From an uncultured cyanobacterium (GTDB taxonomy: Bacteria > Cyanobacteriota > Cyanobacteriia > Cyanobacteriales > CAWUOF01), in assembly GCA_963744145.1 (NCBI GenBank), contig CAVUSO010000001.1, positions 5,184,001 to 5,248,000 of the forward strand: DNA of 64,000 bases, in the 5' to 3' direction. Of this stretch, positions 1-64,000 are shown one piece after another (the stretch's first letter is position 1; each line of letters begins with the position of its first letter). Both the position numbers and the translations under genes were made by a program. Below the pieces are notes generated by a model. That model saw only the letters and a program-made list of their open reading frames with translations. It was not told the DNA's origin and made no database searches.

Positions 1-3000
1 ACTAATTAGCTGACCCTGATTAATTAATGGTACACACAATACTGATTTAGGCTGATGCTGTTTAATATAAGGATCGCTAGTAAATTTACCTGTTTGAGTA
101 GCATCATTTAAGACTAAACTTTCTTGAGTACGTGCGACATAATTAACAATGGCTTCCGAAAGGATTTGAGTATTGGTAATCGGAGTCGATCGCCATAGGA
201 TTACTGGTTGAATGATAGAACCTTCGGCTTCGATCATTAATTTGCCTTGATTAGACAAAATCAGACAACCCCGTTGTGCTCCAGCATTTTCGATTAAAAT
301 TTTCATTAAACTAGACAGTAAATTATCTAGCATAATTTCGCCGGAAATAGTCTGATTGGCTTTGATTACTGTCGCAAAATCTAAATCGGAATTGCCTCCA
401 GTTGTTGAAGATTTTCTACCAGTAATAGTTGTCCGCAAATCAGTTTGTTTATTGGCTGATTTATTAGACAAAAACTGTGGATATTTCTGCTCTAAATCCT
501 CTACTTTACGTTTAGCCCCCCAAAGTTGGTAACCATAGTGAGCTTTGAGCATATAAAGTTGAGCAATTTCTTCTTTTCCTTTCCCTAACCAAAACTTAGC
601 CGCTAATTCATTCCCTAAAGCTTCATTCTGAATATATTCATTTTCATGGGCTGAAGCGATCGCGCGATCATATAAATCTAGTGCAGCCATTTCTTGACCA
701 GAAATCCGGGCAATTTCTGCTTCCACCAACAGATATTTATGCAGGAAATTTTCCGGACAACTATCTGCCCAAATTTTCATCTGTTGTTGGTTGGTTTCAA
801 TTTGTTTTTGATAACTAACTTGGTCTGATTCACTAAAGGTTGGATAGAGAGCCAATAAAATTAAAGAAATATATAAATTGTTAACAGCATTAGTAATCAT
901 CCCTTGCACATAAGGTAACATGGTTTGAGCTTCTTGGATACAATCTAAAGCGGTAACATTGTCGCCATACAAATAGAGAACTTGGGCTTTATAGGTTAAG
1001 TAGTTAGCAAGAGCAAAAAAGTTTTGATTAGTTCGACAATCTTCGATATAATCAGCTTCAGTGAGGGAATCACTGGCAAACTCTCTGGATTTGGGACTCA
1101 AGCCACTTAAATTATAAATGGGTAGTTGACAGGCGATTATGCTATGATAGGCTAATAAATTTTTCGTTTTAGCCGTGAATTTTAAATAATCATTAAGAAC
1201 CGCTAATATTTCACTAAAAATTTTACCAGAAACAAAAAAGTTAACCATTTGATGCAGAGCAATATAGCCGGAAAACTGTAACTCTCCTGACTCCAAACCT
1301 GCTTGATAACCTTTGTTATTAATCACCTCAGCTTTTTTCATTGGAATCACCCAATGTTGAACATGGTTAGCGATATTATTAGAGGCTTGCGCTTTCATGG
1401 ATGAGTCATTAAAACGCTCAGAAAGGTCTAAACCTAATTTAGCAAATTCATAGCCTGAGCGATATTCCCGTAAAACTGAACTCAGAATAATTCCATAACT
1501 AGTATAAACTTTAGCAGAAGCAGCAATCGGACCGTATTTAATCGAAATATAAGCCATTTTCGCAGCAATAATTCCATAAAGTTCGGTGTTACTAAAATAA
1601 GCCGCAGGGTCTACACTGACTAACAATTTTACAGCAGCTCTCATTTCCAGATTCGTCATTTCTGGTTGCTTTAGTAGGATGCTAATTTCTCTAGGTTGCC
1701 AAAGTTTCCGCACTTCTGCTAGTTCTTTTTGTAAAGCATTGGTGAAATCTTGATTAGTTAACTCAATCCCCAATAAATTTAAGGCTTGTCGAGCAGCATT
1801 AATAGCTTCTTCATATTTAGACATCATGGTTAACATGATAATTAAAACATTATAAATTTCGGCTTTTTCTAAATTAGTTTTACATTTGTCAATCACCAAA
1901 TAAATCAATTCTTCAGCATAATCAAAGTTACTGTTTAAATATTCAATTTCTGTTCTTTCTTTATGCAGATCCAGGGTCAGTTGATATTCCTCTTGCCAAC
2001 AATCATCACTTAATAAAGATATACCGATCTGCAAATATTCTTGCGCCGCTAAATAAGCATTTGAGTCTTTCGCTTTGCGAGCAGCGATTAAATTAAATTT
2101 GGCTAAGGCTATTTTTTCAGTTTGATCAGTAATTAACTCACGTCCAAGATTAAAATGTTCAACTATATCGAAAATTTTTGCCTCTTGCTCTGTCCCTGGA
2201 GTATTAACTTGTAACAAACGTCCAATTTTCAAGTGTACTGCTTTTTTTTCATTTTCAGCAATTAAAGTATAAGCAGCTTGCTGTACTCGGTCATGCAGAA
2301 ATTTATAATCTTGAATTAATAGGTTTTCATCTAACTCCGATGTTGGCAATATGTATCCAGCCTGAATTGCTGCAAATAGATCGGAAAAAATTATTTCTGG
2401 CGGTTGTTCACAAACAATCGACAGGGTACTTAAGTGAAAAGATGCGCCTATACAAGATGCTAAACGTAAAACCTGCTGTGTAATAGAAGGCAGTTTTTTC
2501 AAGTTGTTGATCATCAATTCTACGACATTATCTGTGATATTTTTTGCCTCAATTTGATCTATATTCCACTGCCAATTATGATGTTGCCAGTCAAAATTTA
2601 TCAGTTTTTCTGCGGCCAGAGTTTTCAGAAATTGATTGACAAAAAACGGGTTCCCTCCCGTTTTCTTCATTACCAGTTCTGCTAAAGATTTTACTGAGTC
2701 TGTGTCTCGATGTAATACATCCGCAATCAATTGGCTAATATTTTCTGGTTGTAAAGGTGCTAAGGTAATAAAATTGATAATTGCTCCCTCTTTACTCAAC
2801 CGATCAATCGTCATCATCAACGGATGAGTTGGGCTGACTTCATTATCTCGATAAGCTCCAATTAAAAACAGATATTGCAGCTCTGTATCTGTCATCATCA
2901 GTTCAATTAATTTGAGAGTAGCGGAGTCAGCCCACTGTAAATCATCGAGAAAAATAATTAAGGGATGCTCTTTTGTGCAGAATACTCTAATGAAATTACC

Positions 3001-4344
3001 AAAGACAATATTAAAGCGATTTTGTGATTCAGTTAATCCTAATTCTGGCACAGGTGCTTGTGGGCCGACTATTAGTTCTACTTCAGGAATTACATCAATA
3101 ATAACTTGACCATTCGCTCCAAAAGCACCTCGAATTTTTTCTCGCCATGCTTCCAGTTGTGTTTCACTTTCAGTTAACAGTTGCCGCACTAATCCTTGAA
3201 AAGCATTAACGATCGCTGAGTAAGGTATATTTTTTTGAAATTGATCAAATTTCCCACCAGTGAAATAGCCACACCGTCGGGTATTTGGTTTGTGAATTTC
3301 GGCCACGATCGATGATTTGCCAATCCCAGAATAACCCGCTACTAACATCATTTCTGTTTGGGATTTTTCTGGGTTTGCTACTCGCTCAAATGCTGTTAGT
3401 ATGGCTTCAACTTCTACCTCCCTTCCGTAGAGTTTTTGGGGAATTTGAAACTGATCGGAAATATCTTGAGTTCCCAACGGGAAATCTGATATATTTCCGG
3501 TTTTTTGTAACTGGGATAAACATTCTTCTAAATCTCCTCGGATTCCGAAAGCATTTTGATATCGCTCCTCAGCAGTTTTTGCCATTAGTTTCATCACCAG
3601 ATCTGACAAGACTTTAGGTATTTCTGGATTAATTTGATGAGGTGCTATGGGGACTTTGGCAATATGACAATGTACTAATTCTAATAAATCATTTGTTTCA
3701 AAAGGAAGTTGTCCTGTCAGTAATTCATAGAATGTGACTCCTAGGGAATAAAAATCGGTCCGGTAATCTAGGAAACGATTCATTCTTCCTGTTTGCTCTG
3801 GTGAAATATAAGCTAAAGTTCCTTCTAGGACATTGGGATTTTTGAGGGTAGGGTTTTCGCGGGTGAATTGAGTGGAAATACCAAAGTCTATGATTTTGAG
3901 TTGCTTGGTTTCTGGATTAAAAACAATATTGGCTAGATTAATATCTTTATGGACAATATATTTAGCATGAATCTGACCCAAAATCTCAGTAATTTTAATC
4001 GCAATACTTAGGAATTCCTCTAGGGAGAATAGCTCCTTCCCTGCTGCTCTCCTCTGATCCATTAAGTCTTTTAAAGATCTTGCACCAAAATCCTCAAGAA
4101 TGATGACCAAAGTCCGCTGATTGGGTTTTAATTCATAAGCTTTAATTACCCCATCTAGCTCCAGATTTCGGGTGATTTCATATTCCTGTTTATAACGGGT
4201 GAGTTCAGCAGGAGTAGGATAATCTTCTTTGAGGAATTTGAGGATAACAGGTTGCTGATCCTGTTGACGGATACCTCGATAAACAATGGAGTTGCTACTT
4301 TCGTAAATTTGAGTGAGAATTTGGTAGTTGTTAATGTTGATCAT
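1..4344 (-). CDS. Ser/Thr kinase + AAA ATPase + GAF multidomain sensor (HstK-type), truncated by window edge
   Basis: Not in ORF track because it runs off the edge. Minus strand from ATG 4344 reads MININNYQILTQIYESSNSIVYRG. Contains kinase HKDINLANI and DFG, Walker A GYSGIGKS, FLDDLQWAD, and a GAF-like ENAGAQRGCLI near the edge. Confidence 0.9.
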   Translation of the reverse strand, partial: MININNYQILTQIYESSNSIVYRGIRQQDQQPVILKFLKEDYPTPAELTRYKQEYEITRNLELDGVIKAYELKPNQRTLVIILEDFGARSLKDLMDQRRAAGKELFSLEEFLSIAIKITEILGQIHAKYIVHKDINLANIVFNPETKQLKIIDFGISTQFTRENPTLKNPNVLEGTLAYISPEQTGRMNRFLDYRTDFYSLGVTFYELLTGQLPFETNDLLELVHCHIAKVPIAPHQINPEIPKVLSDLVMKLMAKTAEERYQNAFGIRGDLEECLSQLQKTGNISDFPLGTQDISDQFQIPQKLYGREVEVEAILTAFERVANPEKSQTEMMLVAGYSGIGKSSIVAEIHKPNTRRCGYFTGGKFDQFQKNIPYSAIVNAFQGLVRQLLTESETQLEAWREKIRGAFGANGQVIIDVIPEVELIVGPQAPVPELGLTESQNRFNIVFGNFIRVFCTKEHPLIIFLDDLQWADSATLKLIELMMTDTELQYLFLIGAYRDNEVSPTHPLMMTIDRLSKEGAIINFITLAPLQPENISQLIADVLHRDTDSVKSLAELVMKKTGGNPFFVNQFLKTLAAEKLINFDWQHHNWQWNIDQIEAKNITDNVVELMINNLKKLPSITQQVLRLASCIGASFHLSTLSIVCEQPPEIIFSDLFAAIQAGYILPTSELDENLLIQDYKFLHDRVQQAAYTLIAENEKKAVHLKIGRLLQVNTPGTEQEAKIFDIVEHFNLGRELITDQTEKIALAKFNLIAARKAKDSNAYLAAQEYLQIGISLLSDDCWQEEYQLTLDLHKERTEIEYLNSNFDYAEELIYLVIDKCKTNLEKAEIYNVLIIMLTMMSKYEEAINAARQALNLLGIELTNQDFTNALQKELAEVRKLWQPREISILLKQPEMTNLEMRAAVKLLVSVDPAAYFSNTELYGIIAAKMAYISIKYGPIAASAKVYTSYGIILSSVLREYRSGYEFAKLGLDLSERFNDSSMKAQASNNIANHVQHWVIPMKKAEVINNKGYQAGLESGELQFSGYIALHQMVNFFVSGKIFSEILAVLNDYLKFTAKTKNLLAYHSIIACQLPIYNLSGLSPKSREFASDSLTEADYIEDCRTNQNFFALANYLTYKAQVLYLYGDNVTALDCIQEAQTMLPYVQGMITNAVNNLYISLILLALYPTFSESDQVSYQKQIETNQQQMKIWADSCPENFLHKYLLVEAEIARISGQEMAALDLYDRAIASAHENEYIQNEALGNELAAKFWLGKGKEEIAQLYMLKAHYGYQLWGAKRKVEDLEQKYPQFLSNKSANKQTDLRTTITGRKSSTTGGNSDLDFATVIKANQTISGEIMLDNLLSSLMKILIENAGAQRGCLILSNQGKLMIEAEGSIIQPVILWRSTPITNTQILSEAIVNYVARTQESLVLNDATQTGKFTSDPYIKQHQPKSVLCVPLINQGQLIS

Positions 4345-4856
4345 TTTTAGGTTGTCATCAGATTAAGATTTGCCAAATTAGTCAAAGTCGGCTATATCAA
4401 CTTTCTTATAATCTTTAAGAATGGAAAATTTTTCCGATCAATCTGGGCAGCGCGATCGTTGTTTCTCGATTTCCCTGAAAAATATCAAGCGTAATTTGTC
4501 CTGGCTCAGTAAATTTGAGTGCATTGCTCAGTAAATTAATTAAAATTTGACCTAGTTTGATCTCATCTGTGCCGAGCTAGCGAGGGACACTTTCTGTCCT
4601 CTGGAAGACTAACTTTAAACCCCATTAGGTACCTATAGATACCAATCCAGTAGTTGCCTTAATCGCAATTACACCAATTTGTAATTATAATAATAGGGAA
4701 TTGGTTTTTAGCGCAACACTGTAAAAAATACTTACGCGATCGCCAGTAGTCACAATCGGGTTAATCCTTGATGGTTGTCCTAGGGGGACTTAGTTTTTTA
4801 GCCGCTCCATTTGGCCCTCTTCATTGATTTGAGCCAAAATTTTCTCAAAAAAAAGC

Positions 4857-4885
4857 TTGCAATTTTAAATTGCCTATGTTACTAT
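4857..4885 (+). promoter_or_regulatory. Putative sigma70 promoter of the tRNA operon
   Basis: TTGCAA, 17-bp spacer, TACTAT with an extended TG, about 20 bp upstream of tRNA-Tyr. Confidence 0.6.
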
Positions 4886-4905
4886 AATTATCCGTGGGTG
4901 AAAAA

Positions 4906-4987
4906 GGGTCGATGCCCGAGTGGTTAATGGGGGCGGACTGTAAATCCGCTGGCTACGCCTACGCTGGTTCAAATCCAGCTCGGCCCA
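4906..4987 (+). tRNA. trnY: tRNA-Tyr(GTA)
   Basis: GGGTCGATGCCCGAGTGGTTAA...CTGTAAA anticodon loop, long variable arm, GGTTCAAATCC T-arm; CCA not encoded. Confidence 0.96.
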
Positions 4988-5000
4988 TACCCACACTCAT

Positions 5001-5072
5001 GCCCGTGTAGCTTAGTGGTAGAGCACACCCTTGGTAAGGGTGAGGTCACGAGTTCAATCCTCGTCACGGGCT
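5001..5072 (+). tRNA. trnT: tRNA-Thr(GGT)
   Basis: GCCCGTGTAGCTTAGTGGTAGAGC...TTGGTAA anticodon loop...GAGTTCAATCCTC; the usual Tyr-Thr pair. Confidence 0.96.
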
Positions 5073-5237
5073 TTAAAACAGACTTGATTGGTCATTTCCC
5101 CAGTCAATTAATCTAATTCAATGCGGTTTTTAGTTAATTGTAGATTAGCTGACTCTGGGTTAATTGAGCATGGTAGAATCGGAGGTAATGTATATTGAGA
5201 TTTGTTTAAAAATTAAAAAATTAAATAGGAGTCTTAT

Positions 5238-5834
5238 ATGTCCTATAGTGATTTTACTTTAGAAACTGTCAAAAAAAATCTACATCTTAATATTTATAGT
5301 AGAGAGAATATTTTTTCCGAAGTTGTGTCATTACCAGTGAGTGATTATTTACAGGAAACTTTAGCTTATAATGTGCCTTTTGCTTTGGCTAGTAATACCG
5401 AAAAATCTCGTTCAGAGATGATTATTACACCAATTTTATTAGAATTAACTAAAAAATTTACTAATCAAATTAGTTTGTTTTCTGGTGTCGAATTTAATAT
5501 TGAACCTAGTCAAGGTTTAAGTGGGAATTGTGATTTTTTAATTAGTCGCTCTCCCGAGTTTTTATTGATTAATGCACCAATAATTATCATTGTCGAAGCG
5601 AAGAAGGAAAATATTAAAGGAGGGTTGGGGCAATGTATAGCCGAAATGTATGCAGCTCGGTTATTTAATGAACGGGAAGGAAATGAAATTACAGAAATTT
5701 ATGGGGTAGTGACTACGGGAGAAATTTGGAAGTTTTTAAAGTTATCAGGTGAACGGGTACAGATTGATTTGGCTGAATATTTTTTAAATGATGTCAATAA
5801 AATCTTGGGAATTTTGGCGAGTGGTATAAAATGA
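5238..5834 (+). CDS. Conserved cyanobacterial PD-(D/E)xK nuclease-fold protein (HsdR-N-like)
   Basis: GNCDFLIS...IVEAKKE...GQCIAEM...GVVTTGEIW motifs; AGGAG ribosome-binding site. Confidence 0.7.
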   Translation: MSYSDFTLETVKKNLHLNIYSRENIFSEVVSLPVSDYLQETLAYNVPFALASNTEKSRSEMIITPILLELTKKFTNQISLFSGVEFNIEPSQGLSGNCDFLISRSPEFLLINAPIIIIVEAKKENIKGGLGQCIAEMYAARLFNEREGNEITEIYGVVTTGEIWKFLKLSGERVQIDLAEYFLNDVNKILGILASGIK

Positions 5835-5892
5835 TTTTAGTTTTGAGTGATATTTGATGAGGTGGTAAAATCACTAAAGAAAACCTGTCTCA

Positions 5893-6186
5893 TATCAATT
5901 AACTATGAAATTGCACTTAATCTGAGGTTGATCTGTTAGGTCAGGGCAGGTTTATAATGGTGATCTGTTGGTGGCAAAATTGACTGGTGAACCTGCCCCT
6001 ACCAATTTTATCCTCAATTTGCGGATTTCTGTAGGGGTGGGTTCGCCCAGATTTTTGAAATTTACCAATTAATTAGAAAAACCCGCCCGGGTTCACCGAG
6101 ATGTTTGACATTTACCTACTAATCATCAAAACCCACCCTCACCCACAGATCAATATACATCAATGTATCTTCATGGTGAATTGGTA
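5893..6186. mobile_element. MITE, TACCAATT-end family, copy 1, filled with GTAG REP palindromes
   Basis: Ends TATCAATT/AATTGGTA flanked by TCA duplication; near-identical inverted copy at 37045-37289. Confidence 0.8.
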
Positions 6187-6499
6187 TCAGATTATTGACC
6201 GTATTTTATTATGATCACCAGAGGAGTTTACACCTCTACTTTTACAACTTTCTCGCGACGAATTGATGACTAGATTCCAGTCAGAAAACGAAGGAGAATA
6301 AAATTATGGGCTTTGCTTAATTAGGTGATGAAAATACATAACTTGAACCCTAATGGGCGTATTACTATACGCCCCTACTGCGCGCCTCATTTTTTTATTT
6401 AGCAGGTTTAGTATTTTATTCCGTAAATCAGTAACACCAAAATTACCAATATCTCAAAATTCACCTCATAATTCTAAATTGGCTTCTGATGTTCTACAA

Positions 6500-8125
6500 T
6501 TAATCCAATTCAATTCGGGTTTTGGTTAATTGTTTATTAGCTGACATTGGGGAGCTAAAGAGATCATAAATGATTGATAGGTTACCATCTGGTTTGGCTT
6601 TTACTTGCACAATCCCAAAATTATTGTGACGACATAAATGTAAAGTTTGAAACTGATAAGGAATGTTGTCTGGAAAATCCAGCATATTACCTGTCTCTTT
6701 AACTGTTGTCTCTAAAAACCGACGATTAGTTTTAGTAGTTGTCCCATAACAAATTGGACTAGAGGTAAGTTGAAAAACTTTGGCTGTGGGAAATTGTTGA
6801 TGGGAGATTTTAAACGCTGCTCCCATATAAACATTACCACTTAAAAATACTACTGGACGTTGAGTTTCTTGGGAAAAATTAAATACCAGTTCTAATAATT
6901 TATTACGCTCTTTCCAATTTGACTCATGTTCCCAATTATCTCTGATTTCATCAGTGATTTTCAAATTTCCTAATTCTAATTTATTGACTGCAAATGTGCT
7001 AAAATGGACGATGGGTATGGCCGAAACAATAAAAATTATTTTGCTCGAAATAGAATACTGGGCATTAATCCACTTTTCTAAACGTCCCCATTGTTCTAAT
7101 CCTAAAATTCGTAATTCCTGACGATTAAAATCGTAGCTATACCGTTCATCTAAAACATAGAAATTACCAAAACCATAATTGAATTCATAATCAAATTCTT
7201 CTGCTTTTGGATCACTATCGGGATTATGGGAATGTTCATATTCTTGATAAACTCGCTTGGCTGCTTGAAACATTTGCTGAGTCAAATTGAGATTAAAATC
7301 AGGATTTCTTAATTGCCAAGAAGTATCTAATAATGCTGATAATTCCTCTAAGGTATAAGTACCCCATCGTTCTAGGATTTCATGGTCATTCCAAACCATA
7401 TAATTAGTAAAGCTCCGTAAAACCTTATGGATTGGTTCTACACCCCAGTAAGCTCGATAAATATCTCGATACCAAAGAACCATATCATAAATAGATGGTT
7501 TATTTTGTTTTACTTTCTTTAACCAATTCCAGATATTAAAATGTTCATTACCATCCACATAGATTTGATTACCAGCACCAATGATAAAACGAGCATTAGC
7601 ATGAGCTAATTCCACGGGAAACTGTTCCCACATTTCCAAATTTGCTAACTCTTTTCCTTCATAGGGAAAGTTACAACTGTAAATCCCAAAAACAATTTCT
7701 GAAGGATTTTCTGGGAAGGTTTGAAAAGAAAGTTTTTCCTGATGACCCATTTCCCAAGGGCGATTTTTATTATTATAAAAAAGTGCATAATAATAGCTGG
7801 TATTAGGTTCGAGATTTTTTAAATCTATAATATTCGTTAAATCCGTATCGTAACCAAATGTCAATCGTTGTATAATCGTTTTTCTGCCACTTTTACTGGC
7901 AGAATCTAAACTACCGCTATGACTATTTTCTTGATTATTTAATTGAGGAATTCCAATTCCTCCTAAAGGGTTTTTTGAGATAATCAGCAAGTATTCACCA
8001 GGATTAGAAACTCGAAACCACATTCTTACTGTGGTTGAAGTAGTATGTCCGATCACACTTCCACTGGTTAAAAAAGGATTAGGCCAATTTTTTTTCTGAG
8101 TGTTATAAAATTTTAACAGTACCAC
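6500..8125 (-). CDS. PhoD-like phosphatase-fold protein with degenerate metal ligands
   Basis: VIGHTTSTTVRMW N-domain; YSCN, GNQIYVD, WNDHE, LDER and SGNVY match the PhoD motif order. Confidence 0.8.
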   Translation of the reverse strand: MVLLKFYNTQKKNWPNPFLTSGSVIGHTTSTTVRMWFRVSNPGEYLLIISKNPLGGIGIPQLNNQENSHSGSLDSASKSGRKTIIQRLTFGYDTDLTNIIDLKNLEPNTSYYYALFYNNKNRPWEMGHQEKLSFQTFPENPSEIVFGIYSCNFPYEGKELANLEMWEQFPVELAHANARFIIGAGNQIYVDGNEHFNIWNWLKKVKQNKPSIYDMVLWYRDIYRAYWGVEPIHKVLRSFTNYMVWNDHEILERWGTYTLEELSALLDTSWQLRNPDFNLNLTQQMFQAAKRVYQEYEHSHNPDSDPKAEEFDYEFNYGFGNFYVLDERYSYDFNRQELRILGLEQWGRLEKWINAQYSISSKIIFIVSAIPIVHFSTFAVNKLELGNLKITDEIRDNWEHESNWKERNKLLELVFNFSQETQRPVVFLSGNVYMGAAFKISHQQFPTAKVFQLTSSPICYGTTTKTNRRFLETTVKETGNMLDFPDNIPYQFQTLHLCRHNNFGIVQVKAKPDGNLSIIYDLFSSPMSANKQLTKTRIELD

Positions 8126-8171
8126 ATTTAATCTCCTGTCAACTAGATATCCAAAATATGCAGATTAAAGT

Positions 8172-8357
8172 CTATTTATCGGGATTATTGCTAACATCTT
8201 CCTCTGGATGGTTAGAGTTTTTTAGTGGGAAGTCTGAAGATAAATTTTCTGACTCTTCAGTAGGGATATTTAGAGCTGTTTTTTCTCTTTGTGCTGACCA
8301 TTCAACTAACTGTTGAAACATTTTTTCGGTAATCTGAAAAACTGGTTCTTGTGTCAT
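8172..8357 (-). CDS. Small hypothetical protein
   Basis: 61-aa ORF co-oriented between moeA and the PhoD-like gene. Confidence 0.5.
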   Translation of the reverse strand: MTQEPVFQITEKMFQQLVEWSAQREKTALNIPTEESENLSSDFPLKNSNHPEEDVSNNPDK

Positions 8358-8379
8358 AGTTTTGGCTTTTACTTCCTAA

Positions 8380-9627
8380 TTAATTAATTGGTAAAACCCG
8401 GATAAAATCTCCGGGTGCGATCGCAGTCTGACCCATCTCCATGACCCCAAGACCATTAATCTGGGTGATGCTAAGTAAATTACCGGAATTTTGGCTACCA
8501 GGAGCGAGGTGAAACTCATATTCACCATCAACTAGATGGAGATGACCCCAATAGTAAGTTTCTTTCTTACTATCACTAGCAAGATGGGAAAGCGATCGCG
8601 CTTTGACAAATATAGGTTTCCATCCCGATGCTAATCCAGTCAGCTTTTTTATAGCAGGTTGGACAAAGCGCCAAAAAGTGACTAAAGTAGAAACCGGATT
8701 CCCTGGTAATCCAAAATACAAAATTTGACGATCAGCAGTGGGAGAGCGAAATGTCGCAACTTTTAAAGGTTTCCCTGGTTTAACCGCAACTGCTGTGATT
8801 TCGATTTTAGCACCTAAAGTCTTTAAAATCTCCTGAATATAATCATAATCGCCGACAGAAACCCCACCAGTAGAGATGATGATGTCAGCAGTTGATGTAG
8901 ATGCAGCGATCGCCTTGGTTAAAGATTCCCGATTATCTTCAATAATACCCAACATTTGCACTTTTGCATTCAGCGCGGCTAGTGCTGTCGCTAAAGCATA
9001 CTGATTGGAGTCAATAATTTTTCCTGGACTTAGCGGTTGGGTTGGTGCTACCAATTCATTCCCGGTAGAAAAAATTGTGACTCGGGGACAACGATATACG
9101 GATATTTTAGTTTGTTGAGTTGCTGCTAAGAGGGCAATTTCTGGTGCTTGTAATATAATTCCCGGGGACAGTAGGGGAGTACCAGCTTGATAAAAAGATC
9201 CTTGGGGTCTGACAAATGCACCTAATTGACTGGGAGGAGCGCAAATTTCTACATGATTCCCCTGTCTGTGAGTTACTTCCTGCATTATGACCGTATCTGC
9301 ACCCTCTGGGATCATTGCTCCGGTAAAAATCCTTGCTGCTTGACCAGATTTTAAGGTAATTTGGGGGTTAACTCCAGCCTGAATTTCTGCGACAATAGTT
9401 AAACTGGCTGGTTGTTGGGCGCTACAATCTTGGACATCAGCAAATTTTACCGCATATCCATCCATAGCTGAGTTATCCCAATGGGGAAAATCGAGATTGC
9501 TGGTAATCGGAATTGCTAAAATTCGCGATCGAGCTGTCAATAAATCAACTATTTCTACATCCTGATGGACATCTAAAGGTTGGACTAAGTCTAGAATGAT
9601 TGATTCCGCTTGATTTACGGTGATCAT
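8380..9627 (-). CDS. moeA: Molybdopterin molybdotransferase MoeA
   Basis: SAMDGYA, RIFTGA, STGNEL, STGGVSVGDYD and GLPGNPVS motifs. Confidence 0.95.
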   Translation of the reverse strand: MITVNQAESIILDLVQPLDVHQDVEIVDLLTARSRILAIPITSNLDFPHWDNSAMDGYAVKFADVQDCSAQQPASLTIVAEIQAGVNPQITLKSGQAARIFTGAMIPEGADTVIMQEVTHRQGNHVEICAPPSQLGAFVRPQGSFYQAGTPLLSPGIILQAPEIALLAATQQTKISVYRCPRVTIFSTGNELVAPTQPLSPGKIIDSNQYALATALAALNAKVQMLGIIEDNRESLTKAIAASTSTADIIISTGGVSVGDYDYIQEILKTLGAKIEITAVAVKPGKPLKVATFRSPTADRQILYFGLPGNPVSTLVTFWRFVQPAIKKLTGLASGWKPIFVKARSLSHLASDSKKETYYWGHLHLVDGEYEFHLAPGSQNSGNLLSITQINGLGVMEMGQTAIAPGDFIRVLPIN

Positions 9628-9709
9628 GGTTAGTTTTTTTGGTGAGATGGGTAATACATTATCAAGGTAAAATTAGGATCAGACCAATTATGATAGTTAA
9701 AGCAAAAAT

Positions 9710-10384
9710 ATGCAACCAGATAGTGAATTATACTTAGCGGAAACTCAGTCATCAGGTGATGTCAGTGGTGCAGGAACATCATCTCTTACTGCTGAACAAT
9801 ATCAACGAAAAATGCAGCGTCGTAAAGAAGTACAAGTCCAAAGATTAGAAAAAGCGATCCCAGAGAAAGGATTAATCATTGTTCATACGGGGAATGGGAA
9901 AGGGAAAACTACTGCTGCTTTAGGGATGGTAATGCGATCGCTCGGTCATGGTTATCGAGTTGCGATTATTCAATTTATTAAAGGTGCTTGGGAACCAGCA
10001 GAAAAAGCCGTTTTACAACATTGGCAAGATCAGTTAGAATTTCATGCGATGGGAGAAGGTTTTACCTGGGAGACTCAAGATCGCGATCGAGATATTCAAA
10101 AAGCACAGGAAGCATGGGCAAAAGCTTTAACATATATTAGTAATCCTGCATATAAGCTAGTATTGTTAGATGAAGTTAATGTCGCCATGAAACTCGGTTA
10201 TTTACAAGCTGAAGATATTTTAGTAGGATTGGAACAAAAATCACCAAATTCCCATATTATTTTAACAGGTAGAGGAGCGCCACCAGCATTAATTGAACGG
10301 GCAGATTTAGTGACTGAAATGACTTTAATTAAACATCCTTTTCGAGAACAAGGAGTTAAAGCTCAACCTGGGATTGAATATTAA
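9710..10384 (+). CDS. cobO: Cob(I)yrinic acid a,c-diamide adenosyltransferase
   Basis: GNGKGKTTAA, QFIKG, LDE, LTGR, KHPF..G..AQPGIEY. Confidence 0.95.
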   Translation: MQPDSELYLAETQSSGDVSGAGTSSLTAEQYQRKMQRRKEVQVQRLEKAIPEKGLIIVHTGNGKGKTTAALGMVMRSLGHGYRVAIIQFIKGAWEPAEKAVLQHWQDQLEFHAMGEGFTWETQDRDRDIQKAQEAWAKALTYISNPAYKLVLLDEVNVAMKLGYLQAEDILVGLEQKSPNSHIILTGRGAPPALIERADLVTEMTLIKHPFREQGVKAQPGIEY

Positions 10385-10404
10385 TAATTAGCAAGAAGCG
10401 TAAC

Positions 10405-11973
10405 ATGATATCAGGACAAATAAAAAGTCAAATAGATACAATTTGGGATACATTTTGGTCGGGAGGTATCTCTAATCCTCTCGAAGTTATTGAACAGATT
10501 ACTTATCTGCTATTTATCCGTCGTCTGGATGATCTACATACCCTAGAAGAAAAGAAAGCTAATCGACTAAAACGTCCAATCCAAAACTGGATTTTTCCAG
10601 AAGGTGAATTTCCAGAGGGTGAACTATTTGAGGATAAAAAAATTAAAAAACGCCCATATAATGATTTACGTTGGTCAAGATTTAAGCATTTTGAAGCAGC
10701 GGAAATGTTTACAGTAGTTAATGATTATGTTTTTCCTTTTCTGAAAACTTTGGGAGGAGATAAATCGACCTATTCACACCACATGAAGGATGCTCGGTTC
10801 ACAATTCCTACTCCATCCCTATTATCAAAGGTTGTGGATTTACTGGATGCTGTACCGATGGAAGATCGGGATACAAAAGGTGATCTTTATGAATATATGT
10901 TGGGCAAAATTGCCACAGCAGGACAGAATGGACAGTTTCGCACACCGCGTCATATTATTCAGTTGATGGTAGAACTAACTGCACCAAATGAACGGGATAT
11001 TATTTGTGATCCTGCTAGTGGTACTTGTGGTTTTTTAGTAGCTGCTAGTGAATATTTGCGATCGCATCATCCCGAAATTTTACTCGATCCTAAATGGAAA
11101 GAACATTTTCATAAAGAGATGTTTCACGGGTTTGATTTTGATAATACCATGCTGCGAATTGGTAGTATGAATATGTTATTGCATGGTGTGGAAAATCCTG
11201 ATGTGCGTTACAAGGATTCTCTAGCACAGGAGCATTCTGCTGATGAAGAATCTTATACCCTGGTTTTAGCTAATCCTCCTTTTGCTGGGTCGTTAGATTA
11301 TGAGAATACAGCTAAAGATTTACAAGCGATCGTTAAGACTAAAAAAACTGAGTTGTTATTCCTAGCACTATTTTTAAGATTGTTAAAACCGGGGGGACGT
11401 GCTGCGGTAATTGTGCCCGATGGTGTGCTTTTTGGTTCTTCTAAAGCACATAAAGAACTGCGTCGTCTATTGGTAGAGGAGCAAAAGCTTGATGGTGTGA
11501 TTTCTCTTCCTGGTGGTGTATTTAAACCTTATGCAGGTGTTTCTACTGCTATTTTACTATTTACTAAAACTAATTCTGGGGGAACCGATTTTGTTTGGTT
11601 CTACGATGTAAATGCTGATGGGTGGAGTTTAGACGATAAAAGAACACCTTTACTTGCTGATGATAAATTAGGTGCTGTACCTAAGACCGAATTAACAGCA
11701 GAAGAACATCCTAAAAATAATCTACCTGATGTATTAAATCGTTGGCAAGAGAGAAATACTATAGAACGAGAGCGATCGCGTACAGATCAAAGTTTTTCTG
11801 TACCAAAAGCGGATATTGCAGCTCAGGGATATGACCTCAGTTTGAATCGTTATAAGGAAGTAGTCCATGAAGAAGTGGAACATCGCGCTCCTCAAGATAT
11901 CCTTGCTAATTTGGCAAAATTGGAAGCGGAAATTCAGCAGGGGATGAAGGAATTAGAGATGCTACTGAAATAA
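10405..11973 (+). CDS. hsdM: Type I R-M methyltransferase subunit
   Basis: GQFRTPRHII, DPASGTCGF (motif I), NPPF (motif IV). Confidence 0.95.
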   Translation: MISGQIKSQIDTIWDTFWSGGISNPLEVIEQITYLLFIRRLDDLHTLEEKKANRLKRPIQNWIFPEGEFPEGELFEDKKIKKRPYNDLRWSRFKHFEAAEMFTVVNDYVFPFLKTLGGDKSTYSHHMKDARFTIPTPSLLSKVVDLLDAVPMEDRDTKGDLYEYMLGKIATAGQNGQFRTPRHIIQLMVELTAPNERDIICDPASGTCGFLVAASEYLRSHHPEILLDPKWKEHFHKEMFHGFDFDNTMLRIGSMNMLLHGVENPDVRYKDSLAQEHSADEESYTLVLANPPFAGSLDYENTAKDLQAIVKTKKTELLFLALFLRLLKPGGRAAVIVPDGVLFGSSKAHKELRRLLVEEQKLDGVISLPGGVFKPYAGVSTAILLFTKTNSGGTDFVWFYDVNADGWSLDDKRTPLLADDKLGAVPKTELTAEEHPKNNLPDVLNRWQERNTIERERSRTDQSFSVPKADIAAQGYDLSLNRYKEVVHEEVEHRAPQDILANLAKLEAEIQQGMKELEMLLK

Positions 11974-12087
11974 TTTGTGTTTTTAGATGCAAGCAAACTT
12001 TTAGTATGTATAAATCGGAGGTTTTGATATGGTTTTACATGAACTAATGGCTAAAAGTTCTAGAAGATTCTAAAATAAAAAATGATC

Positions 12088-12483
12088 CAGCGGATGACCC
12101 ATTGATGAAGTACAGTAAGATTGTGGGACAGGCATCTTGCCTGTCCGATCAATTTGTCAGTTAAAGTCACTTGTGATTGATCTGTGTTGGTTGGGCGGGT
12201 TTATGATGTTGATCTATTTGTGTCAGAATTAACTGGTGAACCCGCCCCTACAAATCCTGGTTGATTGTGATCATAAATTCATCGACAATACATTTTTATG
12301 ATTTAGTTTAATCTTGAATTTCAGATTTTTTGGTAAATCGTACAAGATGCGAACAGGTTTATCAACTGTAGGGGCGGGTTCACCGATGAATTTGTTACAC
12401 ACAAGTAACTTTAATGAACCCGCCCTGCCCCACAGATCACCTTGATGAACTCACCCGATCTGACATCACAGACAACACTGCTA
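12088..12483. mobile_element. MITE-like REP cluster, CAGCGGAT-end family, copy 1
   Basis: GGGCGGGTT/AACCCGCCCCTAC palindromes; colinear with 19572-19592+21469-22108 and 32510-32686. Confidence 0.7.
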
Positions 12484-12535
12484 TAGTTCATAAATCGGTC
12501 ATACGCTAGATCTAATCTGATACTTTAATAAAATC

Positions 12536-12757
12536 ATGACTAAATCCGAACTCGAACAACAACTCCTTCAGCTTTCACCGAACGATAAACTGTATATTAT
12601 CCAATTCCTGGCACAAAGTCTGACTACACCCAAGACTTCTATAGCGCAACCCATCACACCCTTAGAATTTTTCCGTCAATCTCCTTTAGCTGAATGCGCT
12701 GAAGAATTAGACCTTAACCGCGATCGCAGTCTAGCTCGCGATAATTTCAACCTATGA
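12536..12757 (+). CDS. Small antitoxin-like protein (orphan)
   Basis: 73 aa with LEFFRQSPL..ELDLNRDRS tail, typical of genes upstream of PIN toxins; an overlapping ATGA starts only an 11-codon ORF. Confidence 0.55.
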   Translation: MTKSELEQQLLQLSPNDKLYIIQFLAQSLTTPKTSIAQPITPLEFFRQSPLAECAEELDLNRDRSLARDNFNL

Positions 12758-12811
12758 ATCACATCCTTATTATTTTCATCAATCGATAGTCAAAATATAG
12801 GAGAAAAAGCC

Positions 12812-13381
12812 ATGATAGTTGCAGCCGCTAAAAAGATGACTCTAGAAGACTTCCTTAATTATGACGATGGGACGGATACTTTATATGAATTAGAAAATGG
12901 AGAATTAATTCCGATGCCTTCTGAAAGTAATATTAATCAACGGATCGCTGTATTTCTGTTGATTTATTTTTCTCAATTAGGAATACCATCTTCTCGATTG
13001 CGGATGAAAGTTGAGTTAGCGGTGAATAGTAGATATGTAGGTGTGCGCGTTCCTGATTTAGTGGTATTTTCTGAAGAGTTAGCAATCTCAATGGAGGGAG
13101 CTAGTCGATCGCTAGTTTTAATGGATATGCCCCCACCCTTGTTGGTCGTTGAGGTAGTAAGTCCAAATCAGGAAAATCGGGATTATCGTTATAAGCGATC
13201 GGAGTATGCAGCGCGGGGAATTGCGGAGTATTGGATTGTTGATCCGATCGCTCAAAAGGTGACAGTGTTGGAATGGGTGGAGGGTTTTTATGATGAGATG
13301 GTGTATATGGGGGATAGTGTGATCGCATCACCTGTACTTGGTAGTTTAGATTTAACAGTGGCGCAAGTTTTGATGGGATAA
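12812..13381 (+). CDS. Uma2-family (DUF820) endonuclease
   Basis: YELENGELIPMP, RVPDL, LLVVEVVSP, RDYRYKRSEYAARGIAEYWIVDP. Confidence 0.9.
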   Translation: MIVAAAKKMTLEDFLNYDDGTDTLYELENGELIPMPSESNINQRIAVFLLIYFSQLGIPSSRLRMKVELAVNSRYVGVRVPDLVVFSEELAISMEGASRSLVLMDMPPPLLVVEVVSPNQENRDYRYKRSEYAARGIAEYWIVDPIAQKVTVLEWVEGFYDEMVYMGDSVIASPVLGSLDLTVAQVLMG

Positions 13382-13538
13382 TGGTATAATTTTGCTAAGA
13401 TAATCTCAGCACCCTGATTCATAAACCCACTTTTAAAAACTTGGTAGGTGATGTTAGCCAGGAAATTCCAAGTAGAAACGGTATAGTATCTTTATGAACA
13501 ACTAAACAGAATAACAGATAACATAGCAGGAGATTCAC

Positions 13539-14594
13539 TTGACCACACATCAGCGCCAGATTGACATGATCTTTGGATCTCTAGAGTCTGCTGGCTTTCC
13601 GCGCAGCTTACAAAATGTATTGCTGTCCGAGTGGGTAACTCCAGAAGTCCTCTCAGATGATTCAGCATCATCCGAACTCGCTATCATCCTTGCAAAGCGA
13701 TTGGGTCTGCGTGCGAGTCCTCTTTTTGCTGCAAACCCGCGAGTTGAATTGCTTCGACAACGTGACATAAAGTACAAGCGATCGATTCCAAACAAGTCTA
13801 AGAATCTAACTGCTGCAACATCAATTGCGGTTAGTGTGGCGGAATCTATTGCATCAGCGTGTCAAGTCGAATTCCGATCGTTTGTAGATAGTGCCCAAAC
13901 CCTTCGTCAAGAGGTACTTGCTTCTTTTCCAGGTCAATGGTTGGGATTAAAGAATTTGTTGATGAGCTGTTGGTCACATGGAATACCAGTGGTTTATCTG
14001 AGTGATATTGGTAAAGGTGTGGCGAAAATGGATGGCACGGTGGTATATACAGATAGTCGGCCCGTCATAATTTTATCAAAAACCTCACCGTTTTGGGCAT
14101 GGCAACTCTTAATTTTAGCCCACGAAATTGCCCATATTGCGCTTGGTCATCTGGCTCCCTACGAAATATTGGTTGACGAGGAAATAAGCGAAGACTCCTA
14201 TCTCTTGAAGGATAATGACCCGGATGAATATGCAGCAGATAGGTTCGCGATTGAGCTGTTAAACGGTAAATCAAACGTGATTTATCCTATTTTAGGTAAT
14301 CTGGTCAACTCCGCAGAGCTAGCGATCGCTGCATATAATTATGGTAATAAATATTATATTGATCCTGGGCACACTATATTGAATTTTGCGAATCATGCTG
14401 AAAAATGGGATGTTGCTGATGCCGCAGCAAAGGTGCTACAGAATAATGATTCTTCTGCACCAATGGTTATTAATGAAATAATGTGGCGCGAGATTGACTC
14501 GGAAGCACTACCACTGGACACTATAGAGTTCATTGCTAGGGTGACTGGTTCATCAAGCCGTGAGGTCGCTTGTGAGTCGGCTGATTTTGATTGA
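13539..14594 (+). CDS. ImmA/IrrE-family metallo-endopeptidase
   Basis: LAHEIAH zincin motif, downstream EYAADRFAIELL; TTG start with AGGAG ribosome-binding site. Confidence 0.8.
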   Translation: MTTHQRQIDMIFGSLESAGFPRSLQNVLLSEWVTPEVLSDDSASSELAIILAKRLGLRASPLFAANPRVELLRQRDIKYKRSIPNKSKNLTAATSIAVSVAESIASACQVEFRSFVDSAQTLRQEVLASFPGQWLGLKNLLMSCWSHGIPVVYLSDIGKGVAKMDGTVVYTDSRPVIILSKTSPFWAWQLLILAHEIAHIALGHLAPYEILVDEEISEDSYLLKDNDPDEYAADRFAIELLNGKSNVIYPILGNLVNSAELAIAAYNYGNKYYIDPGHTILNFANHAEKWDVADAAAKVLQNNDSSAPMVINEIMWREIDSEALPLDTIEFIARVTGSSSREVACESADFD

Positions 14595-14642
14595 TAACGA
14601 TGCCATTTTTAAACTGATAATCAAGACATAGAAGAGATAATT

Positions 14643-15212
14643 ATGACAGTTGCAATTGCTAAAAAGATGTCTTTTGAAGACTTCCTCAATTATAACGATG
14701 GGACGGAGACTTTATATGAATTAGAAAATGGAGAATTAATTCCGATGCCTTCTGAAAGTGAACTAAATTGTCGGATAGCGATGTTTTTAGTTGCCTATTT
14801 TCTGAAGTTAGGTATTCCATATTATCGGTTAAGAATGAAAACAGAAATTGCTGTCCATAGCCGAATGGTGAGTGTGCGTGTTCCTGATTTGACGGTGTTT
14901 TCTGAAGAATTAGCTCAAGTGATGGAAGGAGCTACACGATCGCTAGTTTTAATGAATATGCCCCCACCCTTGTTGGTGGTTGAGATAGTAAGTCCGAATC
15001 AGGAAAATCGCGATTATCGTTATAAGCGATCGGAGTATGCAGCGCGAGGTATTTCTGAGTATTGGATTGTTGATCCGATCGCCCAAAAGGTGACAGTGTT
15101 GGAATGGGTAGAGGGTTTTTATGATGAGATGGTGTATATGGGGGATAGTGCGATCGCATCACCTGTACTTGGTAGTTTAGATTTAACAGCGGCGCAAGTT
15201 TTGATGGGATAA
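14643..15212 (+). CDS. Uma2-family endonuclease (paralog of 12812-13381)
   Basis: Same length and motifs; 3' half nearly identical at DNA level. Confidence 0.9.
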   Translation: MTVAIAKKMSFEDFLNYNDGTETLYELENGELIPMPSESELNCRIAMFLVAYFLKLGIPYYRLRMKTEIAVHSRMVSVRVPDLTVFSEELAQVMEGATRSLVLMNMPPPLLVVEIVSPNQENRDYRYKRSEYAARGISEYWIVDPIAQKVTVLEWVEGFYDEMVYMGDSAIASPVLGSLDLTAAQVLMG

Positions 15213-15276
15213 TGGTATAATTTTACTGATTGAGAAATTTTGCTCATTAAACTTATAGACCACTGGGATAAGTGCT

Positions 15277-15648
15277 ATGCAAATAACTTTAGAAATACCT
15301 GATGAGATTGCTTTAAATTTAGAGTCTCACAAGAATAATTTACCGCAGATTTTAGCTCTGGGTTTACGAGAAATGGCTGCTAATCCTTCTATGGGTTTTT
15401 CTGGTCTTACAGAGGTTTTGGAGTTTTTGGCAAAGTTACCTTCACCCCAAGAAACTCTCGCGCTTCGTCTTTCTCCTACAGTTCAAGCACAAATTGATGC
15501 ACTCTTAGACAAAAATCGGACTGAAGGATTAGATGAAAGCGATCGCTGTCTATGGCAATATTACGAGTTTATAGAACATCTTGTCCGTCTTGCAAAAGCT
15601 CAAGCTTTACTTAAATTACATCAAAGTTCTACAATAGTAAGCTATTAA
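15277..15648 (+). CDS. Antitoxin-like protein (family usually upstream of an HNH gene)
   Basis: MQITLEIPDE N-terminus and EVLEFLAKLPSP..LRLS..Q.QID.LL.KN..GL..EHLVRLAKAQA pattern. Confidence 0.6.
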   Translation: MQITLEIPDEIALNLESHKNNLPQILALGLREMAANPSMGFSGLTEVLEFLAKLPSPQETLALRLSPTVQAQIDALLDKNRTEGLDESDRCLWQYYEFIEHLVRLAKAQALLKLHQSSTIVSY

Positions 15649-15765
15649 ATATCGGGTTCGCGATCGCGTTTTGGCTGAGGCAATTTATATATAAAGTGTA
15701 TATTTATTAAAAATAAATATCATACTTAAAAAAGTTATATTCATAGAATTGGAGAAGATATTGGA

Positions 15766-16965
15766 ATGAGTATATGGACTAAATTTAGGCTTGGTGATTG
15801 CTGCGAGATTATTTCAGGGTCAACTCCAAGCACTAATGTAGAATCTTTTTGGAATGGTAATATTTGTTGGGCTACTCCTAAAGATTTGAGTCAACTTGAT
15901 GGGGCTTACATTTCTGATACTCCACGTAAACTAACACAAGCCGGCTTAGATAGCTGTGGGGCTACAATTCTTCCTATTAATTCTGTTTTATTCAGTTCTC
16001 GTGCGCCGATCGGACACGTTGCAATTAATACTATACCGATGGCAACAAATCAAGGTTTTAAAAGCTTTGTACCGAAAGATAATAAAGTTCATGCCAAGTT
16101 TTTATATCATTGGTTACGCAAAAATCGCACCTATCTTGAAAGTTTTGGTAATGGTGCAACATTCAAAGAAGTTTCTAAATCGATTGTTTCACGCATTGAA
16201 ATTAATCTTCCACCATTAGAAGAACAGAAACGGATTGCAGAGATACTCGATCGCGCCGAATCACTCAGGTCTAAACGTCGGGAAGCGATCGGGCAACTCG
16301 ACACCCTCACCCAATCCATCTTTCTAGAAATGTTTGGCGATCCAGTTACAAATCCTATGGGGTGGAAAAGATTGCCTTTTGCTGAACTGCTGACAAACAT
16401 CGACAGTGGATGGAGTCCAGTTTGTCTAGATCGTCCAGTTTCTGGTGAAGAATGGGGCGTTCTTAAATTAGGTGCAGTTACATGGTGTGAATATAATCCT
16501 ACTGAAAACAAAGCTCTTCCACGTGGTATTAAACCACATTCTAATTTAGAAGTAAAAAGTGGTGATTTGCTGTTTACACGAAAAAATACTTATGAACTAG
16601 TTGGAGCTTGTGTGATTGTTCGAGAGACTCCTCCCAGACTTCTGATGCCCGACCTTATTTTTCGTTTCCGTTTGCGTGCAGATGCTAGAATAAACCCATA
16701 CTTTTTACATCAACTTCTGATTTACCCGACAAAGCGCCGCAATATTCAGAAGCTTGCAGGAGGTTCAGCCAGTTCAATGCCTAATATTTCTAAGGCAAAG
16801 TTGCAAACAACACTTATTGAAGTTCCTCCATTAGACCTTCAAAAAGAATTTGCCAACCGTATTGAAACTGTAGAAAAACTCAAAGCATCTCACCGCACCT
16901 CATTATCAGAACTTGATGCTCTCTTCGCATCGCTCCAACATCGTGCATTCAGAGGAGAGTTATAA
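15766..16965 (+). CDS. hsdS: Type I R-M specificity subunit
   Basis: Two TRDs; conserved LPPLEEQKRIAEILD, IFLEMFGDP, PPLDLQKEF and LQHRAFRGEL. Confidence 0.95.
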   Translation: MSIWTKFRLGDCCEIISGSTPSTNVESFWNGNICWATPKDLSQLDGAYISDTPRKLTQAGLDSCGATILPINSVLFSSRAPIGHVAINTIPMATNQGFKSFVPKDNKVHAKFLYHWLRKNRTYLESFGNGATFKEVSKSIVSRIEINLPPLEEQKRIAEILDRAESLRSKRREAIGQLDTLTQSIFLEMFGDPVTNPMGWKRLPFAELLTNIDSGWSPVCLDRPVSGEEWGVLKLGAVTWCEYNPTENKALPRGIKPHSNLEVKSGDLLFTRKNTYELVGACVIVRETPPRLLMPDLIFRFRLRADARINPYFLHQLLIYPTKRRNIQKLAGGSASSMPNISKAKLQTTLIEVPPLDLQKEFANRIETVEKLKASHRTSLSELDALFASLQHRAFRGEL

Positions 16966-16969
16966 TAAA

Positions 16970-17416
16970 GTGCCAGCAAAAGACTCGATTCACGAAATCG
17001 TAAAAAAAGCAGTTATCAAAGATGGTTGGGAAATTACCAACGATCCCTATGTGATTTCTTATGGTGAGCGTTTTTTATTTGTGGATCTTGGTGCAAGCAG
17101 TTTTATTGGAGTTCGTCAAGGAAACAAACACATCGCCATTGAAATCAAGCAATTTCGTAGTCAATCTCAAATAGCTGATTTAGAGCAAGCTATAGGTCAA
17201 TATATACTATATCGTCTGTTACTTAATCAAGTCGATCCAGAACGTGACCTTTATCTTGCCATTTCTGAAGCAACTTACAGCAACATCTTTACTGAGCCAA
17301 TTGGAAAACTAGCGATCGCTCAACTACCTTTAAAGCTGATTATTGTAGATTTAAAGAAAAAGGAAATAAGCCAATGGATACCATCACGACCTATAGAGAA
17401 ATCGTCAAGCAAGTAA
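16970..17416 (+). CDS. xisH: XisH-family protein
   Basis: GTG start; PAKDSIHEIVKKA..KDGWEITNDP, VDLGA, IAIEIK, EQAIGQY. Confidence 0.88.
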   Translation: MPAKDSIHEIVKKAVIKDGWEITNDPYVISYGERFLFVDLGASSFIGVRQGNKHIAIEIKQFRSQSQIADLEQAIGQYILYRLLLNQVDPERDLYLAISEATYSNIFTEPIGKLAIAQLPLKLIIVDLKKKEISQWIPSRPIEKSSSK

Positions 17417-17697
17417 TTAGCGATTATGCGAAACTGCGCCCATCTCACGGTAATATTCGCTTAGATGCCATCTTTGATGAGATGCGCGATCGCTATGCCC
17501 TTATGCAAGTTGGTTGGGATCAAGAAAAACGGATACGTGGCAATTTAATCTATGTAATTATCGAGAACGGTAAAGTAGTAATTGAATACGATGGTATGGA
17601 ATATGGAATTACTCAGGATTTAATTAAAAAAGGTATTCTTGAGCATGATATAGTGTTGGCTTTTCTAGCAGATTTGGAGACTGTTAGCAATTTCTAA
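17374..17697 (+). CDS. xisI: XisI-family protein
   Basis: MDTITTYREIV..FDE.RDRY...VGW...IEYDG.E.GI..DL...GI...DIVLAF; overlaps xisH. Confidence 0.9.
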   Translation: MDTITTYREIVKQVISDYAKLRPSHGNIRLDAIFDEMRDRYALMQVGWDQEKRIRGNLIYVIIENGKVVIEYDGMEYGITQDLIKKGILEHDIVLAFLADLETVSNF

Positions 17698-17734
17698 AGA
17701 TTGTTCAGATGCGATCGCCTCGTCAATCTGTTCC

Positions 17735-17920
17735 TTATTTCCCGACTAATTCTAGAGCTTGATTAATGACGTGGTTAGACAGATACATCCCTGATAGACA
17801 TAATTGTTCTAAAACCGGACGGGCGGCTTTAATTTTTCCACATTGTTTGGCTATAATGACTAAACCGCCTTTGGTTAAAAAAATCAATGGGGATGTATTG
17901 ATAACTGGAATTTCAGCCAC
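17735..17920 (-). pseudogene. DUF3368-like PIN toxin with large in-frame internal deletion
   Basis: N-terminus VINTSPLIFL joined directly to C-terminus IIAKQCGKI..GMYLS..ALELVG; only 61 aa. Confidence 0.7.
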
Positions 17921-18164
17921 GTTCTAATTCTCGCTGGAGGTCGTCAAAGTCAACTCTAAAAACATCGACTTGTTCGCGAGCAAGACTTTCCAAGAAGTCC
18001 CGGCGATTTAAACCGGCAATCTGAGCAGCTTTTTCTTGAGAAATTGCAGCTTTTTGATACCAGTAGATAGCAGCAGCAAGGCGCATATCTCGCACAAATT
18101 CCACAGGGGGAAGACCACGGGCTGAAAATACTTCTTCGGGTAATTCAATGGTAACTATGGTCAT
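17913..18164 (-). CDS. UPF0175-family antitoxin
   Basis: RLAAAIYWYQ..ISQEKAAQIAGLNRRDFL; overlaps the PIN remnant. Confidence 0.85.
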   Translation of the reverse strand: MTIVTIELPEEVFSARGLPPVEFVRDMRLAAAIYWYQKAAISQEKAAQIAGLNRRDFLESLAREQVDVFRVDFDDLQRELERG

Positions 18165-18210
18165 TGGGTTCTCTAATCTTTAAAATCTAAGATCATATAA
18201 TGTAAATGCT

Positions 18211-19515
18211 ATGCTAACCGAATTTACCCTCGACAATTTCAAAAGTTATAGCACAAGTCGATTGCCTTTAGGATCGCTAACTGTATTAATAGGAGCTAAT
18301 GCTGCGGGCAAAAGTAACGCCCTTGAAGGTTTGCGTTTTCTATCATGGCTAGCTCAAGGACAAAAACTTTCTAGTATTCAATATGCGGTGAATAGTGCAG
18401 AGCGAACTGTACGGGGTCGAGTAAATGATTTATGCCATCGGGGAGAGTCAAGTTTTACCATTGGTTGCCGTTTGGACTTAACAGAGTGGAACCAACTTGA
18501 TATCACCTTGAATGTGAGAGACGGAGAAATGCACATCAGTGGTGAGCGAATCATTGGCTCTACCAATAAAATCCCGCTATATGACCTAGTTCAGCCTTCT
18601 CAAGGAGTAGGTACTGATGTTAATGTCGCATATAACAACTTTTCCAAGGGTAAGAATAAACCACAAATAACTTGCAGTGATCAAATGGCTATATTCGTGC
18701 AATTAGATAGCCCTGCGAATTTTAATGCAAAGGATGACCATTCCCAAAAGATAATTCCTGAAACTGTCCGTGAATATCAACGAGTTTTAAAAAACATCCT
18801 ATTTCTCGATCCTGTTCCTGCCAAAATGCGTGAGTACAGTTTCAAATCTGATAAGCAATTACAAGAGGATGGGACTAATCTTTCCAGTGTTCTGTATCGC
18901 TTATGGGAAAACCAACCCGAAAATCAACAGGCAATTCTGAACTTAATCCAGAGTCTACCAGAACAGGCGATCGATGGGCTAGATTTCCTTTTTGGCCCAC
19001 GAGATGAAGTCATGGTGCAACTAGCTGAAACCTTTGGGAATACCCGTCGCTATTGTGAGGCTGCATTATTATCCGATGGTACTTTGCGAGTGTTAGCGAT
19101 CGCGGCTGCGATGTTATCAGCGACAGAAGGTAGTCTAGTAGTCATTGAGGAAATCGATAATGGTGTTCATCCCAACCGAGCCAAGCATTTACTCAGCAGT
19201 ATTCGAGATCTTGCCGAACGACGTAAATTAGGAGTGCTGCTTTCCACCCATAACCCAGCATTAATGGATGCTTTACCCGATGAAGCTCTTAAAGATGTTG
19301 TGTTTTGTTTTCGCAATCCAGAAGCAGGAGATAGCCGTCTGGTTAGACTTGGTGATATGTACGATTTTCCTAGTTTGATATTACAAGGACTTCTCGGACA
19401 ATTGGTCACGGCTGGAGTAGTGGATCGGTTTGTCAAGTCAGCCCACACACCCGAAGATAAAAAACAGCAGACTATGGCATGGCTATCTCGATTGCAGGAG
19501 TATGGCAATGAGTAG
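18211..19515 (+). CDS. ABC-type ATPase (AAA_21/AbiEii-like)
   Basis: GANAAGKS, LSDGTLR signature, VIEEIDNGVHP, STHNP. Confidence 0.88.
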   Translation: MLTEFTLDNFKSYSTSRLPLGSLTVLIGANAAGKSNALEGLRFLSWLAQGQKLSSIQYAVNSAERTVRGRVNDLCHRGESSFTIGCRLDLTEWNQLDITLNVRDGEMHISGERIIGSTNKIPLYDLVQPSQGVGTDVNVAYNNFSKGKNKPQITCSDQMAIFVQLDSPANFNAKDDHSQKIIPETVREYQRVLKNILFLDPVPAKMREYSFKSDKQLQEDGTNLSSVLYRLWENQPENQQAILNLIQSLPEQAIDGLDFLFGPRDEVMVQLAETFGNTRRYCEAALLSDGTLRVLAIAAAMLSATEGSLVVIEEIDNGVHPNRAKHLLSSIRDLAERRKLGVLLSTHNPALMDALPDEALKDVVFCFRNPEAGDSRLVRLGDMYDFPSLILQGLLGQLVTAGVVDRFVKSAHTPEDKKQQTMAWLSRLQEYGNE

Positions 19516-19571
19516 TATTTGCCTGATTGATACGAGTATATTCTTAGTAATGCTTAACGTTCCCAACTATA
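19508..19571 (+). pseudogene. 5' remnant of a PIN-like partner gene
   Basis: ATG overlapping the ATPase stop, MSSICLIDTSIFLVMLNVP, then interrupted by the MITE and IS. Confidence 0.55.
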
Positions 19572-19592
19572 CAGCGGATTCTACTTTGATGA

Positions 19593-21459
19593 CAGCAATT
19601 CTCATTTTGAAAAAAATCAGAGAAAATTCTCTTATTTAAATAGAGAACTTGTGTCGAAGCATGATTTTTTGACAGATAATTATCATCCGACGCTGAAGAT
19701 AGACAAGTTTTCAGAAATTTGTCCATGAAAAATCGATTTCAACTGATACATCCAGATGAAATTCTCACCCATTTTTTAGGTTTTTTTTGATAAAAAACTT
19801 TCCCTTCCTCTTTCAATATATTGATATTTTTCAACTAGAATTTAGTTTTTTTAATGGGACATTCTCGGTGAGAATAAATGAGAATAAATCTGACCAATTT
19901 TTGAACCATAAATATTTTAATAAGGTCCGAATATCCTTAAAGAAAGTAGTTCGAGTTACTAATAGGTCACGAACTTTTTGATAGATGTAATTAACTAAAT
20001 CCAAAACAGTATGAAATAAAAAAGCTAGTAAATTCAAAGACAATAATAACTCGCACAAATGATTTTCACCATGACCAAAGTTATGCTCTAAATTATAACC
20101 GTGATTTTTAAGAACGTTATTACTTTCATTCTCAACTTTCCATCTGCTGCGCCCAGCTTTGACAATTTCTTCAATATTATTTTCAGTGATTTTATGATTA
20201 GTGATCCAATTATTTTGGTAGATAATTTTCTGTGTTTCCTCATTAATAACAGTCACTTCGTACCAATTAACTTCGAGACTTGATTCTTCATCTTTTAAGG
20301 GAACTCTATTAGCATAGCGATAACGATACAGGAGATTTTTTCGCCCATCCCATTGGGGCTTTTTAATGGTAGTAACTTCTCCACTTTTTTCTAAAAACTC
20401 TAGCCATTCATATAAAGTTTTATGCGAAGTTTCTCGACCAACAAAAATAAAATTATATCCTTGTTTTAGAGCTAATTCACAAATAGGTTGGTGGGCATAT
20501 AAGTCATCCCCTAAAAGGGTTACAGGATAACCATATTTATTTTGATGATTCTTATTCAACCATCTTTTAACCGCCGCATTTTCACAATCTTGTTTTTGAT
20601 GACCATCCAGGTTTTTAATAAATTCTGGCGCTAAACTAATCACTTGGTTTTGATTAGGAGAAACTACAATAGGTGTAACACAGCTATGAAAATAGGTGGT
20701 AGTTCCATTGCGATGATTACGACGGTTACAATGAGGACAATTTATTTTCTGTGATGAAAAATATTCGGTGCCATCTAAAGCCATTAAAATTTCTTCATCT
20801 AAGTAGAGAAACTTTTTCAAAACTCCGTTTTTATTTAACCATTCATAGACTTCTTGAAAAGCCATAAATATAGTAGCTGCTGGCACCGGATCTAACAAAT
20901 TTCTGATTTGATTATCACAGGGAATTTTCTTAATTGAAAATAAACTTTCTGCGTTATCTTTTCCTTTATTGCTTTTCATTAACCGCTGATGGTCTAAAAA
21001 AGATGCTGACTGAGTAAAAAAGATTGAAAATGCAGCCATCACTGCATCTTCTACCTGGTATTTCGTATTATTTCCAGGTTTCCTTTCATCAGGTAAGTCA
21101 TGTAATTGTTGACGTAAAAATTCGATTAATTCAGGGATTTCTAGGGTCGCTGCTTTTTGAGCCATGTTTGAGTAATTTAACGTGCTGTCAGATTTTTAAC
21201 TCACCGATTATACCTCATCTGATCACAATTATAAATTTTTATTTTCCTTGAATTCCCTATTCTAAAAACCGAACTATCAAACTGGATTTCCCTCGTTCGT
21301 TGTCAGGCCATCCTCGATTCTATTGAGTATTTATACTTAGATATTGACCCAATTGTTTTTTAGCCATTGCCTCTGCCTGAAAAACTGGTTATTTTGTACT
21401 ATATTTTCAATTCCCAAATCGGGATTAATACTCTATTTTTTTTAAAATGAGAATTGCTG
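19593..21459 (-). mobile_element. Complete IS element (1867 bp), DDE type, family uncertain (ISNCY-like)
   Basis: 16-bp TIR CAGCAATTCTCATTTT at both ends; 9-bp TSD CTTTGATGA at 19584-19592 and 21460-21468. Confidence 0.92.
19831..21165 (-). CDS. DDE transposase
   Basis: ALDGTEYF, LGDDLY and GRSRWKVENE..NVLK motifs, inside the TIRs. Confidence 0.9.
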   Translation of the reverse strand: MAQKAATLEIPELIEFLRQQLHDLPDERKPGNNTKYQVEDAVMAAFSIFFTQSASFLDHQRLMKSNKGKDNAESLFSIKKIPCDNQIRNLLDPVPAATIFMAFQEVYEWLNKNGVLKKFLYLDEEILMALDGTEYFSSQKINCPHCNRRNHRNGTTTYFHSCVTPIVVSPNQNQVISLAPEFIKNLDGHQKQDCENAAVKRWLNKNHQNKYGYPVTLLGDDLYAHQPICELALKQGYNFIFVGRETSHKTLYEWLEFLEKSGEVTTIKKPQWDGRKNLLYRYRYANRVPLKDEESSLEVNWYEVTVINEETQKIIYQNNWITNHKITENNIEEIVKAGRSRWKVENESNNVLKNHGYNLEHNFGHGENHLCELLLSLNLLAFLFHTVLDLVNYIYQKVRDLLVTRTTFFKDIRTLLKYLWFKNWSDLFSFILTENVPLKKLNSS

Positions 21460-22108
21460 CTTTGATGATGTACAGTAAGATTTGGCGTGAATAGCGATCA
21501 GTTAAAGTCAATTGTGATTGATCTGTGTTGGTTGGGCGGGTTTATGATGTTGATCTATTTGTGTCAAAATTAACTGGTGAACCCGCCCCTACAAATCCTG
21601 GTTTATTGTGATCATATAATTCATAGACAATACATTTTTATGAGCTAATAAGGGCGGGTTCACCGATGAATTTTCACACACAAATAACTCTTGTGCCGAG
21701 CGCTTGCCCTGAGTTTATCCTGAGCGTAGCCGAAGGGCGAAGTCGAAGGGTAGTCGAGATATTGATGAACCCGCCCTGCTTGAATTTCAGATTTTTTGGT
21801 AAATCATACATAATCTGAACATTTTGATCACCTGTAGGGGCGGGTTCACCGATGAATTTGCCACATACAAATAACTCTTGTGCCGAGCGCTTGCCCTGAG
21901 CGTAGTCGAAGGGTAGTCGAGGTATTGATGAACCCGCCCTGCCCCACAGATCACCTTGATGAACTACCCCATCTGATTTCACAGACAACACTCGACTACC
22001 CCCTTCCCTTCGACTACGCTCAGGGTAAACTCAAGGCAAGCTTCGACTACGCCCTTCGGCTACGCTCAGGATAAACTCAGGGCAAGCGTTCGACACAAGC
22101 AAGTGCTA
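21460..22108. repeat. Rest of MITE/REP cluster copy 2 with nested 24-nt micro-repeats
   Basis: Colinear with 12103-12483, plus multiple CCTGAGCGTAGTCGAAGGG-type insertions. Confidence 0.8.
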
Positions 22109-22136
22109 TACTTTATCAATCGGTCAAACGCTATAT

Positions 22137-25100
22137 ATGAGCCAGTTTACCTTCCTCCAAACCGAATTCTCCGAAATTTACGAATCGGCTAACAAAGCAG
22201 TTAGTGCTGCATATCCCGATCCCCGCGCTGCTTGCTTTTATGCCCGTCGAGCCTTGGAATTAACTGTAAACTGGTTATATAAACACGATAATTCCCTAGA
22301 ACTGCCTTACCAAGACAATCTCAGCGCCCTAATTCATGAGCCCACTTTTAAAAACTTGGTAGGTGAAGCAGTATTTAATAAAGCAAGAGTCATTACTAAA
22401 CTGGGTAATCAGGCAGTCCACAGTTCCAGAGTGATCTCTGTTAATGATTCTATTAGTGCAGTCAGGGAGTTGTTTCACTTTACTTATTGGTTAGTACATA
22501 CCTACGGACGCAACACTAAACCACCATCAGGGCTAACCTTTAACCCCGACTTATTGCCCAAAACTACACCCGTACCTAAACAAACTATTGAACAACTCCA
22601 GAAACTAGAAACTCAACTGCGCGATCGCGATGAAAAACTCTCTACACTTCTAGCCGATAAAAATGCGATCGATGAGGAATTAAAGCAACTACGGACAGAA
22701 TTAGCAGCAGTTAAGAAAGCCAACGTCACCCAGCTCGATCGCCATGACTATTCTGAAGCACAAACCCGCGATCTATTTATAGACTTGTTATTAAAAGAAG
22801 CAGGATGGGCACTAGATCAACCGCGCGATCGCGAGTTTAAAGTTACAGGAATGCCCAACAAATCGGGTAAAGGTGTAATTGATTATGTTCTCTGGGGAAA
22901 TGATGGTAAACCCTTAGCAGTGATTGAAGCAAAACACGCTAAACAAGACCCAAGAGTAGGACAGCAGCAAGCAAAACTTTATGCTAATTGTCTTGAAACC
23001 CAATTTAGTCAGCGTCCCATTATTTTCTATACCAATGGTTATGAGCATTGGCTCTGGGATGACACCAATTATCCACCCCGACAAATACAAGGCTTTTACA
23101 AAAAAGCTGAATTAGAATTACTTGTACAGCGTCGTACTACTCGTAAATCCCTAGCAACAGCTACTATTAACTCACAAATTGCCGAACGTTATTATCAAAC
23201 TCGTGGTATTCGTCGCATTACTGAAGCTTTCGAGCAAGATAAAGACCGCAAAGCTCTGATTGTTATGGCTACTGGAGCAGGTAAAACTAGAACAGCGATC
23301 GCCTTAGTTGATCTGCTCATGCGTTGTAATTGGGTAAAACGGGTATTATTTTTAGCCGATCGCGTAGCCTTAGTAAATCAAGCCATTAATGTATTTAAGA
23401 AACATCTCCCTGATGCTGCTCCAGTTAACTTAGTCACCGAAAAAAATACTGAAGGACGAGTATTTGCATCTACTTATCCCACCATGATGGGGTTAATTGA
23501 TGATACCCGCGATGGTCAGCGTCGTTTTGGAGTTGGACATTTTGACCTAATTATTATCGATGAAGCTCATCGTTCAGTTTTCCAGAAATATCGTGCTATT
23601 TTTAACTATTTTGATGCTCTCTTACTCGGATTAACCGCTACACCCAAGGATGAAATAGATCGCAATACTTACGGATTGTTTGATTTAGAAAATGGAGTTC
23701 CGACCGATGCTTACCAGCTTGAAGATGCTGTAAAAGATGGCTTTTTAGTACCTCCTCAAGCTATATCTGTACCGCTAAAATTTCAACGGGAAGGAATTAG
23801 CTATAACGATCTTTCTGAAGCTGAGAAATTAGAGTGGGATACTCTAGAATGGAATGAAGAAGATCAGATACCCGATCGGGTGAAAGCTGAAGCTGTTAAT
23901 CATTGGCTATTCAATCAAGATACGGTAGACAAAGTATTAGAGCATCTGATGACTAGGGGATTAAAAGTTGCGGGTGGCGATCGCCTCGGTAAAACTATTA
24001 TCTTTGCTAAAAACCAAGATCATGCTGATTTTATTGCGGAACGATTCAATGCTAATTATCCGCATTTGAAGGGTGAATTTGCTCGGGTGATAACTTTTAG
24101 AACTACCTATTCTCAAAGTTTGATTGATAATTTTTCTAGTCAGGATAAAAATCCCCATATTGCGATCTCGGTGGATATGCTGGATACGGGGATTGATGTG
24201 CCAGAGGTAGTTAATTTAGTGCTGTTTAAACTTGTCCGCTCTAAGACTAAGTTTTGGCAGATGATGGGAAGAGGTACTAGATTATGTCCTGATCTCTTTG
24301 GATTAGGGCAAGATAAGCAATTTTTCTATCTGTTTGACTATTGCCAAAATCTGGAGTTTTTTCAGCATAATCTGAATCCTATTGATGCTCCATTAAGTAA
24401 GTCATTGGCTAAACAGTTATTTACTAAACGATTAGAATTAATTACATCGCTAGATAATACCAGCCTTCGACTACGCTCAGGCTACGTGGATAAAGTTAAT
24501 CGGTATGTGAGCGAAACCAAGGGCAAATATGATGCACCAAAGATTGATCAAGTGAATCGATGCCTGAGCGAAGTCGAAGGCACATCTAAAGAACCAAAGA
24601 CTGATGAAGAATTGCGTGATGAAGTAGCTAATTTACTTTGTAAAGAAGTTGCTGCTATGAATACCGAAAACTTCCTAGTGCGCCCAAAACGGAGATTGAT
24701 AGAAAAATACACTAATCCCGAAACCTGGCGATCGCTATCAAATGAAGATTTTACTGAACTGAGTCAAGAAGTAGCGGGTTTACCTTCCCAATTGGAAGTA
24801 GAAGCAGAAGAAATCAAGAGATTTGATGTACTGATGCTAAAGTTACAATTAGCAAATATACAGGCTAATTCTGCCTTTAAACGTTGGCAAGAACAAGTGA
24901 AATCAATAGCGGAGTTACTAGAAGAAAAATCTGCTATTCCATTAGTAAAAGAACAGTTATCTCTAATTCAGGATCTCCAAACTGATGAGTGGTGGCAAGA
25001 TGTCACATTACCCATGTTAGAAGTAGTACGCCAACGCCTAAGAGAATTAGTAAAATTTATTGAGAAACAAAAACGCCAACCTATTTATACTGACTTTGAA

Positions 25101-25628
25101 GATGTAATAGGAGATGAGGAAATAGTTGATCTACCTGGAGTTATAGGATCAGATAACTTTGAAAAATTCCGGATTAAAGCTCGTGCCTTTTTGCGATCGC
25201 ATCAGGATCATGTAGTTATTTTCAAACTAAGAACTAACAAACAACTCACTCCCTCTGATCTAGCTGAACTAGAAAAAATACTACTCGAGAACCACCTAGG
25301 TATTGAAGAGGATATAATCCGTGCTAAAGAAGAATCACAAGGATTAGGTTTATTCGTCCGCTCTTTAGTAGGATTAGATCGAGAAGTCGCCAAACAAGAA
25401 CTAGATAAGTTCATATCTGGGAAAAATCTTAACTCTAATCAAATTGAGTTTGTCAACATGATTGTAGACTACCTCACTGCACATGGTATAATGAACGGGG
25501 CAATCCTCTATGAATCTCCCTTTACCGACATTACATCATCCGGACCAGATGGATTATTTACCTCGACTCAAGTAGATGAATTGTTTTCGATACTTGAAGA
25601 AGTTTATAAAAGAGCCGCTGCATCATAA
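22137..25628 (+). CDS. hsdR: Type I R-M restriction subunit (DUF4145-like N-terminus, EcoEI-like C-terminus)
   Basis: DYVL...IEAK...QAKLYA nuclease motifs; MATGAGKT, DEAH, LTATP, QMMGRGTR. Confidence 0.95.
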   Translation: MSQFTFLQTEFSEIYESANKAVSAAYPDPRAACFYARRALELTVNWLYKHDNSLELPYQDNLSALIHEPTFKNLVGEAVFNKARVITKLGNQAVHSSRVISVNDSISAVRELFHFTYWLVHTYGRNTKPPSGLTFNPDLLPKTTPVPKQTIEQLQKLETQLRDRDEKLSTLLADKNAIDEELKQLRTELAAVKKANVTQLDRHDYSEAQTRDLFIDLLLKEAGWALDQPRDREFKVTGMPNKSGKGVIDYVLWGNDGKPLAVIEAKHAKQDPRVGQQQAKLYANCLETQFSQRPIIFYTNGYEHWLWDDTNYPPRQIQGFYKKAELELLVQRRTTRKSLATATINSQIAERYYQTRGIRRITEAFEQDKDRKALIVMATGAGKTRTAIALVDLLMRCNWVKRVLFLADRVALVNQAINVFKKHLPDAAPVNLVTEKNTEGRVFASTYPTMMGLIDDTRDGQRRFGVGHFDLIIIDEAHRSVFQKYRAIFNYFDALLLGLTATPKDEIDRNTYGLFDLENGVPTDAYQLEDAVKDGFLVPPQAISVPLKFQREGISYNDLSEAEKLEWDTLEWNEEDQIPDRVKAEAVNHWLFNQDTVDKVLEHLMTRGLKVAGGDRLGKTIIFAKNQDHADFIAERFNANYPHLKGEFARVITFRTTYSQSLIDNFSSQDKNPHIAISVDMLDTGIDVPEVVNLVLFKLVRSKTKFWQMMGRGTRLCPDLFGLGQDKQFFYLFDYCQNLEFFQHNLNPIDAPLSKSLAKQLFTKRLELITSLDNTSLRLRSGYVDKVNRYVSETKGKYDAPKIDQVNRCLSEVEGTSKEPKTDEELRDEVANLLCKEVAAMNTENFLVRPKRRLIEKYTNPETWRSLSNEDFTELSQEVAGLPSQLEVEAEEIKRFDVLMLKLQLANIQANSAFKRWQEQVKSIAELLEEKSAIPLVKEQLSLIQDLQTDEWWQDVTLPMLEVVRQRLRELVKFIEKQKRQPIYTDFEDVIGDEEIVDLPGVIGSDNFEKFRIKARAFLRSHQDHVVIFKLRTNKQLTPSDLAELEKILLENHLGIEEDIIRAKEESQGLGLFVRSLVGLDREVAKQELDKFISGKNLNSNQIEFVNMIVDYLTAHGIMNGAILYESPFTDITSSGPDGLFTSTQVDELFSILEEVYKRAAAS

Positions 25629-25701
25629 CTACTACCCATTTTTTTAAATGGCGATGTTTGGTTTGCCAAAATTGTCCCACATATTCGTAGCAGTGCCTCT
25701 G

Positions 25702-25732
25702 CGGTTGGTAAAAAAAATCTTTTTACCAACCG
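25702..25732. terminator. Hairpin between hsdR and valS
   Basis: CGGTTGGTAAAAA...TTTTTACCAACCG inverted repeat. Confidence 0.4.
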
Positions 25733-25808
25733 ATTAGCTTATGCTCATTAAAGCTCAGCCCTGTGGCAAAATCTTAAGTAAGTCTGTCTGAAATTTAGTA
25801 ATTCTTCG

Positions 25809-28544
25809 ATGACCGTAACCAAACCAACCCTTGCTAGTCAATACGACCCATTTACCACTGAAGCCAAGTGGCAAAAGTTTTGGGAAGAAAACCAGACTTT
25901 TAAAGCTAATCCAGAAAGCGGTGGTGAGCCTTACTGTATCGTCATTCCCCCCCCGAACGTCACCGGTAGCTTACACATGGGACACGCTTTGGAAATGTCC
26001 TTAATTGACGCGACGATCCGCTATCGGCGGATGCGGGGGTATAATACACTCTGCCTACCCGGAACTGACCATGCTAGTATAGCTGTCCAAACCCTGCTGG
26101 AAAAAGAATTAAAAAAACAGGGTAAAACTCGCTATGATATCGGACGAGAAAAATTTTTAGAACTGGCTTGGGACTGGAAAGCTGAATCGGGAAACACAAT
26201 TGTGAATCAGCTGCGACGTTTAGGGGTTTCCGTAGATTGGTCGCGAGAACGCTTCACTATGGATGAAGGATTATCGAAAGCAGTCTTAGAATCCTTTGTC
26301 CGTCTCTATGAAGAAGGGCTGATTTATCGTGGTGAATATTTGGTAAATTGGTGCCCAGCTTCCCAATCGGCAGTTTCAGATGTAGAAGTAGATAACCAAG
26401 AAGTTAATGGACATCTATGGCATTTACGCTATCCTCTTATTGATGGTTCAGGTCATTTAGAAGTAGCGACCACCCGACCAGAAACTATGTTAGGCGATAC
26501 AGCGATCGCTGTGCATCCAAATGACGATCGCTATCAACACTTAATTGGCAAAAAAGCCTTGTTGCCGATTATGAATCGGGAGATCATCATTATTGGTGAT
26601 GAATTAGTTGATCCCAAATTTGGCACTGGCTGTGTAAAAGTGACTCCCGCCCATGACCCGAATGATTTTGATATGGGTGTACGTCACCATTTGCCATTGA
26701 TCAATATTATGAATAAGGATGGCACTTTAAATGAAAATGCCGGGCCATTTATCGGTCAAGATCGATTTGTAGCACGTAAAAATATTGTTAAACTTCTGGA
26801 ACAAGAAGGTGTGCTAGTGAAGGTAGAAGAATATAAACATACGGTGCCCTACAGCGATCGCGGCAAAGTTCCGGTCGAACCGTTACTTTCTACCCAATGG
26901 TTTGTTAAGATCCGTCCCCTAGCCGATCAAGCCTTGCAATTTTTAGACGAACAAAATTCCCCTGTCTTTGTGCCAGAACGCTGGTCAAAAACTTATCGTG
27001 ACTGGTTAGTTAAACTAAAAGATTGGTGTATTTCTCGTCAACTCTGGTGGGGACATCAAATTCCCGCTTGGTATGTAGTCAGTGAAACTGGGGGTCAAAT
27101 TACAGAGCGCACCCCTTTTGTGGTAGCTCGCACGACCACCGAAGCTGAAGCAAAAGCTAAAGCTCAATTTGGCGAAAAGATCAAGCTCGAACAAGATCCA
27201 GATGTACTTGATACTTGGTTTTCTTCGGGCTTATGGCCATTTTCGACCTTGGGATGGCCCGAACAAACCTTAGAGCTAAAAACCTACTACCCTACTAATA
27301 CAATGGTAACAGGGTTTGACATCATCTTTTTCTGGGTAGCACGTATGACCATGATGGCTGGGCATTTTACCAAACAAATACCCTTCCAAGATGTTTATAT
27401 TCATGGATTAGTTTTGGATGAAAACGGTCAAAAAATGTCCAAAACTAAGGGGAATGGGATTGATCCCTTGGTGCTAATCGATAAGTATGGTACTGATGCG
27501 TTACGTTATACTCTAGTCAAGGAAGTAGCTGGGGCGGGTCAAGATATTCGCTTAGAATATAATCGGGAAAAGCATGAATCATTATCAGTAGAAGCAGCAA
27601 GGAATTTTACTAATAAACTCTGGAATGCGGCTCGGTTTGTGATGATGAACCTAGATGGACAAACACCGCAACAGTTAGGACAAGCGGAGCTAACCACATC
27701 TGAATTATGCGATCGCTGGATTCTGTCGCGCTATGAGCAAGTAGTACAGCAAACCTGTAAATATATTGATAATTACGGTTTAGGAGAAGCAGCGAAAGGA
27801 TTGTATGAGTTTATTTGGGGTGATTTCTGCGATTGGTACATTGAGTTGGTAAAACCACGGCTCCAATTAGAAATCTCTAGTCCATCTAGACGCTCAGTCC
27901 AGCAAATTTTAGCTGTGATTCTGGAGGGGATATTAAAACTACTCCATCCCTTCATGCCCCATATTACCGAAGAAATCTGGCAAACTCTAACCTTAGCACC
28001 TGTCGGTGCTACACTATCTCTCCAATCCTATCCCCAGGCAGAAATATCCCTCATTGATTCTGATTTAGAAGCAAAATTTCAATTCTTAATCGATCTAATT
28101 CGCACAATTCGGAATTTACGAGTGGAAGCAGAGGTAAAACCTGGGGCAAAGATCAGGCTAGTTTTGCAAACGGAAAGTGAATCAGAGCAAGAGATTATTA
28201 CCTCTGGACGGGGATACATTGAAAATCTAGTGAAAGTAGAACAATTAACGATTACTCGAATTTTAGAACCAGAAATAGAGCCGGCGATCGCTGGAGTTGT
28301 AGGTACAGTCCAAGTGTTAATTCCCCTAGCAGGAGTGGTAGATATTAGCGCAAGACGTACCAAATTAGAAAAAAGCTTGAGTAAGGTAGAAGCAGAAGCT
28401 AATACCCTTTCGAGTCGTCTGGGCAATTCCAAATTTGTGAATAATGCTCCAGTCGAGGTGGTGCAAGCAGCACAAGCTGCTCTAGTAGAAGCCCAAAAAC
28501 AGGTGGAAATTTTGCGCGAGCAACTCAGCCGATTGGCTGGTTGA
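25809..28544 (+). CDS. valS: Valine-tRNA ligase
   Basis: [31 protein letters not shown]-terminal coiled coil. Confidence 0.97.
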
Positions 28545-28759
28545 TCAAGAATAGTTTACCGCCCAGATTGGTCTGATTAGTTAATTACTAATCATGATTA
28601 ACCGCAAAAGAGAGAAGCTCACATATTTAAAAAGTCAGGTTCTCTCTCGATTTCACCGCTGATTGAGCATCGTTAAAACCTAATATTTCCAACTGGAAAT
28701 AAATTATTTTAGCGATAATTCAATCCTTCCTTATACCTTAAATTCCGAGCAAAAAGGCG

Positions 28760-29434
28760 ATGTTATATTTAGCCCAGGTGCAAAAGAAAGGATTCTTAGG
28801 CAAACCTGCCGTGCGGTTGCTGGCTAGTCAAAAATCTGAAAATAACTGGGTTATTGTGACAGAGGAAAAAGTCGTTGAATGTCCACAAGCTACGACTTTT
28901 AGTGAAGGATTGCTGGTTTTAGCAGATGTTAATAATAATCGCCCAATTGTGATTAAAGATGCTACAGATTGGCTAGTGGATTTGGTAAAAAAATATCTGA
29001 CTGAAGATGCGACATCCCCTTTTTGGCAAGCTGAAAAAGAAAGAGCAGAACAATGGAGACAATCTTTAACTTTGCAAAGTCAAGATTTGGGTCGTCGTGC
29101 GATTGAAATTGAAGCACTACGGGAAAAAAATCAAGTTTTAGCAGATGAATTGAAAACTGAGAAAAAAGAAATTGATCAGATGACGCGATCGCTAAACATG
29201 AAACGTCAGGAAATAGAGCGTCTGGATGGAGAGTTCAAAGAACGAGAAAGAAAAGCGAGAGAGATTCTGAGTGCCCAAATGCAGGAAGTTAAACGTCAGA
29301 TTGAAGAAACTGAACGGTTGAGAAGTCGCAATAAACTATTAGAAGAAGAACTGCAACAATTAAAAAGTCAGCAATTAGAAAAAGTATCCAGATGGGAGCG
29401 TGAACCAGAACCACTTGATCCTTTTCAAACTTAA
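28760..29434 (+). CDS. Coiled-coil protein with HmpF-like N-terminus
   Basis: MLYLAQVQKK..LLASQ..LVL...EQWRQSLTLQSQDL.RR..EIEA pattern. Confidence 0.55.
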   Translation: MLYLAQVQKKGFLGKPAVRLLASQKSENNWVIVTEEKVVECPQATTFSEGLLVLADVNNNRPIVIKDATDWLVDLVKKYLTEDATSPFWQAEKERAEQWRQSLTLQSQDLGRRAIEIEALREKNQVLADELKTEKKEIDQMTRSLNMKRQEIERLDGEFKERERKAREILSAQMQEVKRQIEETERLRSRNKLLEEELQQLKSQQLEKVSRWEREPEPLDPFQT

Positions 29435-29566
29435 GCGTAGTTTTTACCTAATCAAGAATAGATAATCTAGAATATTAGCTGAGTTTCTAGTCATAGCAGC
29501 GAGGACAAGAATTATTGTAGGATAAAATAAACCTTAGTCTTTTCCTTAACTACGATTCACCTGAAT

Positions 29567-29941
29567 ATGATCAGCATTACATCGATAGAAATTGCTCAAT
29601 ATCGTTCTGAATTGTCCAATTATCCCCGCGCTTTACAAGCTTTGGATCTGATTGAAGATTGTGAGGGAGATTTGGAAGATGCAGCGATCGCAATGGCAAT
29701 TCAAGTGGGACAGGAACCGGATACATCTAATAATTGGTTAGAGGGATTAGCAAAAAGATGTCGGGTTGCGATTTGTGAAAAAGATTTGAGGGAAGATTTG
29801 TTAAATGGTAAATTAAGTACAGCGATCGCACATTTACAAACGACAAATCTTTGTCCTCCAATTTTAGCAACCCCTGTAGTTATTTATGCTGTTAAGACGG
29901 GAATCAATGATTTTTGTGAGCCTTTAGAGTTTAAACTGTAA
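29567..29941 (+). CDS. Conserved cyanobacterial hypothetical protein
   Basis: ALDLIEDCEGDLEDAA...ATPVVIY...FC pattern. Confidence 0.7.
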   Translation: MISITSIEIAQYRSELSNYPRALQALDLIEDCEGDLEDAAIAMAIQVGQEPDTSNNWLEGLAKRCRVAICEKDLREDLLNGKLSTAIAHLQTTNLCPPILATPVVIYAVKTGINDFCEPLEFKL

Positions 29942-29963
29942 AGACTCGCATTGTGTAGTTTTG

Positions 29964-31565
29964 TTACACTTCATCCATTGCTAACATCTGAATCAGACGG
30001 GGTGTTCCTGGATCAAACCCAGCAATATCCCAAGATTTTGGATCTTTTGGATCAACTAAGGAGATATTGTAGGGAGCAAGTGCAATATAAATTGCTTTGG
30101 CATGGGGATTGATTTTATGGCGATATTCTGCTAAAGCTTGACTAGGATGTTTCTTTCCTGCCCAACTTTCACAATCAGTCCAAAAGCAAAATAGATCTGC
30201 TTTAAACTTGGTTTTAATTGCCCAATCGTAAGCGACAGATGCGTCAGTTCCACCGAAATTCTGGTTACTGGCTTTGGCGATCGCTTGACTAAAAGAATCC
30301 TGTGCGGTAATCTTTAAATCACGGAAATCAGTAGCAAAACCACGAATGACATAATTTTTTTCTGCTTTCGCAGTTGCTAAAGCCATGACGGTAGCAATTT
30401 CGCAACAAGTTAAGCCAATGGAACTAACAGTATTAAAGGACATGGAACCGGAAATATCAACAGCGTGTAAGAAAGTTTTCCCGGTTGGAGGAAGTACATC
30501 AAAAGCTAGTTCTAAGGCTTTCTCTAAGATATCAATAATCTGCCGAATTGGTTGCCAAGTTTTTTTACTCCGACCTAATTCTCCTCCTGATTGATAGGTT
30601 TTGATAGCTTTCAAGATGTCAATCGGATGAATCCGTCCTTTCTGTAAATGTTCCCGACTATTGAGTAACTTAGCAATACGCTTCAAATTAGACTGATGAT
30701 GAGTAGTTAAAACCTCTAATTGTGTTAATGATCCAAGATTTCGCAGCATCGCACCAATGGGCATTTCATTAAACAGCAATTGCCATGCTTTTTGATCCAT
30801 TTTACCTACAGGTGCAGCCATTTCATGGGTTAATCTTCCTTTCGCGATCGCTTCATGAGTTTTTTCTGGATGACGTTTTAACCATTCATACCACCAAATT
30901 TGTGCTAAGGGTTCAGCTGGAATTTTAGAGGGTAATTTATCCCATCCGTGCATTACCCACTTAAACAATTGATTATGGGTTTCAGTGATAGGTTTCACAT
31001 GAAATAAGCGCAACGCATCACGATGGGAAAAACCTTGACGTTGTTGGTATTTCAACAATTGATAAGCTAATTCTTGCACATTATCACGGGAAAACCAAGC
31101 TTTACCAGCTTCACGTACAATTTTACCAAAACCACGCATGGCTTTAGTGTAACCTAGCCATTCATAGAAATGACTACCAGTTCGTACTACTTGCAGAAAG
31201 ATTTCTCCAAAAGCTTGTTTAGCTTCTTGGGAATTGTCCATTGATAACAACACTAACGCAAATAAAGGGGCACTATTATTAATTGCGCGTCCATCACTAG
31301 CATAGAGAATTTCGGTAGCAACTTGGTTCGGATTAAGAGCGATCGCTTGTTTGAGGATTTCGACAAATTCGATCGTTAACTCATGTTTACCTGCATAATA
31401 GGTATTTTGAGCTGTACCAATTAACAAACAACGACGTAATACATTCCAAATATCAGCTTTAAACATCCAACCACCAGAACGTCCTGGAACCATTTCTGTT
31501 TCTCGACCAGGAATTGGTTGAGTCTGGGGGGTTTGATTTTTTACAAAAAACTTATAATTCATCAT
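29964..31565 (-). CDS. rsr: Ro60/Rsr TROVE-vWA RNA-binding protein
   Basis: KYQQRQGFSHRDALRLFHVKP, AMLRNLG, RIHP, vWA MIDAS DISGSM, GGTD, WTDCE. Confidence 0.92.
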   Translation of the reverse strand: MMNYKFFVKNQTPQTQPIPGRETEMVPGRSGGWMFKADIWNVLRRCLLIGTAQNTYYAGKHELTIEFVEILKQAIALNPNQVATEILYASDGRAINNSAPLFALVLLSMDNSQEAKQAFGEIFLQVVRTGSHFYEWLGYTKAMRGFGKIVREAGKAWFSRDNVQELAYQLLKYQQRQGFSHRDALRLFHVKPITETHNQLFKWVMHGWDKLPSKIPAEPLAQIWWYEWLKRHPEKTHEAIAKGRLTHEMAAPVGKMDQKAWQLLFNEMPIGAMLRNLGSLTQLEVLTTHHQSNLKRIAKLLNSREHLQKGRIHPIDILKAIKTYQSGGELGRSKKTWQPIRQIIDILEKALELAFDVLPPTGKTFLHAVDISGSMSFNTVSSIGLTCCEIATVMALATAKAEKNYVIRGFATDFRDLKITAQDSFSQAIAKASNQNFGGTDASVAYDWAIKTKFKADLFCFWTDCESWAGKKHPSQALAEYRHKINPHAKAIYIALAPYNISLVDPKDPKSWDIAGFDPGTPRLIQMLAMDEV

Positions 31566-31604
31566 AATTTTCAGCCCGTCAGGACAATTAAAAGTGTGGT
31601 AATA

Positions 31605-31732
31605 TGGTGTAGTGGAGCGGGAATTGCACCCGCATCTCGTCGATTAAGGGGGATGTCGTGTTACAGCGATAATCCTCAATCTGCGTCCCTTTCGGGCAAA
31701 AATTGCGCTTTACTATTAAGCTACCCACCACA
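31605..31732 (-). ncRNA. tRNA-like (Y RNA-related) RNA upstream of rsr
   Basis: Minus strand: acceptor GUGGUGGG/UCCACUAC-A-CCA, UA, D-arm GCUU-AAUAGUA-AAGC, about 70-nt structured insert replacing the anticodon arm, T-arm GCGGG-UGCAAUU-CCCGC. Confidence 0.8.
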
Positions 31733-31808
31733 TAAAAGGTACTTTTGACTTGTTACTGGTTTATTGTTTCTGTTGGTCTCCTTTGCTTTGATGAATCCAG
31801 ATTAAGCT

Positions 31809-31932
31809 GGTCAACTTCCCTGAAGCTAATTGTGCAAAAAAAAGCTAAAATCCATTGATAATTACTGTTTGAGACCTAGGGGAAGATCCTTGACTAGGGG
31901 ATTCCCTCAACTTTCTGATAACTTTTATAGGT
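31809..31932. repeat. 124-bp direct repeat, copy 1 (divergent promoter region)
   Basis: Matches 32794-32917; contains TCAACTT(T/C)C(C)TGA twice and CTAGGGGA twice. Confidence 0.9.
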
Positions 31933-32015
31933 CAATACTTTGGACACTTTTACGGTAAATCTAGAAACAACTGGTAGAGAGACTGGAATACTCAAGCTAT
32001 TTACTCATTAAAGCG

Positions 32016-32509
32016 ATGAAAGTACAGGTTTTATCTATTAAAGCGGCAAAAGAGCCTAACTCCCATGAAGTCTTGTTGTCTATCGGTGTAGATCAGCAAA
32101 CTTTCATATTTACAACTGAAGTTAATCAAGTGGGAGAACATCAAATTCAAACGACTCATGGCGATCGCACTTTTTCAGAAGTATTCAGATTTAATCAGCG
32201 AGTAGCAATGAATGTGAGTAATCTGGTAGTTAAATTTTCCAGCCAACAAATAATTGAATTGCCAGCCGACGTCGGTAATTTTGTCACTCCGGAAGAAACT
32301 GTATCGAAGCTAAAATCTTATGAAAAGGGTAAGCCAATTCAGAGTGATCTGCAAGATAAACAAAAAGTTACGTTATATCTGTCGCCAAGAACTGCATCAC
32401 CGACTCAAAATTCGAGCTGCGGTTGGCTCAGAACCAATATCTGTCATTGCTGAACGTGCGCTGATCTTTTATATGGAACATCCAGAAATAGTAGATGAAG
32501 CCGGCAATA
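32016..32509 (+). pseudogene. Hypothetical domain fused to RHH-like domain; frameshifted and MITE-truncated
   Basis: KQKVTLYLSP in one frame continues as ELHHRLKIRAAVGSEPISVIAERAL in another; extra A at 32387/8. Confidence 0.7.
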
Positions 32510-32686
32510 CAGCGGATTCCACGTTGATGAAGTTATCTCGTTTGGTTGGGCGGGTTTATGATGGTGATCGATTTGGATCAGAATTGATTGGTGAACCCGC
32601 CCCTACAAATCCTGGTTGATTGTCATCATAAATTCATCGATTTTTTGGTAAATAATCCCAGATCCGAACATTTTTATCACCTGTAG
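32510..32686. repeat. Partial MITE/REP, CAGCGGAT-end family, copy 3
   Basis: TA-CAGCGGATT start and GGGCGGGTTTATG...GAACCCGCCCCTAC, as at 12088 and 19572. Confidence 0.7.
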
Positions 32687-32793
32687 ATATTGTTTTAGCT
32701 TTTCAACCTCCATCAGTAAGACTGTTTACTGAATTTGCGTTAGCGTAGCTTACCGTAGGTATCGCCTAAATCTAGATCACTTTAGGAAAAGCG

Positions 32794-32917
32794 GGTCAAC
32801 TTTCCTGAAGCCAATTGTGCAAAAAAAAGCTAAAATCCATTCATAATTACTATTTGAAAGCTAGGGGAAGATCCTTGACTAGGGGATTCCCTCAACTTTC
32901 TGAAAACTTTGATAGGT
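32794..32917. repeat. 124-bp direct repeat, copy 2
   Basis: Matches 31809-31932; ends 14 bp before the NACHT start. Confidence 0.9.
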
Positions 32918-32931
32918 AGATTTTGCTCTAA

Positions 32932-35793
32932 GTGGTACGTCCCAGTTATGGTCCTGAAGCGAAGAAACGCTCTAAACAGTTATTGGCTGTGTTGCTTGAC
33001 TATGCCAATGATGAGTTAAACTGTGATGAATCTACTCTAGATGCTTTACGTCCCCAGATTCAAGTATATTGGCAAACTGAACAGAGATTAATTGTTCGCA
33101 CTAAGATCCGTTTTTTAGAGACTCTGACTAAATTAGGTACAGATTCTCTACTGAGTGGAGAACAGATTAAGGAAGCACTACGACGGTTTGAGGATTTTTT
33201 AGAGATTCTGGAAGATCATCGTCCCAACCGTGGTGGGTCAGAAATTTGGCACTTTACACTTAATTTATGGTATAAGCGCAGTCATCCTATTGCTAACTTA
33301 GAACGATTTGAGCAGGAGTGGGAGCAACGTCGTCCCCAAAAATCTAAACAGGTAACAGGAGATCAAAGTGAGCAAGTACAGAATAATTTTTGGTGGGAAC
33401 TCTGTCGGGAGAGTTTAGAATTACAGGATTATCAACGGTTAACTACTAATGTGCTGACTGTTCCTGATGGAGTTGCGTTTGATTTGCATGAAGTTTATAT
33501 ACCATTGAAGTTGGTAGAAAGAAAACAGCAAGATCGGCGATCGGTAGATATTTCTGCGGAGCAAGGATCACAGTTTTATGAACCGGAAGAACTAGAAACA
33601 GCTCTAAGTTTAACGATCGCAGAGTTTTGTCAGCGATTTTTCCAATCTGAACTTAAACAACGGATTGCGATCGTCGGGGAACCTGGTTCAGGTAAAACTA
33701 CTTTGCTCCAAAAAATTGCTACTTGGTTACTTGAACATCAAGTTTTACCAATCTGGATTTCTCTTGCTGATCTGCAAGGATCTACTTTAGAACATTATCT
33801 ATTAAATGACTGGCTGAAACAAGCTACTCACAAAATCCGTGTTTCGGAAGAACTTCAGGAAGGTTTAGCTCAACAATTCCATCTAGGTAAGGTTTGGTTA
33901 TTACTCGATGCGGTTGATGAAATGGCTGATGATGCTAGTATGGCACTTAGTATGATTGCGCGTCAATTGCGAGGATGGGTTGGAGATGGGAATGTGGTGC
34001 TTACTTGTCGGTTGAATGTGTGGGATCATGGTAAAAATGCTCTTCATAGTTTTACTACCTATCGAAATCTTAGTTTTAGTTATGGTGATACTCGCGATCG
34101 CGATCAAGTTGGTGCATTTATTCAGCGTTGGTTTTCGTCTCGTCCTGAATTTGCCGATCGCTTACATCTGGAGCTAAATAAAATTGAACGAAAGCGGATT
34201 AAAGATACTGTAAAAAATCCGCTCCGATTAGCATTATTATGTCGGACTTGGTCTTTAGCTCAAGGGAATTTACCTAATACTAAAGCTACTCTCTATCAGC
34301 AATTTGTGGAAACCATTTATGAATGGAAACAGGATCGCTTTCCCACTACTCCTGCTCAACGACAGCAATTAAATCAGGTTTTGGGAAAACTAGCTCTTTT
34401 TGCTTTAGAACAACCGGAAATTAAATTTAGATTAAGTTATTCTTTTTTACAACAAGCATTTGCTGAGTCTCTTGAATTAATTCCCTTAGCATTACAATTA
34501 GGTTGGTTAAATCAGGTAGGTATTGCTGCTAATTCTGGTGAAAAAGTGTATGCTTTTTATCACCCAACCTTTCAGGAATATTTTGCAGCTCAAACAATTA
34601 CAGATTGGCATTTTTTCTTTGATCCTAAGCATAATTATCCCATTTTTAGTCAACCTTGGCAAGAGGTAATTTTCCTCTGGTTGGGACGAAGTGATGTTTC
34701 CGTAATCGATAAAGAAGCTTTTTTACAAGCATTAACAGAGTTTGATGATCAATGTGGTGGTTTTTATGCTGTTCGAGCTTATTTTATTGCAGCAGTAGGA
34801 TTAGCGGAATTTCCCCATTATAGCAAAGCAGAAATAATTTTATCACAATTAATTGATTGGCGTTTTGCTGTACATAGATCGTCAAAGTTTGGTGCAATCC
34901 CACTTTCAGAAGATGCAAGAATTGCTTTACTTAAGACTGATCGAAGTTTAGCAATTTTAGGTTTAGAAAAATTCATTAGTTCCGTTTCCCATCCTTTTAT
35001 AATTTGGAACGCAGCTTATACACTTGGTCGAGCGTTAGATCCAGGGAATTTAGTCGCGATCGCTGCTTTAATTCGGTTACTGGATATCATTCAATCGGAA
35101 CCTTTGCGTTTACAGATTAGTGAACATTTGGGGAAAGTTGATCCTGGTAATGCGATCGCAATTGCTACTCTTGTGAGTATAATTGAATCAGCTTCTTCCT
35201 TATCTATCTGTCGGAAAGCAGCTTATAGTCTGGGAAAAATCTGTCCAGAACATCCCTTAGCGATCGCAACTTTGGAACGTTTGGTTGCTACTACTGATCT
35301 TAGTTTCAAAAGACAAGTCATCGAAAATTTACTGACATTAGATCCAGGAAATGTAATCGCGATCGCAGTTCGAGAAACCATTAAAAATACCCGACCGCAA
35401 ACCAGTCAGAAACGACCAAAGAAATATGCAGATACAATTAGTATAGCACAAACCATCAAAATATTAGAAAACAAATTAGATACTGTCAAAGATCCAGATA
35501 ATCTTAGACGAATTGCTTACCGTCTTGGTAATTTACAACCTGGACATTCTCAAGCAATCGAAATTTTAATTAGACTACTAACATCAGCAAATTCGTCAGG
35601 ATTCCATAAACAAGTGAGTGAAAATCTCAAAGAGATCATCACCGATGAGCAATTGAGTGAAATCGTTAGTAAACTCAAACCAGGAGTAAATCAAGATGGA
35701 ATAGCTTCCAGCGATCGAGAATCTGATAAAATGCTATGGTATTGCGCTCAAAGAATGACTTATGATCGTTTTTATCAAGCATGGAATGGATAA
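32932..35793 (+). CDS. NACHT (STAND) NTPase with N-terminal putative wHTH-like domain and C-terminal HEAT repeats
   Basis: GEPGSGKT, LLLDAVDE, LTCR, NPLRLALL, FYHPTFQEYFAA, repeated AAY.LG..DPGN..AI. Confidence 0.9.
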   Translation: MVRPSYGPEAKKRSKQLLAVLLDYANDELNCDESTLDALRPQIQVYWQTEQRLIVRTKIRFLETLTKLGTDSLLSGEQIKEALRRFEDFLEILEDHRPNRGGSEIWHFTLNLWYKRSHPIANLERFEQEWEQRRPQKSKQVTGDQSEQVQNNFWWELCRESLELQDYQRLTTNVLTVPDGVAFDLHEVYIPLKLVERKQQDRRSVDISAEQGSQFYEPEELETALSLTIAEFCQRFFQSELKQRIAIVGEPGSGKTTLLQKIATWLLEHQVLPIWISLADLQGSTLEHYLLNDWLKQATHKIRVSEELQEGLAQQFHLGKVWLLLDAVDEMADDASMALSMIARQLRGWVGDGNVVLTCRLNVWDHGKNALHSFTTYRNLSFSYGDTRDRDQVGAFIQRWFSSRPEFADRLHLELNKIERKRIKDTVKNPLRLALLCRTWSLAQGNLPNTKATLYQQFVETIYEWKQDRFPTTPAQRQQLNQVLGKLALFALEQPEIKFRLSYSFLQQAFAESLELIPLALQLGWLNQVGIAANSGEKVYAFYHPTFQEYFAAQTITDWHFFFDPKHNYPIFSQPWQEVIFLWLGRSDVSVIDKEAFLQALTEFDDQCGGFYAVRAYFIAAVGLAEFPHYSKAEIILSQLIDWRFAVHRSSKFGAIPLSEDARIALLKTDRSLAILGLEKFISSVSHPFIIWNAAYTLGRALDPGNLVAIAALIRLLDIIQSEPLRLQISEHLGKVDPGNAIAIATLVSIIESASSLSICRKAAYSLGKICPEHPLAIATLERLVATTDLSFKRQVIENLLTLDPGNVIAIAVRETIKNTRPQTSQKRPKKYADTISIAQTIKILENKLDTVKDPDNLRRIAYRLGNLQPGHSQAIEILIRLLTSANSSGFHKQVSENLKEIITDEQLSEIVSKLKPGVNQDGIASSDRESDKMLWYCAQRMTYDRFYQAWNG

Positions 35794-35805
35794 CTAATAG
35801 TTGCA

Positions 35806-36276
35806 ATGAAATACCATAAAAATCATCCTCAACCAAGCTCCGACAATTTGATCCTTATTATTGGATATGGTAACGACTTACGAAGTGACGATGGAGTAGG
35901 ACAAAAAATAGCAAACCAGATCCAAAATTGGCAAATTCCTCACATCCAATCGATCGCACTACATCAACTAACCCCTGAATTAGCTGAAACTATATCGGAA
36001 GTTAAAAAAGTTATTTTTATCGATGTATATCCAGCTTCAGAAGGAGCTAAAATTCAAATTCAAAACCTTGAACCAACTAACATGAGAGACAAAATTGGAC
36101 ATATCAGTGATCCGCGATCGCTACTAGCACTTTGTCAAGCACTATACAATCATCTCCCTGAAGCTTGGATGATTGCAATTCCTGGAGTTAACTTTGACTT
36201 CGGTGAAATTCTTTCACCAACTACTGAACAGGGAATGAATGAAGCACTAGCAGCAATTGACAAATTAATTAAATAA
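35806..36276 (+). CDS. hoxW: Hydrogenase maturation protease (HoxW-like)
   Basis: IIGYGNDLRSDDGVG, HQLTPELA, VIFID, GH..DP, F.FGE.LS. Confidence 0.8.
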   Translation: MKYHKNHPQPSSDNLILIIGYGNDLRSDDGVGQKIANQIQNWQIPHIQSIALHQLTPELAETISEVKKVIFIDVYPASEGAKIQIQNLEPTNMRDKIGHISDPRSLLALCQALYNHLPEAWMIAIPGVNFDFGEILSPTTEQGMNEALAAIDKLIK

Positions 36277-36351
36277 TAGAAGACCGATTATTTGAGTTAA
36301 AATTATTCGGTAATATTTTCGATCGAGTCCCTTATTCCCGTACTACCAAAC

Positions 36352-37071
36352 ATGATTTCTCGTCGTACTTATCTCAGTTTCCTGTTAGCTAGCTTTGTTG
36401 CTTTATTTATTGGGGTGAATTCTGTCCCATTAGCGATCGCGACTAGATCAAATTTAGCTAAACCCCATCCGTTACCAATTACTCTCGTCCATTGGAAAGA
36501 TTTACAGGATCATGGAGATTATTTTGACCAAATCAAGCAGGTAGAAGTGGGATATTTAATTTGGTCAAAATTTCCAGTTAAAGTTTATGTAGATCAAGAT
36601 GATCAAGAAAAAACCACCGCATGGTTCAATGCGGTTTCCCAAGCAGTGAAAGAATGGAATGTATATTTACCTTTAACTATAGTAAAGCAAGCAGAAACTG
36701 CGGATATTAGAATATTAGCCCAAACTCCTCCTTTGCGATTATCTAATCAGGGGAATCTAATTCGAGCTAGAACAGCTCAAACTCGATTTGAATTATATAT
36801 GGATCAAACTCAAACGGGAGAAAAATTTTTATCCCATCGGTTTACAATTCAGCTTAGTCCCAATCAAATACCCCTTTATCTGCTTGCTTGTGCGCGTCAT
36901 GAGATTGGTCATGCTTTAGGAATTTGGGGACATAGTCGGTTGGAAACCGATGTGTTATATTTTTCTCAAGTTCGCAATCCACCCTTAATTTCCGATCGGG
37001 ATGTTAATACCCTAAAACGAATTTATGAACAACCTACACTTTTATACCAATTCACCATGAAGATACATTGA
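36352..37071 (+). CDS. Matrixin-like Zn metallopeptidase
   Basis: HEIGHALGIWGHS; N-terminal hydrophobic signal; last codons come from a MITE. Confidence 0.85.
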   Translation: MISRRTYLSFLLASFVALFIGVNSVPLAIATRSNLAKPHPLPITLVHWKDLQDHGDYFDQIKQVEVGYLIWSKFPVKVYVDQDDQEKTTAWFNAVSQAVKEWNVYLPLTIVKQAETADIRILAQTPPLRLSNQGNLIRARTAQTRFELYMDQTQTGEKFLSHRFTIQLSPNQIPLYLLACARHEIGHALGIWGHSRLETDVLYFSQVRNPPLISDRDVNTLKRIYEQPTLLYQFTMKIH

Positions 37072-37289
37072 TGTATATTGATCTGTGGGTGAGGGTGGGT
37101 TTTGATGATTAGTAGGTAAATGTCAAACATCTCGGTGAACCCACCCCTACAAAAACCCGCAAATAGAGGATAAAATTGGTAGGGGCAGGTTCACCAGTTA
37201 ATTCTGCCACCAACAGATCACCATTATAAACCTGCCCTGACTCTAACAGATCAACCTCAGATTAAGTGCAATTTCATAGTTAATTGGTA
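37045..37289. mobile_element. MITE, TACCAATT-end family, copy 2
   Basis: TIR TACCAATT/AATTGGTA, TTA duplication; inverted copy of 5893-6186. Confidence 0.85.
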
Positions 37290-37325
37290 TTAGGATATTC
37301 CCGTTAATTTTAGATGTCATAAATG

Positions 37326-37481
37326 AATAAGATTCAGTTAAGAATATTTTTGAGGATCTCCGTGCAGAAGAAGGGTTTACCCTGAGTAGTCGAAGGGTGA
37401 AGCATTCGGATCTAATATTACTGGTTAGATTGTTCAATTATCGCCCGAATGCTTCACCCCTACACTTAATTGAACCGGATT
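37326..37481. repeat. Short REP-pair element related to 61938-62522
   Basis: TTCAGTTAAG...CTTAATTGAA ends; GAAGCATTCGG/CCGAATGCTTC palindrome. Confidence 0.7.
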
Positions 37482-37484
37482 AGG

Positions 37485-40481
37485 TCATAAATATCTTTTC
37501 ACTTCCGTTAAAAACGCTAATAAATTAAAACTTTTCTTTCCTCTCATCTGGTTTAATAAAGAAAGTTTCCCAACTGAGTCATCTCCAATTAAGTTTTCAT
37601 AGGGATCAAGTTTGAGACTAATATCCCTAGCTTTTTCATAACGAGAAAAATGAAATAGAGTCAAATACTGCAAGATGTCGTTTTTTAGGGTTGTATTAGA
37701 AATAAGTCCCATCCGAATATCTTCATCATCTAAAATACCCTGATAAATTTCTAGAAGTGTTGCATAAGAAATTACACCTCGATAGTTTCGTTCTTCATCT
37801 TTACCGACTTTCAATCCATTAAACAAATTAAAAAAGACTACGGATTTTTTACTGCGATCGGCAACTAAATTCGTTAATTCTAAAGTATCTTGGATATATA
37901 ACGATGTAGTTTTCAATTTTTCTAGCATTACTACATAATACTTATCAAAAAAGATCGGATAGATTTTGATATCTTCATAACTTGCTTTTAAAGTGCGGAT
38001 CACATTGGGGGACATGAAAAATAAACCATCGTCATCTTCCGTTTTGGTCATGTGTAAGGTGCTAGTGTAGGGAGCTTTAGCAATATATAAAAAATGTCTA
38101 TATCCTAGTCGATACAGTTGACTGATTTTATCCCTAACTACGGTAGGATCTCTAAACATATCCTCATGATTATAGTTACCTGAAAAAGTTCCAAGTAACT
38201 GAACTCTTACCCCATCATCAATTCGTTTTAATCCCACAATTTCCCCAATTAAATTAGATTTCTTATAATTGCTTCCCCATCTAGCATCACTTGCTCGACT
38301 CGAAACAATAATAATTGCTAATTGATTTAAGTCTGGACAACTTGGAGGATGATTAAAGTGAAATTTTTTCGGTAATATAGAGTAAAGAGAACTGAGGACA
38401 TTAGGAATTTTGTAGTTTAAATTACCGCTAATATCAACTCCCTGAGCATTAGCACGATGTTCTTCATTAAGTAAATGGGATAATACCTTAGAAAAAGATA
38501 CCATAAAGGTTTCGATCGCGGTACTATTTTGTTTATTATTTAAGTGCAGACGTAGGATCGGAATAAATAACCGATTTTTGGTATAACTCAGGATCACTTG
38601 CACAGATAAATAAGCAAGCAAAGCAAAGGTAAATTGATAAACAAAGGTCTTTTGTTCCTTCAGATTGTTGCGCTCTAAACTATAAGGGAATAAAATTAAT
38701 TTCCGCTGCAAATTGTCAGAAATTTTTTGACACTGGGGTTCTTTGGGAACAAAAACAATGGGTAAGGTATTAATCCCGGTCAGATCATAATTCATCGAGA
38801 AACTTGGTTGAATATCAGTAGTAAAATAAGGAATATCACTAATAGTAATATTTGCAGTTAGGGTACAGAGAGAACTGGTAGAAGTATGGGTTTGATCCGA
38901 TAGATGAGCATCTCCGATCGCGATATATTTAAGCACATCCTTAGCATTTTCTCTGAGAATAGGTTTAAAAAAAGTATCGCGATCGCAAATTTTCTGAAAG
39001 TCCTGTTCTAAAATTCCTTTCTTAATCGAAATATGGAGAGGATAATTTTGGGTCTTCAAAGGAGTTTTCCGACTCAGAACATTTCTCAATAAATGTTTTA
39101 ATTGCTCAATCTTAGCACCAATTTGATAAGATTCCATCCCCTGTTTAATTCCAGCAAAAATTCTTTGCTTTGCTCCATCATCATTTCCTTGGAGCAGGGG
39201 AAGTACCCTAGTTTCAAAATTGGGAATTGGATTATACTCTAAATCAGACTCAGGGGTATAACCTGGTGTATTTGGGTCAACAGTAGCAAAGATAAAATAA
39301 TATAAAAAAGCTAACCTTAATACCTTTTTTGCAAAACCTTCTTTGGTCAATGGATCATTTAGTTCTGCTTGATGTGTTTGACTCTTGGGATCAATAATAT
39401 TCAGATAATACTCAAACGGAGTTTTTCCTCCTCGGGACTGGACGGGATTATTGAATTTGAGTTTCAACCCAAAAATAAACTGTAAATATTCCTGAGTTTC
39501 TGAGGTACTTTCTCCCAAATATCCTTCCACGATCGGGACAATCGGTAACATTTCAAATGCTTCACTTCGAGCAAACCAGTCTCGATAGTTAAGGGTGATT
39601 CCTCCATAATTTACTTGATAATACCCATCCCCTTTTTCTAGATCACTAATATAATCGTTAATTAATTTAAGTCGTCTAATTAAATCTTGCAAATAAAATC
39701 CACCGGGACTATTAGTGGAACTAATTTTAATATTGGTTTGCAAAAACTCTAAATAATTGATCTGAGCTTGTTTTTTCAATTTACCTAAAGTTTCGCTATC
39801 GACAATTCGTTTTAAAATGTAAAAATCCGACTGGGGATTTTTCTCTAATTCCTCTAGAATATATCCCAACTCTTCGCGATCGCTAGGATCAGCAAAGTGG
39901 AGATTAATATAATTGGTTAATCCCGTCTGTAATTGTTGATTAAAAGTCTGAGTATGATCAACGGTAATCGTTAATTTGTGTAATTTGAGCACTTCCTGAC
40001 GATCGGACTGATGAGAAAAACTTAATTGCTGCTTTTGTAAATTTTCATAAGTAGGAAACGGATAAGTAAAATCTAATTTTTGGCTCTTCCCTTGAAAAGA
40101 CTGTAACTCCGTAATTAAACTAGCAATAAAATCCTTCACTACATCCGGTTCAGCTTGGGGATTAATCGTGGACTCTAATAATTGTTGACAAAGTTTTTTA
40201 AGTTGTGTTACTATCACCGGAAAACGTTCAGCTAAACTTGAAGTAAAATTAATTGTTGCTACAATAGTGCTAGGTGTAGATGAACCCAGGGGATTATTTA
40301 TGGGTAAATCTGCTACTTGTGCTGCAATACTGTCCAGATCAATCTGCAATTTTTGTCGATCGCTAAATAATCTAAATGGATTGACAAGTTGGGGATTCTG
40401 TAAAACTCCCACCAGTTGATCCAGCAAATCACTATAGTCCACTAAAACTAAATCATTATCATTCCAGTTTAATCTATTCAT
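37485..40481 (-). CDS. Large hypothetical protein, possible divergent MID-PIWI C-terminus
   Basis: 998-aa intact ORF; the product call is inference from motif spacing (see findings). Confidence 0.6.
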   Translation of the reverse strand: MNRLNWNDNDLVLVDYSDLLDQLVGVLQNPQLVNPFRLFSDRQKLQIDLDSIAAQVADLPINNPLGSSTPSTIVATINFTSSLAERFPVIVTQLKKLCQQLLESTINPQAEPDVVKDFIASLITELQSFQGKSQKLDFTYPFPTYENLQKQQLSFSHQSDRQEVLKLHKLTITVDHTQTFNQQLQTGLTNYINLHFADPSDREELGYILEELEKNPQSDFYILKRIVDSETLGKLKKQAQINYLEFLQTNIKISSTNSPGGFYLQDLIRRLKLINDYISDLEKGDGYYQVNYGGITLNYRDWFARSEAFEMLPIVPIVEGYLGESTSETQEYLQFIFGLKLKFNNPVQSRGGKTPFEYYLNIIDPKSQTHQAELNDPLTKEGFAKKVLRLAFLYYFIFATVDPNTPGYTPESDLEYNPIPNFETRVLPLLQGNDDGAKQRIFAGIKQGMESYQIGAKIEQLKHLLRNVLSRKTPLKTQNYPLHISIKKGILEQDFQKICDRDTFFKPILRENAKDVLKYIAIGDAHLSDQTHTSTSSLCTLTANITISDIPYFTTDIQPSFSMNYDLTGINTLPIVFVPKEPQCQKISDNLQRKLILFPYSLERNNLKEQKTFVYQFTFALLAYLSVQVILSYTKNRLFIPILRLHLNNKQNSTAIETFMVSFSKVLSHLLNEEHRANAQGVDISGNLNYKIPNVLSSLYSILPKKFHFNHPPSCPDLNQLAIIIVSSRASDARWGSNYKKSNLIGEIVGLKRIDDGVRVQLLGTFSGNYNHEDMFRDPTVVRDKISQLYRLGYRHFLYIAKAPYTSTLHMTKTEDDDGLFFMSPNVIRTLKASYEDIKIYPIFFDKYYVVMLEKLKTTSLYIQDTLELTNLVADRSKKSVVFFNLFNGLKVGKDEERNYRGVISYATLLEIYQGILDDEDIRMGLISNTTLKNDILQYLTLFHFSRYEKARDISLKLDPYENLIGDDSVGKLSLLNQMRGKKSFNLLAFLTEVKRYL

Positions 40482-40656
40482 CTGACCATCATCATTGAGA
40501 AAAATTTATCGATTTTGCCGACAGATCCAATTATAGTTATAATTCAATATATCCACAAGTAGAAAAACATCACTTGACCATCTCCCATTCTCAACTCTTT
40601 CTACAACATCATCGTGTTTTTGTAAATTAGTAATTAGTTAAAAAAAGGTAAAATTT

Positions 40657-41991
40657 ATGACTCGTCTCAATCAACGTGCTTTTGAAATCCTCCGGACAGA
40701 AGTTCAAAATTGCGCTAAAGCTGCTGGATTAGCTGGACAAGTACACCATGATCTAGTGATGAGAAGATTGGAAAGACTACAACAACAAACAGGAAAAGCA
40801 GCTACATTCTCAGAACTACAAGGAGTAGTAATTGATATTTTTCCCAATTTTAGCGAAAAATCATTACGATCCGCAGCTAAAGCTAACCTTCCACCAGGGA
40901 TCTGGGATAATATCAAGTTTGGTGCTGGACTAATAGTAGGTGGTTTGGGTATGCTGTGGATTGTGAATTTACCTTTTCCCATGATCCGTCAACCAGTAGC
41001 ACAAGTAGCACCAATCTTGCTCTTACCTAGTTTTATTAGTATGGATTATCATTATCGACAAGCGATCGCTTTAGTGGAACAAGCAGATCAGTTAATTAAT
41101 AAAGCTACAGATTATCCAGATATTACAATTGGAGAACAAAAAGTTAAACAAGCTCAACAACATCTAGATGCTTTACCAGTTTGGTTTTTAGGATATTATC
41201 CTCAAGCTTATTGTAGCTTATTTGGTTGTAATTGGCGGTTTACATTAGATGAATTTGAAGTTGCACGTAAACAGGTAGCACGGATGGATGCTATTATCTT
41301 TCAAGAAAAAAATGCCCAAACTAAATTAATTCAAACTGAACAAGCACTCAATGCAGCTAAACAACAATATCAGCAAAGTAAAACCTCAACAGAGCAACAA
41401 CAAGCGATCGCGGATTGGCAAAGTGCGATCGATGAAATGGAACAAATTCCTCCCACAGTATTAAGTCAGCAAATAGTCAGAAATAAATTAAAAGCTGCTC
41501 AAAGAGATTTTAAAGATATGGTCGGTTATGACAATGGTAATAAGCGCACAGGTAGTTTAATTGAAGCAGCAAAAACTTTCGGACTAAAAGCAGCACAATC
41601 TGCCCAAAATCCACCCCATTCAGCTGATGAATGGGCGGAAATTGTTAAACAATGGGAGGAAGCAATTGAACGAATTAAACAAGTACCAGTTCAAGATCCT
41701 GGTTATAACGATGCTCAAATCTTACTAGCTGAATATCAAAAAAATTTAGGTATCACTAGAATTCGTCTTAAGGTTGAACAAAGTTCAGCTGAAGCATTAA
41801 AACAAGCTAAAAATCGGATTGCAAATTGGCGCAGTTTAGCTATTTCTCAGCCTAAAAATCCTCAATTAATTAACGACTTACAAATAATTATTAATGAATT
41901 AGAAGATGTTAAACCGGGCACAACTGCTACTGATGAAGGTAAAGAATTGCTAGAATTTGCCAAGACAAAAATGAAAGAAGTTCAACCTTAA
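40657..41991 (+). CDS. Conserved membrane-anchored helical (TPR-like) protein
   Basis: One TM segment, NLPFPMIR.PVA..AP..LLPS, AQNPPH..EW..W.EAI repeats. Confidence 0.7.
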   Translation: MTRLNQRAFEILRTEVQNCAKAAGLAGQVHHDLVMRRLERLQQQTGKAATFSELQGVVIDIFPNFSEKSLRSAAKANLPPGIWDNIKFGAGLIVGGLGMLWIVNLPFPMIRQPVAQVAPILLLPSFISMDYHYRQAIALVEQADQLINKATDYPDITIGEQKVKQAQQHLDALPVWFLGYYPQAYCSLFGCNWRFTLDEFEVARKQVARMDAIIFQEKNAQTKLIQTEQALNAAKQQYQQSKTSTEQQQAIADWQSAIDEMEQIPPTVLSQQIVRNKLKAAQRDFKDMVGYDNGNKRTGSLIEAAKTFGLKAAQSAQNPPHSADEWAEIVKQWEEAIERIKQVPVQDPGYNDAQILLAEYQKNLGITRIRLKVEQSSAEALKQAKNRIANWRSLAISQPKNPQLINDLQIIINELEDVKPGTTATDEGKELLEFAKTKMKEVQP

Positions 41992-42006
41992 ATTCAGGTA
42001 GAACCA

Positions 42007-42118
42007 GACCTAACCCCCCAACCCCCTTCCCTAGGAGGGAAGGGGGAGTAATTAAGATGATTAAATTAATTAGAGATTTAATAGAATTAATTCTGGCTCC
42101 CCTTTCCTCTGAGGAGAG
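42007..42118. repeat. CCCCTTCCC/GGGAAGGGG REP element
   Basis: GACCTAACCCCCCAACCCCCTTCCCT-AGG-AGGGAAGGGGGAG; same family as the IS4 target at 55644/57498. Confidence 0.75.
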
Positions 42119-42208
42119 TTCATCATGGTGAGGTGGACATTTTAGGTTCAGTGTGTTTTTGACCTCCTTCCATAAAGTGTCTGAAGAGCCCGGAATATTA
42201 AACTTTAC

Positions 42209-42913
42209 CTAAGCTAAATAAGACACCCAAGCAGGTACAATCTCAGGAGAACCATACCATTTACCCTTGACGTTTGGTGAATGTCTAACCTCTGGTAAAA
42301 CCAGATTTTCCGCTCCAGTTAAATGAGCTGCTGCAATCGGTGTAATTCCATCTCCCCAAGTATTAGCAATTCCACAAGTTAATTGATAACTATTATAAGC
42401 TAACCAACTCCCCAAACGTCTTTCGCCATAAATAGACTTACCAGCTACACAAACATAACGAACATCTGGATAAAAAGCACCAGGATAATTATTATTAACA
42501 AAGTCTAAATTTTTGCGAGTCCAGCGCTCATATTTACTAAACTGAGGAGTACCCAAACAAACCAAAGTGCTGACCAAACTATGAGCATTCCATAAACCAG
42601 CATCCTCAGTTACATCTCCATGAATACAATAAGGTTTTTCCCCTAAATAAATCCGGGAAATCCACCCTCCAGCCGAATGACCAATGAGATTAATTTGGTT
42701 AACCTGATATTGTTGTAAAGTTGCTTTAACAGTACGATCGAGTAACCGCAAAATCGGGACAACAGAACGACCCCCTACAGTAGACAGCCAATTCCATTTT
42801 AAGACGGGTACTGTCACCGTCGGAAAACCTAAGTGCTGCAAAACTTGTTCTAATTCAAGATATTCATCAGCACTAGCGAAATAGCCCGGTAAAATAACAG
42901 TTGGCAATGGCAT
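42209..42913 (-). CDS. Alpha/beta hydrolase (lipase/esterase-like)
   Basis: GHSAG nucleophile elbow, LGTP, GDGITP, catalytic His in VRHSP. Confidence 0.85.
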   Translation of the reverse strand: MPLPTVILPGYFASADEYLELEQVLQHLGFPTVTVPVLKWNWLSTVGGRSVVPILRLLDRTVKATLQQYQVNQINLIGHSAGGWISRIYLGEKPYCIHGDVTEDAGLWNAHSLVSTLVCLGTPQFSKYERWTRKNLDFVNNNYPGAFYPDVRYVCVAGKSIYGERRLGSWLAYNSYQLTCGIANTWGDGITPIAAAHLTGAENLVLPEVRHSPNVKGKWYGSPEIVPAWVSYLA

Positions 42914-42931
42914 TGTAAATTTTAGATTTTA

Positions 42932-43660
42932 ATGGTGCAATTAGGCATACTTTACGGTATTAGTGTCGGTCCTGGCGATCCAGAATTAATCACCCTCAAA
43001 GCATTACGGTTACTTAAAAGTGTACCAGTCGTAGCTTTTCCCAAGGGAATCAATCATCAACCAGGTATAGCCCAGCAAATTATCGATCAATGGTTAACTC
43101 CAGAACAAGTACAGTTACCCTTAATTTTCCCTTATGTCCAAGATGATAGCATTCTCGAAGCAGCTTGGCAGCAAGCAGCCTTACAAATTTGGCCCTATCT
43201 CCACCAGGGTCAAAATGTCGCTTTTGCTTGTGAGGGAGATATCAGTTTTTACAGCACCTTTACTTACTTAGCCCAAACATTACAAAAATTATTTCCCCAA
43301 GTCCAAATTCAAACAATACCAGGAGTAGCTTCACCAATGGCTGTAGCTTCAGCTTTGGGTATTCCCTTAACCATTCGTAATCAAAAACTAGCAATTTTGC
43401 CAGCAGTTTATAATATAGAAGAATTAGAAATAGCCTTAATCTGGGCCGATGTGGTAGTCCTCATGAAAGTAAGTTCAGTTTATGAACAGGTTTGGAGTGT
43501 ATTAGAAAAACATGGATTATTAGATCAGAGTTGGGTGGTGGAAAGAGCTAGTACACCATTACAGATTATTTATTCAGGTTTACGCGATCGCCCCAACTTG
43601 AAATTGCCCTATTTTTCCCTCCTCATGATCCAGCTCAATCATCCGCTCAAGAACATTTAG
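42932..43660 (+). CDS. cobI: Precorrin-2 C20-methyltransferase
   Basis: GISVGPGDPELITLKA, EGDISFYSTF, PGV.S, VVLMK. Confidence 0.92.
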   Translation: MVQLGILYGISVGPGDPELITLKALRLLKSVPVVAFPKGINHQPGIAQQIIDQWLTPEQVQLPLIFPYVQDDSILEAAWQQAALQIWPYLHQGQNVAFACEGDISFYSTFTYLAQTLQKLFPQVQIQTIPGVASPMAVASALGIPLTIRNQKLAILPAVYNIEELEIALIWADVVVLMKVSSVYEQVWSVLEKHGLLDQSWVVERASTPLQIIYSGLRDRPNLKLPYFSLLMIQLNHPLKNI

Positions 43661-43674
43661 CAGGCTTGTATATC

Positions 43675-45609
43675 ATGTCTTCTATATCCTACTCGTCAAT
43701 AATTTGGAAGTACCTACCAGAAACTTTCCGTCATCCTACCTTATTAGCCACTTTGGCATCAGTAGGTGTTCATGGACTTTTATGGGGTGTTTTACCGGTC
43801 TTACCTTTGAGTCCTAGCAATTCCGAACTCGACTCTAGACGTACTGTCAAACTGGTGGAGTTAACCTCAGCCGAACAAAATCTTCTACCACAATTTAATC
43901 TGCCTCAATCTACTTCGATTTTTAATCAAAAAGATTTATTATCTACTTTACCACCAGGACCACCGGCGATCGATGTCCCATCTTTACCTGGACTCCAGCC
44001 GGATGTTCAGTTTCAACCCTGGCCCAATATGCAGCCAGAATCTCCTGCTCCACAACTTCCAGCACCTTCGAGCCAAGTACCAAATAATTCTAGTCAACCC
44101 CAATTTCAGGTAGGAATTAATCCGGGAGAATCATCTTTTACACCAAATAACTTAGTGTCTAAGATGATCACCGGATTAAATCAACAGCAAAATCAAGAGC
44201 AAATAAATCCAAACCAGTTCAACCAAAATGACTCCCCCCCTATACCTCTCTGGCAACCACCTATTTTTCTTCAACAGCAAACTATTCCTGAACCAGTAGG
44301 AAATAATCTGGATGAGCAAACAAAGAAACAAAATATAGTTGTAGCGAAAGGAGCTGGTGGAATAGCTCAGGAAGCATTCCGGATCGGAGAACAAGCTCGT
44401 AATGCTGCTGAATTTCAAAAGAGTATCCAAAATGCCCCCCGCTTTCCCTATCGTGGACCAGAACCAGGTATATTTCCAAATCGAAGCGATCGACCTACGG
44501 GAAATGGGCAAATGGCTACCCAATATCAACCAAGTATTGATGCGACCAAAAATTATGGTAATTGGTTAAATGATGTCCAAAATACACACCGCGATCTAAA
44601 AACTGCCAATATTATTCGTGTGATCGCTCCCTATGCTGCCCAACCAGGAAGTCAAAAAATTGAGAGCAAAGCTTTAATTGGAATAGTTATCCAACCTAAT
44701 GGTGAAATAGATCAGTCTAAGTCCAAACTATTAGTAGGAACTAATATTGATTTTCTGGACAAAATCGCTTTACAAGCAGCTTTACAACAAGCGTTAAATA
44801 GCTTTAATCGCCTATCAAATAAAGATAAGCTCACTTCTAGAGCTTATCAAATAGAGGTTTCCTTACAACCAGGCCAATTTTCAAGTAATCAAGGAAATTC
44901 TCCTGGTGTTCAGAAAAATGCTGATCGACAGTCCCAACCTGGGTCAACAACTGGGAGCAATAATTCAACTCAGACTCAACCTGGGTCAACAACTGGGAGC
45001 AATAATTCAGCTCAGACTCAACCTGGGTCAACAACTGGGAGCAATAATTCAGCTCAGACTCAACCTGGGTCAACAACTGGGAGCAATAATTCAGCCCAGA
45101 CTCAACCTGGGTCAACAACTGGGAGCAATAATTCAACTCAGACTCAACCTGGGTCAACAACTGGGAGCAATAATTCAGCCCAGACTCAACCTGGGTCAAC
45201 AACTGGGGGCACCAGTACCACTCAGACTCAACCTGGGTCAACAACTGGGGGCAATAATTCAGCTCAGACTCAACCTGGGTCAACAACTGGGGGCAATAAT
45301 TCAGCTCAGACTCAACCTGGGTCAACAACTGGGAGCAATAATTCAGCTCAGACTCAACCTGGATCAACAACTGGGGGCAATAATTCAGCTCAGACTCAAC
45401 CTGGATCAACAACTGGGAGCAATAATTCAGCTCAGACTCAACCTGGATCAACAACTGGGGGCAATAATTCAGCTCAGACTCAAACACCTTCGACTACACT
45501 CGAGCATAATTCAAAGGGAAATTCTCCGACTAATCAAAGTAATGATGCTCATCATCAGGAAATTCATCCTGACAATCAGGGACATTCAAATATCCCCAAG
45601 GGGAACTAA
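43675..45609 (+). CDS. TonB-like membrane-anchored Pro/Gln-rich protein with repeat tail
   Basis: ASVGVHG TM motif, Pro-rich linker, TonB-C-like IVIQPNGEI..GT..FLDKIA domain. Confidence 0.6.
   Translation: MSSISYSSIIWKYLPETFRHPTLLATLASVGVHGLLWGVLPVLPLSPSNSELDSRRTVKLVELTSAEQNLLPQFNLPQSTSIFNQKDLLSTLPPGPPAIDVPSLPGLQPDVQFQPWPNMQPESPAPQLPAPSSQVPNNSSQPQFQVGINPGESSFTPNNLVSKMITGLNQQQNQEQINPNQFNQNDSPPIPLWQPPIFLQQQTIPEPVGNNLDEQTKKQNIVVAKGAGGIAQEAFRIGEQARNAAEFQKSIQNAPRFPYRGPEPGIFPNRSDRPTGNGQMATQYQPSIDATKNYGNWLNDVQNTHRDLKTANIIRVIAPYAAQPGSQKIESKALIGIVIQPNGEIDQSKSKLLVGTNIDFLDKIALQAALQQALNSFNRLSNKDKLTSRAYQIEVSLQPGQFSSNQGNSPGVQKNADRQSQPGSTTGSNNSTQTQPGSTTGSNNSAQTQPGSTTGSNNSAQTQPGSTTGSNNSAQTQPGSTTGSNNSTQTQPGSTTGSNNSAQTQPGSTTGGTSTTQTQPGSTTGGNNSAQTQPGSTTGGNNSAQTQPGSTTGSNNSAQTQPGSTTGGNNSAQTQPGSTTGSNNSAQTQPGSTTGGNNSAQTQTPSTTLEHNSKGNSPTNQSNDAHHQEIHPDNQGHSNIPKGN
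44929..45483 (+). repeat. 42-bp coding tandem repeat, 13 copies (QTQPGSTTGSNNSA)
   Basis: Head-to-tail CAGACTCAACCTGGGTCAACAACTGGGAGCAATAATTCAGCT units without spacers. Confidence 0.95.
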
Positions 45610-45737
45610 GGTCAACAGCGTTTTCAGTCAGAATGTTAGATTATTAACCAAATACCTTTTAATTAATAAAAACTCAGCTCAACAAAGCTTTGTTTTCAAT
45701 GCCCATGTTAACGTATTACCAAAACGCCCGAAAAAAT

Positions 45738-47885
45738 ATGTGGGCAAAATTGAAAGAAAATTTCTGGGGAAACCATCGGATCTTTATTACTTTTACCAGT
45801 GTTGCTACCTGTGTTCTGATTCTACGTTTTGCAGGATTATTACAGACCTGGGAGTGGGCAGCTCTAGATTTACTTTTTCGGTTGCGTCCTGTTTCAACTG
45901 ATAACAATATAATTATTGTGGGAATTGATGAATCAGATTTACGACAATTTGCTATTGGTAATGCGCTGCTTGAAGATCGCTATCTAGCTCAACTTTTAGA
46001 AAAATTAGCTTTGTCAAAACCTCGGGCTATTGGTCTTGATCTTTTTCGGAACAAACCGATCGGCTCAGGTCAGTCTGAATTACAGAAAGCTTTTAAGTCT
46101 ATACCTAATTTAATCGGAATTGAGAGATTTCCTGATAAAACATCGGAGATTGAAGATACCATACCAGGACCAGCAATTTTAACCGCAGCTAATCGCGTCG
46201 GGTTTAATAATATTCCTCTTGATGATGATGGTAAAGTTAGACGTAGTTTGCTTTACGCGCATATCAAAGACCAGAAACATACAAGTTTTGCTTTAAAACT
46301 AGCTTTAATCTATCTGGCAAAAATAGGTATTAAACCAGAACCAGCAACAAGTAATCCTCAATATTTGCAACTAGGTAAGGCGACTTTTCAAGCTTTTCAA
46401 CCGAATGACGGTGCTTATGTCAGAGCTGATGCTGGTGGTTACCAAATTTTCTGTAATTTTCTTGGTCCTGTTGATACTTTTAAACCTATCTCCATCAGCG
46501 ATGTTCTGTCCGGAAAAGTTTCTTCAGAAGTATTCCGCGATCGCATTGTTTTGATTGGCTCAATTAGTCCAAGTCTCAAGGATCTTTTTTATATTCCCTA
46601 CAGTCAACCCGACAAAATTACTGGGGTTGAACTACACGCTAACTATATCAGTCAAATTATTGAATCCGCTCAATTTGGACGTCCATTAATCAAAGTTTGG
46701 GATAAGTATCTTGAAATTATCTGGATTGGTTTTTGGGCGTTTATTGGCACTAATCTTAGTTGGATCATTCGTGCTCCTCTGAAAGCTGTATTGACTTTAA
46801 TATTAGCAGGATTTAGTCTGACGGGTATTTGTTATTTAGCTTTTTTAAATGGCTGGTGGATTCCCTTAGTTCCCCCGCTATTAACCTTACTTGGTTCTTC
46901 ATTTGTCATCACAGGTTTTATCGCTTATTTGGAAGAAGAGCTAAAGAAATCTAAAGAATTTTTACATACTGTGATTAATACTATACCTGATCCGGTTTTT
47001 GTCAAAGATAAAGAACATCGATGGATTGTTTTAAATGAAGCTTATTGTAAATTTGTCGGATATCCCCTCGAAAAATTAATCAAAAAAACCGATTATGATT
47101 TTTTCAGTAAGCAAGAATCCGATTTATTTTGGCAACAAGAAAACCTAGTTTTTCAAGATGCACAGGAACATGAAAATGAAGAAACCTTTACAGATATTCA
47201 GGGGATTACCCATATAATTGAAACTAAACGATCGCTTCATAAAGATGCGGCTGGAAACCTATTTTTAGTGGGAGTCATTAGAGATATAACTGAGCGTAAA
47301 CGAATTGAAGAAGAATTAAAGAAAACCGCAGCCGAATTAGCTAGTTCTAATGCAGATCTGAGATTAGCCAAAGATTACTTACACCATCTAGCCTATCACG
47401 ACACTTTAACCGGGTTACCCAATCGGAAATTATTTTATGAACGTTTAATTCAATCAATCGAACGGGCATATATTCATAACCAATTAGTAGCCTTATTATT
47501 TTTGGATTTAGATGGATTTAAGGTAATTAATGATACCCAAGGACATAATTTTGGAGATCTTTTACTTAAAGCGATCGCATCTCGTCTGACCGGATGCTTA
47601 CGCAATAGTGACACAGTAGCTCGTTTAGGTGGTGATGAATTTACTGTGATTTTACCAGGTATTCCGAGTAAACAAGATACCATCATTGTGGCCGATAAAA
47701 TTCTCACCACGATTACTCAACCTTTTTTGATTGAGGAACAAACTATTTCGATCACAATCAGTATTGGGATTAGCTTGTTTCCGCTTGATGCAGAAAATTC
47801 AGATACCTTAATTAAAAAAGCTGATCAGGCCATGTATAAGGCCAAAGAAGAAGGTAAAAATACTTATAAGTTTTTTATTTCCTAG
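45738..47885 (+). CDS. CHASE2-PAS-GGDEF diguanylate cyclase
   Basis: IVGIDE, PRAIGLD, DGKVRR, GVELHA (CHASE2); three TMs; PAS; HDTLTGLPNR and RLGGDEF. Confidence 0.93.
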   Translation: MWAKLKENFWGNHRIFITFTSVATCVLILRFAGLLQTWEWAALDLLFRLRPVSTDNNIIIVGIDESDLRQFAIGNALLEDRYLAQLLEKLALSKPRAIGLDLFRNKPIGSGQSELQKAFKSIPNLIGIERFPDKTSEIEDTIPGPAILTAANRVGFNNIPLDDDGKVRRSLLYAHIKDQKHTSFALKLALIYLAKIGIKPEPATSNPQYLQLGKATFQAFQPNDGAYVRADAGGYQIFCNFLGPVDTFKPISISDVLSGKVSSEVFRDRIVLIGSISPSLKDLFYIPYSQPDKITGVELHANYISQIIESAQFGRPLIKVWDKYLEIIWIGFWAFIGTNLSWIIRAPLKAVLTLILAGFSLTGICYLAFLNGWWIPLVPPLLTLLGSSFVITGFIAYLEEELKKSKEFLHTVINTIPDPVFVKDKEHRWIVLNEAYCKFVGYPLEKLIKKTDYDFFSKQESDLFWQQENLVFQDAQEHENEETFTDIQGITHIIETKRSLHKDAAGNLFLVGVIRDITERKRIEEELKKTAAELASSNADLRLAKDYLHHLAYHDTLTGLPNRKLFYERLIQSIERAYIHNQLVALLFLDLDGFKVINDTQGHNFGDLLLKAIASRLTGCLRNSDTVARLGGDEFTVILPGIPSKQDTIIVADKILTTITQPFLIEEQTISITISIGISLFPLDAENSDTLIKKADQAMYKAKEEGKNTYKFFIS

Positions 47886-48240
47886 TTATTTTGCTCGCTC
47901 ATATTTTTAAAGTTAATCAAATTTTAATATATCCTAGCCTAGAAAATCCTGGTCAAAGGCTTGATCATCCGTAATCTTTTTTTGAATGTAGTAATTCAAA
48001 AGTCTTTTACCTACAGAGAAAATACGGAGATAGCTGACATAATTGATCCGATCAAATGACCCAACCTTATTTTAACGAAATAAGTTTAACGAAAACTTTA
48101 CAGTAGCTTAAGACACTAAAATGTTATGACTATAGGTGAAGTACAAAAAACTTAATTAAATAATCCGGTAAATATGGTAGAAAAAAGGGTAGAAAATCTA
48201 ATTGTCAGTGATCAAATCCGTAGATTTACTGATATTATAG

Positions 48241-48543
48241 ATGCAAAGGGAAAGCATTTACGGTTTTGGCGGCTATGGTTTTAAAGGTGTTATGGGTACT
48301 TTATCGAAACTGGCAAGCATAACAACGATAGTTGTTAGCATTCAACTTAACTCGGCTGGTATGACCCCTGCCCTAGCAGATTCCTCCATACCTAGCAAAA
48401 TGTTATTCCATCAAAGATCAGACCAATCGTCACTTTTAGCTGATTACGAACCACCAGCAACTGAAGGTAGTCCTGGTAAGACTGGGGATGCAGGAACACA
48501 CTGCATCCCCAAACCGAATCTCCAAACAGCAGCAATTACTTAA
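48241..48543 (+). CDS. Small putative secreted protein
   Basis: Signal-like ...TPALA|D followed by YEPP..GSPGKTGDAGT; true start may be 48292. Confidence 0.55.
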   Translation: MQRESIYGFGGYGFKGVMGTLSKLASITTIVVSIQLNSAGMTPALADSSIPSKMLFHQRSDQSSLLADYEPPATEGSPGKTGDAGTHCIPKPNLQTAAIT

Positions 48544-48575
48544 AAGTAGATTAATTCTGAAAAAAGCTGATCAGA

Positions 48576-50330
48576 CTAAAGATCCGCTGAAAGTAAATCG
48601 GTAACTAGGGGCTTTGAAGGCCACCAAAGTTGGTTTTGGACTAAAGTATGAACTTGCCACTCTGGCTCGGCTGTAGGGAAATCTTCACGATAGTGCCCAC
48701 CACGACTTTCAGCGCGAAATAAAGCGCTCTTGAGAATTAAATAAGCGACATCTAGTAAATTGCGTGTTTCTCCCCAAATCCTTATTTGTTGATCAGGATC
48801 AGATAAAGCCAACCGGACGGTCGAGTTGATAGGTAAATTGAGTAAAAATTGGCTCACGGGCAAAGCTGCAAATTTGTGTTGCCAAAATTCGACCTTGGCG
48901 ATCGCAGTGCTAAGAGTTGATGCTTGTCGAGAAATTCCCGCACTTTGCCACACCAAACGGGATAATTCTTGTCGCAGCTCACTCAGATCCATTCCTAAAT
49001 TTAACCAATCGAATTCAGGATGTAATTGATTCAACTCTGACTCGATCGAAATAGGTACATCTAACTCCGGAATTTCCAGATCAGCCAATTGCGCCCCAAA
49101 AACTATACATTCTAATAAAGAATTGCTAGCCAAACGATTAGCACCATGTACCCCCGTACTAGCAGTTTCTCCTACCGCATACAAACCAGGAATGGAGGTA
49201 CGACACATTAAATCCGTCGCAATTCCCCCCATCCAGTAATGAGCTGCGGGTGCAACGGGAATTGGTTCATGGAAAACATCTATTCCCCAGTCTTGACATA
49301 CCTGAATAATATTAGGAAAACGATGGAGAATCCGCTCTCTCGGAATTAGACGTAAGTCTAACCAAACATTACTCCGAGCCGGATCGACTCCTAGTCGTTG
49401 AAAATGACTAAAAATAGCACGACTGACTATATCTCTAGGTGCTAATTCTCCAGCTGGATGGTAATCAAAGGTAAACCGATATCCTTGATCATCAACTAGA
49501 TGGGCTCCTTCACCCCGCACTGCTTCACTAATTAGAAAACGTGGTGCTGAAGCCTTAGTTAAAGCCGTAGGATGAAATTGGACAAACTCTAAATCCCTGA
49601 GCAAAGCACCCACACGCCAAGCGATCGCGACTCCATCTCCGGTACTAACGGTAGGATTAGTTGTTTGGGCAAAAACTTGACCACCCCCACCAGTCGCTAA
49701 CACCACTGCTGATGCGTGCACCCAGCGAATTTGACTTTGATAATAAAGTAGTAAGCCTTGGCATCTGTGTTGATCGGGATTTAACCACAGATCAATGGCA
49801 AAAGCTGGAGATAAAACTTGAATATTTTCACGTCTGAAGACTTGATCGGCTAAGGTACTAACCACTGCCCGCCCTGTCGTATCGGCTGCGTGTAATACCC
49901 GTCGCTGGGAGTGGGCTGCTTCTAAAGTCAAGGCTAAAGCATTACCCTGTCGGTCAAAAGCAACTCCTAGATTGAGCAACGATTGAATAGTTGCTGGTGC
50001 TTGTTCAGCTAAGAATTTGACCGCTTCCTCGTCACATAATCCAGCTCCAGCCCGGATCGTATCTTCAATATGGAGCTTGGGAGAATCTTCTGGAGCGATC
50101 GCTGCCGCAATCCCACCTTGAGCCCACTCACTAGCTGATCCAAACAAAATATCTTTGGTAATCAAACCAACCTGCAAATGACTAGGTAGACAGAGAGCAG
50201 CATAGAGTCCAGCCGCACCAGCACCTACCACCAGTACGTCAAAATGTTTGGGTAGATCCCCACTGAAAAGATTTACCAATGAAAAATCGCTCCCTGTTAA
50301 TGGGGTTGAGCTAGATTTGATTTCTAACAT
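48576..50330 (-). CDS. nadB: L-aspartate oxidase
   Basis: GAGAAG, WAQGGIAA, QFHPT, HYWMGG, GVHGANRLASNSLLE, ESRGGH. Confidence 0.96.
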   Translation of the reverse strand: MLEIKSSSTPLTGSDFSLVNLFSGDLPKHFDVLVVGAGAAGLYAALCLPSHLQVGLITKDILFGSASEWAQGGIAAAIAPEDSPKLHIEDTIRAGAGLCDEEAVKFLAEQAPATIQSLLNLGVAFDRQGNALALTLEAAHSQRRVLHAADTTGRAVVSTLADQVFRRENIQVLSPAFAIDLWLNPDQHRCQGLLLYYQSQIRWVHASAVVLATGGGGQVFAQTTNPTVSTGDGVAIAWRVGALLRDLEFVQFHPTALTKASAPRFLISEAVRGEGAHLVDDQGYRFTFDYHPAGELAPRDIVSRAIFSHFQRLGVDPARSNVWLDLRLIPRERILHRFPNIIQVCQDWGIDVFHEPIPVAPAAHYWMGGIATDLMCRTSIPGLYAVGETASTGVHGANRLASNSLLECIVFGAQLADLEIPELDVPISIESELNQLHPEFDWLNLGMDLSELRQELSRLVWQSAGISRQASTLSTAIAKVEFWQHKFAALPVSQFLLNLPINSTVRLALSDPDQQIRIWGETRNLLDVAYLILKSALFRAESRGGHYREDFPTAEPEWQVHTLVQNQLWWPSKPLVTDLLSADL

Positions 50331-50425
50331 TAACCTTACTTTAACGAGAGCGACCTCAAATTAGGGCTTTTTTTTAACTAATGACACCAAATGCTAAATC
50401 CGTACTAACAACTTAGACCGGATTT

Positions 50426-50848
50426 CTATTTATATACGCCATTGTTAATTCGATCATTACCCTCGACCAGCGCTTGTTCAACTGGTGTTACCGTAAAATT
50501 ACTGAGATTAGCTTGCAGAACTTCTTTCTGGTGCTCGCTTAAACCCTTTATTTCCAGAACATCTTCCACCTTTGCATAAGGAGCATAACGGACGATGATG
50601 CTAGCTAAAGTCGGGTAAAGTCCTTTATGTTGGCGAAATGCACGGACATTAGTATTATTCAAATCAATTTTTTGGCCAAATTCTGTGGACAATTTCACAT
50701 CCACTTGGTTTTCCACAGCCAATAGGGGTGATGTGCCCCATTGTCCCAGGTGAAAATCTGCCGCGATCGCCGATGGAGAGCCACCAAATCCCACTAAACA
50801 GCCGATCAACAGTCCGAGCATGGCCACTATGCGTCCAAAGCTTTTCAT
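50426..50848 (-). CDS. psbU: Photosystem II extrinsic protein PsbU
   Basis: [27 protein letters not shown]...DRINNGVY, with signal peptide. Confidence 0.96.
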
Positions 50849-50935
50849 CAATTTATTCTCCCTCGATTTACACACAGCATTATTTATTTAGAGACTACCA
50901 TCTCTGTTGAAATTCTTCCTAAAAGGTTCTCATAT

Positions 50936-51928
50936 TTACGATTCTGATTCAGAATTTTTTCTTTTTACCACCGCATCTAGATCCGCAAAGGAGCCCGCAT
51001 AGGTGATCGTCGGTTTTTCATACCCTTTTAAGTTGACTGTATATTGTTTGAAACGGTTTTTCGCTGTTCCTAAAGCACAAAGGTAACGATAGGTAGTTTC
51101 TCCTAACGCTATATCCATCCCAATTTCCTTGGTGGAGGTCTCTAAACGAAAAGCCGCATTCACCGTATCTCCCAAAGCGGTATAATCTGGGCGATCGCCA
51201 CTGCCCGTATTACCTACCATGGCATAACCCGTATTAATACCTGCTCCAATCCGTAAGGGAAAAGGTAGAGGGTATTTTCCGGTCAATTCTTCTGTGGCTT
51301 TATGTAAATCACTCAGGGCTTGAAAAATCCTCAATACTTCTGTATTACTTACTTCCGTTGAGCCATGAAACCAGACCGCCATGACCGCATCACCGATATA
51401 TTTATCAACCCAGCTTCCTTGCTCCCGAATAATATTGCCAGCTTGACGGAACCAAGTGCCAATTAATTCCGACAGAATTTGCTCATCTAATTGTCTGGTT
51501 AAACCTGTGAAGTTACGGATATCTACTACCATCACCGAAATTAATCGGCGCACATGTAAAGCTGCCGTAAAATCTTGGGGGTCTTCATCAACTTGATGGG
51601 AACTGGTTGAACTATGAAATTCTAGTTCAATTTGACCAAAGGTCAAGCGATCGCCATTTTGTAAGGTGACAGGGATACTGACCCGGCGTCCATTGACAAA
51701 TGTGCCATTGCGACTCCCCAGGTCTATTAAATAAAAATCTCCCGTCTCCATCCGCTGTAACATGGCGTGGTTGCGGGAAATCCATCGATCTGGCAGTACA
51801 AAGTTGTTATCTTCACTACGGCCAACAGTCCAGCAATTACTACCAACCAAAGGCAGATAACGATTACCAGACTCGGTGCGAAGTAACAGATAAGGAGTTG
51901 GTTGCAACGTCACCACAGGCTGAGCCAC
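50936..51928 (-). CDS. FHA-domain class III adenylate cyclase (Cya1-like)
   Basis: FHA GR..SR.HA..S.NGT; cyclase DIRNFT, DKYIGDAVM, GDTVNAAFRLE. Confidence 0.9.
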   Translation of the reverse strand: MAQPVVTLQPTPYLLLRTESGNRYLPLVGSNCWTVGRSEDNNFVLPDRWISRNHAMLQRMETGDFYLIDLGSRNGTFVNGRRVSIPVTLQNGDRLTFGQIELEFHSSTSSHQVDEDPQDFTAALHVRRLISVMVVDIRNFTGLTRQLDEQILSELIGTWFRQAGNIIREQGSWVDKYIGDAVMAVWFHGSTEVSNTEVLRIFQALSDLHKATEELTGKYPLPFPLRIGAGINTGYAMVGNTGSGDRPDYTALGDTVNAAFRLETSTKEIGMDIALGETTYRYLCALGTAKNRFKQYTVNLKGYEKPTITYAGSFADLDAVVKRKNSESES

Positions 51929-52038
51929 GACTACTGGTCGTTTAGAAACTTTAATAATAAGCAGTATAGACGACCCTTAGTTTATCCCGAATTAGCACAA
52001 CTTAGCTATTGTGATCAATACTTAAGTTTGTCCTTTGT

Positions 52039-52752
52039 TTACACAACTGAGGCAGCTAACCCAAACAGGCTGTCTACCAAAATTGTACTTAATACTGCAC
52101 CGCTAAATGCCCACCCAGGTAAGTGTGGGGTTAATTCTTTTTGGTGGGAACGCAAAGGTAACAGACCAACAACTAAGAGAATTATGCTCAAAATTATCGC
52201 CCAACCTATACCCCAAGGTGTTTTTACTTGGGCGATCGCACTTTGAAAAATCGGTATTGTTAGTTCTGGTTCTACCTCCATAATTTTCCGCCAGTAGGGA
52301 ATTAGATCCACTAGATAAAAATATATATCAGTGATGGCAGTGCCAAATAAGGAACCTAAATAAAACCAACTGCCAATTTGCCATTTTTGCTGTCTGAGAC
52401 ATCCGATGATTACTGGTAAGGCAATTGCTTCTACTGGTAGGTGTAGCAGGGGTTCCCAGCGCAACCAGCCCCAATAAATTGAACCAGCTAACCAACTCCA
52501 GCTAAATCCGAAGATTAAGTCTCCCCAGATTTTAGTTGATTGATATTTTATGAGCCACTGACTTAAACCTAGCCAGCCAATCGTGATGATCAGACTTAGT
52601 TCTGGCAACTGTCTTACTAATGGTGCTTCGATAAATACTGGTACTGATACTAATAATACAGCAGTCGCAAATACCCATCCAGTTTGGGGCTTGATCAAGC
52701 CCCCTGCTACTGGGCGGGTGATTAATGGGGAGGGTGGTGTATAGTAGGACAA
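52039..52752 (-). CDS. DUF3120-family membrane protein
   Basis: LVSVPVFIEAPLVR, SWLAGSIYWGWLR..P..HLPVEA, WAFSGAVLSTILVD. Confidence 0.85.
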   Translation of the reverse strand: MSYYTPPSPLITRPVAGGLIKPQTGWVFATAVLLVSVPVFIEAPLVRQLPELSLIITIGWLGLSQWLIKYQSTKIWGDLIFGFSWSWLAGSIYWGWLRWEPLLHLPVEAIALPVIIGCLRQQKWQIGSWFYLGSLFGTAITDIYFYLVDLIPYWRKIMEVEPELTIPIFQSAIAQVKTPWGIGWAIILSIILLVVGLLPLRSHQKELTPHLPGWAFSGAVLSTILVDSLFGLAASVV

Positions 52753-52918
52753 AATTTTGTTAATCTTTCTTATTTAATTTACGTTTCTTAACATATCATA
52801 AAATATCCCCCTAGGGGGGATAAATTTGAGATTATTTTGGTTGATGACAATCAGTAGGCAATTTTGCCTGATGCCGTTAGGCTAGACCAAGAAAGATGTT
52901 TGCAAGTTTGAAATTTTT

Positions 52919-53815
52919 ATGATGTCTTCTTTTCTACTAGCTGTCTCTACCTGTACCAACGATGAAGCAGTGGACTTAGGCTTTGTCCATTTGGGCTGGT
53001 GGAAGGTGATCTTTTTGGGAATTGTCCAAGGAATTACTGAGCTGTTACCGATTAGTAGTACAGCTCATTTAAGAATTGTACCTGGTTTGTTAGGATGGGA
53101 AGACCCTGGATCGGCGTTTTCAGCCGCGATGCAATTAGCCAGTTTTGTCGCCGTGGTCAGCTATTTTTGGAAAGATATTAGCATTTTGACTGGTGGTACA
53201 ATTAGAGCGATCGCCGAAAAAGATTATGAATCCCAAGATTTTCGGATCGCGATGGGAATTATCGTCGGGACAATTCCGGTGTCGATCGCTGGTCTGTTGT
53301 TGAAAAAAACTTTAAATGCTTGCGGTTCACCCTTAAGAAGTTTAGCGGTAATAGGGATTGCCTCGATCGTGATGTCTTTACTGTTAGCTTTAGCAGAAAA
53401 ACAGGGGGGACGCGATCGCGGTTTTAATCGTCTCACTTTATGGGATGGAGTTTGGGTCGGTATTGCCCAAGCATTTGCTCTGATTCCTGGTGTATCTCGT
53501 TCTGGTTCGACTTTAACTGCTGGACTATTTGTAGGAATGGAGCGGGAAACCGCAGCTAAATTTTCTTTTCTTTTAGGTTTACCTACGATTGTCTTAGCTG
53601 GAGCTTTAGAAATCCATGTTCTGATTAATGCTCATTTGGATCTAGATGGTTGGTTCACCTTATTAATTGGGTTAACTAGTGCTAGCATTTCTGCTTTTGT
53701 CGCTATTTATGGTCTACTCCACTATTTAGAAAAGCGCAGTACCTGGATATTTGTTTGGTATCGTTTAGCGATGGGTGTATTTTTATTAGTGAATTTTGGT
53801 TTTGGGACTAATTAG
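52919..53815 (+). CDS. uppP: Undecaprenyl-diphosphate phosphatase
   Basis: GIVQGITELLPISSTAH and ALIPGVSRSGST. Confidence 0.95.
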   Translation: MMSSFLLAVSTCTNDEAVDLGFVHLGWWKVIFLGIVQGITELLPISSTAHLRIVPGLLGWEDPGSAFSAAMQLASFVAVVSYFWKDISILTGGTIRAIAEKDYESQDFRIAMGIIVGTIPVSIAGLLLKKTLNACGSPLRSLAVIGIASIVMSLLLALAEKQGGRDRGFNRLTLWDGVWVGIAQAFALIPGVSRSGSTLTAGLFVGMERETAAKFSFLLGLPTIVLAGALEIHVLINAHLDLDGWFTLLIGLTSASISAFVAIYGLLHYLEKRSTWIFVWYRLAMGVFLLVNFGFGTN

Positions 53816-53878
53816 TTAGGGAAATTTGAGCAGAATTGATTTCCCGGAATGCCAGCGATCGCTGTTGATATATCTAAA

Positions 53879-53928
53879 TATAGATGCACCCTGATTTCCC
53901 TGACCATAAGGTTGGGGTATTTTTTTTT
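53879..53928 (+). ncRNA. NsiR1-like small RNA, copy 1
   Basis: TAGATGCACCCTGAT, then hairpin and T-run; CCCGGA 38 bp upstream of the TAG. Confidence 0.55.
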
Positions 53929-54397
53929 GGCGTGGCATTTCTAGCTGAATTAGCTCAAACCTTGTGCAGCTTTAGCAGCAGAACGTCAACAGACCAAACG
54001 GTTACGCGATCGCGCTAAGGCACTAGGAATTGAGCTAGAAACTTAGGCAGAGAAATTAAATCACTAAGAAAGCTCTGCCAATTATTAAAGATGAAATTTT
54101 TTCTAGTTGCTCGCGATCGCGCTTTCTGGGTTAGAGCGAGCAACTTTGATGAAGCGGCGATTAAGTCAGCTTTTGCCGTCGCCGTAATCACGACACTCAT
54201 ACCGGAGAACTTTCAGAACCTAGGGCGAAGCGCCAACAATATTGTCAGGATTTCGTGCTATAGTAGAATCAGAATGGTTACCGGGAGTTTATTTGATGGC
54301 ACTGGATCTCATGCAAACAGCTTTAGCTCAAAGTATACTTCATGGCATTGGAGACTCGTAATACCATCAATTTCGTTACACAGGAGCTACCTCCATC

Positions 54398-54976
54398 ATG
54401 ATCGTAGCCAAAAACAAACCCACAAACTTAACCCCTGAAGAATACTTTACTTGGGAAGAACAGCAACTAGAAAAACACGAACTGATCGACGGTCAAATTT
54501 ACGCCATGACTGGCGGTAGCAAAAATCATAGCCTCATCTCCGTCCGACTCATTACTTTATTCGCTAACCATCTAGTAGGAAGTGGCTGCGAAACAGGTAA
54601 CTCAGACCTGAGAGTTAATATTGCCCAAACTAATAACTATACCTATCCAGATGTCAGCGTCACCTGCGACGATCGCGATCGAACCACAACCCAATATATT
54701 ACATATCCCTGCTTAATTGTTGAAGTGATCTCAAAAAGTACCGAAGCATACGATCGCGGTGGCAAGTTCAGAATGTATCAAAATAATCCAGTCTTAAAAG
54801 ATTACCTATTGGTTAGTTCCACTGCGATCGAAATGGATTTGTATCACAAAAATGATGCAGGACAATGGATGATTATTAACTATGGAGAAAGCGACAGGAT
54901 TGAACTAAAAAGCATCAATCTCAGTTTCGCCATTGAACAAGTTTATCGGGGTCTAAACCTTACCCCAGAATCTTAA
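54398..54976 (+). CDS. Uma2-family endonuclease
   Basis: KHELIDGQIYAMTGG, YTYPDVSVTCD, LIVEVIS.STEAYDRG.KF. Confidence 0.9.
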   Translation: MIVAKNKPTNLTPEEYFTWEEQQLEKHELIDGQIYAMTGGSKNHSLISVRLITLFANHLVGSGCETGNSDLRVNIAQTNNYTYPDVSVTCDDRDRTTTQYITYPCLIVEVISKSTEAYDRGGKFRMYQNNPVLKDYLLVSSTAIEMDLYHKNDAGQWMIINYGESDRIELKSINLSFAIEQVYRGLNLTPES

Positions 54977-55215
54977 TCGATGCAATTATTTCTAGTTCCT
55001 GTAATATGGTGCGGGTCCGAAAAATCAATACGCATCCAGCATGACAAAAAAACTCTCATTCAATTTCTGGGTGACTTGTCCTCGACCTAACCTCCAGGTA
55101 AAAGCAGGTTGATCTTCGGTGCTATCTGTGACTGTTGGGTCCCTAGCTGCTCTTCACTGCTCACGAATAGAATTTCTTTTCCGAAATGAAGGCGATCGCT
55201 TCTGATGTATCTAAA

Positions 55216-55266
55216 AGTAGATGTACCCTGATTTCCCTAACCCCCACGGTTAGGGTATTTTTTTTT
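55216..55266 (+). ncRNA. NsiR1-like small RNA, copy 2
   Basis: AGTAGATGTACCCTGAT, CCCTAACC/GGTTAGGG hairpin, T-run; TCCGAA 38 bp upstream of the TAG. Confidence 0.55.
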
Positions 55267-55311
55267 CAATGATGGGTGTTACCCCTGAATGGTGATATAC
55301 TTCAATTGTTG

Positions 55312-55358
55312 AGTAGATGCACCCTAATGGTTCGATGTCCAGTAAATGGGCGTTTTTT
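55312..55358 (+). ncRNA. NsiR1-like small RNA, copy 3 (divergent)
   Basis: AGTAGATGCACCCT, weak hairpin, T-run. Confidence 0.4.
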
Positions 55359-55386
55359 CTATGGCTTAACTCTGGTTAAATAATTT

Positions 55387-55608
55387 TTAGGGTAATTCCA
55401 CTAATTTAGTTTTGGAAGATAATCCAGATTTAATCCTAATTTCTGACTTAGGTACATCAAACCTTTTCGCCAAAATTTTAATTAATTCTGCATTTGCTTT
55501 ACCATCGACTGGGGGAGATTGCAAATGTACCGTGAGACTACCATCTGCTTCTTCGATCAGATTGGGAACTTTAGAATTTGGTTTAACTTTGATTTTTAAA
55601 ATTGTCAT
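55387..55608 (-). CDS. DUF167/YggU-family protein
   Basis: KVKPNS...[27 protein letters not shown]. Confidence 0.9.
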
Positions 55609-55676
55609 TTTCTGATTTGGTTAGTTTCTTGACGTAGTAGAGTGACCTAACCCCCCCAACCCCCTTCCCTTGTAGG

Positions 55677-57394
55677 CTATCCATTAGTCACATCTTTCTT
55701 AACAATCCTGAAACTATTACCCCGTAACGGTTTCAGGATTAATAGTAATTAAGCTACTTGACAAAATGATCCAGAATATGATCTGGTAACGAGTTGGAGA
55801 GTAATAACTATACACCAGCCAATTTAAGTACATAATTTCCAGGTAGCTGCAATATCATGTAATCTTCTTAATCCTCTCCAAATCGTTTTTACTCCCGGTT
55901 CACCATCACCTTTTCGACCTAAAAATCCCCCCAACATCGCGATCATACGGACGGCTTCTTGTAAAGAAGGTGGAGTTTTTGGAGGGATAGGATTTTTAGT
56001 AATAGTCGCACATAAAGATTGCCATTCATGAGTTTCTAAAACCTCAGCACTCGATGCCATTGGATTCGTTCTAGCCGAATATGTAAGCCATAATAAACGC
56101 CAACTTACAATCGTATAAGTCGCTAAGGCCATTTCGATTCTTCGCACGGTTTCTAGTTGTAATTTCTCAATTCCACACCCACTTTTTAGAGTGTAATGAT
56201 AGCGTTCTATTAACCAACGGTATGTATACCATTCTACACATTGGACTGCCGCTGCTAAGTCATTAACTTCCAGACTGGTAATTAACAACCAACTAATCGG
56301 TTTAACTCCGGGTTCTGGGTTTTCTTCTAATGCTAGAATTACTTGTAATTTGACTGGTTGGAGTTGCTTTCGCCCGATATGGTGTGCTGGAACTTGAATC
56401 TCTAAAGTGGCGAATCGTACTGTCAGAACGGCAGTTCTAGCTTGATGTGTCGGATTTCTTTTGACTTCTATACTTAATTCTCCTGCTGCGGGAGTTTGAC
56501 GGATCGCTTGATGTAAATATTGGGCAGAATGGTCTACTTTCCGATTATGAGTACCGCGAATTAGTAAATGGGAATTGGCGGCACGAGGCTGGCTAAATAG
56601 CTCAAATATGTCAGCTTCTGAATCCGCCACGGTTACTACTTGAATATCACTTGGGATTAAATTTTCTGTAACTTTTAATCCTGCCAACCAGCGGTGGCTT
56701 TCCTTTTCTTTAATTTCTCTTTCCCGCCGTTTTTTGGCTATCCCCAAATTCGCCAGCTCTCTAGTCCATACCTGTTGCTCAATTATCCCTAATGGTACTC
56801 CTGAAGTGGTTACAGCTAGCGTTGAATGTACTTTTATTCCGGCTGATTTTCGGTGATCTAAATAACCAATCCCTCTCGTGCTAGGATGATTGGTTAAATC
56901 GATATTTGTGGTATCTTGTATTGCTAATACTGTCTGATGCGCTTTAATTCTTTCGATCGTGCTGGCTGTATGTGCCTGTCGGATATCTGATGGCTGAAAA
57001 TAGGGCGACTTCCACAAGTCATAAGCCGCACTAGTAGCTGCACTATTGCCACAAGCTTGTGGGACGCTGCTGGTTGGTTGTGCGGCTAAATCTTCCACCA
57101 ACCGAATTAATCGCTTGTTTCTCCTCGCATCTCCCAAGTCTACTGTGGCTAATTCTTGCTCTGCCCACTTTTCCATTTTTTCCTTCCACCTTACTTCTTC
57201 TTTTCCTCTCTATACTATACTCATCAAGACTTTTCTTCTGAGCGACCACTGCTGTATAGCTCACTCCTAGTCCGCCCGCAGCTCTCAATTGCATATTCTG
57301 TGCAATTAGTCAACTCCACCTGCGGCCATGAATCCTGAAACCGTTACTAGGTAATAGTTTCAGGATTGTTAAGAAAGATGTGACTAATGGATAG
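55677..57394 (-). mobile_element. Complete IS4-family (IS50/Tn5-like) element, 1718 bp
   Basis: 64-bp TIRs (62/64) starting CTATCCATTAGTCACATC; 10-bp TSD CCCTTGTAGG at 55667-55676 and 57395-57404. Confidence 0.93.
55824..57176 (-). CDS. IS4-family transposase
   Basis: WA..EL..VDLGDARR..R, QDTT, VADSEAD, YTYRWLIE.YH..LK (YREK), GGFLGRKGDGEPG. Confidence 0.95.
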   Translation of the reverse strand: MEKWAEQELATVDLGDARRNKRLIRLVEDLAAQPTSSVPQACGNSAATSAAYDLWKSPYFQPSDIRQAHTASTIERIKAHQTVLAIQDTTNIDLTNHPSTRGIGYLDHRKSAGIKVHSTLAVTTSGVPLGIIEQQVWTRELANLGIAKKRREREIKEKESHRWLAGLKVTENLIPSDIQVVTVADSEADIFELFSQPRAANSHLLIRGTHNRKVDHSAQYLHQAIRQTPAAGELSIEVKRNPTHQARTAVLTVRFATLEIQVPAHHIGRKQLQPVKLQVILALEENPEPGVKPISWLLITSLEVNDLAAAVQCVEWYTYRWLIERYHYTLKSGCGIEKLQLETVRRIEMALATYTIVSWRLLWLTYSARTNPMASSAEVLETHEWQSLCATITKNPIPPKTPPSLQEAVRMIAMLGGFLGRKGDGEPGVKTIWRGLRRLHDIAATWKLCT

Positions 57395-57533
57395 CCCTTG
57401 TAGGGAAGGGGGAGTAATTAAGAGGATTAAATTATGGGAGATTGATCGGATTTATTCTGCTCCCCTTTCCTCCTAGGAGAGGGGTTGGGGGAGAGGTCTT
57501 TCCGAAACTTTCTGATCCTAAAAATATCCGGGA

Positions 57534-58202
57534 TTACTCAAATAGTAAACTAGGTGATGTCAAAACAAATACATCTCTAGTTCCTTCGGCTTCAAGTATT
57601 GGTTTAATGGGAGTAGTAAAGTGAAAATAATCATGGTCATTAACTAGCAGTAGTTCCCCAGGATGGAGAACCTTTTGAAAAACTGGTTTTTCCTTTTTAC
57701 CGATATAAAGATGTGTTTCCCCTCCTTGAATATTTTCCCGATCGACTGCAAAAATTCCAATAAAATCACATCCATCTTGGTGGATACCTTCTGGAGCTGG
57801 GTTACCAAAATTTTTCGGTGAACAAGTAGTCCTAATCTGATGAACTCCAATTTCTACTTCGGGAGCTAGTTTACAGTAATTACTAAATTCTAAAACCAGT
57901 TTTTTAAATTCATTCATTTGGGTCATTTTTTCATCTATTTCAGCAAAATCCCGTTTAATATCCCCCATGAGCGGATTATAACTTTTAGGTTGAAATAAAT
58001 AACCATGGGGGAGTTTGATTAACTCATCCTTAACGATTTTAAATCTTGACAATCTGCGCGATCGGTAATTCCCCTTTATATATGGATCAATGGGAAGATC
58101 CGTAAAAAAAGCTTTTAATTCTTGGAGCTTAATTGAGTCAACTCTTTCTAATGCAAAGCTGATTCCATAAGCTATTTCCAGCGATCCCCATAATGTTTGC
58201 AT
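57534..58202 (-). CDS. 2OG-Fe(II) dioxygenase (2OG-Fe_Oxy_2/IDO-like)
   Basis: RSRRLSRF, VHQIR, PEGIHQDG (HxD), FHFTTPI, RDV. Confidence 0.85.
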   Translation of the reverse strand: MQTLWGSLEIAYGISFALERVDSIKLQELKAFFTDLPIDPYIKGNYRSRRLSRFKIVKDELIKLPHGYLFQPKSYNPLMGDIKRDFAEIDEKMTQMNEFKKLVLEFSNYCKLAPEVEIGVHQIRTTCSPKNFGNPAPEGIHQDGCDFIGIFAVDRENIQGGETHLYIGKKEKPVFQKVLHPGELLLVNDHDYFHFTTPIKPILEAEGTRDVFVLTSPSLLFE

Positions 58203-58395
58203 GGTTTTTTATGCCTCTAAGCTCGATCCCCTTTTTCAATTTATCCTGAATAGGGGTGATATTTTTAAGTATATAACAATAATTTTAAAGATATTGCTAC
58301 TTAAAATACAAAAGTTGCAAAGGTATGGTAAAGAAAGCGGAATGTCAGTATATACTCACAGACCGCTGATGATAATTTTGGGGGACAAAGAAAAA

Positions 58396-59157
58396 TTAAC
58401 CCTTAATCGCTTTAACTAAACCTTGACAAGCACGGAGAAAAATTGCGACATCGATCCCGATCGCCAGATATTGGACACCAGCATCAATCCATTGTTGTGC
58501 GATCGCTGGGTGATCAGCAAAAGTACCAGCAATTTTGCCAGCTTTACGGATAGTATTGATCGATTGTTGCATCAATTCAATTACCCGAGGATCGCGGACC
58601 TGTCCAGGAATACCTAAAGATTGGGATAGGTCATAAGGACCGAGAAAAATTACATCAACGGAAGAGACATTAACAATTTCTGGGATATTTTTGACTCCGC
58701 GATCGCCCTCAATTTGAACGATCACTAAAGATTCCTGATTTAATTGATCAGTAATTTGGTTTCCTGCTGAGGTATAAAGTCCAGCACGAGTTCCAAAGGA
58801 AAGACCCCTGGTTCCCAAAGGACTATATTTAGCACTACGCACGACAATTTCTGCATCATCTCGAGTTTCAATTTGGGGTACTTGGACCCCAGCACTACCA
58901 ATATCAAGAGCGCGTTGGATTTGGATTGGATCATTTTTACCAACTCGGATAATGGGTGCTAAATTGGTACAATCAGCCGCACGACATAGATCCTCTGCTG
59001 CAAGGATATTTAATGGACTATGTTCGAGATCAATCACAGCAAAATCAAATCCAGCATATCCACAGATTTCCATAAAACCTGGGTAAGCGCAATTGGTAAA
59101 CAAACCAAGCACTACTTCACCCTGTTGCAATTTTCGCTTCAATTTATTTTCACGCAT
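58396..59157 (-). CDS. HpcH/HpaI class II aldolase
   Basis: IDLEH, RALDIG, QIE, FLGPYDLS.SLG. Confidence 0.9.
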   Translation of the reverse strand: MRENKLKRKLQQGEVVLGLFTNCAYPGFMEICGYAGFDFAVIDLEHSPLNILAAEDLCRAADCTNLAPIIRVGKNDPIQIQRALDIGSAGVQVPQIETRDDAEIVVRSAKYSPLGTRGLSFGTRAGLYTSAGNQITDQLNQESLVIVQIEGDRGVKNIPEIVNVSSVDVIFLGPYDLSQSLGIPGQVRDPRVIELMQQSINTIRKAGKIAGTFADHPAIAQQWIDAGVQYLAIGIDVAIFLRACQGLVKAIKG

Positions 59158-59207
59158 TAAATTTCTGATCTATTGGTTGGGTAACTAGCAGTTTTTTTGC
59201 AGAGTAA

Positions 59208-59376
59208 TACCAATTTAATGTAAAGTTGCACAGAGTTCGATCCCCCTAAATCCCCCTTAAAAAGGGGGACTTTAAATTCTGGCTCCCCCTTTTTAAGGGG
59301 GACTTTAAATTCTGGCTCCCCCTTTTTAAGGGGGTTGGGGGGATCGGATTATATGCAGATTCATCAAAAATTGGTA
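59208..59376. mobile_element. MITE, TACCAATT-end family, copy 3 with a different internal REP
   Basis: TACCAATT/AATTGGTA ends, TAA duplication, CCCCCTTAAAAAGGGGG palindromes with an internal tandem duplication. Confidence 0.8.
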
Positions 59377-59577
59377 TAAGTCAACTATGTGATTTTTGTC
59401 CCCAAAACCTGCAAAAATTCGACTAACTATGATGGATGGGCATTGACAATAGCGCCATGCTCAAATTAAACTAATATGCTTAAATAACTCGCTCACCAAT
59501 TTTACCATGAACATTTTGACCGTTTCAACATGGTAGTTTTTTAGCAATAACCAAAACCTTCAACAATTTTTACTGAT

Positions 59578-60804
59578 ATGGCTATTCAAGGTGTCGATGT
59601 TTCTTTTTATCAAGGTGATGTTGATTGGCAAGCTGTTGCTAATGATGGTATTGTATTTGCTTTTGCTAAAGCAACTGAAGGTGATTATTTGGTCGATAGC
59701 AAATTTACCAGTTATTGGACTGGGATGAGAGCAGCAGGAATTATTCGTGGTGCTTATCACTTTTTTCGACCTAGTATTGACCCTCAAGTACAAGCCAATT
59801 TTTTTATCCAAACGATCAATAAACTGGAGTCTGATGATTTACCTCCTGTTTGTGATATAGAAGTTACTAGCGGTGTTGATACCAATACCATTGTTGACCG
59901 ATTATCCCAATGGTTAAATGCTGTCGAAAAAGGTTTAGGACGAAAACCAATTATTTATACTGCTCCTAACTTCTGGCAATCTGATTTAGGAGATATTCAA
60001 CTTTTTTCTGATTATCCGTTATGGATTGCTCATTACGATACTAATGATCCGATCGTCCCTGGTGCTTGGAGTACCTGGATTTTTCATCAATATTCGGAAT
60101 CAGGTACAGTTCAGGGAATAGATGGTAATGCGGATCTGGACCGCTTTGAAAGTTTTAGACAGGGAATATCAGGTGAATATATCAAAGATTTTCAAAAATT
60201 GTTACAAGCTAAAGGGTTTTATGCAGGAGCGATCGATGGTAATTTTGGCTCAGTGATGAATACAGCAGTAATTGCTTTTCAGCAAGCTGTAGGACTTGAT
60301 GCTGATGGAGTTATTGGTTTAAGAACTTGGAATGCGTTAACTGGTTCTGTGAAAGCAACACCGACCCCTAAACCACCAACACCAACACCAACACCGACCC
60401 CTAAACCACCAACACCAACACCAACACCGACCCCTAAACCACCAACACCAACACCAACACCGACCCCTAAACCACCAACACCAACACCAACACCGACCCC
60501 TAAACCACCAACACCAACACCAACTTCAGCAGTTAGTTTAATCAATGTCTGTAAATTTTACAGTGCTTTACCTCATCAAGACCAAGCTTTACAATGGTTA
60601 CAAGGACAAATTCCCAAAGCAACTCTAGATGAATTTGGTCGTCGTTGGCGCAATTTAACTTCCCCCAAACCTCCAACGATCAGTTTGCTTGAGGTCGGTA
60701 AATATTACCAAAGTCTAGCGAATCAAGACCTTTCTTTGCAATGGTTACAAGGACAAATTCCTAAAGCAACTTTAGATGAATTTTCCCAGCGTTGGAAAAG
60801 TTAA
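59578..60804 (+). CDS. GH25 lysozyme with peptidoglycan-binding domain, Pro/Thr linker and duplicated C-terminal motif
   Basis: GVDVS.YQG, KATEG, GAYHF, DIE, W.FHQYS; DG.FG..T..AV..FQ...GL..DGVIG..TW. Confidence 0.92.
   Translation: MAIQGVDVSFYQGDVDWQAVANDGIVFAFAKATEGDYLVDSKFTSYWTGMRAAGIIRGAYHFFRPSIDPQVQANFFIQTINKLESDDLPPVCDIEVTSGVDTNTIVDRLSQWLNAVEKGLGRKPIIYTAPNFWQSDLGDIQLFSDYPLWIAHYDTNDPIVPGAWSTWIFHQYSESGTVQGIDGNADLDRFESFRQGISGEYIKDFQKLLQAKGFYAGAIDGNFGSVMNTAVIAFQQAVGLDADGVIGLRTWNALTGSVKATPTPKPPTPTPTPTPKPPTPTPTPTPKPPTPTPTPTPKPPTPTPTPTPKPPTPTPTSAVSLINVCKFYSALPHQDQALQWLQGQIPKATLDEFGRRWRNLTSPKPPTISLLEVGKYYQSLANQDLSLQWLQGQIPKATLDEFSQRWKS
60358..60523 (+). repeat. 36-bp coding tandem repeat (TPTPKPPTPTPT), about 4.6 copies
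   Basis: ACACCGACCCCTAAACCACCAACACCAACACCA units. Confidence 0.9.
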
Positions 60805-60870
60805 TTAAAGTTGAGCTATTGTGGCGGATTTTTGTAATTAATTCCAATCTATAAAATACCCGAAGTTTTC

Positions 60871-61824
60871 ATGTATAATCCTTTACCGCAACCCCATACC
60901 TATGGCATTATTGGTACAGGTGCTATTGGTGGTTTTTATGGTGCAAAATTACAACAATCTGGACAAGAAGTGCATTTTCTGTTGCACCGTGACTATGATT
61001 ATGTTTGTCAGCATGGCTTAGTCATTAAATCTATTGATGGAGATTTTACTCTTTCCCAGGTAAATGCTTATCATGATGTCACGAAAATGCCTAAATGTGA
61101 TGTGGTAATTGTTGCATTGAAAACCACCCAAAATCACTTATTACCTGAGTTATTAGGGAAGATTCTTAAAGATAATGGAGTAGTAATTTTATTTCAAAAT
61201 GGATTAGGGAGTGAAATCGAAGTTGCCAAAATTGTTGGTGCCGATCGGGTAATGGGATGTGTTTGTATCATCTGTTCTGATAAAGTTAGTCCTGGAACCA
61301 TTAATCATACAGATTTTAGTAATATTATCCTAGCTGAATATGGAGTTAACTATCAAGTCGGTGGTATTAGTAAAAGAATGCAGCAAATTGCTGAAGATAT
61401 GAATCAGGCTGGAATTAAAACTGAATTGATGGCAGATTTATTATTGGTAAGATGGCAAAAATTAGTCTGGAATATTCCTTTTAATGGTCTTTCTGTAGTT
61501 TTAAATGCGACCACAGAGGAAATGATTAGTCATCCTGAAATTAAGTCTTTAGCTGAAGATTTAATGTTAGAAGTAGCGCTGGGAGCTAAAAGCTGCGATC
61601 GGGTTATTTCTAATGATTTTATTGCTGGAATGATTGAGCATACCATCAAAATGAAACCTTATTTACCTAGTATGAAAATTGATTACGATCGCCAACGGGC
61701 TTTAGAAATAGAGTCAATTTTTGGATATCCGTTAAATCTCGCCAGAGCGCATGGTGTAGAGTTACCAAAAATTGCCATGCTTGATCAACAATTACAATTT
61801 TTAGACCGAAAAAATCGTCAGTAA
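60871..61824 (+). CDS. panE: 2-dehydropantoate 2-reductase
   Basis: GTGAIG, ALKT, QNGLG, WQKLVWN..FN, PSM..D....LE. Confidence 0.88.
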   Translation: MYNPLPQPHTYGIIGTGAIGGFYGAKLQQSGQEVHFLLHRDYDYVCQHGLVIKSIDGDFTLSQVNAYHDVTKMPKCDVVIVALKTTQNHLLPELLGKILKDNGVVILFQNGLGSEIEVAKIVGADRVMGCVCIICSDKVSPGTINHTDFSNIILAEYGVNYQVGGISKRMQQIAEDMNQAGIKTELMADLLLVRWQKLVWNIPFNGLSVVLNATTEEMISHPEIKSLAEDLMLEVALGAKSCDRVISNDFIAGMIEHTIKMKPYLPSMKIDYDRQRALEIESIFGYPLNLARAHGVELPKIAMLDQQLQFLDRKNRQ

Positions 61825-61937
61825 AATCTAACAATAAGTTTGTAGTAGGGACTTTAGTCCCATAATGATTAATAATTGAGGACTAAAGCAATTACCACGA
61901 ACAGCCATTTTTTACTTTTGTAATATCTCTCATAAGG

Positions 61938-62522
61938 CAATACAGTTCAGTTAACCGTAGGTTGCATAGATGGCGAGGGCAAAGCATTTCGGTCATATTA
62001 TCCTTCGCTTAAGCAATCATTTATGCGCCGAAATGCTTTGCCCCTACAAGTAACTGAACTGGATTGGTATTTAATCAGCGATCGCTTGCCGATCAATCAG
62101 ATGTAGGGGCGAAGCATTCGGGCGACAATTGAACAATCAAACTTTACCCTGAGCGTAGTCGAAGGGCAGCAATATTAGATCCGAATGCTTCGCCCTTCTT
62201 CTGCTTCTGCGCCAAGCTCCCAAAAAATTCTTAACTGAATGGATTTTAAGAGCTAGTTGATCTGTAGGTTGCATCGATGGCGAGGGCAAAGCATTTCGGT
62301 AATATTATACTTCGTTTCAGCAATCATTTATTCGCCGAAATGCTTTGCCCCTACAAGTAACTGAACTGGATTGGTATTTAATCAGCGATCGCTTGCAGAT
62401 CAATCGGGTGTAGGGGCGAAGCATTCGGGCGACAATTTATAGTTCAAAACCGTTAATATTATATCCGAATGCTTCGCCCTGCTTCGCCGATATCCTCAAA
62501 ATACCTTAACTGAACCATATTG
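61938..62522. mobile_element. 585-bp non-autonomous element built from four REP pairs
   Basis: 17-bp TIR CAATACAGTTCAGTTAA / TTAACTGAACCATATTG; 10-bp TSD TCTCATAAGG at 61928-61937 and 62523-62532. Confidence 0.88.
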
Positions 62523-62579
62523 TCTCATAAGGTTGAAAAAAATGCTATTAAATGTTTAATTTAGTAGGAAGGAAAAATC

Positions 62580-64000
62580 ATGGCGCTATTACCAGAAGAA
62601 CTGCCCAAATGGTATACGGTTGAAGAAGAAAAAGACAGAGGTTGGACGCCAAAAACTGAGGATATTATTGAAGGTACAGGTGATCCAGTTACGATCAATG
62701 CTTGGGATACTAAAGGAAGCTATTGCCCTAAAAATGCTGATGCTTACACAATACGTTTGGACAAACTGCAAATTATTAGTCCGATTCAGGTTGGTGGGGG
62801 TAGTTTTCCAGAAGGAGGTATTTTACCCGCCCAAATTGGCGGAGTTCCCTGCATTCCCGGTTCTAGCATTAGGGGAGCATTACTAAGCTGGATTCAGGTA
62901 AAATGGGCTGAGTTAGACAGTGAGGAACAAGTTTTTTGGCAAAGTTTGCTAGCTAGCGATCGCACTCATTGGCTACCCCGCAAAATTCGCTTTGAAACCA
63001 TTTTACTAAAAAACCTCAAACCTTATCCATTACACGCTCAACAAAATTGGCAGTTGTTTGACCAAAAAAGTAATAAATTAGGCATTCAATGGCAAGTATC
63101 ACCTAAACCTCCGAGTCCGAATTACGATAAATTTTGCTTGCAAGTTTTACTGAAAAATGTTTGTAACAACGAACAAAAAACTTGGCTGGAAAAACGCCTA
63201 CAAGAAATGCTGCAATGCCAAGGAATTGGACGTGGGAAAGCATCTGGATTTGGTCGATTAGCGCCCAAAATTCCATCAGGAACTTGGGAAATTCAACTCA
63301 CTGGAATGAAACCTTGCATTCAAAGTCACAATCCAGGTAGAAAGCAAACCGGACAATATCGCTGGACTCCCCAAGTATTGCGTGCTAATTTACGAGGTTA
63401 TTTTACTAGATTAGCGTTGTCTTTGTTCTCGCATCAAACTGCGTTGGAACTGACTAATAAAATATTTGGAGGCTTGGGTTGTCCAGCTAGATTAATTTTA
63501 ACTAGCTACTTGCAATCGATTCCCAGAATGATCAGCAAAAGTTCCAAGGATTATACCAATATTCCGGCTAGTCAAGCCGAATCAACTTGGGTAATTAGCG
63601 TTGATTGCAATAAAGAATTTAAGCCCTTAATTGGTGGATTGCTTGTTTTAGCCAGTCGTTTAGGTGGACTCGGCCCAGGTTGGCGTAGACCTCCTCATAC
63701 TTTACAACGTTTTCATGGTTTTCGGGGCAGTGAATTTACTGTTACACCAGGTAATTTGGAAGAACCTTTAGATGAGTTAATTAATTGTTTGCGAAGATTG
63801 ATTACCCAATTAGGTGAAAATTATAATTGGGATGCGATGTCACCTCCGACAGTCGTTCCTGGTTGTCTGATTAGTATTTGGAAGGGACAAGTAAATCAAT
63901 GGCATAATATCGTGCATAAGGTTTGCAGTACAACAGCACAAAATCGTCCCCAATGGTGTGGAAGTTCTGAGAATCGACCATCAGGTTATGCAGTGCGACA
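62580..64000 (+). CDS. CRISPR type III RAMP protein, Cmr6-Cmr1-like fusion, truncated by window edge
   Basis: Not in ORF track. Reads MALLPEELPKW..., PIQVGGG, GVPCIPGSSIRG, G-loop GIGRGKASGFG, second RAMP LRANLRGYF..IFGGL and GGLGPGWRR. Confidence 0.85.
   Translation, partial: MALLPEELPKWYTVEEEKDRGWTPKTEDIIEGTGDPVTINAWDTKGSYCPKNADAYTIRLDKLQIISPIQVGGGSFPEGGILPAQIGGVPCIPGSSIRGALLSWIQVKWAELDSEEQVFWQSLLASDRTHWLPRKIRFETILLKNLKPYPLHAQQNWQLFDQKSNKLGIQWQVSPKPPSPNYDKFCLQVLLKNVCNNEQKTWLEKRLQEMLQCQGIGRGKASGFGRLAPKIPSGTWEIQLTGMKPCIQSHNPGRKQTGQYRWTPQVLRANLRGYFTRLALSLFSHQTALELTNKIFGGLGCPARLILTSYLQSIPRMISKSSKDYTNIPASQAESTWVISVDCNKEFKPLIGGLLVLASRLGGLGPGWRRPPHTLQRFHGFRGSEFTVTPGNLEEPLDELINCLRRLITQLGENYNWDAMSPPTVVPGCLISIWKGQVNQWHNIVHKVCSTTAQNRPQWCGSSENRPSGYAVR

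Follow-up and report, generated by a model that had tools for sequence, protein, structure and literature searches.

How bacteria match the level of Ro60 (Rsr) to that of its Y RNAs is the question raised by an rsr locus in the window, i.e., the whole 64,000-nucleotide stretch of cyanobacterial DNA analyzed here. According to the original prediction, a long hairpin ending at the rsr start codon competes with a cloverleaf, hides the site of initiation and presents bulged helices to Rsr, until tRNA-like processing frees the mRNA. In our analysis, a look-alike of the Y RNA helix was found immediately upstream of the ribosome-binding site at most rsr loci of cyanobacteria, and the long hairpin was traced to this repeated helix.

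The rsr locus and its tRNA-like unit

The gene, the upstream unit with its parts and the hairpin before the start codon are located as follows.

29964..31565, minus strand: rsr (bacterial Ro60), 533 aa, from the list of open reading frames, Pfam and orthologue N-termini
31605..31733, minus strand: tRNA-like Y RNA unit ("type A") in normal tRNA order, from the Rfam tRNA match and alignment A1
31732-31724 with 31616-31608, minus strand: acceptor helix, followed by an encoded CCA at 31607-31605
31707..31721, minus strand: D arm (A1 pair 21:31 is UA in 13 units and CG in 12)
31684..31699, minus strand: helix copy 1, UUG-CCC-GAAA-GGG-A-CG, a loop-capped bulged helix inside the unit, with local covariation
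31642..31681, minus strand: local hairpin GAUUGAGG...CCUUAAUC with an inner UCG/CGA stem, in a variable-arm-like position (pairing probability 0.89-0.97, pairs conserved in A1)
31617..31633, minus strand: T arm GCGGG-UGCAAUU-CCCGC (compensatory changes at 119:131 and 120:130 in A1, pairing probability >0.99)
31571..31587, minus strand: helix copy 2, the pre-start hairpin UUG-UCC-UGAC-GGG-C-U-GA, from alignment A2

The product of rsr matched the Pfam domains vWA_Ro60 (7.9e-41) and TROVE (1.4e-18), and the comparison of N-termini aligned the start codon of orthologues with the second AUG (31562) and not with the AUG at 31565. The Y RNA unit at 31733-31605 is located upstream on the same minus strand, 39 nt separating its CCA from the AUG at 31565; a YrlA is expected no more than 4 kb from rsr and in the same orientation, as is the case here. 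No terminator-like site was found, and a promoter scan detected no sigma-70-like promoter on the minus strand within 31400-32100. It is plausible that the unit and rsr are co-transcribed, and that the mRNA is freed by tRNA-like processing.

The Rfam tRNA model (RF00005) matched 31730-31609 with 33.8 bits vs. a gathering score of 29, and ARAGORN called no tRNA in the unit. The place of the anticodon arm is taken up by 66 nt instead of 15 tRNA-model positions, with no anticodon stem carrying a 7-nt loop. Across the 25 units of A1, RNAalifold predicted 30 pairs, nine of which showed compensatory changes; the acceptor, D, small-hairpin and T helices all had such changes, the D-loop and T-loop co-varied in 23 of the 25 units, and conservation ended at the CCA. 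The D and T arms are thus tRNA-like, as in YrlA, both by the Rfam tRNA alignment and by covariation in each arm. The parts follow one another as acceptor 5' strand, D, Ro hairpin, T, acceptor 3' strand and CCA, which is not the YrlA order: the acceptor strands were complementary at 7/7 positions in 158 of 180 T arms paired with the upstream D-arm side (tRNA order), and in only 15 of 128 when read in YrlA order. In addition, CAAUU(U) precedes the small hairpin commonly in type-A units, the acceptor helix, if measured from the D arm, exceeds that of a tRNA by one to two pairs, and the third acceptor pair from the A-CCA end is a G:U wobble in 23 of 25 units, the two others having GC and no CCA. 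The unit is a YrlA relative in normal tRNA order, with an encoded CCA and a bulged helix in place of the anticodon loop. Upstream of it lies a conserved block that is promoter-like by eye only.

Several units stand in an array at most loci, and no one-unit layout like that of the window was found among the 60 relatives searched. Matches were obtained in 6 of 61 genomes, the window's own included; the best other (G025) has ∼120 nt extra between unit and rsr. BLASTN showed the unit to be single-copy in its own genome. A second UACCACA after the CCA, which had been offered as another partner for the 5' acceptor strand, is real (ACCACAC at 31600-31594, minus strand). It lines up in A2 with GCCACC, the sequence that other loci have as acceptor 3' strand in their last unit, and at its position the closest loci have one more unit. 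By this alignment, ACCACAC at 31594..31600 (minus strand) reads as a remnant, probably left by the acceptor 3' strand of a second unit that has been lost.

Helix copy 1 covaries locally (A1 column 49:54 is CG in 15 units, UA in 7 and UG in 3), with further support on A3, an alignment of 28 orthologous cyanobacterial leaders. Its loop is of GNRA type in 49 of 64 parsed loci; these are the loci in which both hairpins could be read, and since an intact 3-bp core was required (16 loci were skipped), local intactness in this set is circular. The helix adjoins GAUUGAGGAUUAUCG, which matches the GGUUAUCG block of the published YrlA rows; this block comes right after GACGCAG in the window. GACGCAG has one mismatch to GNCGAA(N0-1)G, the motif expected in the Ro-binding module of a YrlA, and orthologous units have GACGAAG, GCCGAAG or GCCGACG. 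The YrlA motif has been likened to GGUCCGA, a sequence that X. laevis Ro60 contacts and that can adopt a bulged helix (Chen et al., 2014, PMC4201824). We regard the helix of copy 1 as a putative Rsr-binding module of the Y RNA, because its form, GGNC[N]GR over UUGNCC, is like that of the GGUCCGA helix contacted by Xenopus Ro60, and because its sequence is the same as that of the terminal stem of open-ended Y RNAs lying by rsr in a distant lineage.

The units and the pre-start hairpins share the consensus UUG-YCY-loop-RGG-M-YGR. A genome-wide search of the 7.7-Mb genome with TTGYCCN{3,6}GGGMYGR gave 10 matches vs. 7 in the reversed control, i.e., no enrichment, so that the motif by itself carries little information. 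On the same counts, the idea of a genome-wide regulon of the helix motif was dropped.

The long-range hairpin and its conservation

Two further stretches form the outer helix of the proposed switch.

31693..31704, minus strand: 5' strand AAUUUUUGCCCG, overlapping helix copy 1
31566..31578, minus strand: 3' strand CGGGCUGAAAAUU, overlapping helix copy 2 and the place of the Shine-Dalgarno sequence in orthologues

The complementarity on which the original prediction was built is present in the window at the positions named, and RNAfold of 31704-31563 formed the outer helix (31704-31693 with 31578-31566, one bulge). The inner helix was borne out in part: GGGAC:GUCCU (31689-31685 with 31585-31581) appeared in this truncated fold, and the pairing of GAUUGAGG with UUUUAAUU did not. 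The latter would need four G:U pairs, and GAUUGAGG paired locally with CCUUAAUC in the same fold (31681-31674 with 31649-31642, probability 0.89-0.97). The truncated fold, which lacks the 5' acceptor strand and the D arm, reached -38.6 kcal/mol (z -3.3, 0/200 shuffles as good), a z score owed largely to the T arm and the local hairpin. When the whole unit was folded (31740-31555), the minimum free energy structure was the cloverleaf with the two local hairpins, at -44.5 kcal/mol (z -0.8, 41/200 shuffles as good). Over 28 choices of 5' and 3' ends, the probability of the outer helix ran from 0.00 to 0.99, being 0.45-0.55 for 31740-31545 and 0.06 in the leader context used for folding the 64 loci; since its weight swings with the chosen ends, thermodynamics gives no robust call.

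The stretch 31563..31704 covers most of the unit and the short leader of rsr. The two long-range helices arise when the helix copies swap partners, each 5' arm pairing with the opposite arm of the other copy. The presence of two copies of one motif explains their GC cores, the flanking UU and GA and the single bulge; the "one bulge" that had been described is the bulge of the helix motif itself. Beyond this, the window has no more of its own than about five A:U pairs (AAUUU with AAAUU), which by a rough estimate would arise by chance with a frequency of ∼1% in A/U-rich sequence. More generally, two copies of one hairpin motif always give a convincing-looking long-range alternative fold.

Conservation of the two long-range helices in orthologous leaders was assessed on A3 with 500 shuffles as control. 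The cross pairs were 91.1% paired, a value equaled by 95/500 shuffles, with a covariation of 0.207 vs. 0.190 (108/500), and cross pair 72:157 was unpaired in 11 of the 28 leaders; they were therefore no better than shuffled pairs. The local hairpins were 98.8% paired, with a covariation of 0.325 vs. 0.199, and 0/500 shuffles were as good. Among the 64 parsed loci, the inner cross helix was broken in 37 and the outer in 4, and the probability of the outer cross helix exceeded 0.3 in only 3; the A/U extension that reaches the AUG occurs in the window only. The alternative helices are not both conserved or covarying, as a conserved two-fold RNA switch would have them, and the cross pairs at shuffle level and the broken inner helix give no support to the proposal of a conserved hairpin in competition with the cloverleaf that conceals the start. 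What remains of it is that the leader presents a bulged helix of Ro type, which takes the form of a local loop-capped copy before the start in most loci, and not that of the long-range hairpin.

The long hairpin could still be real in this organism alone, where 31704-31566, possibly extending into codons 3-6, would hide the start and offer bulged helices to Rsr until processing of the unit frees the mRNA. It does form in silico, as the minimum free energy structure for 31740-31545 (probability ∼0.5) and with a probability of 0.99 for 3' ends at 31520-31500; the competing local pre-start hairpin is weak in the window, and the presumed loss of a second unit brought the two copies to within ∼100 nt. 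However, the prediction falls to 0.0-0.1 with other ends, the extra A:U pairs are confined to the window, and the cross pairs show the lack of conservation described above, with a probability above 0.3 in 3/64 loci. The fold would, moreover, have to displace a cloverleaf backed by covariation both in its secondary structure and between D-loop and T-loop. On these models, a lineage-specific role of the long hairpin is highly improbable.

The cross pairs also bear on another reading, in which the pre-start hairpin would belong to one more Y RNA, in YrlA/YrlB order, as its 3' strand region, the Ro stem of this RNA pairing the GGGMCGA of the last unit over a long range with the UUGYCC before rsr. 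Published YrlA predictions for cyanobacteria are in YrlA order (Supplementary text 2 of Chen et al., 2014, PMC4201824), and M. smegmatis has YrlB, with a possible T arm, between YrlA and rsr in the account given there. Such a Ro stem would be the inner cross helix, which is broken in 37/64 loci and unpaired at 72:157 in 11/28; GNRA loops cap the local hairpins, and it is in tRNA order that the acceptor strands match instead. We consider this reading extremely unlikely.

The pre-start hairpin and a possible feedback on rsr

The pre-start hairpin was present in 72 of the 79 assessable rsr loci, the other seven having no hairpin next to rsr, and an even sample of the phylum (16 loci) showed it clearly in 14 and as a variant in 2. 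In A2 (73 sequences), 96.9% of cells were paired and the closing pair was CG in 44, UA in 10 and UG in 4 sequences; this covariation comes mainly from the one closing pair, and many of the sequences are close kin. Eight of 80 loci were left out of A2: L053, with the rsr N-terminus off the contig; L006, L011, and L012, with no motif ahead of the start; and L003, L008, L009, and L033, removed after the loci had been read. The hairpin is found ∼45 nt upstream in L003 and before an inserted small ORF in L008, L009, and L011; L033 has none. The second rsr gene of the window's genome also lacks it, which, together with the seven loci without the hairpin, indicates that the element is not obligatory.

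Among the 64 parsed loci, the pre-start hairpin had UUG in 60 and a GNRA loop in 47, and its local form was predicted with a probability above 0.5 in 59. The helix ended 5-13 nt from the start codon, at exactly 11 nt in 49 of the 64 loci, and its final Gs form part of GGGAG or GGAGG, so that it abuts or overlaps the ribosome-binding site. This position was kept in L005, L015, L027, L028, and L113, where the nearest unit is distant or absent within 330 nt. In the window, helix copy 2 ends 5 nt upstream of the AUG at 31565 and is weak (4 bp, -4.3 kcal/mol, 55/200 shuffles as good). The window has GAAAAUU in place of the usual GGAG-type Shine-Dalgarno sequence, and orthologues have GGAGG or GGGAG there; occlusion is therefore less obvious in the window than in its orthologues.

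Two properties of an operator that mimics a ligand were found: the mRNA element copies the presumed ligand helix, and it overlaps or abuts the ribosome-binding site. We propose a Y RNA-mimicking operator through which Rsr would feed back on its own translation, a reading that we judge rather probable from the pattern of sequence conservation. First, Rsr not occupied by Y RNA would bind the helix copy on the rsr mRNA. Second, as this helix abuts or overlaps the ribosome-binding site, bound Rsr would block initiation or mark the mRNA for decay. Third, the abundance of Y RNA would set Rsr synthesis by competition; Y RNA and rsr would most simply share one transcript, from which the tRNA-processing enzymes would cut the tRNA-like unit. 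No paper on Rsr autoregulation was found in the literature searched. A look-alike of the Y RNA helix at the rsr ribosome-binding site, conserved over cyanobacterial orders, offers a simple and testable hypothesis of feedback by mimicry, which addresses the matching of Rsr to its Y RNAs.

The hairpin might instead serve processing or stability and not be sensed by Rsr, e.g., as a 5' stem-loop shielding the rsr mRNA once the Y RNAs have been removed or as a point of nuclease entry, its likeness to the Y RNA helix being due to descent from a unit. It does lie where the Y RNA array gives way to the mRNA, and YrlA and YrlB of M. smegmatis, both upstream of rsr, are processed from one precursor (Chen et al., 2014, PMC4201824). 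Nevertheless, features that are irrelevant to stability are kept in the hairpin and are the same in Y RNA stems, namely the UUG of 60/64 loci, the bulge and the G:U or A:U base pairs, and the hairpin stands at a constant 11 nt from the start codon in 49/64. A role confined to processing or stability is thus unlikely.

Alternatively, together with an upstream pyrimidine tract, the hairpin could form a generic stem-loop masking the Shine-Dalgarno sequence, such as a thermometer or a general attenuator, with no protein involved. In the 28 leaders, RNAalifold paired CUUUC/CCUUC with GGGAG/GGAGG around the hairpin, and helix 140-144 with 167-171 pairs the Shine-Dalgarno sequence; local folds are stable in orthologues L047, L001, and L020, where the stem-loop also pairs the Shine-Dalgarno sequence at -12.7 to -15.2 kcal/mol. 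However, almost no compensatory change supports the outer masking helix (1 cell), the window combines a weak fold with the lack of a Shine-Dalgarno sequence, and generic masking leaves the identity with the Y RNA helix unexplained. This makes generic masking very unlikely.

Comparison with known systems

YrlA and YrlB of Salmonella Typhimurium and Mycobacterium smegmatis (RF02553) resemble the unit in lying just upstream of rsr on the same strand, in having tRNA-like D and T arms, and in carrying a motif like GG-N-CGA that is followed, as in the published rows, by the GGUUAUCG block (Wang et al., 2018, bioRxiv 10.1101/312249; Chen et al., 2014, PMC4201824). Relative to YrlA, the unit is circularly permuted. 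It ends in an open acceptor stem of 8-9 bp with CCA and its Ro-type helix is closed by a loop, whereas YrlA has, in reverse, a closed acceptor loop and an open Ro stem. RF02553 gave no match at E up to 1 in 27000-36000, its gathering threshold of 69 bits not being reached, and at the second rsr locus it scored only 23.8 bits in a match spanning two units. The published cyanobacterial models assume YrlA order with a "much longer" acceptor stem, in RNAs whose ends were never mapped (Chen et al., 2014, PMC4201824). With its single unit, the window does not allow any reading in YrlA order. The data suggest that the published models of a cyanobacterial "YrlA with a long acceptor stem" are misregistered, and that a better reading of the cyanobacterial units is one of tandem molecules in tRNA order, each with the Ro helix where the anticodon would be. 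Reading them in tRNA order changes the RNA species to look for, and raises the possibility of action by RNase P, the CCA enzyme or even AlaRS.

Open-ended Y RNAs, a kind that includes vertebrate Y RNAs and Yrn1 and Yrn2 of D. radiodurans, were found beside rsr in six distant genomes (L105-L110), with the form 5'-..GGGC[C]GG..UUUGCCC..-3'. The latter have the same bulged helix, GGGC[C]GG over UUUGCCC, and the vertebrate motif is GGUCCGA (Chen et al., 2014, PMC4201824). In open-ended Y RNAs, the helix is made from the 5' and 3' ends of the RNA, whereas here a tetraloop joins the two strands, whose order is reversed. Additionally, the bulged helix occurs twice here, inside a tRNA-like RNA and on the rsr mRNA.

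The acceptor identity of tmRNA and tRNA-Ala is set by a G:U wobble at the third pair and an A-CCA 3' end. Type-A units are alike in both the third-pair G:U and the A-CCA end, but have neither an anticodon nor an mRNA-like part. The fullest version of our reading would have Rsr set its own level through the helix copy on its mRNA vs. the Y RNAs of the same transcript, these being circularly permuted YrlA relatives that are processed like tRNAs to the CCA and perhaps chargeable with alanine, as tmRNA is, through the conserved G3:U70 and A73; taken as a whole, it is doubtful.

Translational operators that mimic the RNA ligand of a protein include the operators of ribosomal proteins and the tRNA-like thrS operator of E. 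coli. As in these, a copy of the presumed binding site stands here on or next to the ribosome-binding site of the protein's own mRNA, where Rsr may bind and repress.

The rsr locus and its tRNA-like units

Because of where the Rfam tRNA model is placed, the stretch in question (31704-31563) takes in a tRNA-like gene, except for roughly its first (5') quarter, plus the 39-nt spacer up to the rsr start.

Features of rsr and its leader
31565-29964, minus strand: rsr, Ro60 orthologue (Rsr), 533 aa; Pfam vWA_Ro60 7.9e-41, TROVE 1.4e-18
31699-31684, minus strand: small hairpin of the tRNA-like unit, UUG-CCC-GAAA-GGG-A-CG
31587-31571, minus strand: pre-start hairpin, directly before the rsr start, UUG-UCC-UGAC-GGG-C-U-GA

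This tRNA match (31730-31609; 33.8 bits, gathering score 29) was the only Rfam match upstream of rsr, and it carries 66 nt in place of the model's 15 anticodon-arm positions. ARAGORN called no tRNA on the unit, and the YrlA model RF02553 gave no match in the Rfam search around rsr (E up to 1).

A one-genome-per-species scan yielded 315 stretches encoding Rsr relatives, from which we retained the top 80, every one of them cyanobacterial. At these best 80 of 315 loci, one to seven units precede rsr, sharing the core UUGCCY-loop-RGGMCGA-N-GAAUUGAGGGUUAUCG. The unit in the window represents a type, here called A, and was aligned over its full length with 24 further copies from 22 loci. RNAalifold on these 25 units gave an acceptor helix, D and T arms, the small hairpin of 3 bp and a larger local hairpin, 30 pairs in all with compensatory changes in 9, and conservation ends exactly at ACACCA. 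In 23 of 25 units the D-loop dinucleotide varies together with the second base of the T loop: GG accompanies UUC/UUU (8 units, 1 exception), and AG, CG or UG accompanies UGC (15 units, 1 exception), the window having AG with UGC and thus no U at the psi55 position. Judging from the alignment, this co-variation is of the tertiary type. In addition, in 158/180 comparisons the 7 nt that follow a T arm are a perfect complement of the 7 nt preceding the upstream D arm, whereas for the downstream D arm this holds in just 15/128; ten such units were scored by Rfam as tRNA in normal order. Loop co-variation, acceptor complementarity and tRNA scores together support a real tRNA-like fold with acceptor-stem ends.

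The third pair from the A-CCA 3' end is a G:U wobble (alignment columns 10:139; acceptor 31724-31732 with 31608-31616, minus strand), present in 23/25 units, GC occurring solely in the two units without CCA. G3:U70 with A73 forms the alanine identity set of tRNA-Ala and tmRNA, and by this analogy type-A units might possibly be chargeable.

A block (31786-31826, minus strand) kept in 8/9 aligned loci precedes the first unit by approximately 55-95 nt; its consensus is GGGAAG(A/U)UGA..C(U/C)UA(A/U)UCUGGAUUCAUCAAAG. It holds a -10-like hexamer, TAATCT/TATTCT (31804-31799), and an imperfect inverted repeat, and probably serves the Y RNA-rsr transcript as promoter or operator; a sigma-70 scan did not flag it. 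A 76-codon TTG-start ORF antisense over the unit (31518-31748, plus strand) is taken as probably spurious, since conservation there has the pattern of paired RNA. Upstream of the Y RNA-rsr unit and in the opposite orientation, 32932-35793 (plus strand) encodes a 953-aa EAD4-NACHT STAND NTPase. Two ordinary tRNA genes (4906-5072) and valS (25809-28544) also lie on the plus strand, and an NsiR1 sRNA match (55215-55264, plus strand) is barely at threshold (39.3 bits vs 39).

At locus L129 (G000:C1:7519800-7524000; region about 2330-1980, minus strand) the window's genome carries a second rsr, with a vWA_Ro60 match. Two tRNA-like units precede it, the last ending in CCCA with an AUGAUG start 4 nt on, and neither the pre-start hairpin nor a Shine-Dalgarno sequence was found before this start. 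Cleavage at the CCA would yield a near-leaderless mRNA, recalling tRNA punctuation.

Local and long-range pairing in the leader

The original prediction proposed a switch in which two long-range helices, outer and inner, compete with the local hairpins and hide the rsr start. The complementarities it named are present. When 31704-31563 is folded alone, the outer helix and GGGAC:GUCCU do form (-38.6 kcal/mol, z -3.3), whereas the proposed GAUUGAGG:UUUUAAUU pairing does not, GAUUGAGG pairing with the nearby CCUUAAUC instead. Once the fold takes in the entire unit (31740-31555), the minimum free energy structure is the cloverleaf with two small local hairpins (z -0.8, no better than shuffles), and with 10 nt more it becomes the long hairpin (P ~0.5). 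The outer-helix probability ranged from 0.00 to 0.99 over 28 combinations of ends; nearest-neighbour folding cannot decide between the local and long-range folds.

The outer helix joins the 5' arm of the unit hairpin to the 3' arm of the pre-start hairpin, its single bulge being that of the motif itself, and the nested GGGAC:GUCCU joins the two remaining arms. Such a cross-pairing alternative arises whenever one hairpin occurs in two copies. The sole pairing beyond this duplication, AAUUU:AAAUU, relies on the window's GAAAAUU, which stands where orthologues have GGAGG or GGGAG.

We compared both folds in 28 aligned leaders, each spanning the interval between the last unit and the start codon, with 500 shuffles as control. 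Local pairs were paired in 98.8% of cases, with a covariation of 0.325 vs 0.199 in shuffles (0/500 as high) and four pairs changed on both sides. Cross pairs were paired in 91.1%, a level reached by 95/500 shuffles, with a covariation of 0.207 vs 0.190 (108/500 as high), and cross pair 72:157 was unpaired in 11/28 leaders. In the 64 loci where both hairpins were parsed (16 skipped), the inner cross helix was mismatched in 37 and the outer, mostly G:U-held, in 4. Partition-function folds gave the local pre-start hairpin P > 0.5 in 59/64 and the outer cross helix P > 0.3 in 3/64; GNRA tetraloops cap 49/64 unit and 47/64 pre-start hairpins. Since local pairs covary, cross pairs resemble shuffles, the inner helix is often broken and cross-pairing probability is low, the long-range fold is not a conserved feature. 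The complementarity is real and accounted for by motif duplication, whereas a conserved switch finds no support; a YrlB-like long-range stem, set beside the same counts, has very little probability. Two motif copies that fold locally, with the long-range helix as by-product, are probably the anatomy of this leader.

A rival reading keeps the switch for the window's lineage alone. In its favor, the window's local pre-start hairpin is weak (-4.3 kcal/mol), a Shine-Dalgarno sequence is lacking, and a second unit, which separates both copies in the nearest relatives, has apparently been lost; the ACCACAC after the window's CCA aligns with the acceptor strand of that unit. We regard this version as improbable.

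The hairpin before the rsr start

Of the 79 loci that could be assessed (among the best 80 of 315), 72 have the pre-start hairpin immediately in front of the ribosome-binding site. In the aligned pre-start regions, 96.9% of cells were paired, the closing pair being CG in 44, UA in 10 and UG in 4. In an even phylum sample, 23/201 genomes had a vWA_Ro60 match, and of 16 oxygenic-type rsr loci there (the window's own excluded) 14 show a clear hairpin and the other 2 a variant of it. In 49/64 parsed loci, 11 nt separate the hairpin's 3' end from the start codon, and its final G residues are the first ones of GGGAG or GGAGG. At L005, L015, L027, L028 and L113 the nearest unit is distant and the hairpin still stands at the start site; at the three related loci L008, L009 and L011 it precedes a small ORF inserted between hairpin plus Shine-Dalgarno sequence and rsr. 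By this conservation, the pre-start hairpin counts as an element in its own right. The inserted ORF (about 2300-2490) has ~59 codons, begins MFNYT... and has a hydrophobic middle.

A hairpin so placed could serve processing or stability of the transcript, which we consider unlikely. At L047, L001 and L020 the local stem-loop is extended to pair the Shine-Dalgarno sequence (-12.7 to -15.2 kcal/mol), as expected if structure masked this sequence independently of protein; as a general explanation such masking has a low probability. Additionally, at rsr -9 to +4 many Nostoc-type leaders (L036-L079, Nostocales) read GGGAGAUGAAGCGAUGAAU, with a three-codon upstream ORF (AUG AAG CGA UGA) whose stop overlaps the rsr AUG, which may reflect translational coupling or chance.

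Helix identity and relation to known Y RNAs

The hairpin helix has the form GGNC[N]GR over UUGNCC. Chen et al. (2014, PMC4201824) liken the YrlA motif to GGUCCGA, a sequence that Xenopus Ro60 contacts; together with residues on the 3' side, this motif can make a bulged helix. Ordinary open-ended Y RNAs stand beside rsr in six more distant members of the phylum (Rsr ~33% identical), and their terminal stem reads 5'-..GGGC[C]GG..UUUGCCC..-3', that is, the helix of the cyanobacterial hairpin with its strands in opposite order. These loci (L105-L110) carry one or two such RNAs of 66-105 nt; that of L107 has an internal T-arm-like GGGGUUCGAGUCCCC, and in L105 the stem is followed by a terminator-like U run. 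Because of the likeness to the Ro60 motif and these open-ended stems, we read the hairpin as a putative Rsr-binding module closed by a loop. Given this predicted module, each cyanobacterial unit would be a circularly permuted YrlA, and the rsr mRNA would carry, in the pre-start hairpin, a mimic of the predicted Rsr-binding site of the Y RNA.

Feedback by mimicry, taken alone, is the most economical reading, and we hold it tentatively, at somewhat less than an even chance. Rsr free of Y RNA would bind the operator hairpin beside the ribosome-binding site of its own mRNA, and bound Rsr would lower its own translation or recruit decay. A full-text search covering few subscription journals found no report on Rsr autoregulation or an rsr leader hairpin, and on cyanobacterial Y RNAs only Chen et al. 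(2014) and Wang et al. (2018, bioRxiv 10.1101/312249).

Of these two sources, the former models cyanobacterial YrlA in the permuted order of YrlA and gives it a longer acceptor stem, its ends stated as undetermined, and the latter repeats the permuted-order model. In contrast, the units described here follow tRNA order with predicted acceptor-stem ends; the window cannot be read in YrlA order, because in its single unit no D arm follows the T arm. The rsr locus belongs to the known Y RNA/Rsr system as a variant, and the proposed operator can be tested.

What the first reader, a model, noticed from the sequence alone, without database searches (positions are those of the whole stretch)
31605..31732. 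tRNA-ordered, CCA-ending Y-RNA-like RNA with an alanine identity pair next to rsr
Seen: 39 nt upstream of the TROVE start, the minus strand forms an acceptor stem 5'-GUGGUGGG/UCCACUAC-3', discriminator A and an encoded CCA (the two ordinary tRNAs here lack CCA). It has a normal D-arm, a T-arm with loop UGCAAUU, and a ~70-nt insert instead of an anticodon arm (CCC-GAAA-GGG hairpin; GAUUGAGG/CCUUAAUC helix). Read from G31731, the third pair is G-U. Known: bacterial Ro60 genes lie next to Y RNAs; described YrlA RNAs mimic tRNA in circularly permuted order with a closed acceptor stem; G3-U70 plus A73 is the AlaRS identity set also used by tmRNA. Inference: a re-permuted Y RNA class with a free CCA end that could be matured by RNase P/Z and possibly alanylated, linking Rsr to translation or tRNA-damage surveillance.
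Basis: partly seen in the sequence, partly recalled or inferred. Interest (0 to 1): 0.9.

Follow-up and report, generated by a model that had tools for sequence, protein, structure and literature searches.

The report
tRNA-ordered, CCA-ending Y RNA beside rsr
This is a real small RNA gene next to the Ro60 (rsr) gene that looks like a tRNA whose anticodon arm has been swapped for a Ro60-binding module, and it shows that cyanobacterial Y RNAs are built in normal tRNA order with a free CCA end, not in the scrambled order reported so far.

Summary
On the minus strand, 31731 to 31605, lies a 127-nt RNA gene, 39 nt before rsr. It has an 8-bp acceptor stem, a D arm, a T arm, a discriminator A and an encoded CCA. 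A 73-nt module replaces the anticodon arm.

It is not a one-off. Of 81 cyanobacterial rsr loci, 77 carry 1-7 such units upstream on the rsr strand. Acceptor strands pair within a unit (8/8 in 125 of 134 units anchored without any pairing criterion). The tRNA Levitt pair covaries (G:C 115, A:U 61 of 184).

The internal module carries the sequence blocks of YrlA, the known Ro60-bound Y RNA. But the order is D arm, module, T arm, with an open acceptor end. Rfam's YrlA model misses the window. In relatives it hits below threshold, and only across the junction of two neighbouring units. That geometry matches the published cyanobacterial "YrlA with a long acceptor stem", which is therefore probably mis-framed.

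The G-C/U-A/G.U + A + CCA end is conserved in 58 of 72 units of its class. Only 4 of this genome's 63 tRNA genes encode CCA.

Alanylation remains untested; sister units carry other acceptor ends.

Verdict: a new variant of a known kind, of moderate to high interest.

The parts
31605..31731 (-). Whole predicted RNA, 127 nt: G31731 to the encoded CCA at 31607-31605
   Evidence: Sequence. Rfam tRNA 33.8 bits. Fold z = -2.76. Model R1 scores it 130.5 bits.
31724..31731 (-). Acceptor stem, 5' strand GUGGUGGG
   Evidence: Pairs 8/8 with 31609-31616. In alignment A1, 3 of the 8 pairs change on both sides. Among units anchored without a pairing criterion, 125 of 134 pair 8/8.
31609..31616 (-). Acceptor stem, 3' strand UCCACUAC. 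The third pair from the top is G31729.U31611.
   Evidence: G.U at this pair in 19 of 22 architecture-I units and in 58 of 72 units of the 8bp+N+CCA class.
31605..31608 (-). Discriminator A31608 and encoded CCA (31607-31605)
   Evidence: An encoded N-CCA is present in 103 of 195 units, against 4 of 63 tRNA genes of this genome.
31707..31721 (-). D arm GCUU-AAUAGUA-AAGC, preceded by U31723 A31722 (tRNA positions 8-9)
   Evidence: Rfam tRNA alignment. The fourth D-stem pair is C-G in 11 and U-A in 11 of 22. The Levitt 15:48 pair covaries: G:C 115, A:U 61 of 184; the window has A:U.
31686..31697 (-). Hairpin GCCC-GAAA-GGGA (GNRA-type loop), directly before the GNCGAA-like motif GACGCAG (31687-31681)
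   Evidence: Three of the 4 hairpin pairs change on both sides. It aligns with the GNCGAA region of published YrlA rows.
31638..31685 (-). Long bulged hairpin that stands in for the anticodon arm. It comprises CG/CG, a 2x2 internal loop, GAUUGAGG/CCUUAAUC and an inner UCG/CGA stem. It holds the near-invariant block GAGGAUUAUCG (31677-31667). Presumed Rsr-binding module.
   Evidence: helix 5 is 91.4% paired, with 2 pairs changed on both sides. The GAGGGUUAUCG block is shared with the cyanobacterial and actinobacterial YrlA rows of PMC4201824 Supplementary text 2.
31617..31633 (-). T arm GCGGG-UGCAAUU-CCCGC (G instead of U at tRNA position 55)
   Evidence: Three of the 5 pairs change on both sides. 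The T-loop start UGC goes with a D loop holding AG, and UUC goes with GG: 21 and 102 of 184.
31574..31585 (-). rsr leader hairpin GUCC-UGAC-GGGC, between the RNA and the start codon
   Evidence: A matching hairpin motif lies within 45 nt of the start codon in 72 of 80 loci. It resembles the hairpin inside the RNA. A regulatory role is inference.
29964..31565 (-). rsr (Ro60 orthologue), 533 aa
   Evidence: ORF. Pfam vWA_Ro60 7.9e-41 and TROVE 1.4e-18.
31786..31820 (-). Conserved block GGGAAGUUGACCAGCUUAAUCUGGAUUCAUCAAAG, 55-90 nt upstream of the RNA. Candidate promoter or regulatory region.
   Evidence: Conserved in 8 of the 9 aligned closest loci. The consensus promoter scan did not call it, so its role is inference.

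Best explanation
The 127-nt gene is a bacterial Y RNA, the partner RNA of the Ro60 orthologue Rsr. It shares its building blocks with YrlA but keeps the native tRNA order.

Anatomy, from 5' to 3':
- acceptor 5' strand;
- D arm;
- a hairpin and GNCGAA-like motif, then a long bulged helix holding GAGGAUUAUCG, in place of the anticodon arm;
- T arm;
- acceptor 3' strand, then A and CCA.

Shown here:
- the fold and its covariation;
- tRNA-type tertiary covariation;
- strict linkage to rsr, always on the same strand;
- the open acceptor end, with the CCA conserved.

Inferred:
- The RNA is made on one transcript with rsr, from a start at least 55 nt upstream.
- It is cut out by the tRNA-maturation enzymes: RNase P before G31731, which is preceded by a U, and trimming back to the encoded CCA.
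- It binds Rsr through the internal module.
- It offers its tRNA-like elbow and CCA end to a tRNA-recognising partner. Candidates are PNPase, as in Deinococcus and Salmonella, the CCA-adding enzyme, or a synthetase.

The window's copy is the only unit at this locus. Most relatives have tandem arrays. The published permuted cyanobacterial YrlA corresponds to the 3' half of one unit plus the 5' half of the next.
For: Fold and family
- Rfam tRNA scores 33.8 bits against a gathering score of 29. Fold z = -2.76.
- Of 81 rsr loci (80 relatives plus the window), 77 have at least one unit upstream on the rsr strand. The other 4 have under 175 nt of upstream sequence or a run of N.
- All 289 nhmmer hits of the core profile lie on the rsr strand.
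- In alignment A1 (22 units of the window's type), 94.9% of cells pair and 12 pairs change on both sides. None of 500 shuffles reaches this, and slid controls pair at most 53%.
- Without any pairing criterion, the acceptor pairs 8/8 in 125 and 7/8 in 9 of 134 units. Shifted controls reach at most 6/8.

tRNA order rather than permuted order
- Within a unit the acceptor pairs 8/8 in 97 of 104 cases. Across neighbouring units it does so in 7 of 52.
- Five loci with a full 2 kb upstream, the window among them, have a single unit. A permuted RNA cannot be built from one unit.

tRNA-like shape
- The Levitt 15:48 pair is G:C in 115, A:U in 61 and other in 8 of 184.

Kinship with YrlA
- The blocks (hairpin)-CGMMGA-..GAGGGUUAUCG.. 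match the YrlA-II alignment rows.
- Rfam YrlA RF02553 hits relatives at 28.6-40.5 bits, each hit spanning a unit junction.
- One such hit, L080 1728-1897, reproduces the published Nostoc punctiforme geometry: 171 nt long, 104 nt from Ro.

Linkage to rsr
- In a sample of 151 genomes of the phylum, 13 have a cyanobacterial-type Ro60.
- Twelve of these have a long R1 match on the rsr contig. The thirteenth shows one upstream of rsr when searched directly.
- The only two long matches in other genomes were two adjacent tRNAs and an interrupted tRNA-like sequence.

Processing
- No terminator-like site and no consensus promoter lie between the RNA and rsr.
- U precedes the 8-bp stem in 149 of 195 units.
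- M. smegmatis YrlA is cut by RNase P and receives CCA (PMC4201824, passages read).
Against: - There is no expression, end-mapping or Rsr-binding data for this or any cyanobacterial unit. No RNA run was obtainable, and the published cyanobacterial ends are stated to be undetermined.
- The exact GNCGAAN0-1G motif is absent from the window, which reads GACGCAG. It is present in only 58 of 195 units.
- Rfam's YrlA model does not match the window.
- My structural scan required pairing, so pairing percentages are partly built in. One search was run to remove that bias.
- The scan has a background: 23 hits outside the upstream regions at the 6-of-7 criterion.
- The loci come from related genomes, so the counts are not independent.
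- The rsr-proximal unit lacks CCA in 69 of 77 loci. A free encoded CCA is therefore not universal in the family.
Confidence: 0.78

Rival explanations
1. The RNA is not only a Y RNA but a chargeable tRNA mimic. After maturation it would be alanylated by AlaRS through G3.U70 + A73 + CCA, as tmRNA is. That would protect its 3' end or link Rsr to translation factors.
For: - The top of the stem reads G-C, U-A, G.U, then A and CCA.
- This exact set occurs in 58 of 72 units of the 8bp+N+CCA class, in loci named after many genera, and with both internal architectures (20 of type I, 48 of type II).
- Neighbouring pairs vary by compensation while the G.U stays.
- Units without CCA have G-C at that pair.
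- Only 4 of 63 tRNA genes here encode CCA.
- The genome's own tRNA-Ala and tmRNA carry G3.U70 and A73.
- AlaRS charges anticodon-less minihelices and tmRNA. This is established knowledge, recalled.
- Chen et al. raised possible aminoacylation of cleaved M. smegmatis YrlA.
Against: - The G.U is not invariant: 9 of 72 have G-C and 4 of 72 have A-U.
- The second pair is U-A, not the G-C of tRNA-Ala and tmRNA.
- The architecture-I unit before the second rsr of the same genome has A-U there, with C + CCA.
- Other units end in G-1:C73-CCA, U73-CCA or G73-CCA, so no single identity is conserved.
- The association of G.U with CCA may simply reflect a shared paralogue lineage.
- There are no charging data.
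Confidence: 0.15
2. The tRNA-like element is mainly a cis-acting processing or stability signal of the rsr transcript. On this reading RNase P/Z cleavage defines the mRNA 5' end, and the excised piece is a by-product with no function of its own.
For: - It lies 39 nt from the start codon, with no terminator-like site and no consensus promoter between.
- The proximal unit sits at a near-fixed 32-40 nt from the start codon in 58 of 77 loci.
- A conserved leader hairpin follows it.
Against: - Arrays of up to 7 units extend up to about 1.8 kb upstream.
- In one genome the units lie about 5 kb from rsr.
- Many Nostocales have a further unit downstream of rsr.
- The internal block and the tRNA tertiary pairs are strongly conserved, far beyond what a cleavage signal needs.
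- The blocks are shared with RNAs shown elsewhere to bind Rsr.
Confidence: 0.08
3. It is a decayed tRNA gene, a tRNA gene interrupted by an insertion or intron, or half of a permuted YrlA as published.
For: - The Rfam tRNA model is the only family above threshold.
- Interrupted tRNA-like sequences do exist in cyanobacteria, for example L084.
- Published tables list permuted YrlA next to cyanobacterial rsr.
Against: - No anticodon stem flanks the insert, and ARAGORN makes no call.
- The insert is itself the most conserved part and carries covarying helices.
- The window has one D arm followed by one T arm, with nothing similar in the flanks: 1 nhmmer hit within 2 kb.
- RF02553 gives no hit at E<=10.
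Confidence: 0.03

Closest known systems
YrlA (Y RNA-like A; Rfam RF02553; Chen et al. 2014, PMC4201824; Wang et al. 2018, bioRxiv 10.1101/312249)
   Same: - Encoded beside rsr on the same strand.
- Has a GNCGAA-like motif followed by a ..GGUUAUCG.. block.
- Has tRNA-like D and T arms with the covarying Levitt pair.
- Cyanobacterial loci of this family are listed as YrlA in the 2014 tables.
   Different: - YrlA is described as T arm, closed acceptor stem-loop, D arm, with the 5'/3' ends in the Ro60-binding stem and no free CCA.
- Here the order is D arm, Ro module (closed by a GAAA loop), T arm. The acceptor stem is open and ends in A-CCA.
- RF02553 does not match the window. It matches relatives only across unit junctions, at 28.6-40.5 bits against a gathering score of 69.
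Mycobacterium smegmatis YrlA after processing (Chen et al. 2014)
   Same: It ends up with an opened 7-bp acceptor stem and a CCA tail. RNase P cleaves it and CCA is added in vivo (passages read).
   Different: - There the open end arises by cutting a permuted precursor into two pieces, and the CA is added after transcription.
- Here a single piece in tRNA order has an 8-bp stem and a genomically encoded CCA.
tmRNA (tRNA-like domain)
   Same: - Same topology: acceptor stem plus T arm, with a large functional insert where the anticodon arm would be.
- Same acceptor features: G.U at the third pair, A73 and a CCA end.
   Different: - No reading frame or pseudoknots.
- A full D arm is present.
- The second pair is U-A.
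- Rfam tmRNA models score far below threshold (tmRNA_permuted 13.6 bits against 47).
- The genome has its own tmRNA, G000:C1:1268430-1268818.
- Charging is untested.
Deinococcus radiodurans Yrn1
   Same: An Rsr-bound Y RNA whose T arm lies 3' of D-loop-like features, that is, also not in the YrlA order (Chen 2014 passages).
   Different: - In Yrn1 the terminal stem formed by the 5' and 3' ends is the long Ro60-binding helix, and a 5-bp 'anticodon arm' is present.
- Here the terminal stem is a tRNA acceptor stem with CCA, and the Ro module is internal.
b7a-tRNA (Burroughs and Aravind 2016, known to me only through Wang et al. 2018)
   Same: A predicted tRNA-ordered RNA of RNA-repair neighbourhoods, said to be occasionally encoded next to Rsr.
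   Different: It is said to strongly resemble an authentic tRNA and to accompany band-7 and RtcB genes. The original paper is not held, so no feature could be compared.

Membership tests
YrlA (Rfam RF02553) | Match to the family covariance model at or above its gathering score (69 bits) | tested here: not met
   No RF02553 match at E<=10 in window 31300-32100. Relatives with tandem units give 28.6-40.5 bits, each hit spanning two units.
YrlA (Rfam RF02553) | Permuted order: T arm 5' of the D arm, acceptor stem closed by a loop, RNA ends in the Ro60-binding stem | tested here: not met
   The order is D arm (31721-31707), then T arm (31633-31617). The acceptor strands are the outermost elements, and the would-be 'ends' are closed by a GAAA loop. 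The locus has a single unit.
YrlA (Rfam RF02553) | Encoded next to rsr on the same strand | tested here: met
   39 nt upstream of rsr, same strand. Holds at 77 of 81 loci.
YrlA (Rfam RF02553) | GNCGAAN0-1G motif (presumed Ro60 contact) | tested here: inconclusive
   The window reads GACGCAG, one position off. The exact motif is in 58 of 195 units, and the relaxed form GNCG[AC][AC] in 179 of 195.
YrlA (Rfam RF02553) | tRNA-like D and T arms with tRNA tertiary pairs, including the covarying Levitt pair | tested here: met
   15:48 is G:C in 115 and A:U in 61 of 184. Positions 18-19/55-56 are GG:UC in 102 and AG:GC in 21.
YrlA (Rfam RF02553) | Bound by Rsr in vivo | not testable with these tools
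   No RNA or immunoprecipitation data were available.
tRNA (Rfam RF00005) | Cloverleaf match at or above the gathering score | tested here: met
   33.8 bits against 29, full model 1-71.
tRNA (Rfam RF00005) | Anticodon arm with a 7-nt loop | tested here: not met
   A 66-nt insertion replaces model positions 27-41. ARAGORN makes no call.
tmRNA | tRNA-like domain plus tag reading frame and pseudoknots; match to the Rfam tmRNA models | tested here: not met
   The best is tmRNA_permuted at 13.6 bits against 47. At 127 nt there is no room for a frame. The genome's real tmRNA is elsewhere.
tmRNA | G3.U70, A73, CCA acceptor end charged with alanine | tested here: inconclusive
   The sequence features are present. 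Charging is not testable here, and the second pair differs from tmRNA (U-A against G-C).
Yrn1-type Y RNA | Long terminal helix formed by the 5' and 3' ends that carries the Ro60 site | tested here: not met
   The terminal helix is an 8-bp acceptor stem followed by ACCA. The conserved Ro-type block is internal.
b7a-tRNA | Features as defined by Burroughs and Aravind 2016 | not tested
   The paper is not held. Only a secondary description was seen.

The most novel reading that the evidence does not exclude
Cyanobacterial Rsr works with a set of anticodon-less RNAs in tRNA order that end in CCA and are genuine substrates of the tRNA machinery.
- They would be matured by RNase P.
- They would be charged by synthetases that read only the acceptor end: Ala-type G3.U70/A73 units such as this one, and His-type G-1:C73-CCA sister units.
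- These tandem units would be the ancestral form. The permuted YrlA of other phyla would have arisen from them by fixing a transcript that spans a unit junction.
Probability: 0.15. Interest if true: 0.85.

Novelty: new variant of a known kind. Interest (0 to 1): 0.62.

Why it matters
- YrlA-type Y RNAs are defined in the literature as circularly permuted tRNA mimics that lack a free CCA end (bioRxiv 10.1101/312249, abstract and results). Cyanobacterial members are said merely to have a very long acceptor stem.
- The comparative data here indicate otherwise. In cyanobacteria the units are ordinary-order tRNA mimics with an open acceptor end, often with an encoded CCA. This is a phylum where tRNA genes rarely encode CCA.
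- That gives three things:
  - a corrected annotation frame for a whole clade;
  - natural material for the proposed origin of YrlA from dimeric tRNA transcripts;
  - a directly testable case for whether a Y RNA can be processed, CCA-repaired or even aminoacylated like a tRNA.
- The last point bears on the open question of what the tRNA-like domain of bacterial Y RNAs is for.

Tried and rejected
- RNA evidence: the look-up of sequencing runs listed no RNA holder for window 31300-32000. None was listed, which is not the same as none existing.
- Literature:
  - Five look-ups, for four papers, were answered 'not held'. These were PMC6047535 (Sim and Wolin 2018), PMC5062991 and doi 10.1093/nar/gkw722 (both Burroughs and Aravind 2016) and PMC10870794 (Sim et al. 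2020). I therefore cannot exclude that one of them already re-frames the cyanobacterial RNAs.
  - Full-text searches found no paper describing tRNA-ordered cyanobacterial Y RNAs.
  - The RNase Z search gave only reference-list mentions. What I say about CCA and RNase Z is recalled.
- Copies in the genome: BLAST of the RNA against its own genome found only itself. The profile search was needed to find the second locus.
- Promoters and terminators: the consensus scan found nothing on the minus strand.
- Weak Rfam lead: RAGATH-21 scores 16.1 bits and shares CUUAAUAG and UGCAAUU. It was not followed up. The 2026 tRNA-mimic preprint does not mention RAGATH or Ro60.
- Scanner limits: my first structural scan missed units with T-loop variants (UGAAAAU, UAAAAAU) or with insertions in the T loop. 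Of 254 internal-motif sites, 64 fell outside called units.
- Earlier notes of this scan had nothing on this place or sequence.
- False positives of model R1: it also picks up ordinary tRNAs at about 30-44 bits. Two long matches in rsr-less genomes proved to be adjacent tRNAs and an interrupted tRNA-like sequence.
Full report
**1. The observation**

Numbering counts G31731 as RNA position 1.

- GUGGUGGG (31731-31724) pairs with UCCACUAC (31616-31609). That is eight pairs, and the third from the top is G.U.
- The stem is followed by A31608 and CCA (31607-31605).
- After U-A come a D arm GCUU-AAUAGUA-AAGC (31721-31707) and a T arm GCGGG-UGCAAUU-CCCGC (31633-31617).
- The 73 nt between them hold a CCC-GAAA-GGG hairpin and a GAUUGAGG/CCUUAAUC helix.
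- The CCA lies 39 nt before the ATG of a 533-aa ORF (29964-31565, minus strand). Pfam finds Ro60 vWA at 7.9e-41 and TROVE at 1.4e-18.

Independent scans agree.

- Rfam's tRNA model matches over its full length at 33.8 bits (gathering score 29), with a 66-nt insertion instead of the anticodon arm.
- ARAGORN does not call it.
- The minimum-energy fold reproduces the same helices: -40.1 kcal/mol, z = -2.76, and 0 of 200 shuffles fold as well.
- The two tRNA genes of the window lack CCA. Only 4 of 63 tRNA genes of the genome encode N73-CCA: an initiator-like tRNA-Met and three in tRNA clusters.

**2. It belongs to a large family**

A search with the Rsr protein found 315 stretches encoding relatives. 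The best 80 loci, all cyanobacterial, were kept.

Reading their upstream regions and scanning them for T arm, acceptor complement and D arm gave these results:

- 77 of 81 loci (80 relatives plus the window) have 1-7 units upstream of rsr on the rsr strand.
- The other four have under 175 nt of upstream sequence or a run of N.

This scan demands pairing, so I repeated the test without that criterion. A profile of the region between the acceptor strands (from alignment A1) was run over all loci with nhmmer.

- It gave 289 hits, all on the rsr strand.
- Of the 134 full-length hits, the eight bases before and after paired 8/8 in 125 and 7/8 in 9.
- Shifting the 3' strand by 1-3 nt gave at most 6/8.
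- Swapping partners among units gave 8/8 in only about 61 of 134.

On A1, which holds 22 units of the window's type, the full structure holds up.

- It is 94.9% paired, and 12 pairs change on both sides.
- None of 500 shuffles reaches this.
- Slid controls pair at most 53%.
- Compensatory changes occur in the acceptor stem, D stem, GAAA hairpin, long helix and T stem.

tRNA tertiary features covary too.

- The nucleotide after A14 and the nucleotide before the T stem (Levitt 15:48) are G:C in 115, A:U in 61 and other in 8 of 184 distinct units.
- T loops starting UUC go with GG in the D loop (102). T loops starting UGC, as in the window, go with AG (21).

**3. Linkage to rsr**

I searched a sample of 151 genomes of the phylum with a covariance model built from A1 (R1) and with the Ro60 vWA family.

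- 13 genomes have a cyanobacterial-type Ro60 match (126-143 bits).
- 12 of these have at least one R1 match longer than 110 nt on the rsr contig.
- The thirteenth (G029) shows one at 29.8 bits just upstream of rsr when searched directly.
- In one genome (G038) the two units lie about 5 kb from rsr.
- R1 also scores ordinary tRNAs at about 30-44 bits.
- The only two matches longer than 100 nt in rsr-less genomes were two adjacent tRNAs and an interrupted tRNA-like sequence without the internal block.

The window's own genome has a second rsr paralogue (G000:C1, about 7520200-7521830, minus strand) with two further units in front of it.

**4. Relation to YrlA, and the question of order**

Published YrlA has the order T arm, closed acceptor stem-loop, D arm, with its ends in the Ro60-binding stem. 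It is stated to lack a free CCA end (PMC4201824, passages read; bioRxiv 10.1101/312249, abstract, results and discussion).

Both papers say that some cyanobacterial YrlAs have a much longer acceptor stem. The legend of Supplementary Figure S1 says their ends were not determined.

The YrlA-II alignment (Supplementary text 2) contains rows from three cyanobacteria (Calothrix, Stanieria, Gloeocapsa). In the Calothrix row the sequence runs as follows:

- it starts at ..GGCCGACGAG..GAGGGUUAUCG;
- continues through a T arm;
- then an acceptor-like 3' strand followed by CCA;
- then an A/U-rich spacer;
- then ..CAUGUGGCAGG-UAGCUCAG.., that is, a 5' acceptor strand and a D arm;
- and ends in ..ACAUCCU..UUGUCUGAA.

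This is what one obtains by reading from the middle of one unit to the middle of the next in the arrays seen here.

Rfam's YrlA model RF02553 does not match the window at E<=10. In eight relatives and paralogues it gives only sub-threshold hits of 28.6-40.5 bits (gathering score 69), and each spans a unit junction.

- L080 1728-1897 is 170 nt long and ends 104 nt before rsr.
- That is the geometry listed for Nostoc punctiforme in Table S1: 171 nt, 104 nt from Ro.
- The tRNA model, by contrast, hits single units above threshold.

Four arguments favour the tRNA order as the real one.

- **(a)** Acceptor strands covary within units (8/8 in 97 of 104) but not across junctions (8/8 in 7 of 52).
- **(b)** Five loci with a full 2 kb upstream, the window among them, have a single unit. 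No permuted RNA can be made from one unit.
- **(c)** The place where the permuted RNA would have its ends is a closed hairpin with covarying pairs, and in the window a GNRA-type GAAA loop.
- **(d)** N-CCA follows the acceptor stem in 103 of 195 units.

The modules are nonetheless those of YrlA:

- a GNCGAA-like motif, exact in 58 and relaxed in 179 of 195 units (the window reads GACGCAG);
- a GAGGGUUAUCG block, shared with the actinobacterial rows;
- a V-like stem, a T arm and a D arm.

**5. Variation within the family**

There are two internal layouts.

- In the common one (150 of 195 units), the strand AUCCUUGUUC precedes the hairpin. It pairs with GAAUUAGGGU after the hairpin, like a long anticodon stem.
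- In the window's type (24 of 195), that strand is missing. A complementary strand CCCCUUAAUC instead follows the UUAUCG stem-loop, giving one long bulged hairpin.
- The remaining 21 units fit neither layout cleanly.

There are three end types.

- 8 bp + N + CCA: 72 units.
- 7 bp + N + CCA: 31 units.
- No CCA: 92 units.

The unit nearest rsr, typically 32-40 nt from the start codon, lacks CCA in 69 of 77 loci. The window is one of 6 loci where it is of the 8 bp + N + CCA kind. The window's closest relatives (L002, L003, L005, L008, L011, L014) have the same unit followed by a second, CCA-less unit. The window lacks that second unit.

**6. The alanine reading**

For it:

- In the 8 bp + N + CCA class, the top of the stem is G-C, U-A, G.U with discriminator A in 58 of 72 units. 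These span loci named after many genera and both internal layouts.
- CCA-less units have G-C at that pair.
- That a wobble pair persists while its neighbours change by compensation suggests selection.
- The genome's tRNA-Ala and tmRNA carry the same G3.U70/A73.

Against it:

- 9 of 72 have G-C and 4 of 72 have A-U at that pair.
- The second pair is U-A, not G-C.
- The comparable unit before the second rsr has A-U there, with C + CCA.
- Other units end in G-1:C73-CCA, which would look histidine-like, or in U73-CCA or G73-CCA.

Charging is thus possible but unsupported by anything beyond sequence. I give it about 0.15.

**7. How it most likely works**

Shown:

- a conserved L-shape-compatible fold;
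- an internal conserved module;
- an open acceptor end with CCA;
- operon-like linkage to rsr.

Inferred:

- Transcription runs together with rsr. No terminator-like site or consensus promoter lies between them. A conserved block sits at 31820-31786.
- The RNA is released by RNase P before G31731. U is at -1 in 149 of 195 units.
- The 3' end is trimmed back to the encoded CCA.
- Rsr binds through the internal module, by homology with the motif proposed for YrlA and Yrn1.
- The tRNA-like domain is presented to an effector. That effector is PNPase in Deinococcus and Salmonella. In cyanobacteria it is unknown.

**8. Novelty and verdict**

The RNA family is known as YrlA, and its cyanobacterial loci were tabulated in 2014. 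What appears new is:

- the frame (tRNA order, tandem arrays);
- the open, CCA-ending acceptor;
- the conserved G.U/A end type.

In the papers I could read or search this is not described. Four relevant papers were not held, so prior description cannot be excluded.

It gave me the Rfam accession; it does not concern this order.

I rate the finding a new variant of a known kind, with interest about 0.6.

Noticed in passing
window 31574-31585 (-), and the 45 nt before rsr in L002-L081: The rsr leader carries a hairpin right before the ribosome-binding site or start codon. The window reads UUGUCC-UGAC-GGGCUG, and most relatives read UUGCCC-NNNN-GGGC[CU]GG[AG]G. It resembles the UUGCCYGAAARGGSCGA hairpin and motif inside the Y-like RNAs. 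The motif is present in 72 of 80 loci. It could be a site for Rsr autoregulation; this is inference only.
   Followed up: partly
G000:C1:7521785-7522083 (-) = L082 4286-4584 (-); second rsr at L082 2704-4335 (-): The same genome has a second rsr paralogue with two more tRNA-ordered units in front of it. The proximal one is of the window's internal type. It ends in C + CCA and almost abuts the start codon. Its third acceptor pair is A-U.
   Followed up: partly
L080 3652-3758, L049 about 3681-3787, and 43 other loci, about 50 nt after the rsr stop codon: This is a third unit type without a D arm. It runs GGCGGGU, directly into AUCCUUGUUC, the hairpin, GAAUUAGGGUUAUCG, a long V arm, a T arm, then ACCCGCC. 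It lies just downstream of rsr in many Nostocales loci: 45 loci have one downstream profile hit. The window has none.
   Followed up: partly
L050, L057, L069, L044, L046, L019, L023 (T loops of some units): Several units carry an insertion of about 19-25 nt in the middle of the T loop. Its sequence is GC-rich, of the type GUACCCUUCGGGAAGC..CUACAA. It looks like a small repeat element landing in a specific spot. A similar piece interrupts a tRNA-like sequence in L084.
   Followed up: no
window 31876-31900 (-) and 31786-31820 (-): Upstream of the RNA lie two direct copies of CCCCUAG, 18 nt apart, and then a conserved block GGGAAGUUGACCAGCUUAAUCUGGAUUCAUCAAAG. Both are shared with the closest relatives. 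They are candidate promoter or regulator sites, not called by the consensus scan.
   Followed up: partly
window 31608-31732 (-): A weak Rfam match to RAGATH-21 (16.1 bits against a gathering score of 70.3). It shares the unusual loop sequences CUUAAUAG and UGCAAUU. RAGATH-21 may use the same variant D-loop/T-loop elbow.
   Followed up: no
window 55215-55264 (+): Rfam NsiR1 (nitrogen stress-induced RNA 1) sits just at threshold: 39.3 bits against 39.
   Followed up: no
window 32932-35793 (+): A 953-aa protein with EAD4, NACHT and NCC-H domains, a STAND NTPase of the conflict-system type. It is encoded divergently about 1.2 kb from the RNA.
   Followed up: no
G000:C1:5725312-5727612 and 7372835-7374134: Two dense tRNA gene clusters. 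Three of the four CCA-encoding tRNA genes of the genome lie in them. The fourth is an initiator-like tRNA-Met at 6353896-6353972.
   Followed up: no

Follow-up and report, generated by a model that had tools for sequence, protein, structure and literature searches.

The locus described here raises the question of what a large cyanobacterial protein that escapes every sequence profile might be, and with what it might work. The protein, P0001, is encoded in a stretch of 64,000 nucleotides from an uncultured cyanobacterium (the window), and a first-pass annotation made from the letters alone had read its C-terminus as a possible inactive MID-PIWI module and the whole as a highly divergent Argonaute-like sensor dependent on a separate effector. 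The open reading frame, which lies exactly where that annotation had placed it, is real and intact, and is the only copy in its genome.

37485..40481, minus strand, stop codon included: whole gene of P0001, a 998-aa Argonaute-fold protein (open reading frame list and translation, AlphaFold2 model, fold searches)

Its neighbours within the window are two ORFs, one matrixin-like and convergent with it, the other of 444 aa and divergent, so that the statement that no partner is adjacent holds for this window. The GC content of the gene (34.0% vs 38.9% for the window) had suggested a recent foreign origin, an idea that was rejected because GC3 (27%) is similar to that of the neighbours and the gene carries two HIP1 sites. 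This host-like composition and the housekeeping context are compatible with a long vertical residence, and with a cellular role as well. Scanning for promoters and terminators around the gene gave a signal no better than that of shuffled sequence.

The description of P0001 as an orphan did not survive a homology search, in which 500 of the 7999 candidates scored matched at E<=1e-3 and 264 clusters at 50% identity were obtained, the homologs remaining full-length even at 25% identity. P0001 agrees with the consensus in all 42 columns that are conserved at >=90% among the other 49 aligned members. The homologs are cyanobacterial in every case in which an organism name is given, none has a protein name and, as far as genomes were sampled, the family is confined to one order of cyanobacteria. 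No description of it was found in the literature searched, subscription journals and bioRxiv supplements lying outside that search. P0001 matched nothing in Pfam, NCBIfam, PADLOC or a PDB profile search; PIWI-related Pfam models recognised neither P0001 (E<=10) nor the 49 aligned homologs (E<=1), with 0/49 matches for the Piwi, PAZ and pPIWI_RE models, and a six-frame search of the genome with PF02171 was likewise negative. Comparisons of sequence with DdmE and with known prokaryotic Argonautes (pAgos) likewise revealed no relationship. Local and global hhalign comparisons of the family alignment, or of its C-terminal 439 residues, with 16 canonical pAgos gave no usable alignment (probability 0.3) and therefore no objective mapping of the catalytic DEDX residues or of the MID pocket.

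The relationship emerges from structure. The AlphaFold2 model of P0001 has a mean pLDDT of 89.8 and a pTM of 0.89, with 694 residues at pLDDT >=90. A Foldseek search with this model gave 138 matches at E<=1e-3, with a probability of 1.00, and the listed ranks 1-50 are all Argonaute or PIWI proteins (E 3e-6 to 9e-5). The best VIA-align match is AaAgo at Z 11.2 (434 aligned residues, rmsd 5.7), with TtAgo at Z 10.5, values to be read against the best Z of 7-8 that is frequent for models without a true match. Model residues 163..993 correspond to AaAgo 3..697 and residues 150..996 to TtAgo 3..676; full-length AaAgo, TtAgo, hAgo1/2 and RsAgo all align to about 150-996, but with just 320-460 residues at an rmsd of 4.5-7. 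Residues 551-996 match the MID-PIWI parts of AfPiwi, the SPARTA Argonaute and QDE-2 at Z 8.2-9.2, and short pAgo chains match residues 546-997 at Z 7.0-9.2. In a search independent of Foldseek, rows 1-23 are of Argonaute or PIWI type bar one with an uninformative title; chain 8xih_A (Z 7.4) is titled just 'protein-DNA complex'. Unrelated folds begin at Z 6.6 and below. The C-terminal MID-PIWI reading was thereby upheld by fold prediction and fold search, and the searches support the wider interpretation as a divergent Argonaute-like protein. MID followed by PIWI in one chain, alignable to solved Argonautes, places P0001 by fold in the Argonaute/PIWI superfamily, while a Pfam Piwi or canonical pAgo sequence match is absent. 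In the predicted structure P0001 appears to fold like a full-length Argonaute, and it is divided as follows.

40032..40481, minus strand: residues 1-150, a family-specific N-terminal extension (long Argonautes align only from about residue 150 onward)
38700..40031, minus strand: residues ~151-594, an N-lobe that aligns with N-L1-PAZ-L2 of long Argonautes (VIA-align ranges, AlphaFold2 secondary structure)
38346..38699, minus strand: residues ~595-712, a MID-like Rossmann segment (alignment of short pAgos and AfPiwi to model residues 551-996, conservation counts)
37488..38345, minus strand: residues 713-998, a PIWI-like RNase H-fold segment (AlphaFold2 strand order, counts of acidic residues)

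The N-terminal ~550 residues, given as unrecognised in the first-pass annotation, are so only in part, as the N-lobe of long Argonautes aligns to residues ~150-590 and ~1-150 are indeed extra, being absent from canonical Argonautes. A motif of N2, L11 and Y16 is conserved within the first ~20 residues, and few blocks are better conserved between the two Microcoleus paralogs than residues 1-50 (0.58 vs 0.46 overall). Helices 177-278 of the model form an all-helical stretch about where PAZ would be expected, and may take its place. The annotation had also listed short segments in the C-terminal part, and these coincide with secondary-structure elements of the model. On the whole its observations stood as regards the ORF, the segments and the lack of an adjacent partner, and needed correction as regards orphan status and the N-terminal half.

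In the MID-like segment these elements are a strand (638-646), a helix (655-671, KVLSHLL), a strand (676-683, ANAQGVD) and a helix (691-699, YKIPNVLSSLY), and the conserved residues are R644, H646, K665, H669, Q680, G681, N694, S698, Y700 and K705. Among 50 sequences, Q680 is present in 50, G681 in 49, K705 in 44 (with R in a further 4), H669 in 41 and K665 in 38. The resulting series K665-x3-H669-x10-Q680(G681)-x24-K705 resembles the canonical Y437-x3-K441-x10-Q452-x27-K480 of 16 cyanobacterial pAgos, matching it by spacing alone, with K665 and H669 in place of the canonical pocket Y and K. An invariant Q680 and near-invariant G681, K705, N694, S698 and Y700 at canonical spacing argue for a putative MID pocket kept under selection. 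The MID pocket of canonical Argonautes receives the C-terminal carboxylate of the protein; homologs of P0001 end 0-37 residues past its own C-terminus.

The PIWI-like segment is predicted to comprise strands 720-734 (LAIIIVSSR...), 740-754 (LIGEIVGL) and 757-771 (VRVQLLGTF), helix 780-791, strands 796-802 (HFLYIAK) and 839-852 (IYPIFFDK), and helix 931-946 (KNDILQYLTLFHF). Catalytically active Argonautes have an Asp in strand 1 and at the end of strand 4. With strands assigned from the AlphaFold2 model and not from superposition, D or E occurs in 0/50 sequences at each of columns 720-729 (strand 1) and in at most 1/50 at each of columns 797-810 (strand 4), which agrees, for these two positions, with the first-pass remark that S and A/K stand where the DEDX aspartates would be expected. 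The 16 canonical pAgos conserve D502, E537, D571 and D697, to which P0001 has no counterpart at strands 1 and 4. With no sequence-level link to any Argonaute, the DEDX and MID positions were matched through strand order and spacing rather than through alignment or superposition. On this model P0001 probably does not cut. Other residues of the PIWI-like part are conserved, namely D732, E747, D784, D846, D865, H944, E949, K957 and D967, and the acidic ones among them leave room for a remodelled active site.

A sensor of this kind was expected to need a separate effector, and the neighbourhood analysis that the first-pass annotation had proposed supplies a candidate. Of 80 related loci fetched, the 68 of >=13 kb were analysed, and in 64 of these the Argonaute-like gene has a gene for an SF2 helicase of ~1200 aa directly downstream in the same orientation; at 16 of 65 junctions the two reading frames share 4 bases. 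In the genome of P0001 the helicase is intact (1224 aa, G000:C1:6087846-6091469) and lies 863 kb from the P0001 gene. Among 20 relatives searched, the nearest relative of both P0001 and its helicase is the same genome, G310, at 59% and 63% identity respectively. The Argonaute-like gene is genomically coupled to the helicase.

The helicase is recognised by Pfam Helicase_C and a P-loop, has an SF2 core by fold and carries its Walker A motif at about residue 430, with K435 as the Walker A lysine. Its top Foldseek matches are the RNA helicases Brr2, HrpA, Prp22 and DHX37, whereas the top VIA-align rows are the DNA enzymes WRN, INO80, FANCM, RecG and Mfd, so that the core fold does not discriminate between DNA and RNA. 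No nuclease domain was recognised in it by Pfam, PADLOC or a PDB profile search; the PDB search with the helicase alignment reached a best E of 0.06, Pfam searches with the N-terminal (1-390/410) and C-terminal (~345 aa) parts of six helicases returned only noise at E<=10, and an ESM Atlas look-up with the N-terminal 370 residues gave no usable match. Invariant D177, D194 and K229 in the N-terminal domain are a mere hint of a PD-(D/E)XK nuclease. A complex prediction for residues 1-590 of the Argonaute-like protein with residues 1-400 of the helicase scored 0.00 in a run without controls, a value that weighs neither way on binding.

The two genes also occur together across genomes. Among 301 cyanobacterial genomes the Argonaute-like gene was found in 50, the helicase in 52 and both in 48, the six single-gene genomes all having weak or fragmentary matches. 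For comparison, Pfam Piwi detects canonical pAgos above its cut-off in 46 of the 151 genomes of the order. By family the pair is present in 13/14 (f3), 17/35 (f6) and 4/18 (f7) sampled genomes. Stop codons interrupt both genes in G071 and G208, and G284 is likewise listed as pseudogenised for both; paralogous pairs coexist within one genome in G065 and G212. An Argonaute-helicase-Argonaute arrangement was seen in Microcoleus. In Nostocales, fur-purS-purQ lies upstream of the pair in about 30 of the 68 loci (clusters 2, 4 and 3), and besides the helicase gene none of the flanking genes is shared by all 68, those that recur being lineage-specific housekeeping neighbours. Six cyanobacterial plasmids predicted to be conjugative carry the pair, which on T. 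variabilis plasmid C adjoins an integrase and a transposase; a tblastn search of 50,697 phage records gave no match.

Several known systems join an inactive Argonaute to an effector. In DdmDE of Vibrio cholerae, DdmE is a 'long-C' inactive pAgo guided by 5'-phosphorylated DNA, and it brings DdmD, which combines an SF2 helicase with a PD-(D/E)XK nuclease, to plasmid DNA; the authors of the DdmDE study report the deposition of 9EZX and 9EZY. The cyanobacterial pair is likewise a two-gene set of an Argonaute-fold protein without DEDX and an SF2 helicase of ~1200 aa. It differs from DdmDE in its cyanobacterial host range, in a helicase without a recognised nuclease domain and in the size of P0001 (~1000 aa with the extra ~150-aa N-terminal part), and profiles of both its families match no PDB chain at the thresholds used. 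PADLOC identified neither protein as DdmE or DdmD, and the ~50 matches listed per fold search include none titled DdmD or DdmE. In ApsAB of E. coli ST38, a helicase-nuclease (ApsA) acts with an Argonaute-like protein (ApsB) that was missed by sequence methods and recognised through structure, and whose antiplasmid activity depends on a conserved Y-x3-K...QG...K motif in MID (PMC11096173); ApsB and DdmE are both described as inactive Argonaute-like proteins working with a helicase against plasmids. The P0001 family carries a comparable motif, K-x3-H-x10-QG...K. In the cyanobacterial ApsAB-like entries of Supplementary Data 7 and 8 of the same source (PMC11096173), a helicase of 1301-1317 aa with Walker A near residue 45 lies upstream of an ApsB-like protein of 768-788 aa. 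The order apsA-apsB with an ApsB of ~740-790 aa is not that of the present pair, in which the helicase gene follows that of the ~1000-aa Argonaute-like protein (64/68 loci) and Walker A lies at ~430, and four accessions of the P0001 family and its paralog family are absent from those two supplementary data sets. It is by gene order, sizes, Walker A position and this accession look-up that the pair is set apart from ApsAB.

The best structural matches of P0001 remain canonical long pAgos (AaAgo, TtAgo, RsAgo), with which it is collinear from the N domain to PIWI. PIWI-RE proteins, reportedly introduced by Burroughs, Iyer and Aravind in 2013, are said to be large PIWI-fold proteins of bacteria whose genes accompany that of a helicase, with a suggested part in conflicts with foreign DNA, a description that P0001 resembles. 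A PIWI-RE operon consists of three genes, among them those for a DinG-type helicase and for a protein of restriction-endonuclease fold, and PIWI-RE proteins possess their own Pfam models; the P0001 family has no pPIWI_RE match and no conserved third gene. Short pAgo systems (SPARTA, SPARDA, SPARHA, SIR2-APAZ/Ago), in which the pairing of guide and target is sensed by an inactive MID-PIWI module that switches on a separate effector, follow the logic proposed here, but they are without an N-lobe and paired with APAZ-effector fusions, whereas P0001 has its own N-lobe and a helicase partner.

We therefore favour, at a probability of roughly 0.55, a pair composed of a guide-binding Argonaute sensor and an SF2 helicase effector, acting most likely against incoming DNA in the manner of DdmDE and ApsAB. 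P0001 would bind a short 5'-phosphorylated nucleic-acid guide in its modified MID pocket (K665, H669, Q680-G681, K705) and, when loaded, recognise complementary nucleic acid without cleavage, as it lacks the canonical DEDX site. The dedicated helicase would next receive the target from P0001 or be activated by it; the helicase gene, usually the one that follows in the operon, would in this genome have moved to its place 863 kb away, where it is intact. By analogy with the characterised systems the target is probably foreign DNA, and the likeliest role would be interference with plasmids and other mobile elements. The Argonaute fold, the missing acidic residues and the genomic coupling to the helicase are observed; guide binding, contact between the two proteins, a DNA target and a defence role are what we infer.

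It is rather unlikely that the pair serves instead in cellular DNA transactions in polyploid filamentous cyanobacteria, such as the resolution or decatenation of chromosome copies, the processing of replication and recombination intermediates, or repair. The stable fur-purS-purQ synteny across Nostocales, the near-universal presence in f3, the host-like composition and the integrity of both unlinked genes in the genome of P0001 would suit such a role, and papers on TtAgo, SeAgo and LrAgo report functions in cell division or replication. The distribution elsewhere is patchy (50/301 across the phylum), and pseudogenes, plasmids predicted to be conjugative with adjoining integrases and paralogous pairs within one genome bring the system closer to accessory conflict systems. 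A system with RNA guides or RNA targets, whose helicase remodels RNA or helps to degrade it, for instance mobile-element transcripts or host mRNAs subject to regulation, appears improbable. The SF2 core resembles RNA helicases as well as DNA helicases, which makes an RNA target conceivable, and neither a nuclease nor a DNA-specific domain was recognised in the helicase; against this stand the DNA enzymes that head its VIA-align rows and the DNA targets of the characterised systems of inactive Argonaute and helicase.

Eukaryotic Med13 has a PIWI-like fold without a known guide function. P0001 might similarly have kept the Argonaute scaffold and lost guide binding, its part being to support or regulate the helicase as a subunit, and a chain of a yeast CKM entry (7kpv_D) does match at Z 8.8, on a par with many Argonautes. 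The replaced pocket Y and K and the variable C-terminal tail would fit that history, but the pocket residues retained at canonical spacing speak for a pocket kept under selection, and the loss is quite improbable. That P0001 is unrelated to Argonautes, its likeness to them arising from the modelling or from an alpha/beta arrangement found in many proteins, is hardly credible: sequence support is wholly lacking and best Z values of 7-8 are frequent without a true match, but the model is confident, the match is collinear across ~850 residues and several domains, and two aligners rank Argonaute or PIWI proteins on top almost throughout.

The sensor-helicase reading extends to a broader one, which we hold only tentatively and which may well prove wrong, namely that P0001 represents one more deep-branching clade of long Argonautes, which escapes sequence profiles, has long resided in filamentous cyanobacteria and now serves as the subunit that targets an SF2 motor without a nuclease, acting on foreign replicons or in a chromosomal function. 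Guide-target pairing would then load the helicase, and foreign replicons would be evicted, unwound or stalled, uncut, unless the function is chromosomal; the partnership would be specific enough to allow a separation of 863 kb, the Microcoleus arrangement and a second, diverged pair per cell. Argonaute censuses use sequence profiles, all of which the P0001 family evades, and the known range of prokaryotic Argonautes is to that extent incomplete. The family is present in about a sixth of the sampled cyanobacterial genomes and in most sampled genomes of some families. Its pairing with a helicase would be the third example of an Argonaute-guided helicase after DdmDE and ApsAB, seemingly without sequence kinship to either, permitting a test of repeated origin, and the genome of P0001, in which both genes are intact though unlinked, is a natural experiment. 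For filamentous cyanobacteria themselves, the pair may account for barriers to plasmid transfer and genetic manipulation.

The gene at 37485 to 40481 on the minus strand of the window is a single open reading frame of 998 codons (ORF list and translation), whose product, P0001, matches no family at E ≤ 10 in Pfam, PADLOC or NCBIfam and finds only chance-level ribosomal matches (E 0.18 or worse) in a sequence search of the PDB. The first-pass annotation called it an orphan, which is wrong: a word-indexed search in which 7999 candidates were scored yields 500 homologous proteins at E ≤ 1e-3, and an exhaustive search gives 264 clusters at 50% identity, with full-length homologs down to about 25% identity. 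The 120 homologs listed cover 99–100% of the query at 53–62% identity, come from Microcoleus, Moorena, Tolypothrix, Anabaena, Aphanizomenon, Scytonema and others, and, where named, are almost always a ‘hypothetical protein’. Fifty diverse members of this family were aligned (alignment A1); the other 49 define 42 columns with conservation of 90% or more, and P0001 has the consensus residue in all 42, which shows the gene to be intact and under constraint. A literature search that lacked subscription journals and bioRxiv supplements found no published description of the family. The remainder of the earlier observation on this reading frame is real, and its Argonaute-like interpretation is both supported and extended, by an AlphaFold2 model that matches Argonautes and by a helicase partner.

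The AlphaFold2 model of P0001, built with A1, has a mean pLDDT of 89.8 and a pTM of 0.89, and 694 of its residues reach at least 90. A Foldseek search of the PDB gave 138 matches at E ≤ 1e-3, the best 50 of which, those listed, are all Argonaute or PIWI proteins, among them TtdAgo, TtAgo, AaAgo, RsAgo, Siwi, human Ago2-4, AfAgo and SPARTA. With VIA-align, applied to the Foldseek candidates, AaAgo scored Z 11.2 (434 aligned residues, rmsd 5.7) and TtAgo Z 10.5, full-length long Argonautes spanning model residues ~150–996, and short pAgos, AfPiwi and the QDE-2 MID-PIWI spanning residues 551–996. A Foldseek-free alignment of all 48,161 representative chains likewise placed Argonaute or PIWI-type entries at ranks 1–23, which include a CKM entry (7kpv_D) and the uninformatively titled 8xih_A, with Pelota and other RNase H-like fragments appearing from Z 6.6 downward only. 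Z scores of 7–8 are common for models without a true match; the predicted structure nonetheless shows an Argonaute fold, because both aligners place Argonaute or PIWI entries first almost throughout and the alignment runs collinearly from domain to domain. The strands and helices picked out from the sequence in the first-pass annotation coincide with MID and PIWI elements of this model. PIWI-RE and Med13 are further systems for comparison.

At the sequence level the likeness disappears. Of 151 genomes in this order, 46 contain canonical pAgos that score above the cut-off of the Pfam Piwi model, and 16 of these proteins were aligned (A4); in G000, the source genome of the window, the model has no match. 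A profile comparison of A1 with A4 (hhalign) gave a probability of 0.3, the C-terminal lobes by themselves gave no usable alignment in local or global mode, 49 further family members had no match at E ≤ 1 to Piwi, PAZ or other PIWI-related models in Pfam, and the A1 profile matched no PDB chain at E ≤ 10.

Canonical catalytic columns in A4 are G500-x-D502 on strand 1, E537, R570-D571-G572 at the end of strand 4, and D697. In the P0001 model PIWI strands 1 and 4 correspond to residues 720–734 and 796–802, and across A1 none of the 50 sequences has aspartate or glutamate anywhere in columns 720–729, and at most one has it in any single column of 797–810, so that the canonical site is absent whatever the exact register. 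Two aspartate positions have thus been lost in the family, in agreement with the serine and alanine/lysine noted earlier at these sites (S727/S728 and A801/K802, placed by motif look-alike). Acidic residues are conserved elsewhere in the PIWI domain (D732 in 48 of 50, E747 in 43, D784 in 42, D865 in 46 and E949 in 44; D846 is D in 35 and E in 8, D967 D in 35 and E in 9), and H944 and K957 are invariant; the acidic residues may form a remodelled active site. The MID motif K665-x3-H669-x10-Q680-G681-x24-K705, conserved in 38, 41, 50, 49 and 44 of 50 sequences respectively, resembles in its spacing the canonical Y437-x3-K441-x10-Q452-x27-K480 of A4, and this spacing supports a putative retained 5'-end pocket. 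A motif Y-x3-K...QG...K, which has the ‘QG’ in common with the P0001 family, is required in ApsB for ApsAB activity (PMC11096173).

The gene following the Argonaute-like gene usually encodes an SF2 helicase. Eighty related loci were fetched and the 68 with at least 13 kb analysed; a protein of ~1200 residues follows the homolog on the same strand in 64, the exceptions being L057 (contig end), L066, L089 and L103. Junctions overlap by 4 bases in 16 of 65 cases and lie at most 45 bases apart in 35 of 65. The partner is strongly conserved, at a mean column identity of 61% over 32 sequences; its P-loop lies near residue 430 and its Pfam Helicase_C match near 750–860, with a Walker A of GNPGIGKTT and a Walker B of DEITG. 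In its model (pLDDT 72.9), residues ~374–924 match SF2 helicases, WRN leading at Z 13.9, followed by INO80, FANCM, Brr2, HrpA, Hachiman HamB and ZorD. The N-terminal (~370 residues) and C-terminal (~300 residues) parts received no assignment from Pfam (fragments of six homologs), PADLOC or the PDB profile search, nor did the N-terminal part from Atlas, and the same searches found no nuclease.

Both profiles were run over 301 genomes of the phylum, and the two genes are genomically coupled: the Argonaute-like gene occurs in 50, the helicase in 52 and both in 48, while the Argonaute-only (G228, G295) and helicase-only genomes (G162, G164, G135, G155) have weak or fragmentary matches. The helicase lies within 1.3 kb on the same strand in 32 of 36 genomes with a near-full-length Argonaute-like match, 7.5 kb away in G296, and on a different contig in G214 and G244. 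The genes also decay jointly: both contain numerous stops in G071, both are broken in G208, and both survive as adjacent remnants in G284. Their spread is patchy (13 of 14 genomes in family f3, 17 of 35 in f6, 4 of 18 in f7, almost none outside one order). Some loci carry Argonaute, helicase and Argonaute in one same-strand run (L058 9983-19685, L048, L054, L061, L062, L063, L070), including Microcoleus, whose two Argonaute copies are 46% identical and best conserved at residues 1–50, 301–350 and 901–998; P0001 is 59% identical to the upstream and 46% to the downstream copy of such loci. A diverged second pair, with Argonaute-like frames of 1060–1100 aa in the genomes (1060–1169 aa when plasmid pNPM2 is counted too) and helicase frames of 1273–1341 aa, is adjacent wherever found and accompanies the main pair in G065 and G212. 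In common with the main family it has the helicase core and a C-terminal tail of ~55 residues; the helicase N-terminal domain of that family was not detected in it. Its sites are:

G236:C33:16242-22854, diverged pair
G212:C11, G280:C26 and G086:C1, diverged pairs
G065:C329, G146:C97, G029:C1 and G047:C1, diverged pairs
L135 8857-16324, diverged pair on Nostoc plasmid pNPM2, near a recombinase

The pair is, unusually, unlinked in G000, 863 kb apart:

G000 5221488-5224481, minus strand, Argonaute-like gene
G000:C1:6087846-6091469, plus strand, helicase, a single intact 1224-aa ORF

In G303, the one same-family relative searched, the pair is adjacent, and the split is therefore specific to the G000 lineage. 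Among 20 relatives searched, G310 is nearest for both G000 genes (59% and 63% identity), which fits inheritance as a pair and later separation. The adjacent helicase of G303, the closest sampled relative (G303:C82:4181-7828), has one in-frame TAA, which may reflect either a sequencing mistake in this fragmented assembly or incipient decay. The Argonaute-like gene has a GC content of 34.0% against 38.9% for the window; recent arrival, considered on this ground, was rejected because its GC3 of 27% resembles that of the neighbouring genes and two HIP1 sites occur in it. The surroundings of the helicase are more defence-like than those of the Argonaute-like gene: L113 (G000:C1:6078000-6097900, helicase at 9811-13485) also encodes a C5 cytosine DNA methylase, a HipA-like kinase, a HIRAN-domain protein and a Uma2-family endonuclease. 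RmlD-like and HI0933-like genes lie there as well. Other features of the window are:

29964-31565, minus strand, Ro60/TROVE-vWA gene, a Ro60 ortholog
31609-31730, minus strand, 122-nt element directly upstream of it, just above threshold for the Rfam tRNA model (33.8 bits, E 0.003)
32932-35793, plus strand, 953-aa STAND NTPase of conflict-system type (N-terminal EAD4 effector-associated domain, NACHT, C-terminal NCC-H motif), 1.7 kb from the Argonaute-like gene
44935-45483, inside ORF 43666-45609, plus strand, 42-bp unit repeated 13.1 times (95% match), encoding 14-residue Gln/Thr/Ser/Gly/Asn-rich repeats in a 647-aa protein without Pfam family
55215-55264, plus strand, match to Rfam NsiR1 (nitrogen stress-induced RNA 1) just at gathering score (39.3 vs 39 bits)

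Bacterial Y-RNA-like RNAs with a tRNA-like module adjoin rsr, and for this reason we presume that the 122-nt element may be such an RNA.

Across Nostocales the pair lies downstream of fur, purS and purQ in ~30 loci, and in Microcoleus between YCII-like and peroxiredoxin genes, so that most contexts are housekeeping. This stable synteny is the main argument for a role of the pair in chromosomal DNA transactions, which we consider unlikely though the foremost of the alternatives. The family is also present on six cyanobacterial plasmids predicted to be conjugative; on plasmid C of Trichormus variabilis ATCC 29413, the genes annotated ‘hypothetical protein’ and ‘helicase-related protein’ share 4 bases and have an integrase and a transposase next to them. 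Phage records gave no match. Action of the pair on an RNA target is more doubtful still, and a guide-less scaffold function of P0001, whose MID motif resembles the canonical one in spacing, is the least probable of these readings.

The best-supported reading, to which we give a probability of roughly 55%, is modelled on two published systems. DdmE, a long pAgo that lacks DEDX, is guided by 5'-phosphorylated DNA and recruits DdmD, a helicase-nuclease. ApsB, whose likeness to Argonautes was recognised from its structure, is paired with the helicase-nuclease ApsA (PMC11096173). The ApsAB-like and DdmDE-like cyanobacterial entries of the supplementary tables searched differ from the P0001 family in gene order and size, and four accessions of the family and its paralog family are absent from those tables (PMC11096173). 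By analogy with these systems, we infer guide binding, physical contact of the two proteins, the kind of target and the chemistry of the effector: the Argonaute-like protein would bind a guide and sense its target without cleavage, would be coupled as sensor to the dedicated SF2 helicase, and the two would together act on foreign DNA. The P0001 family comprises hidden Argonautes whose helicase partner is obligate, and it belongs to the Argonaute-plus-helicase kind.
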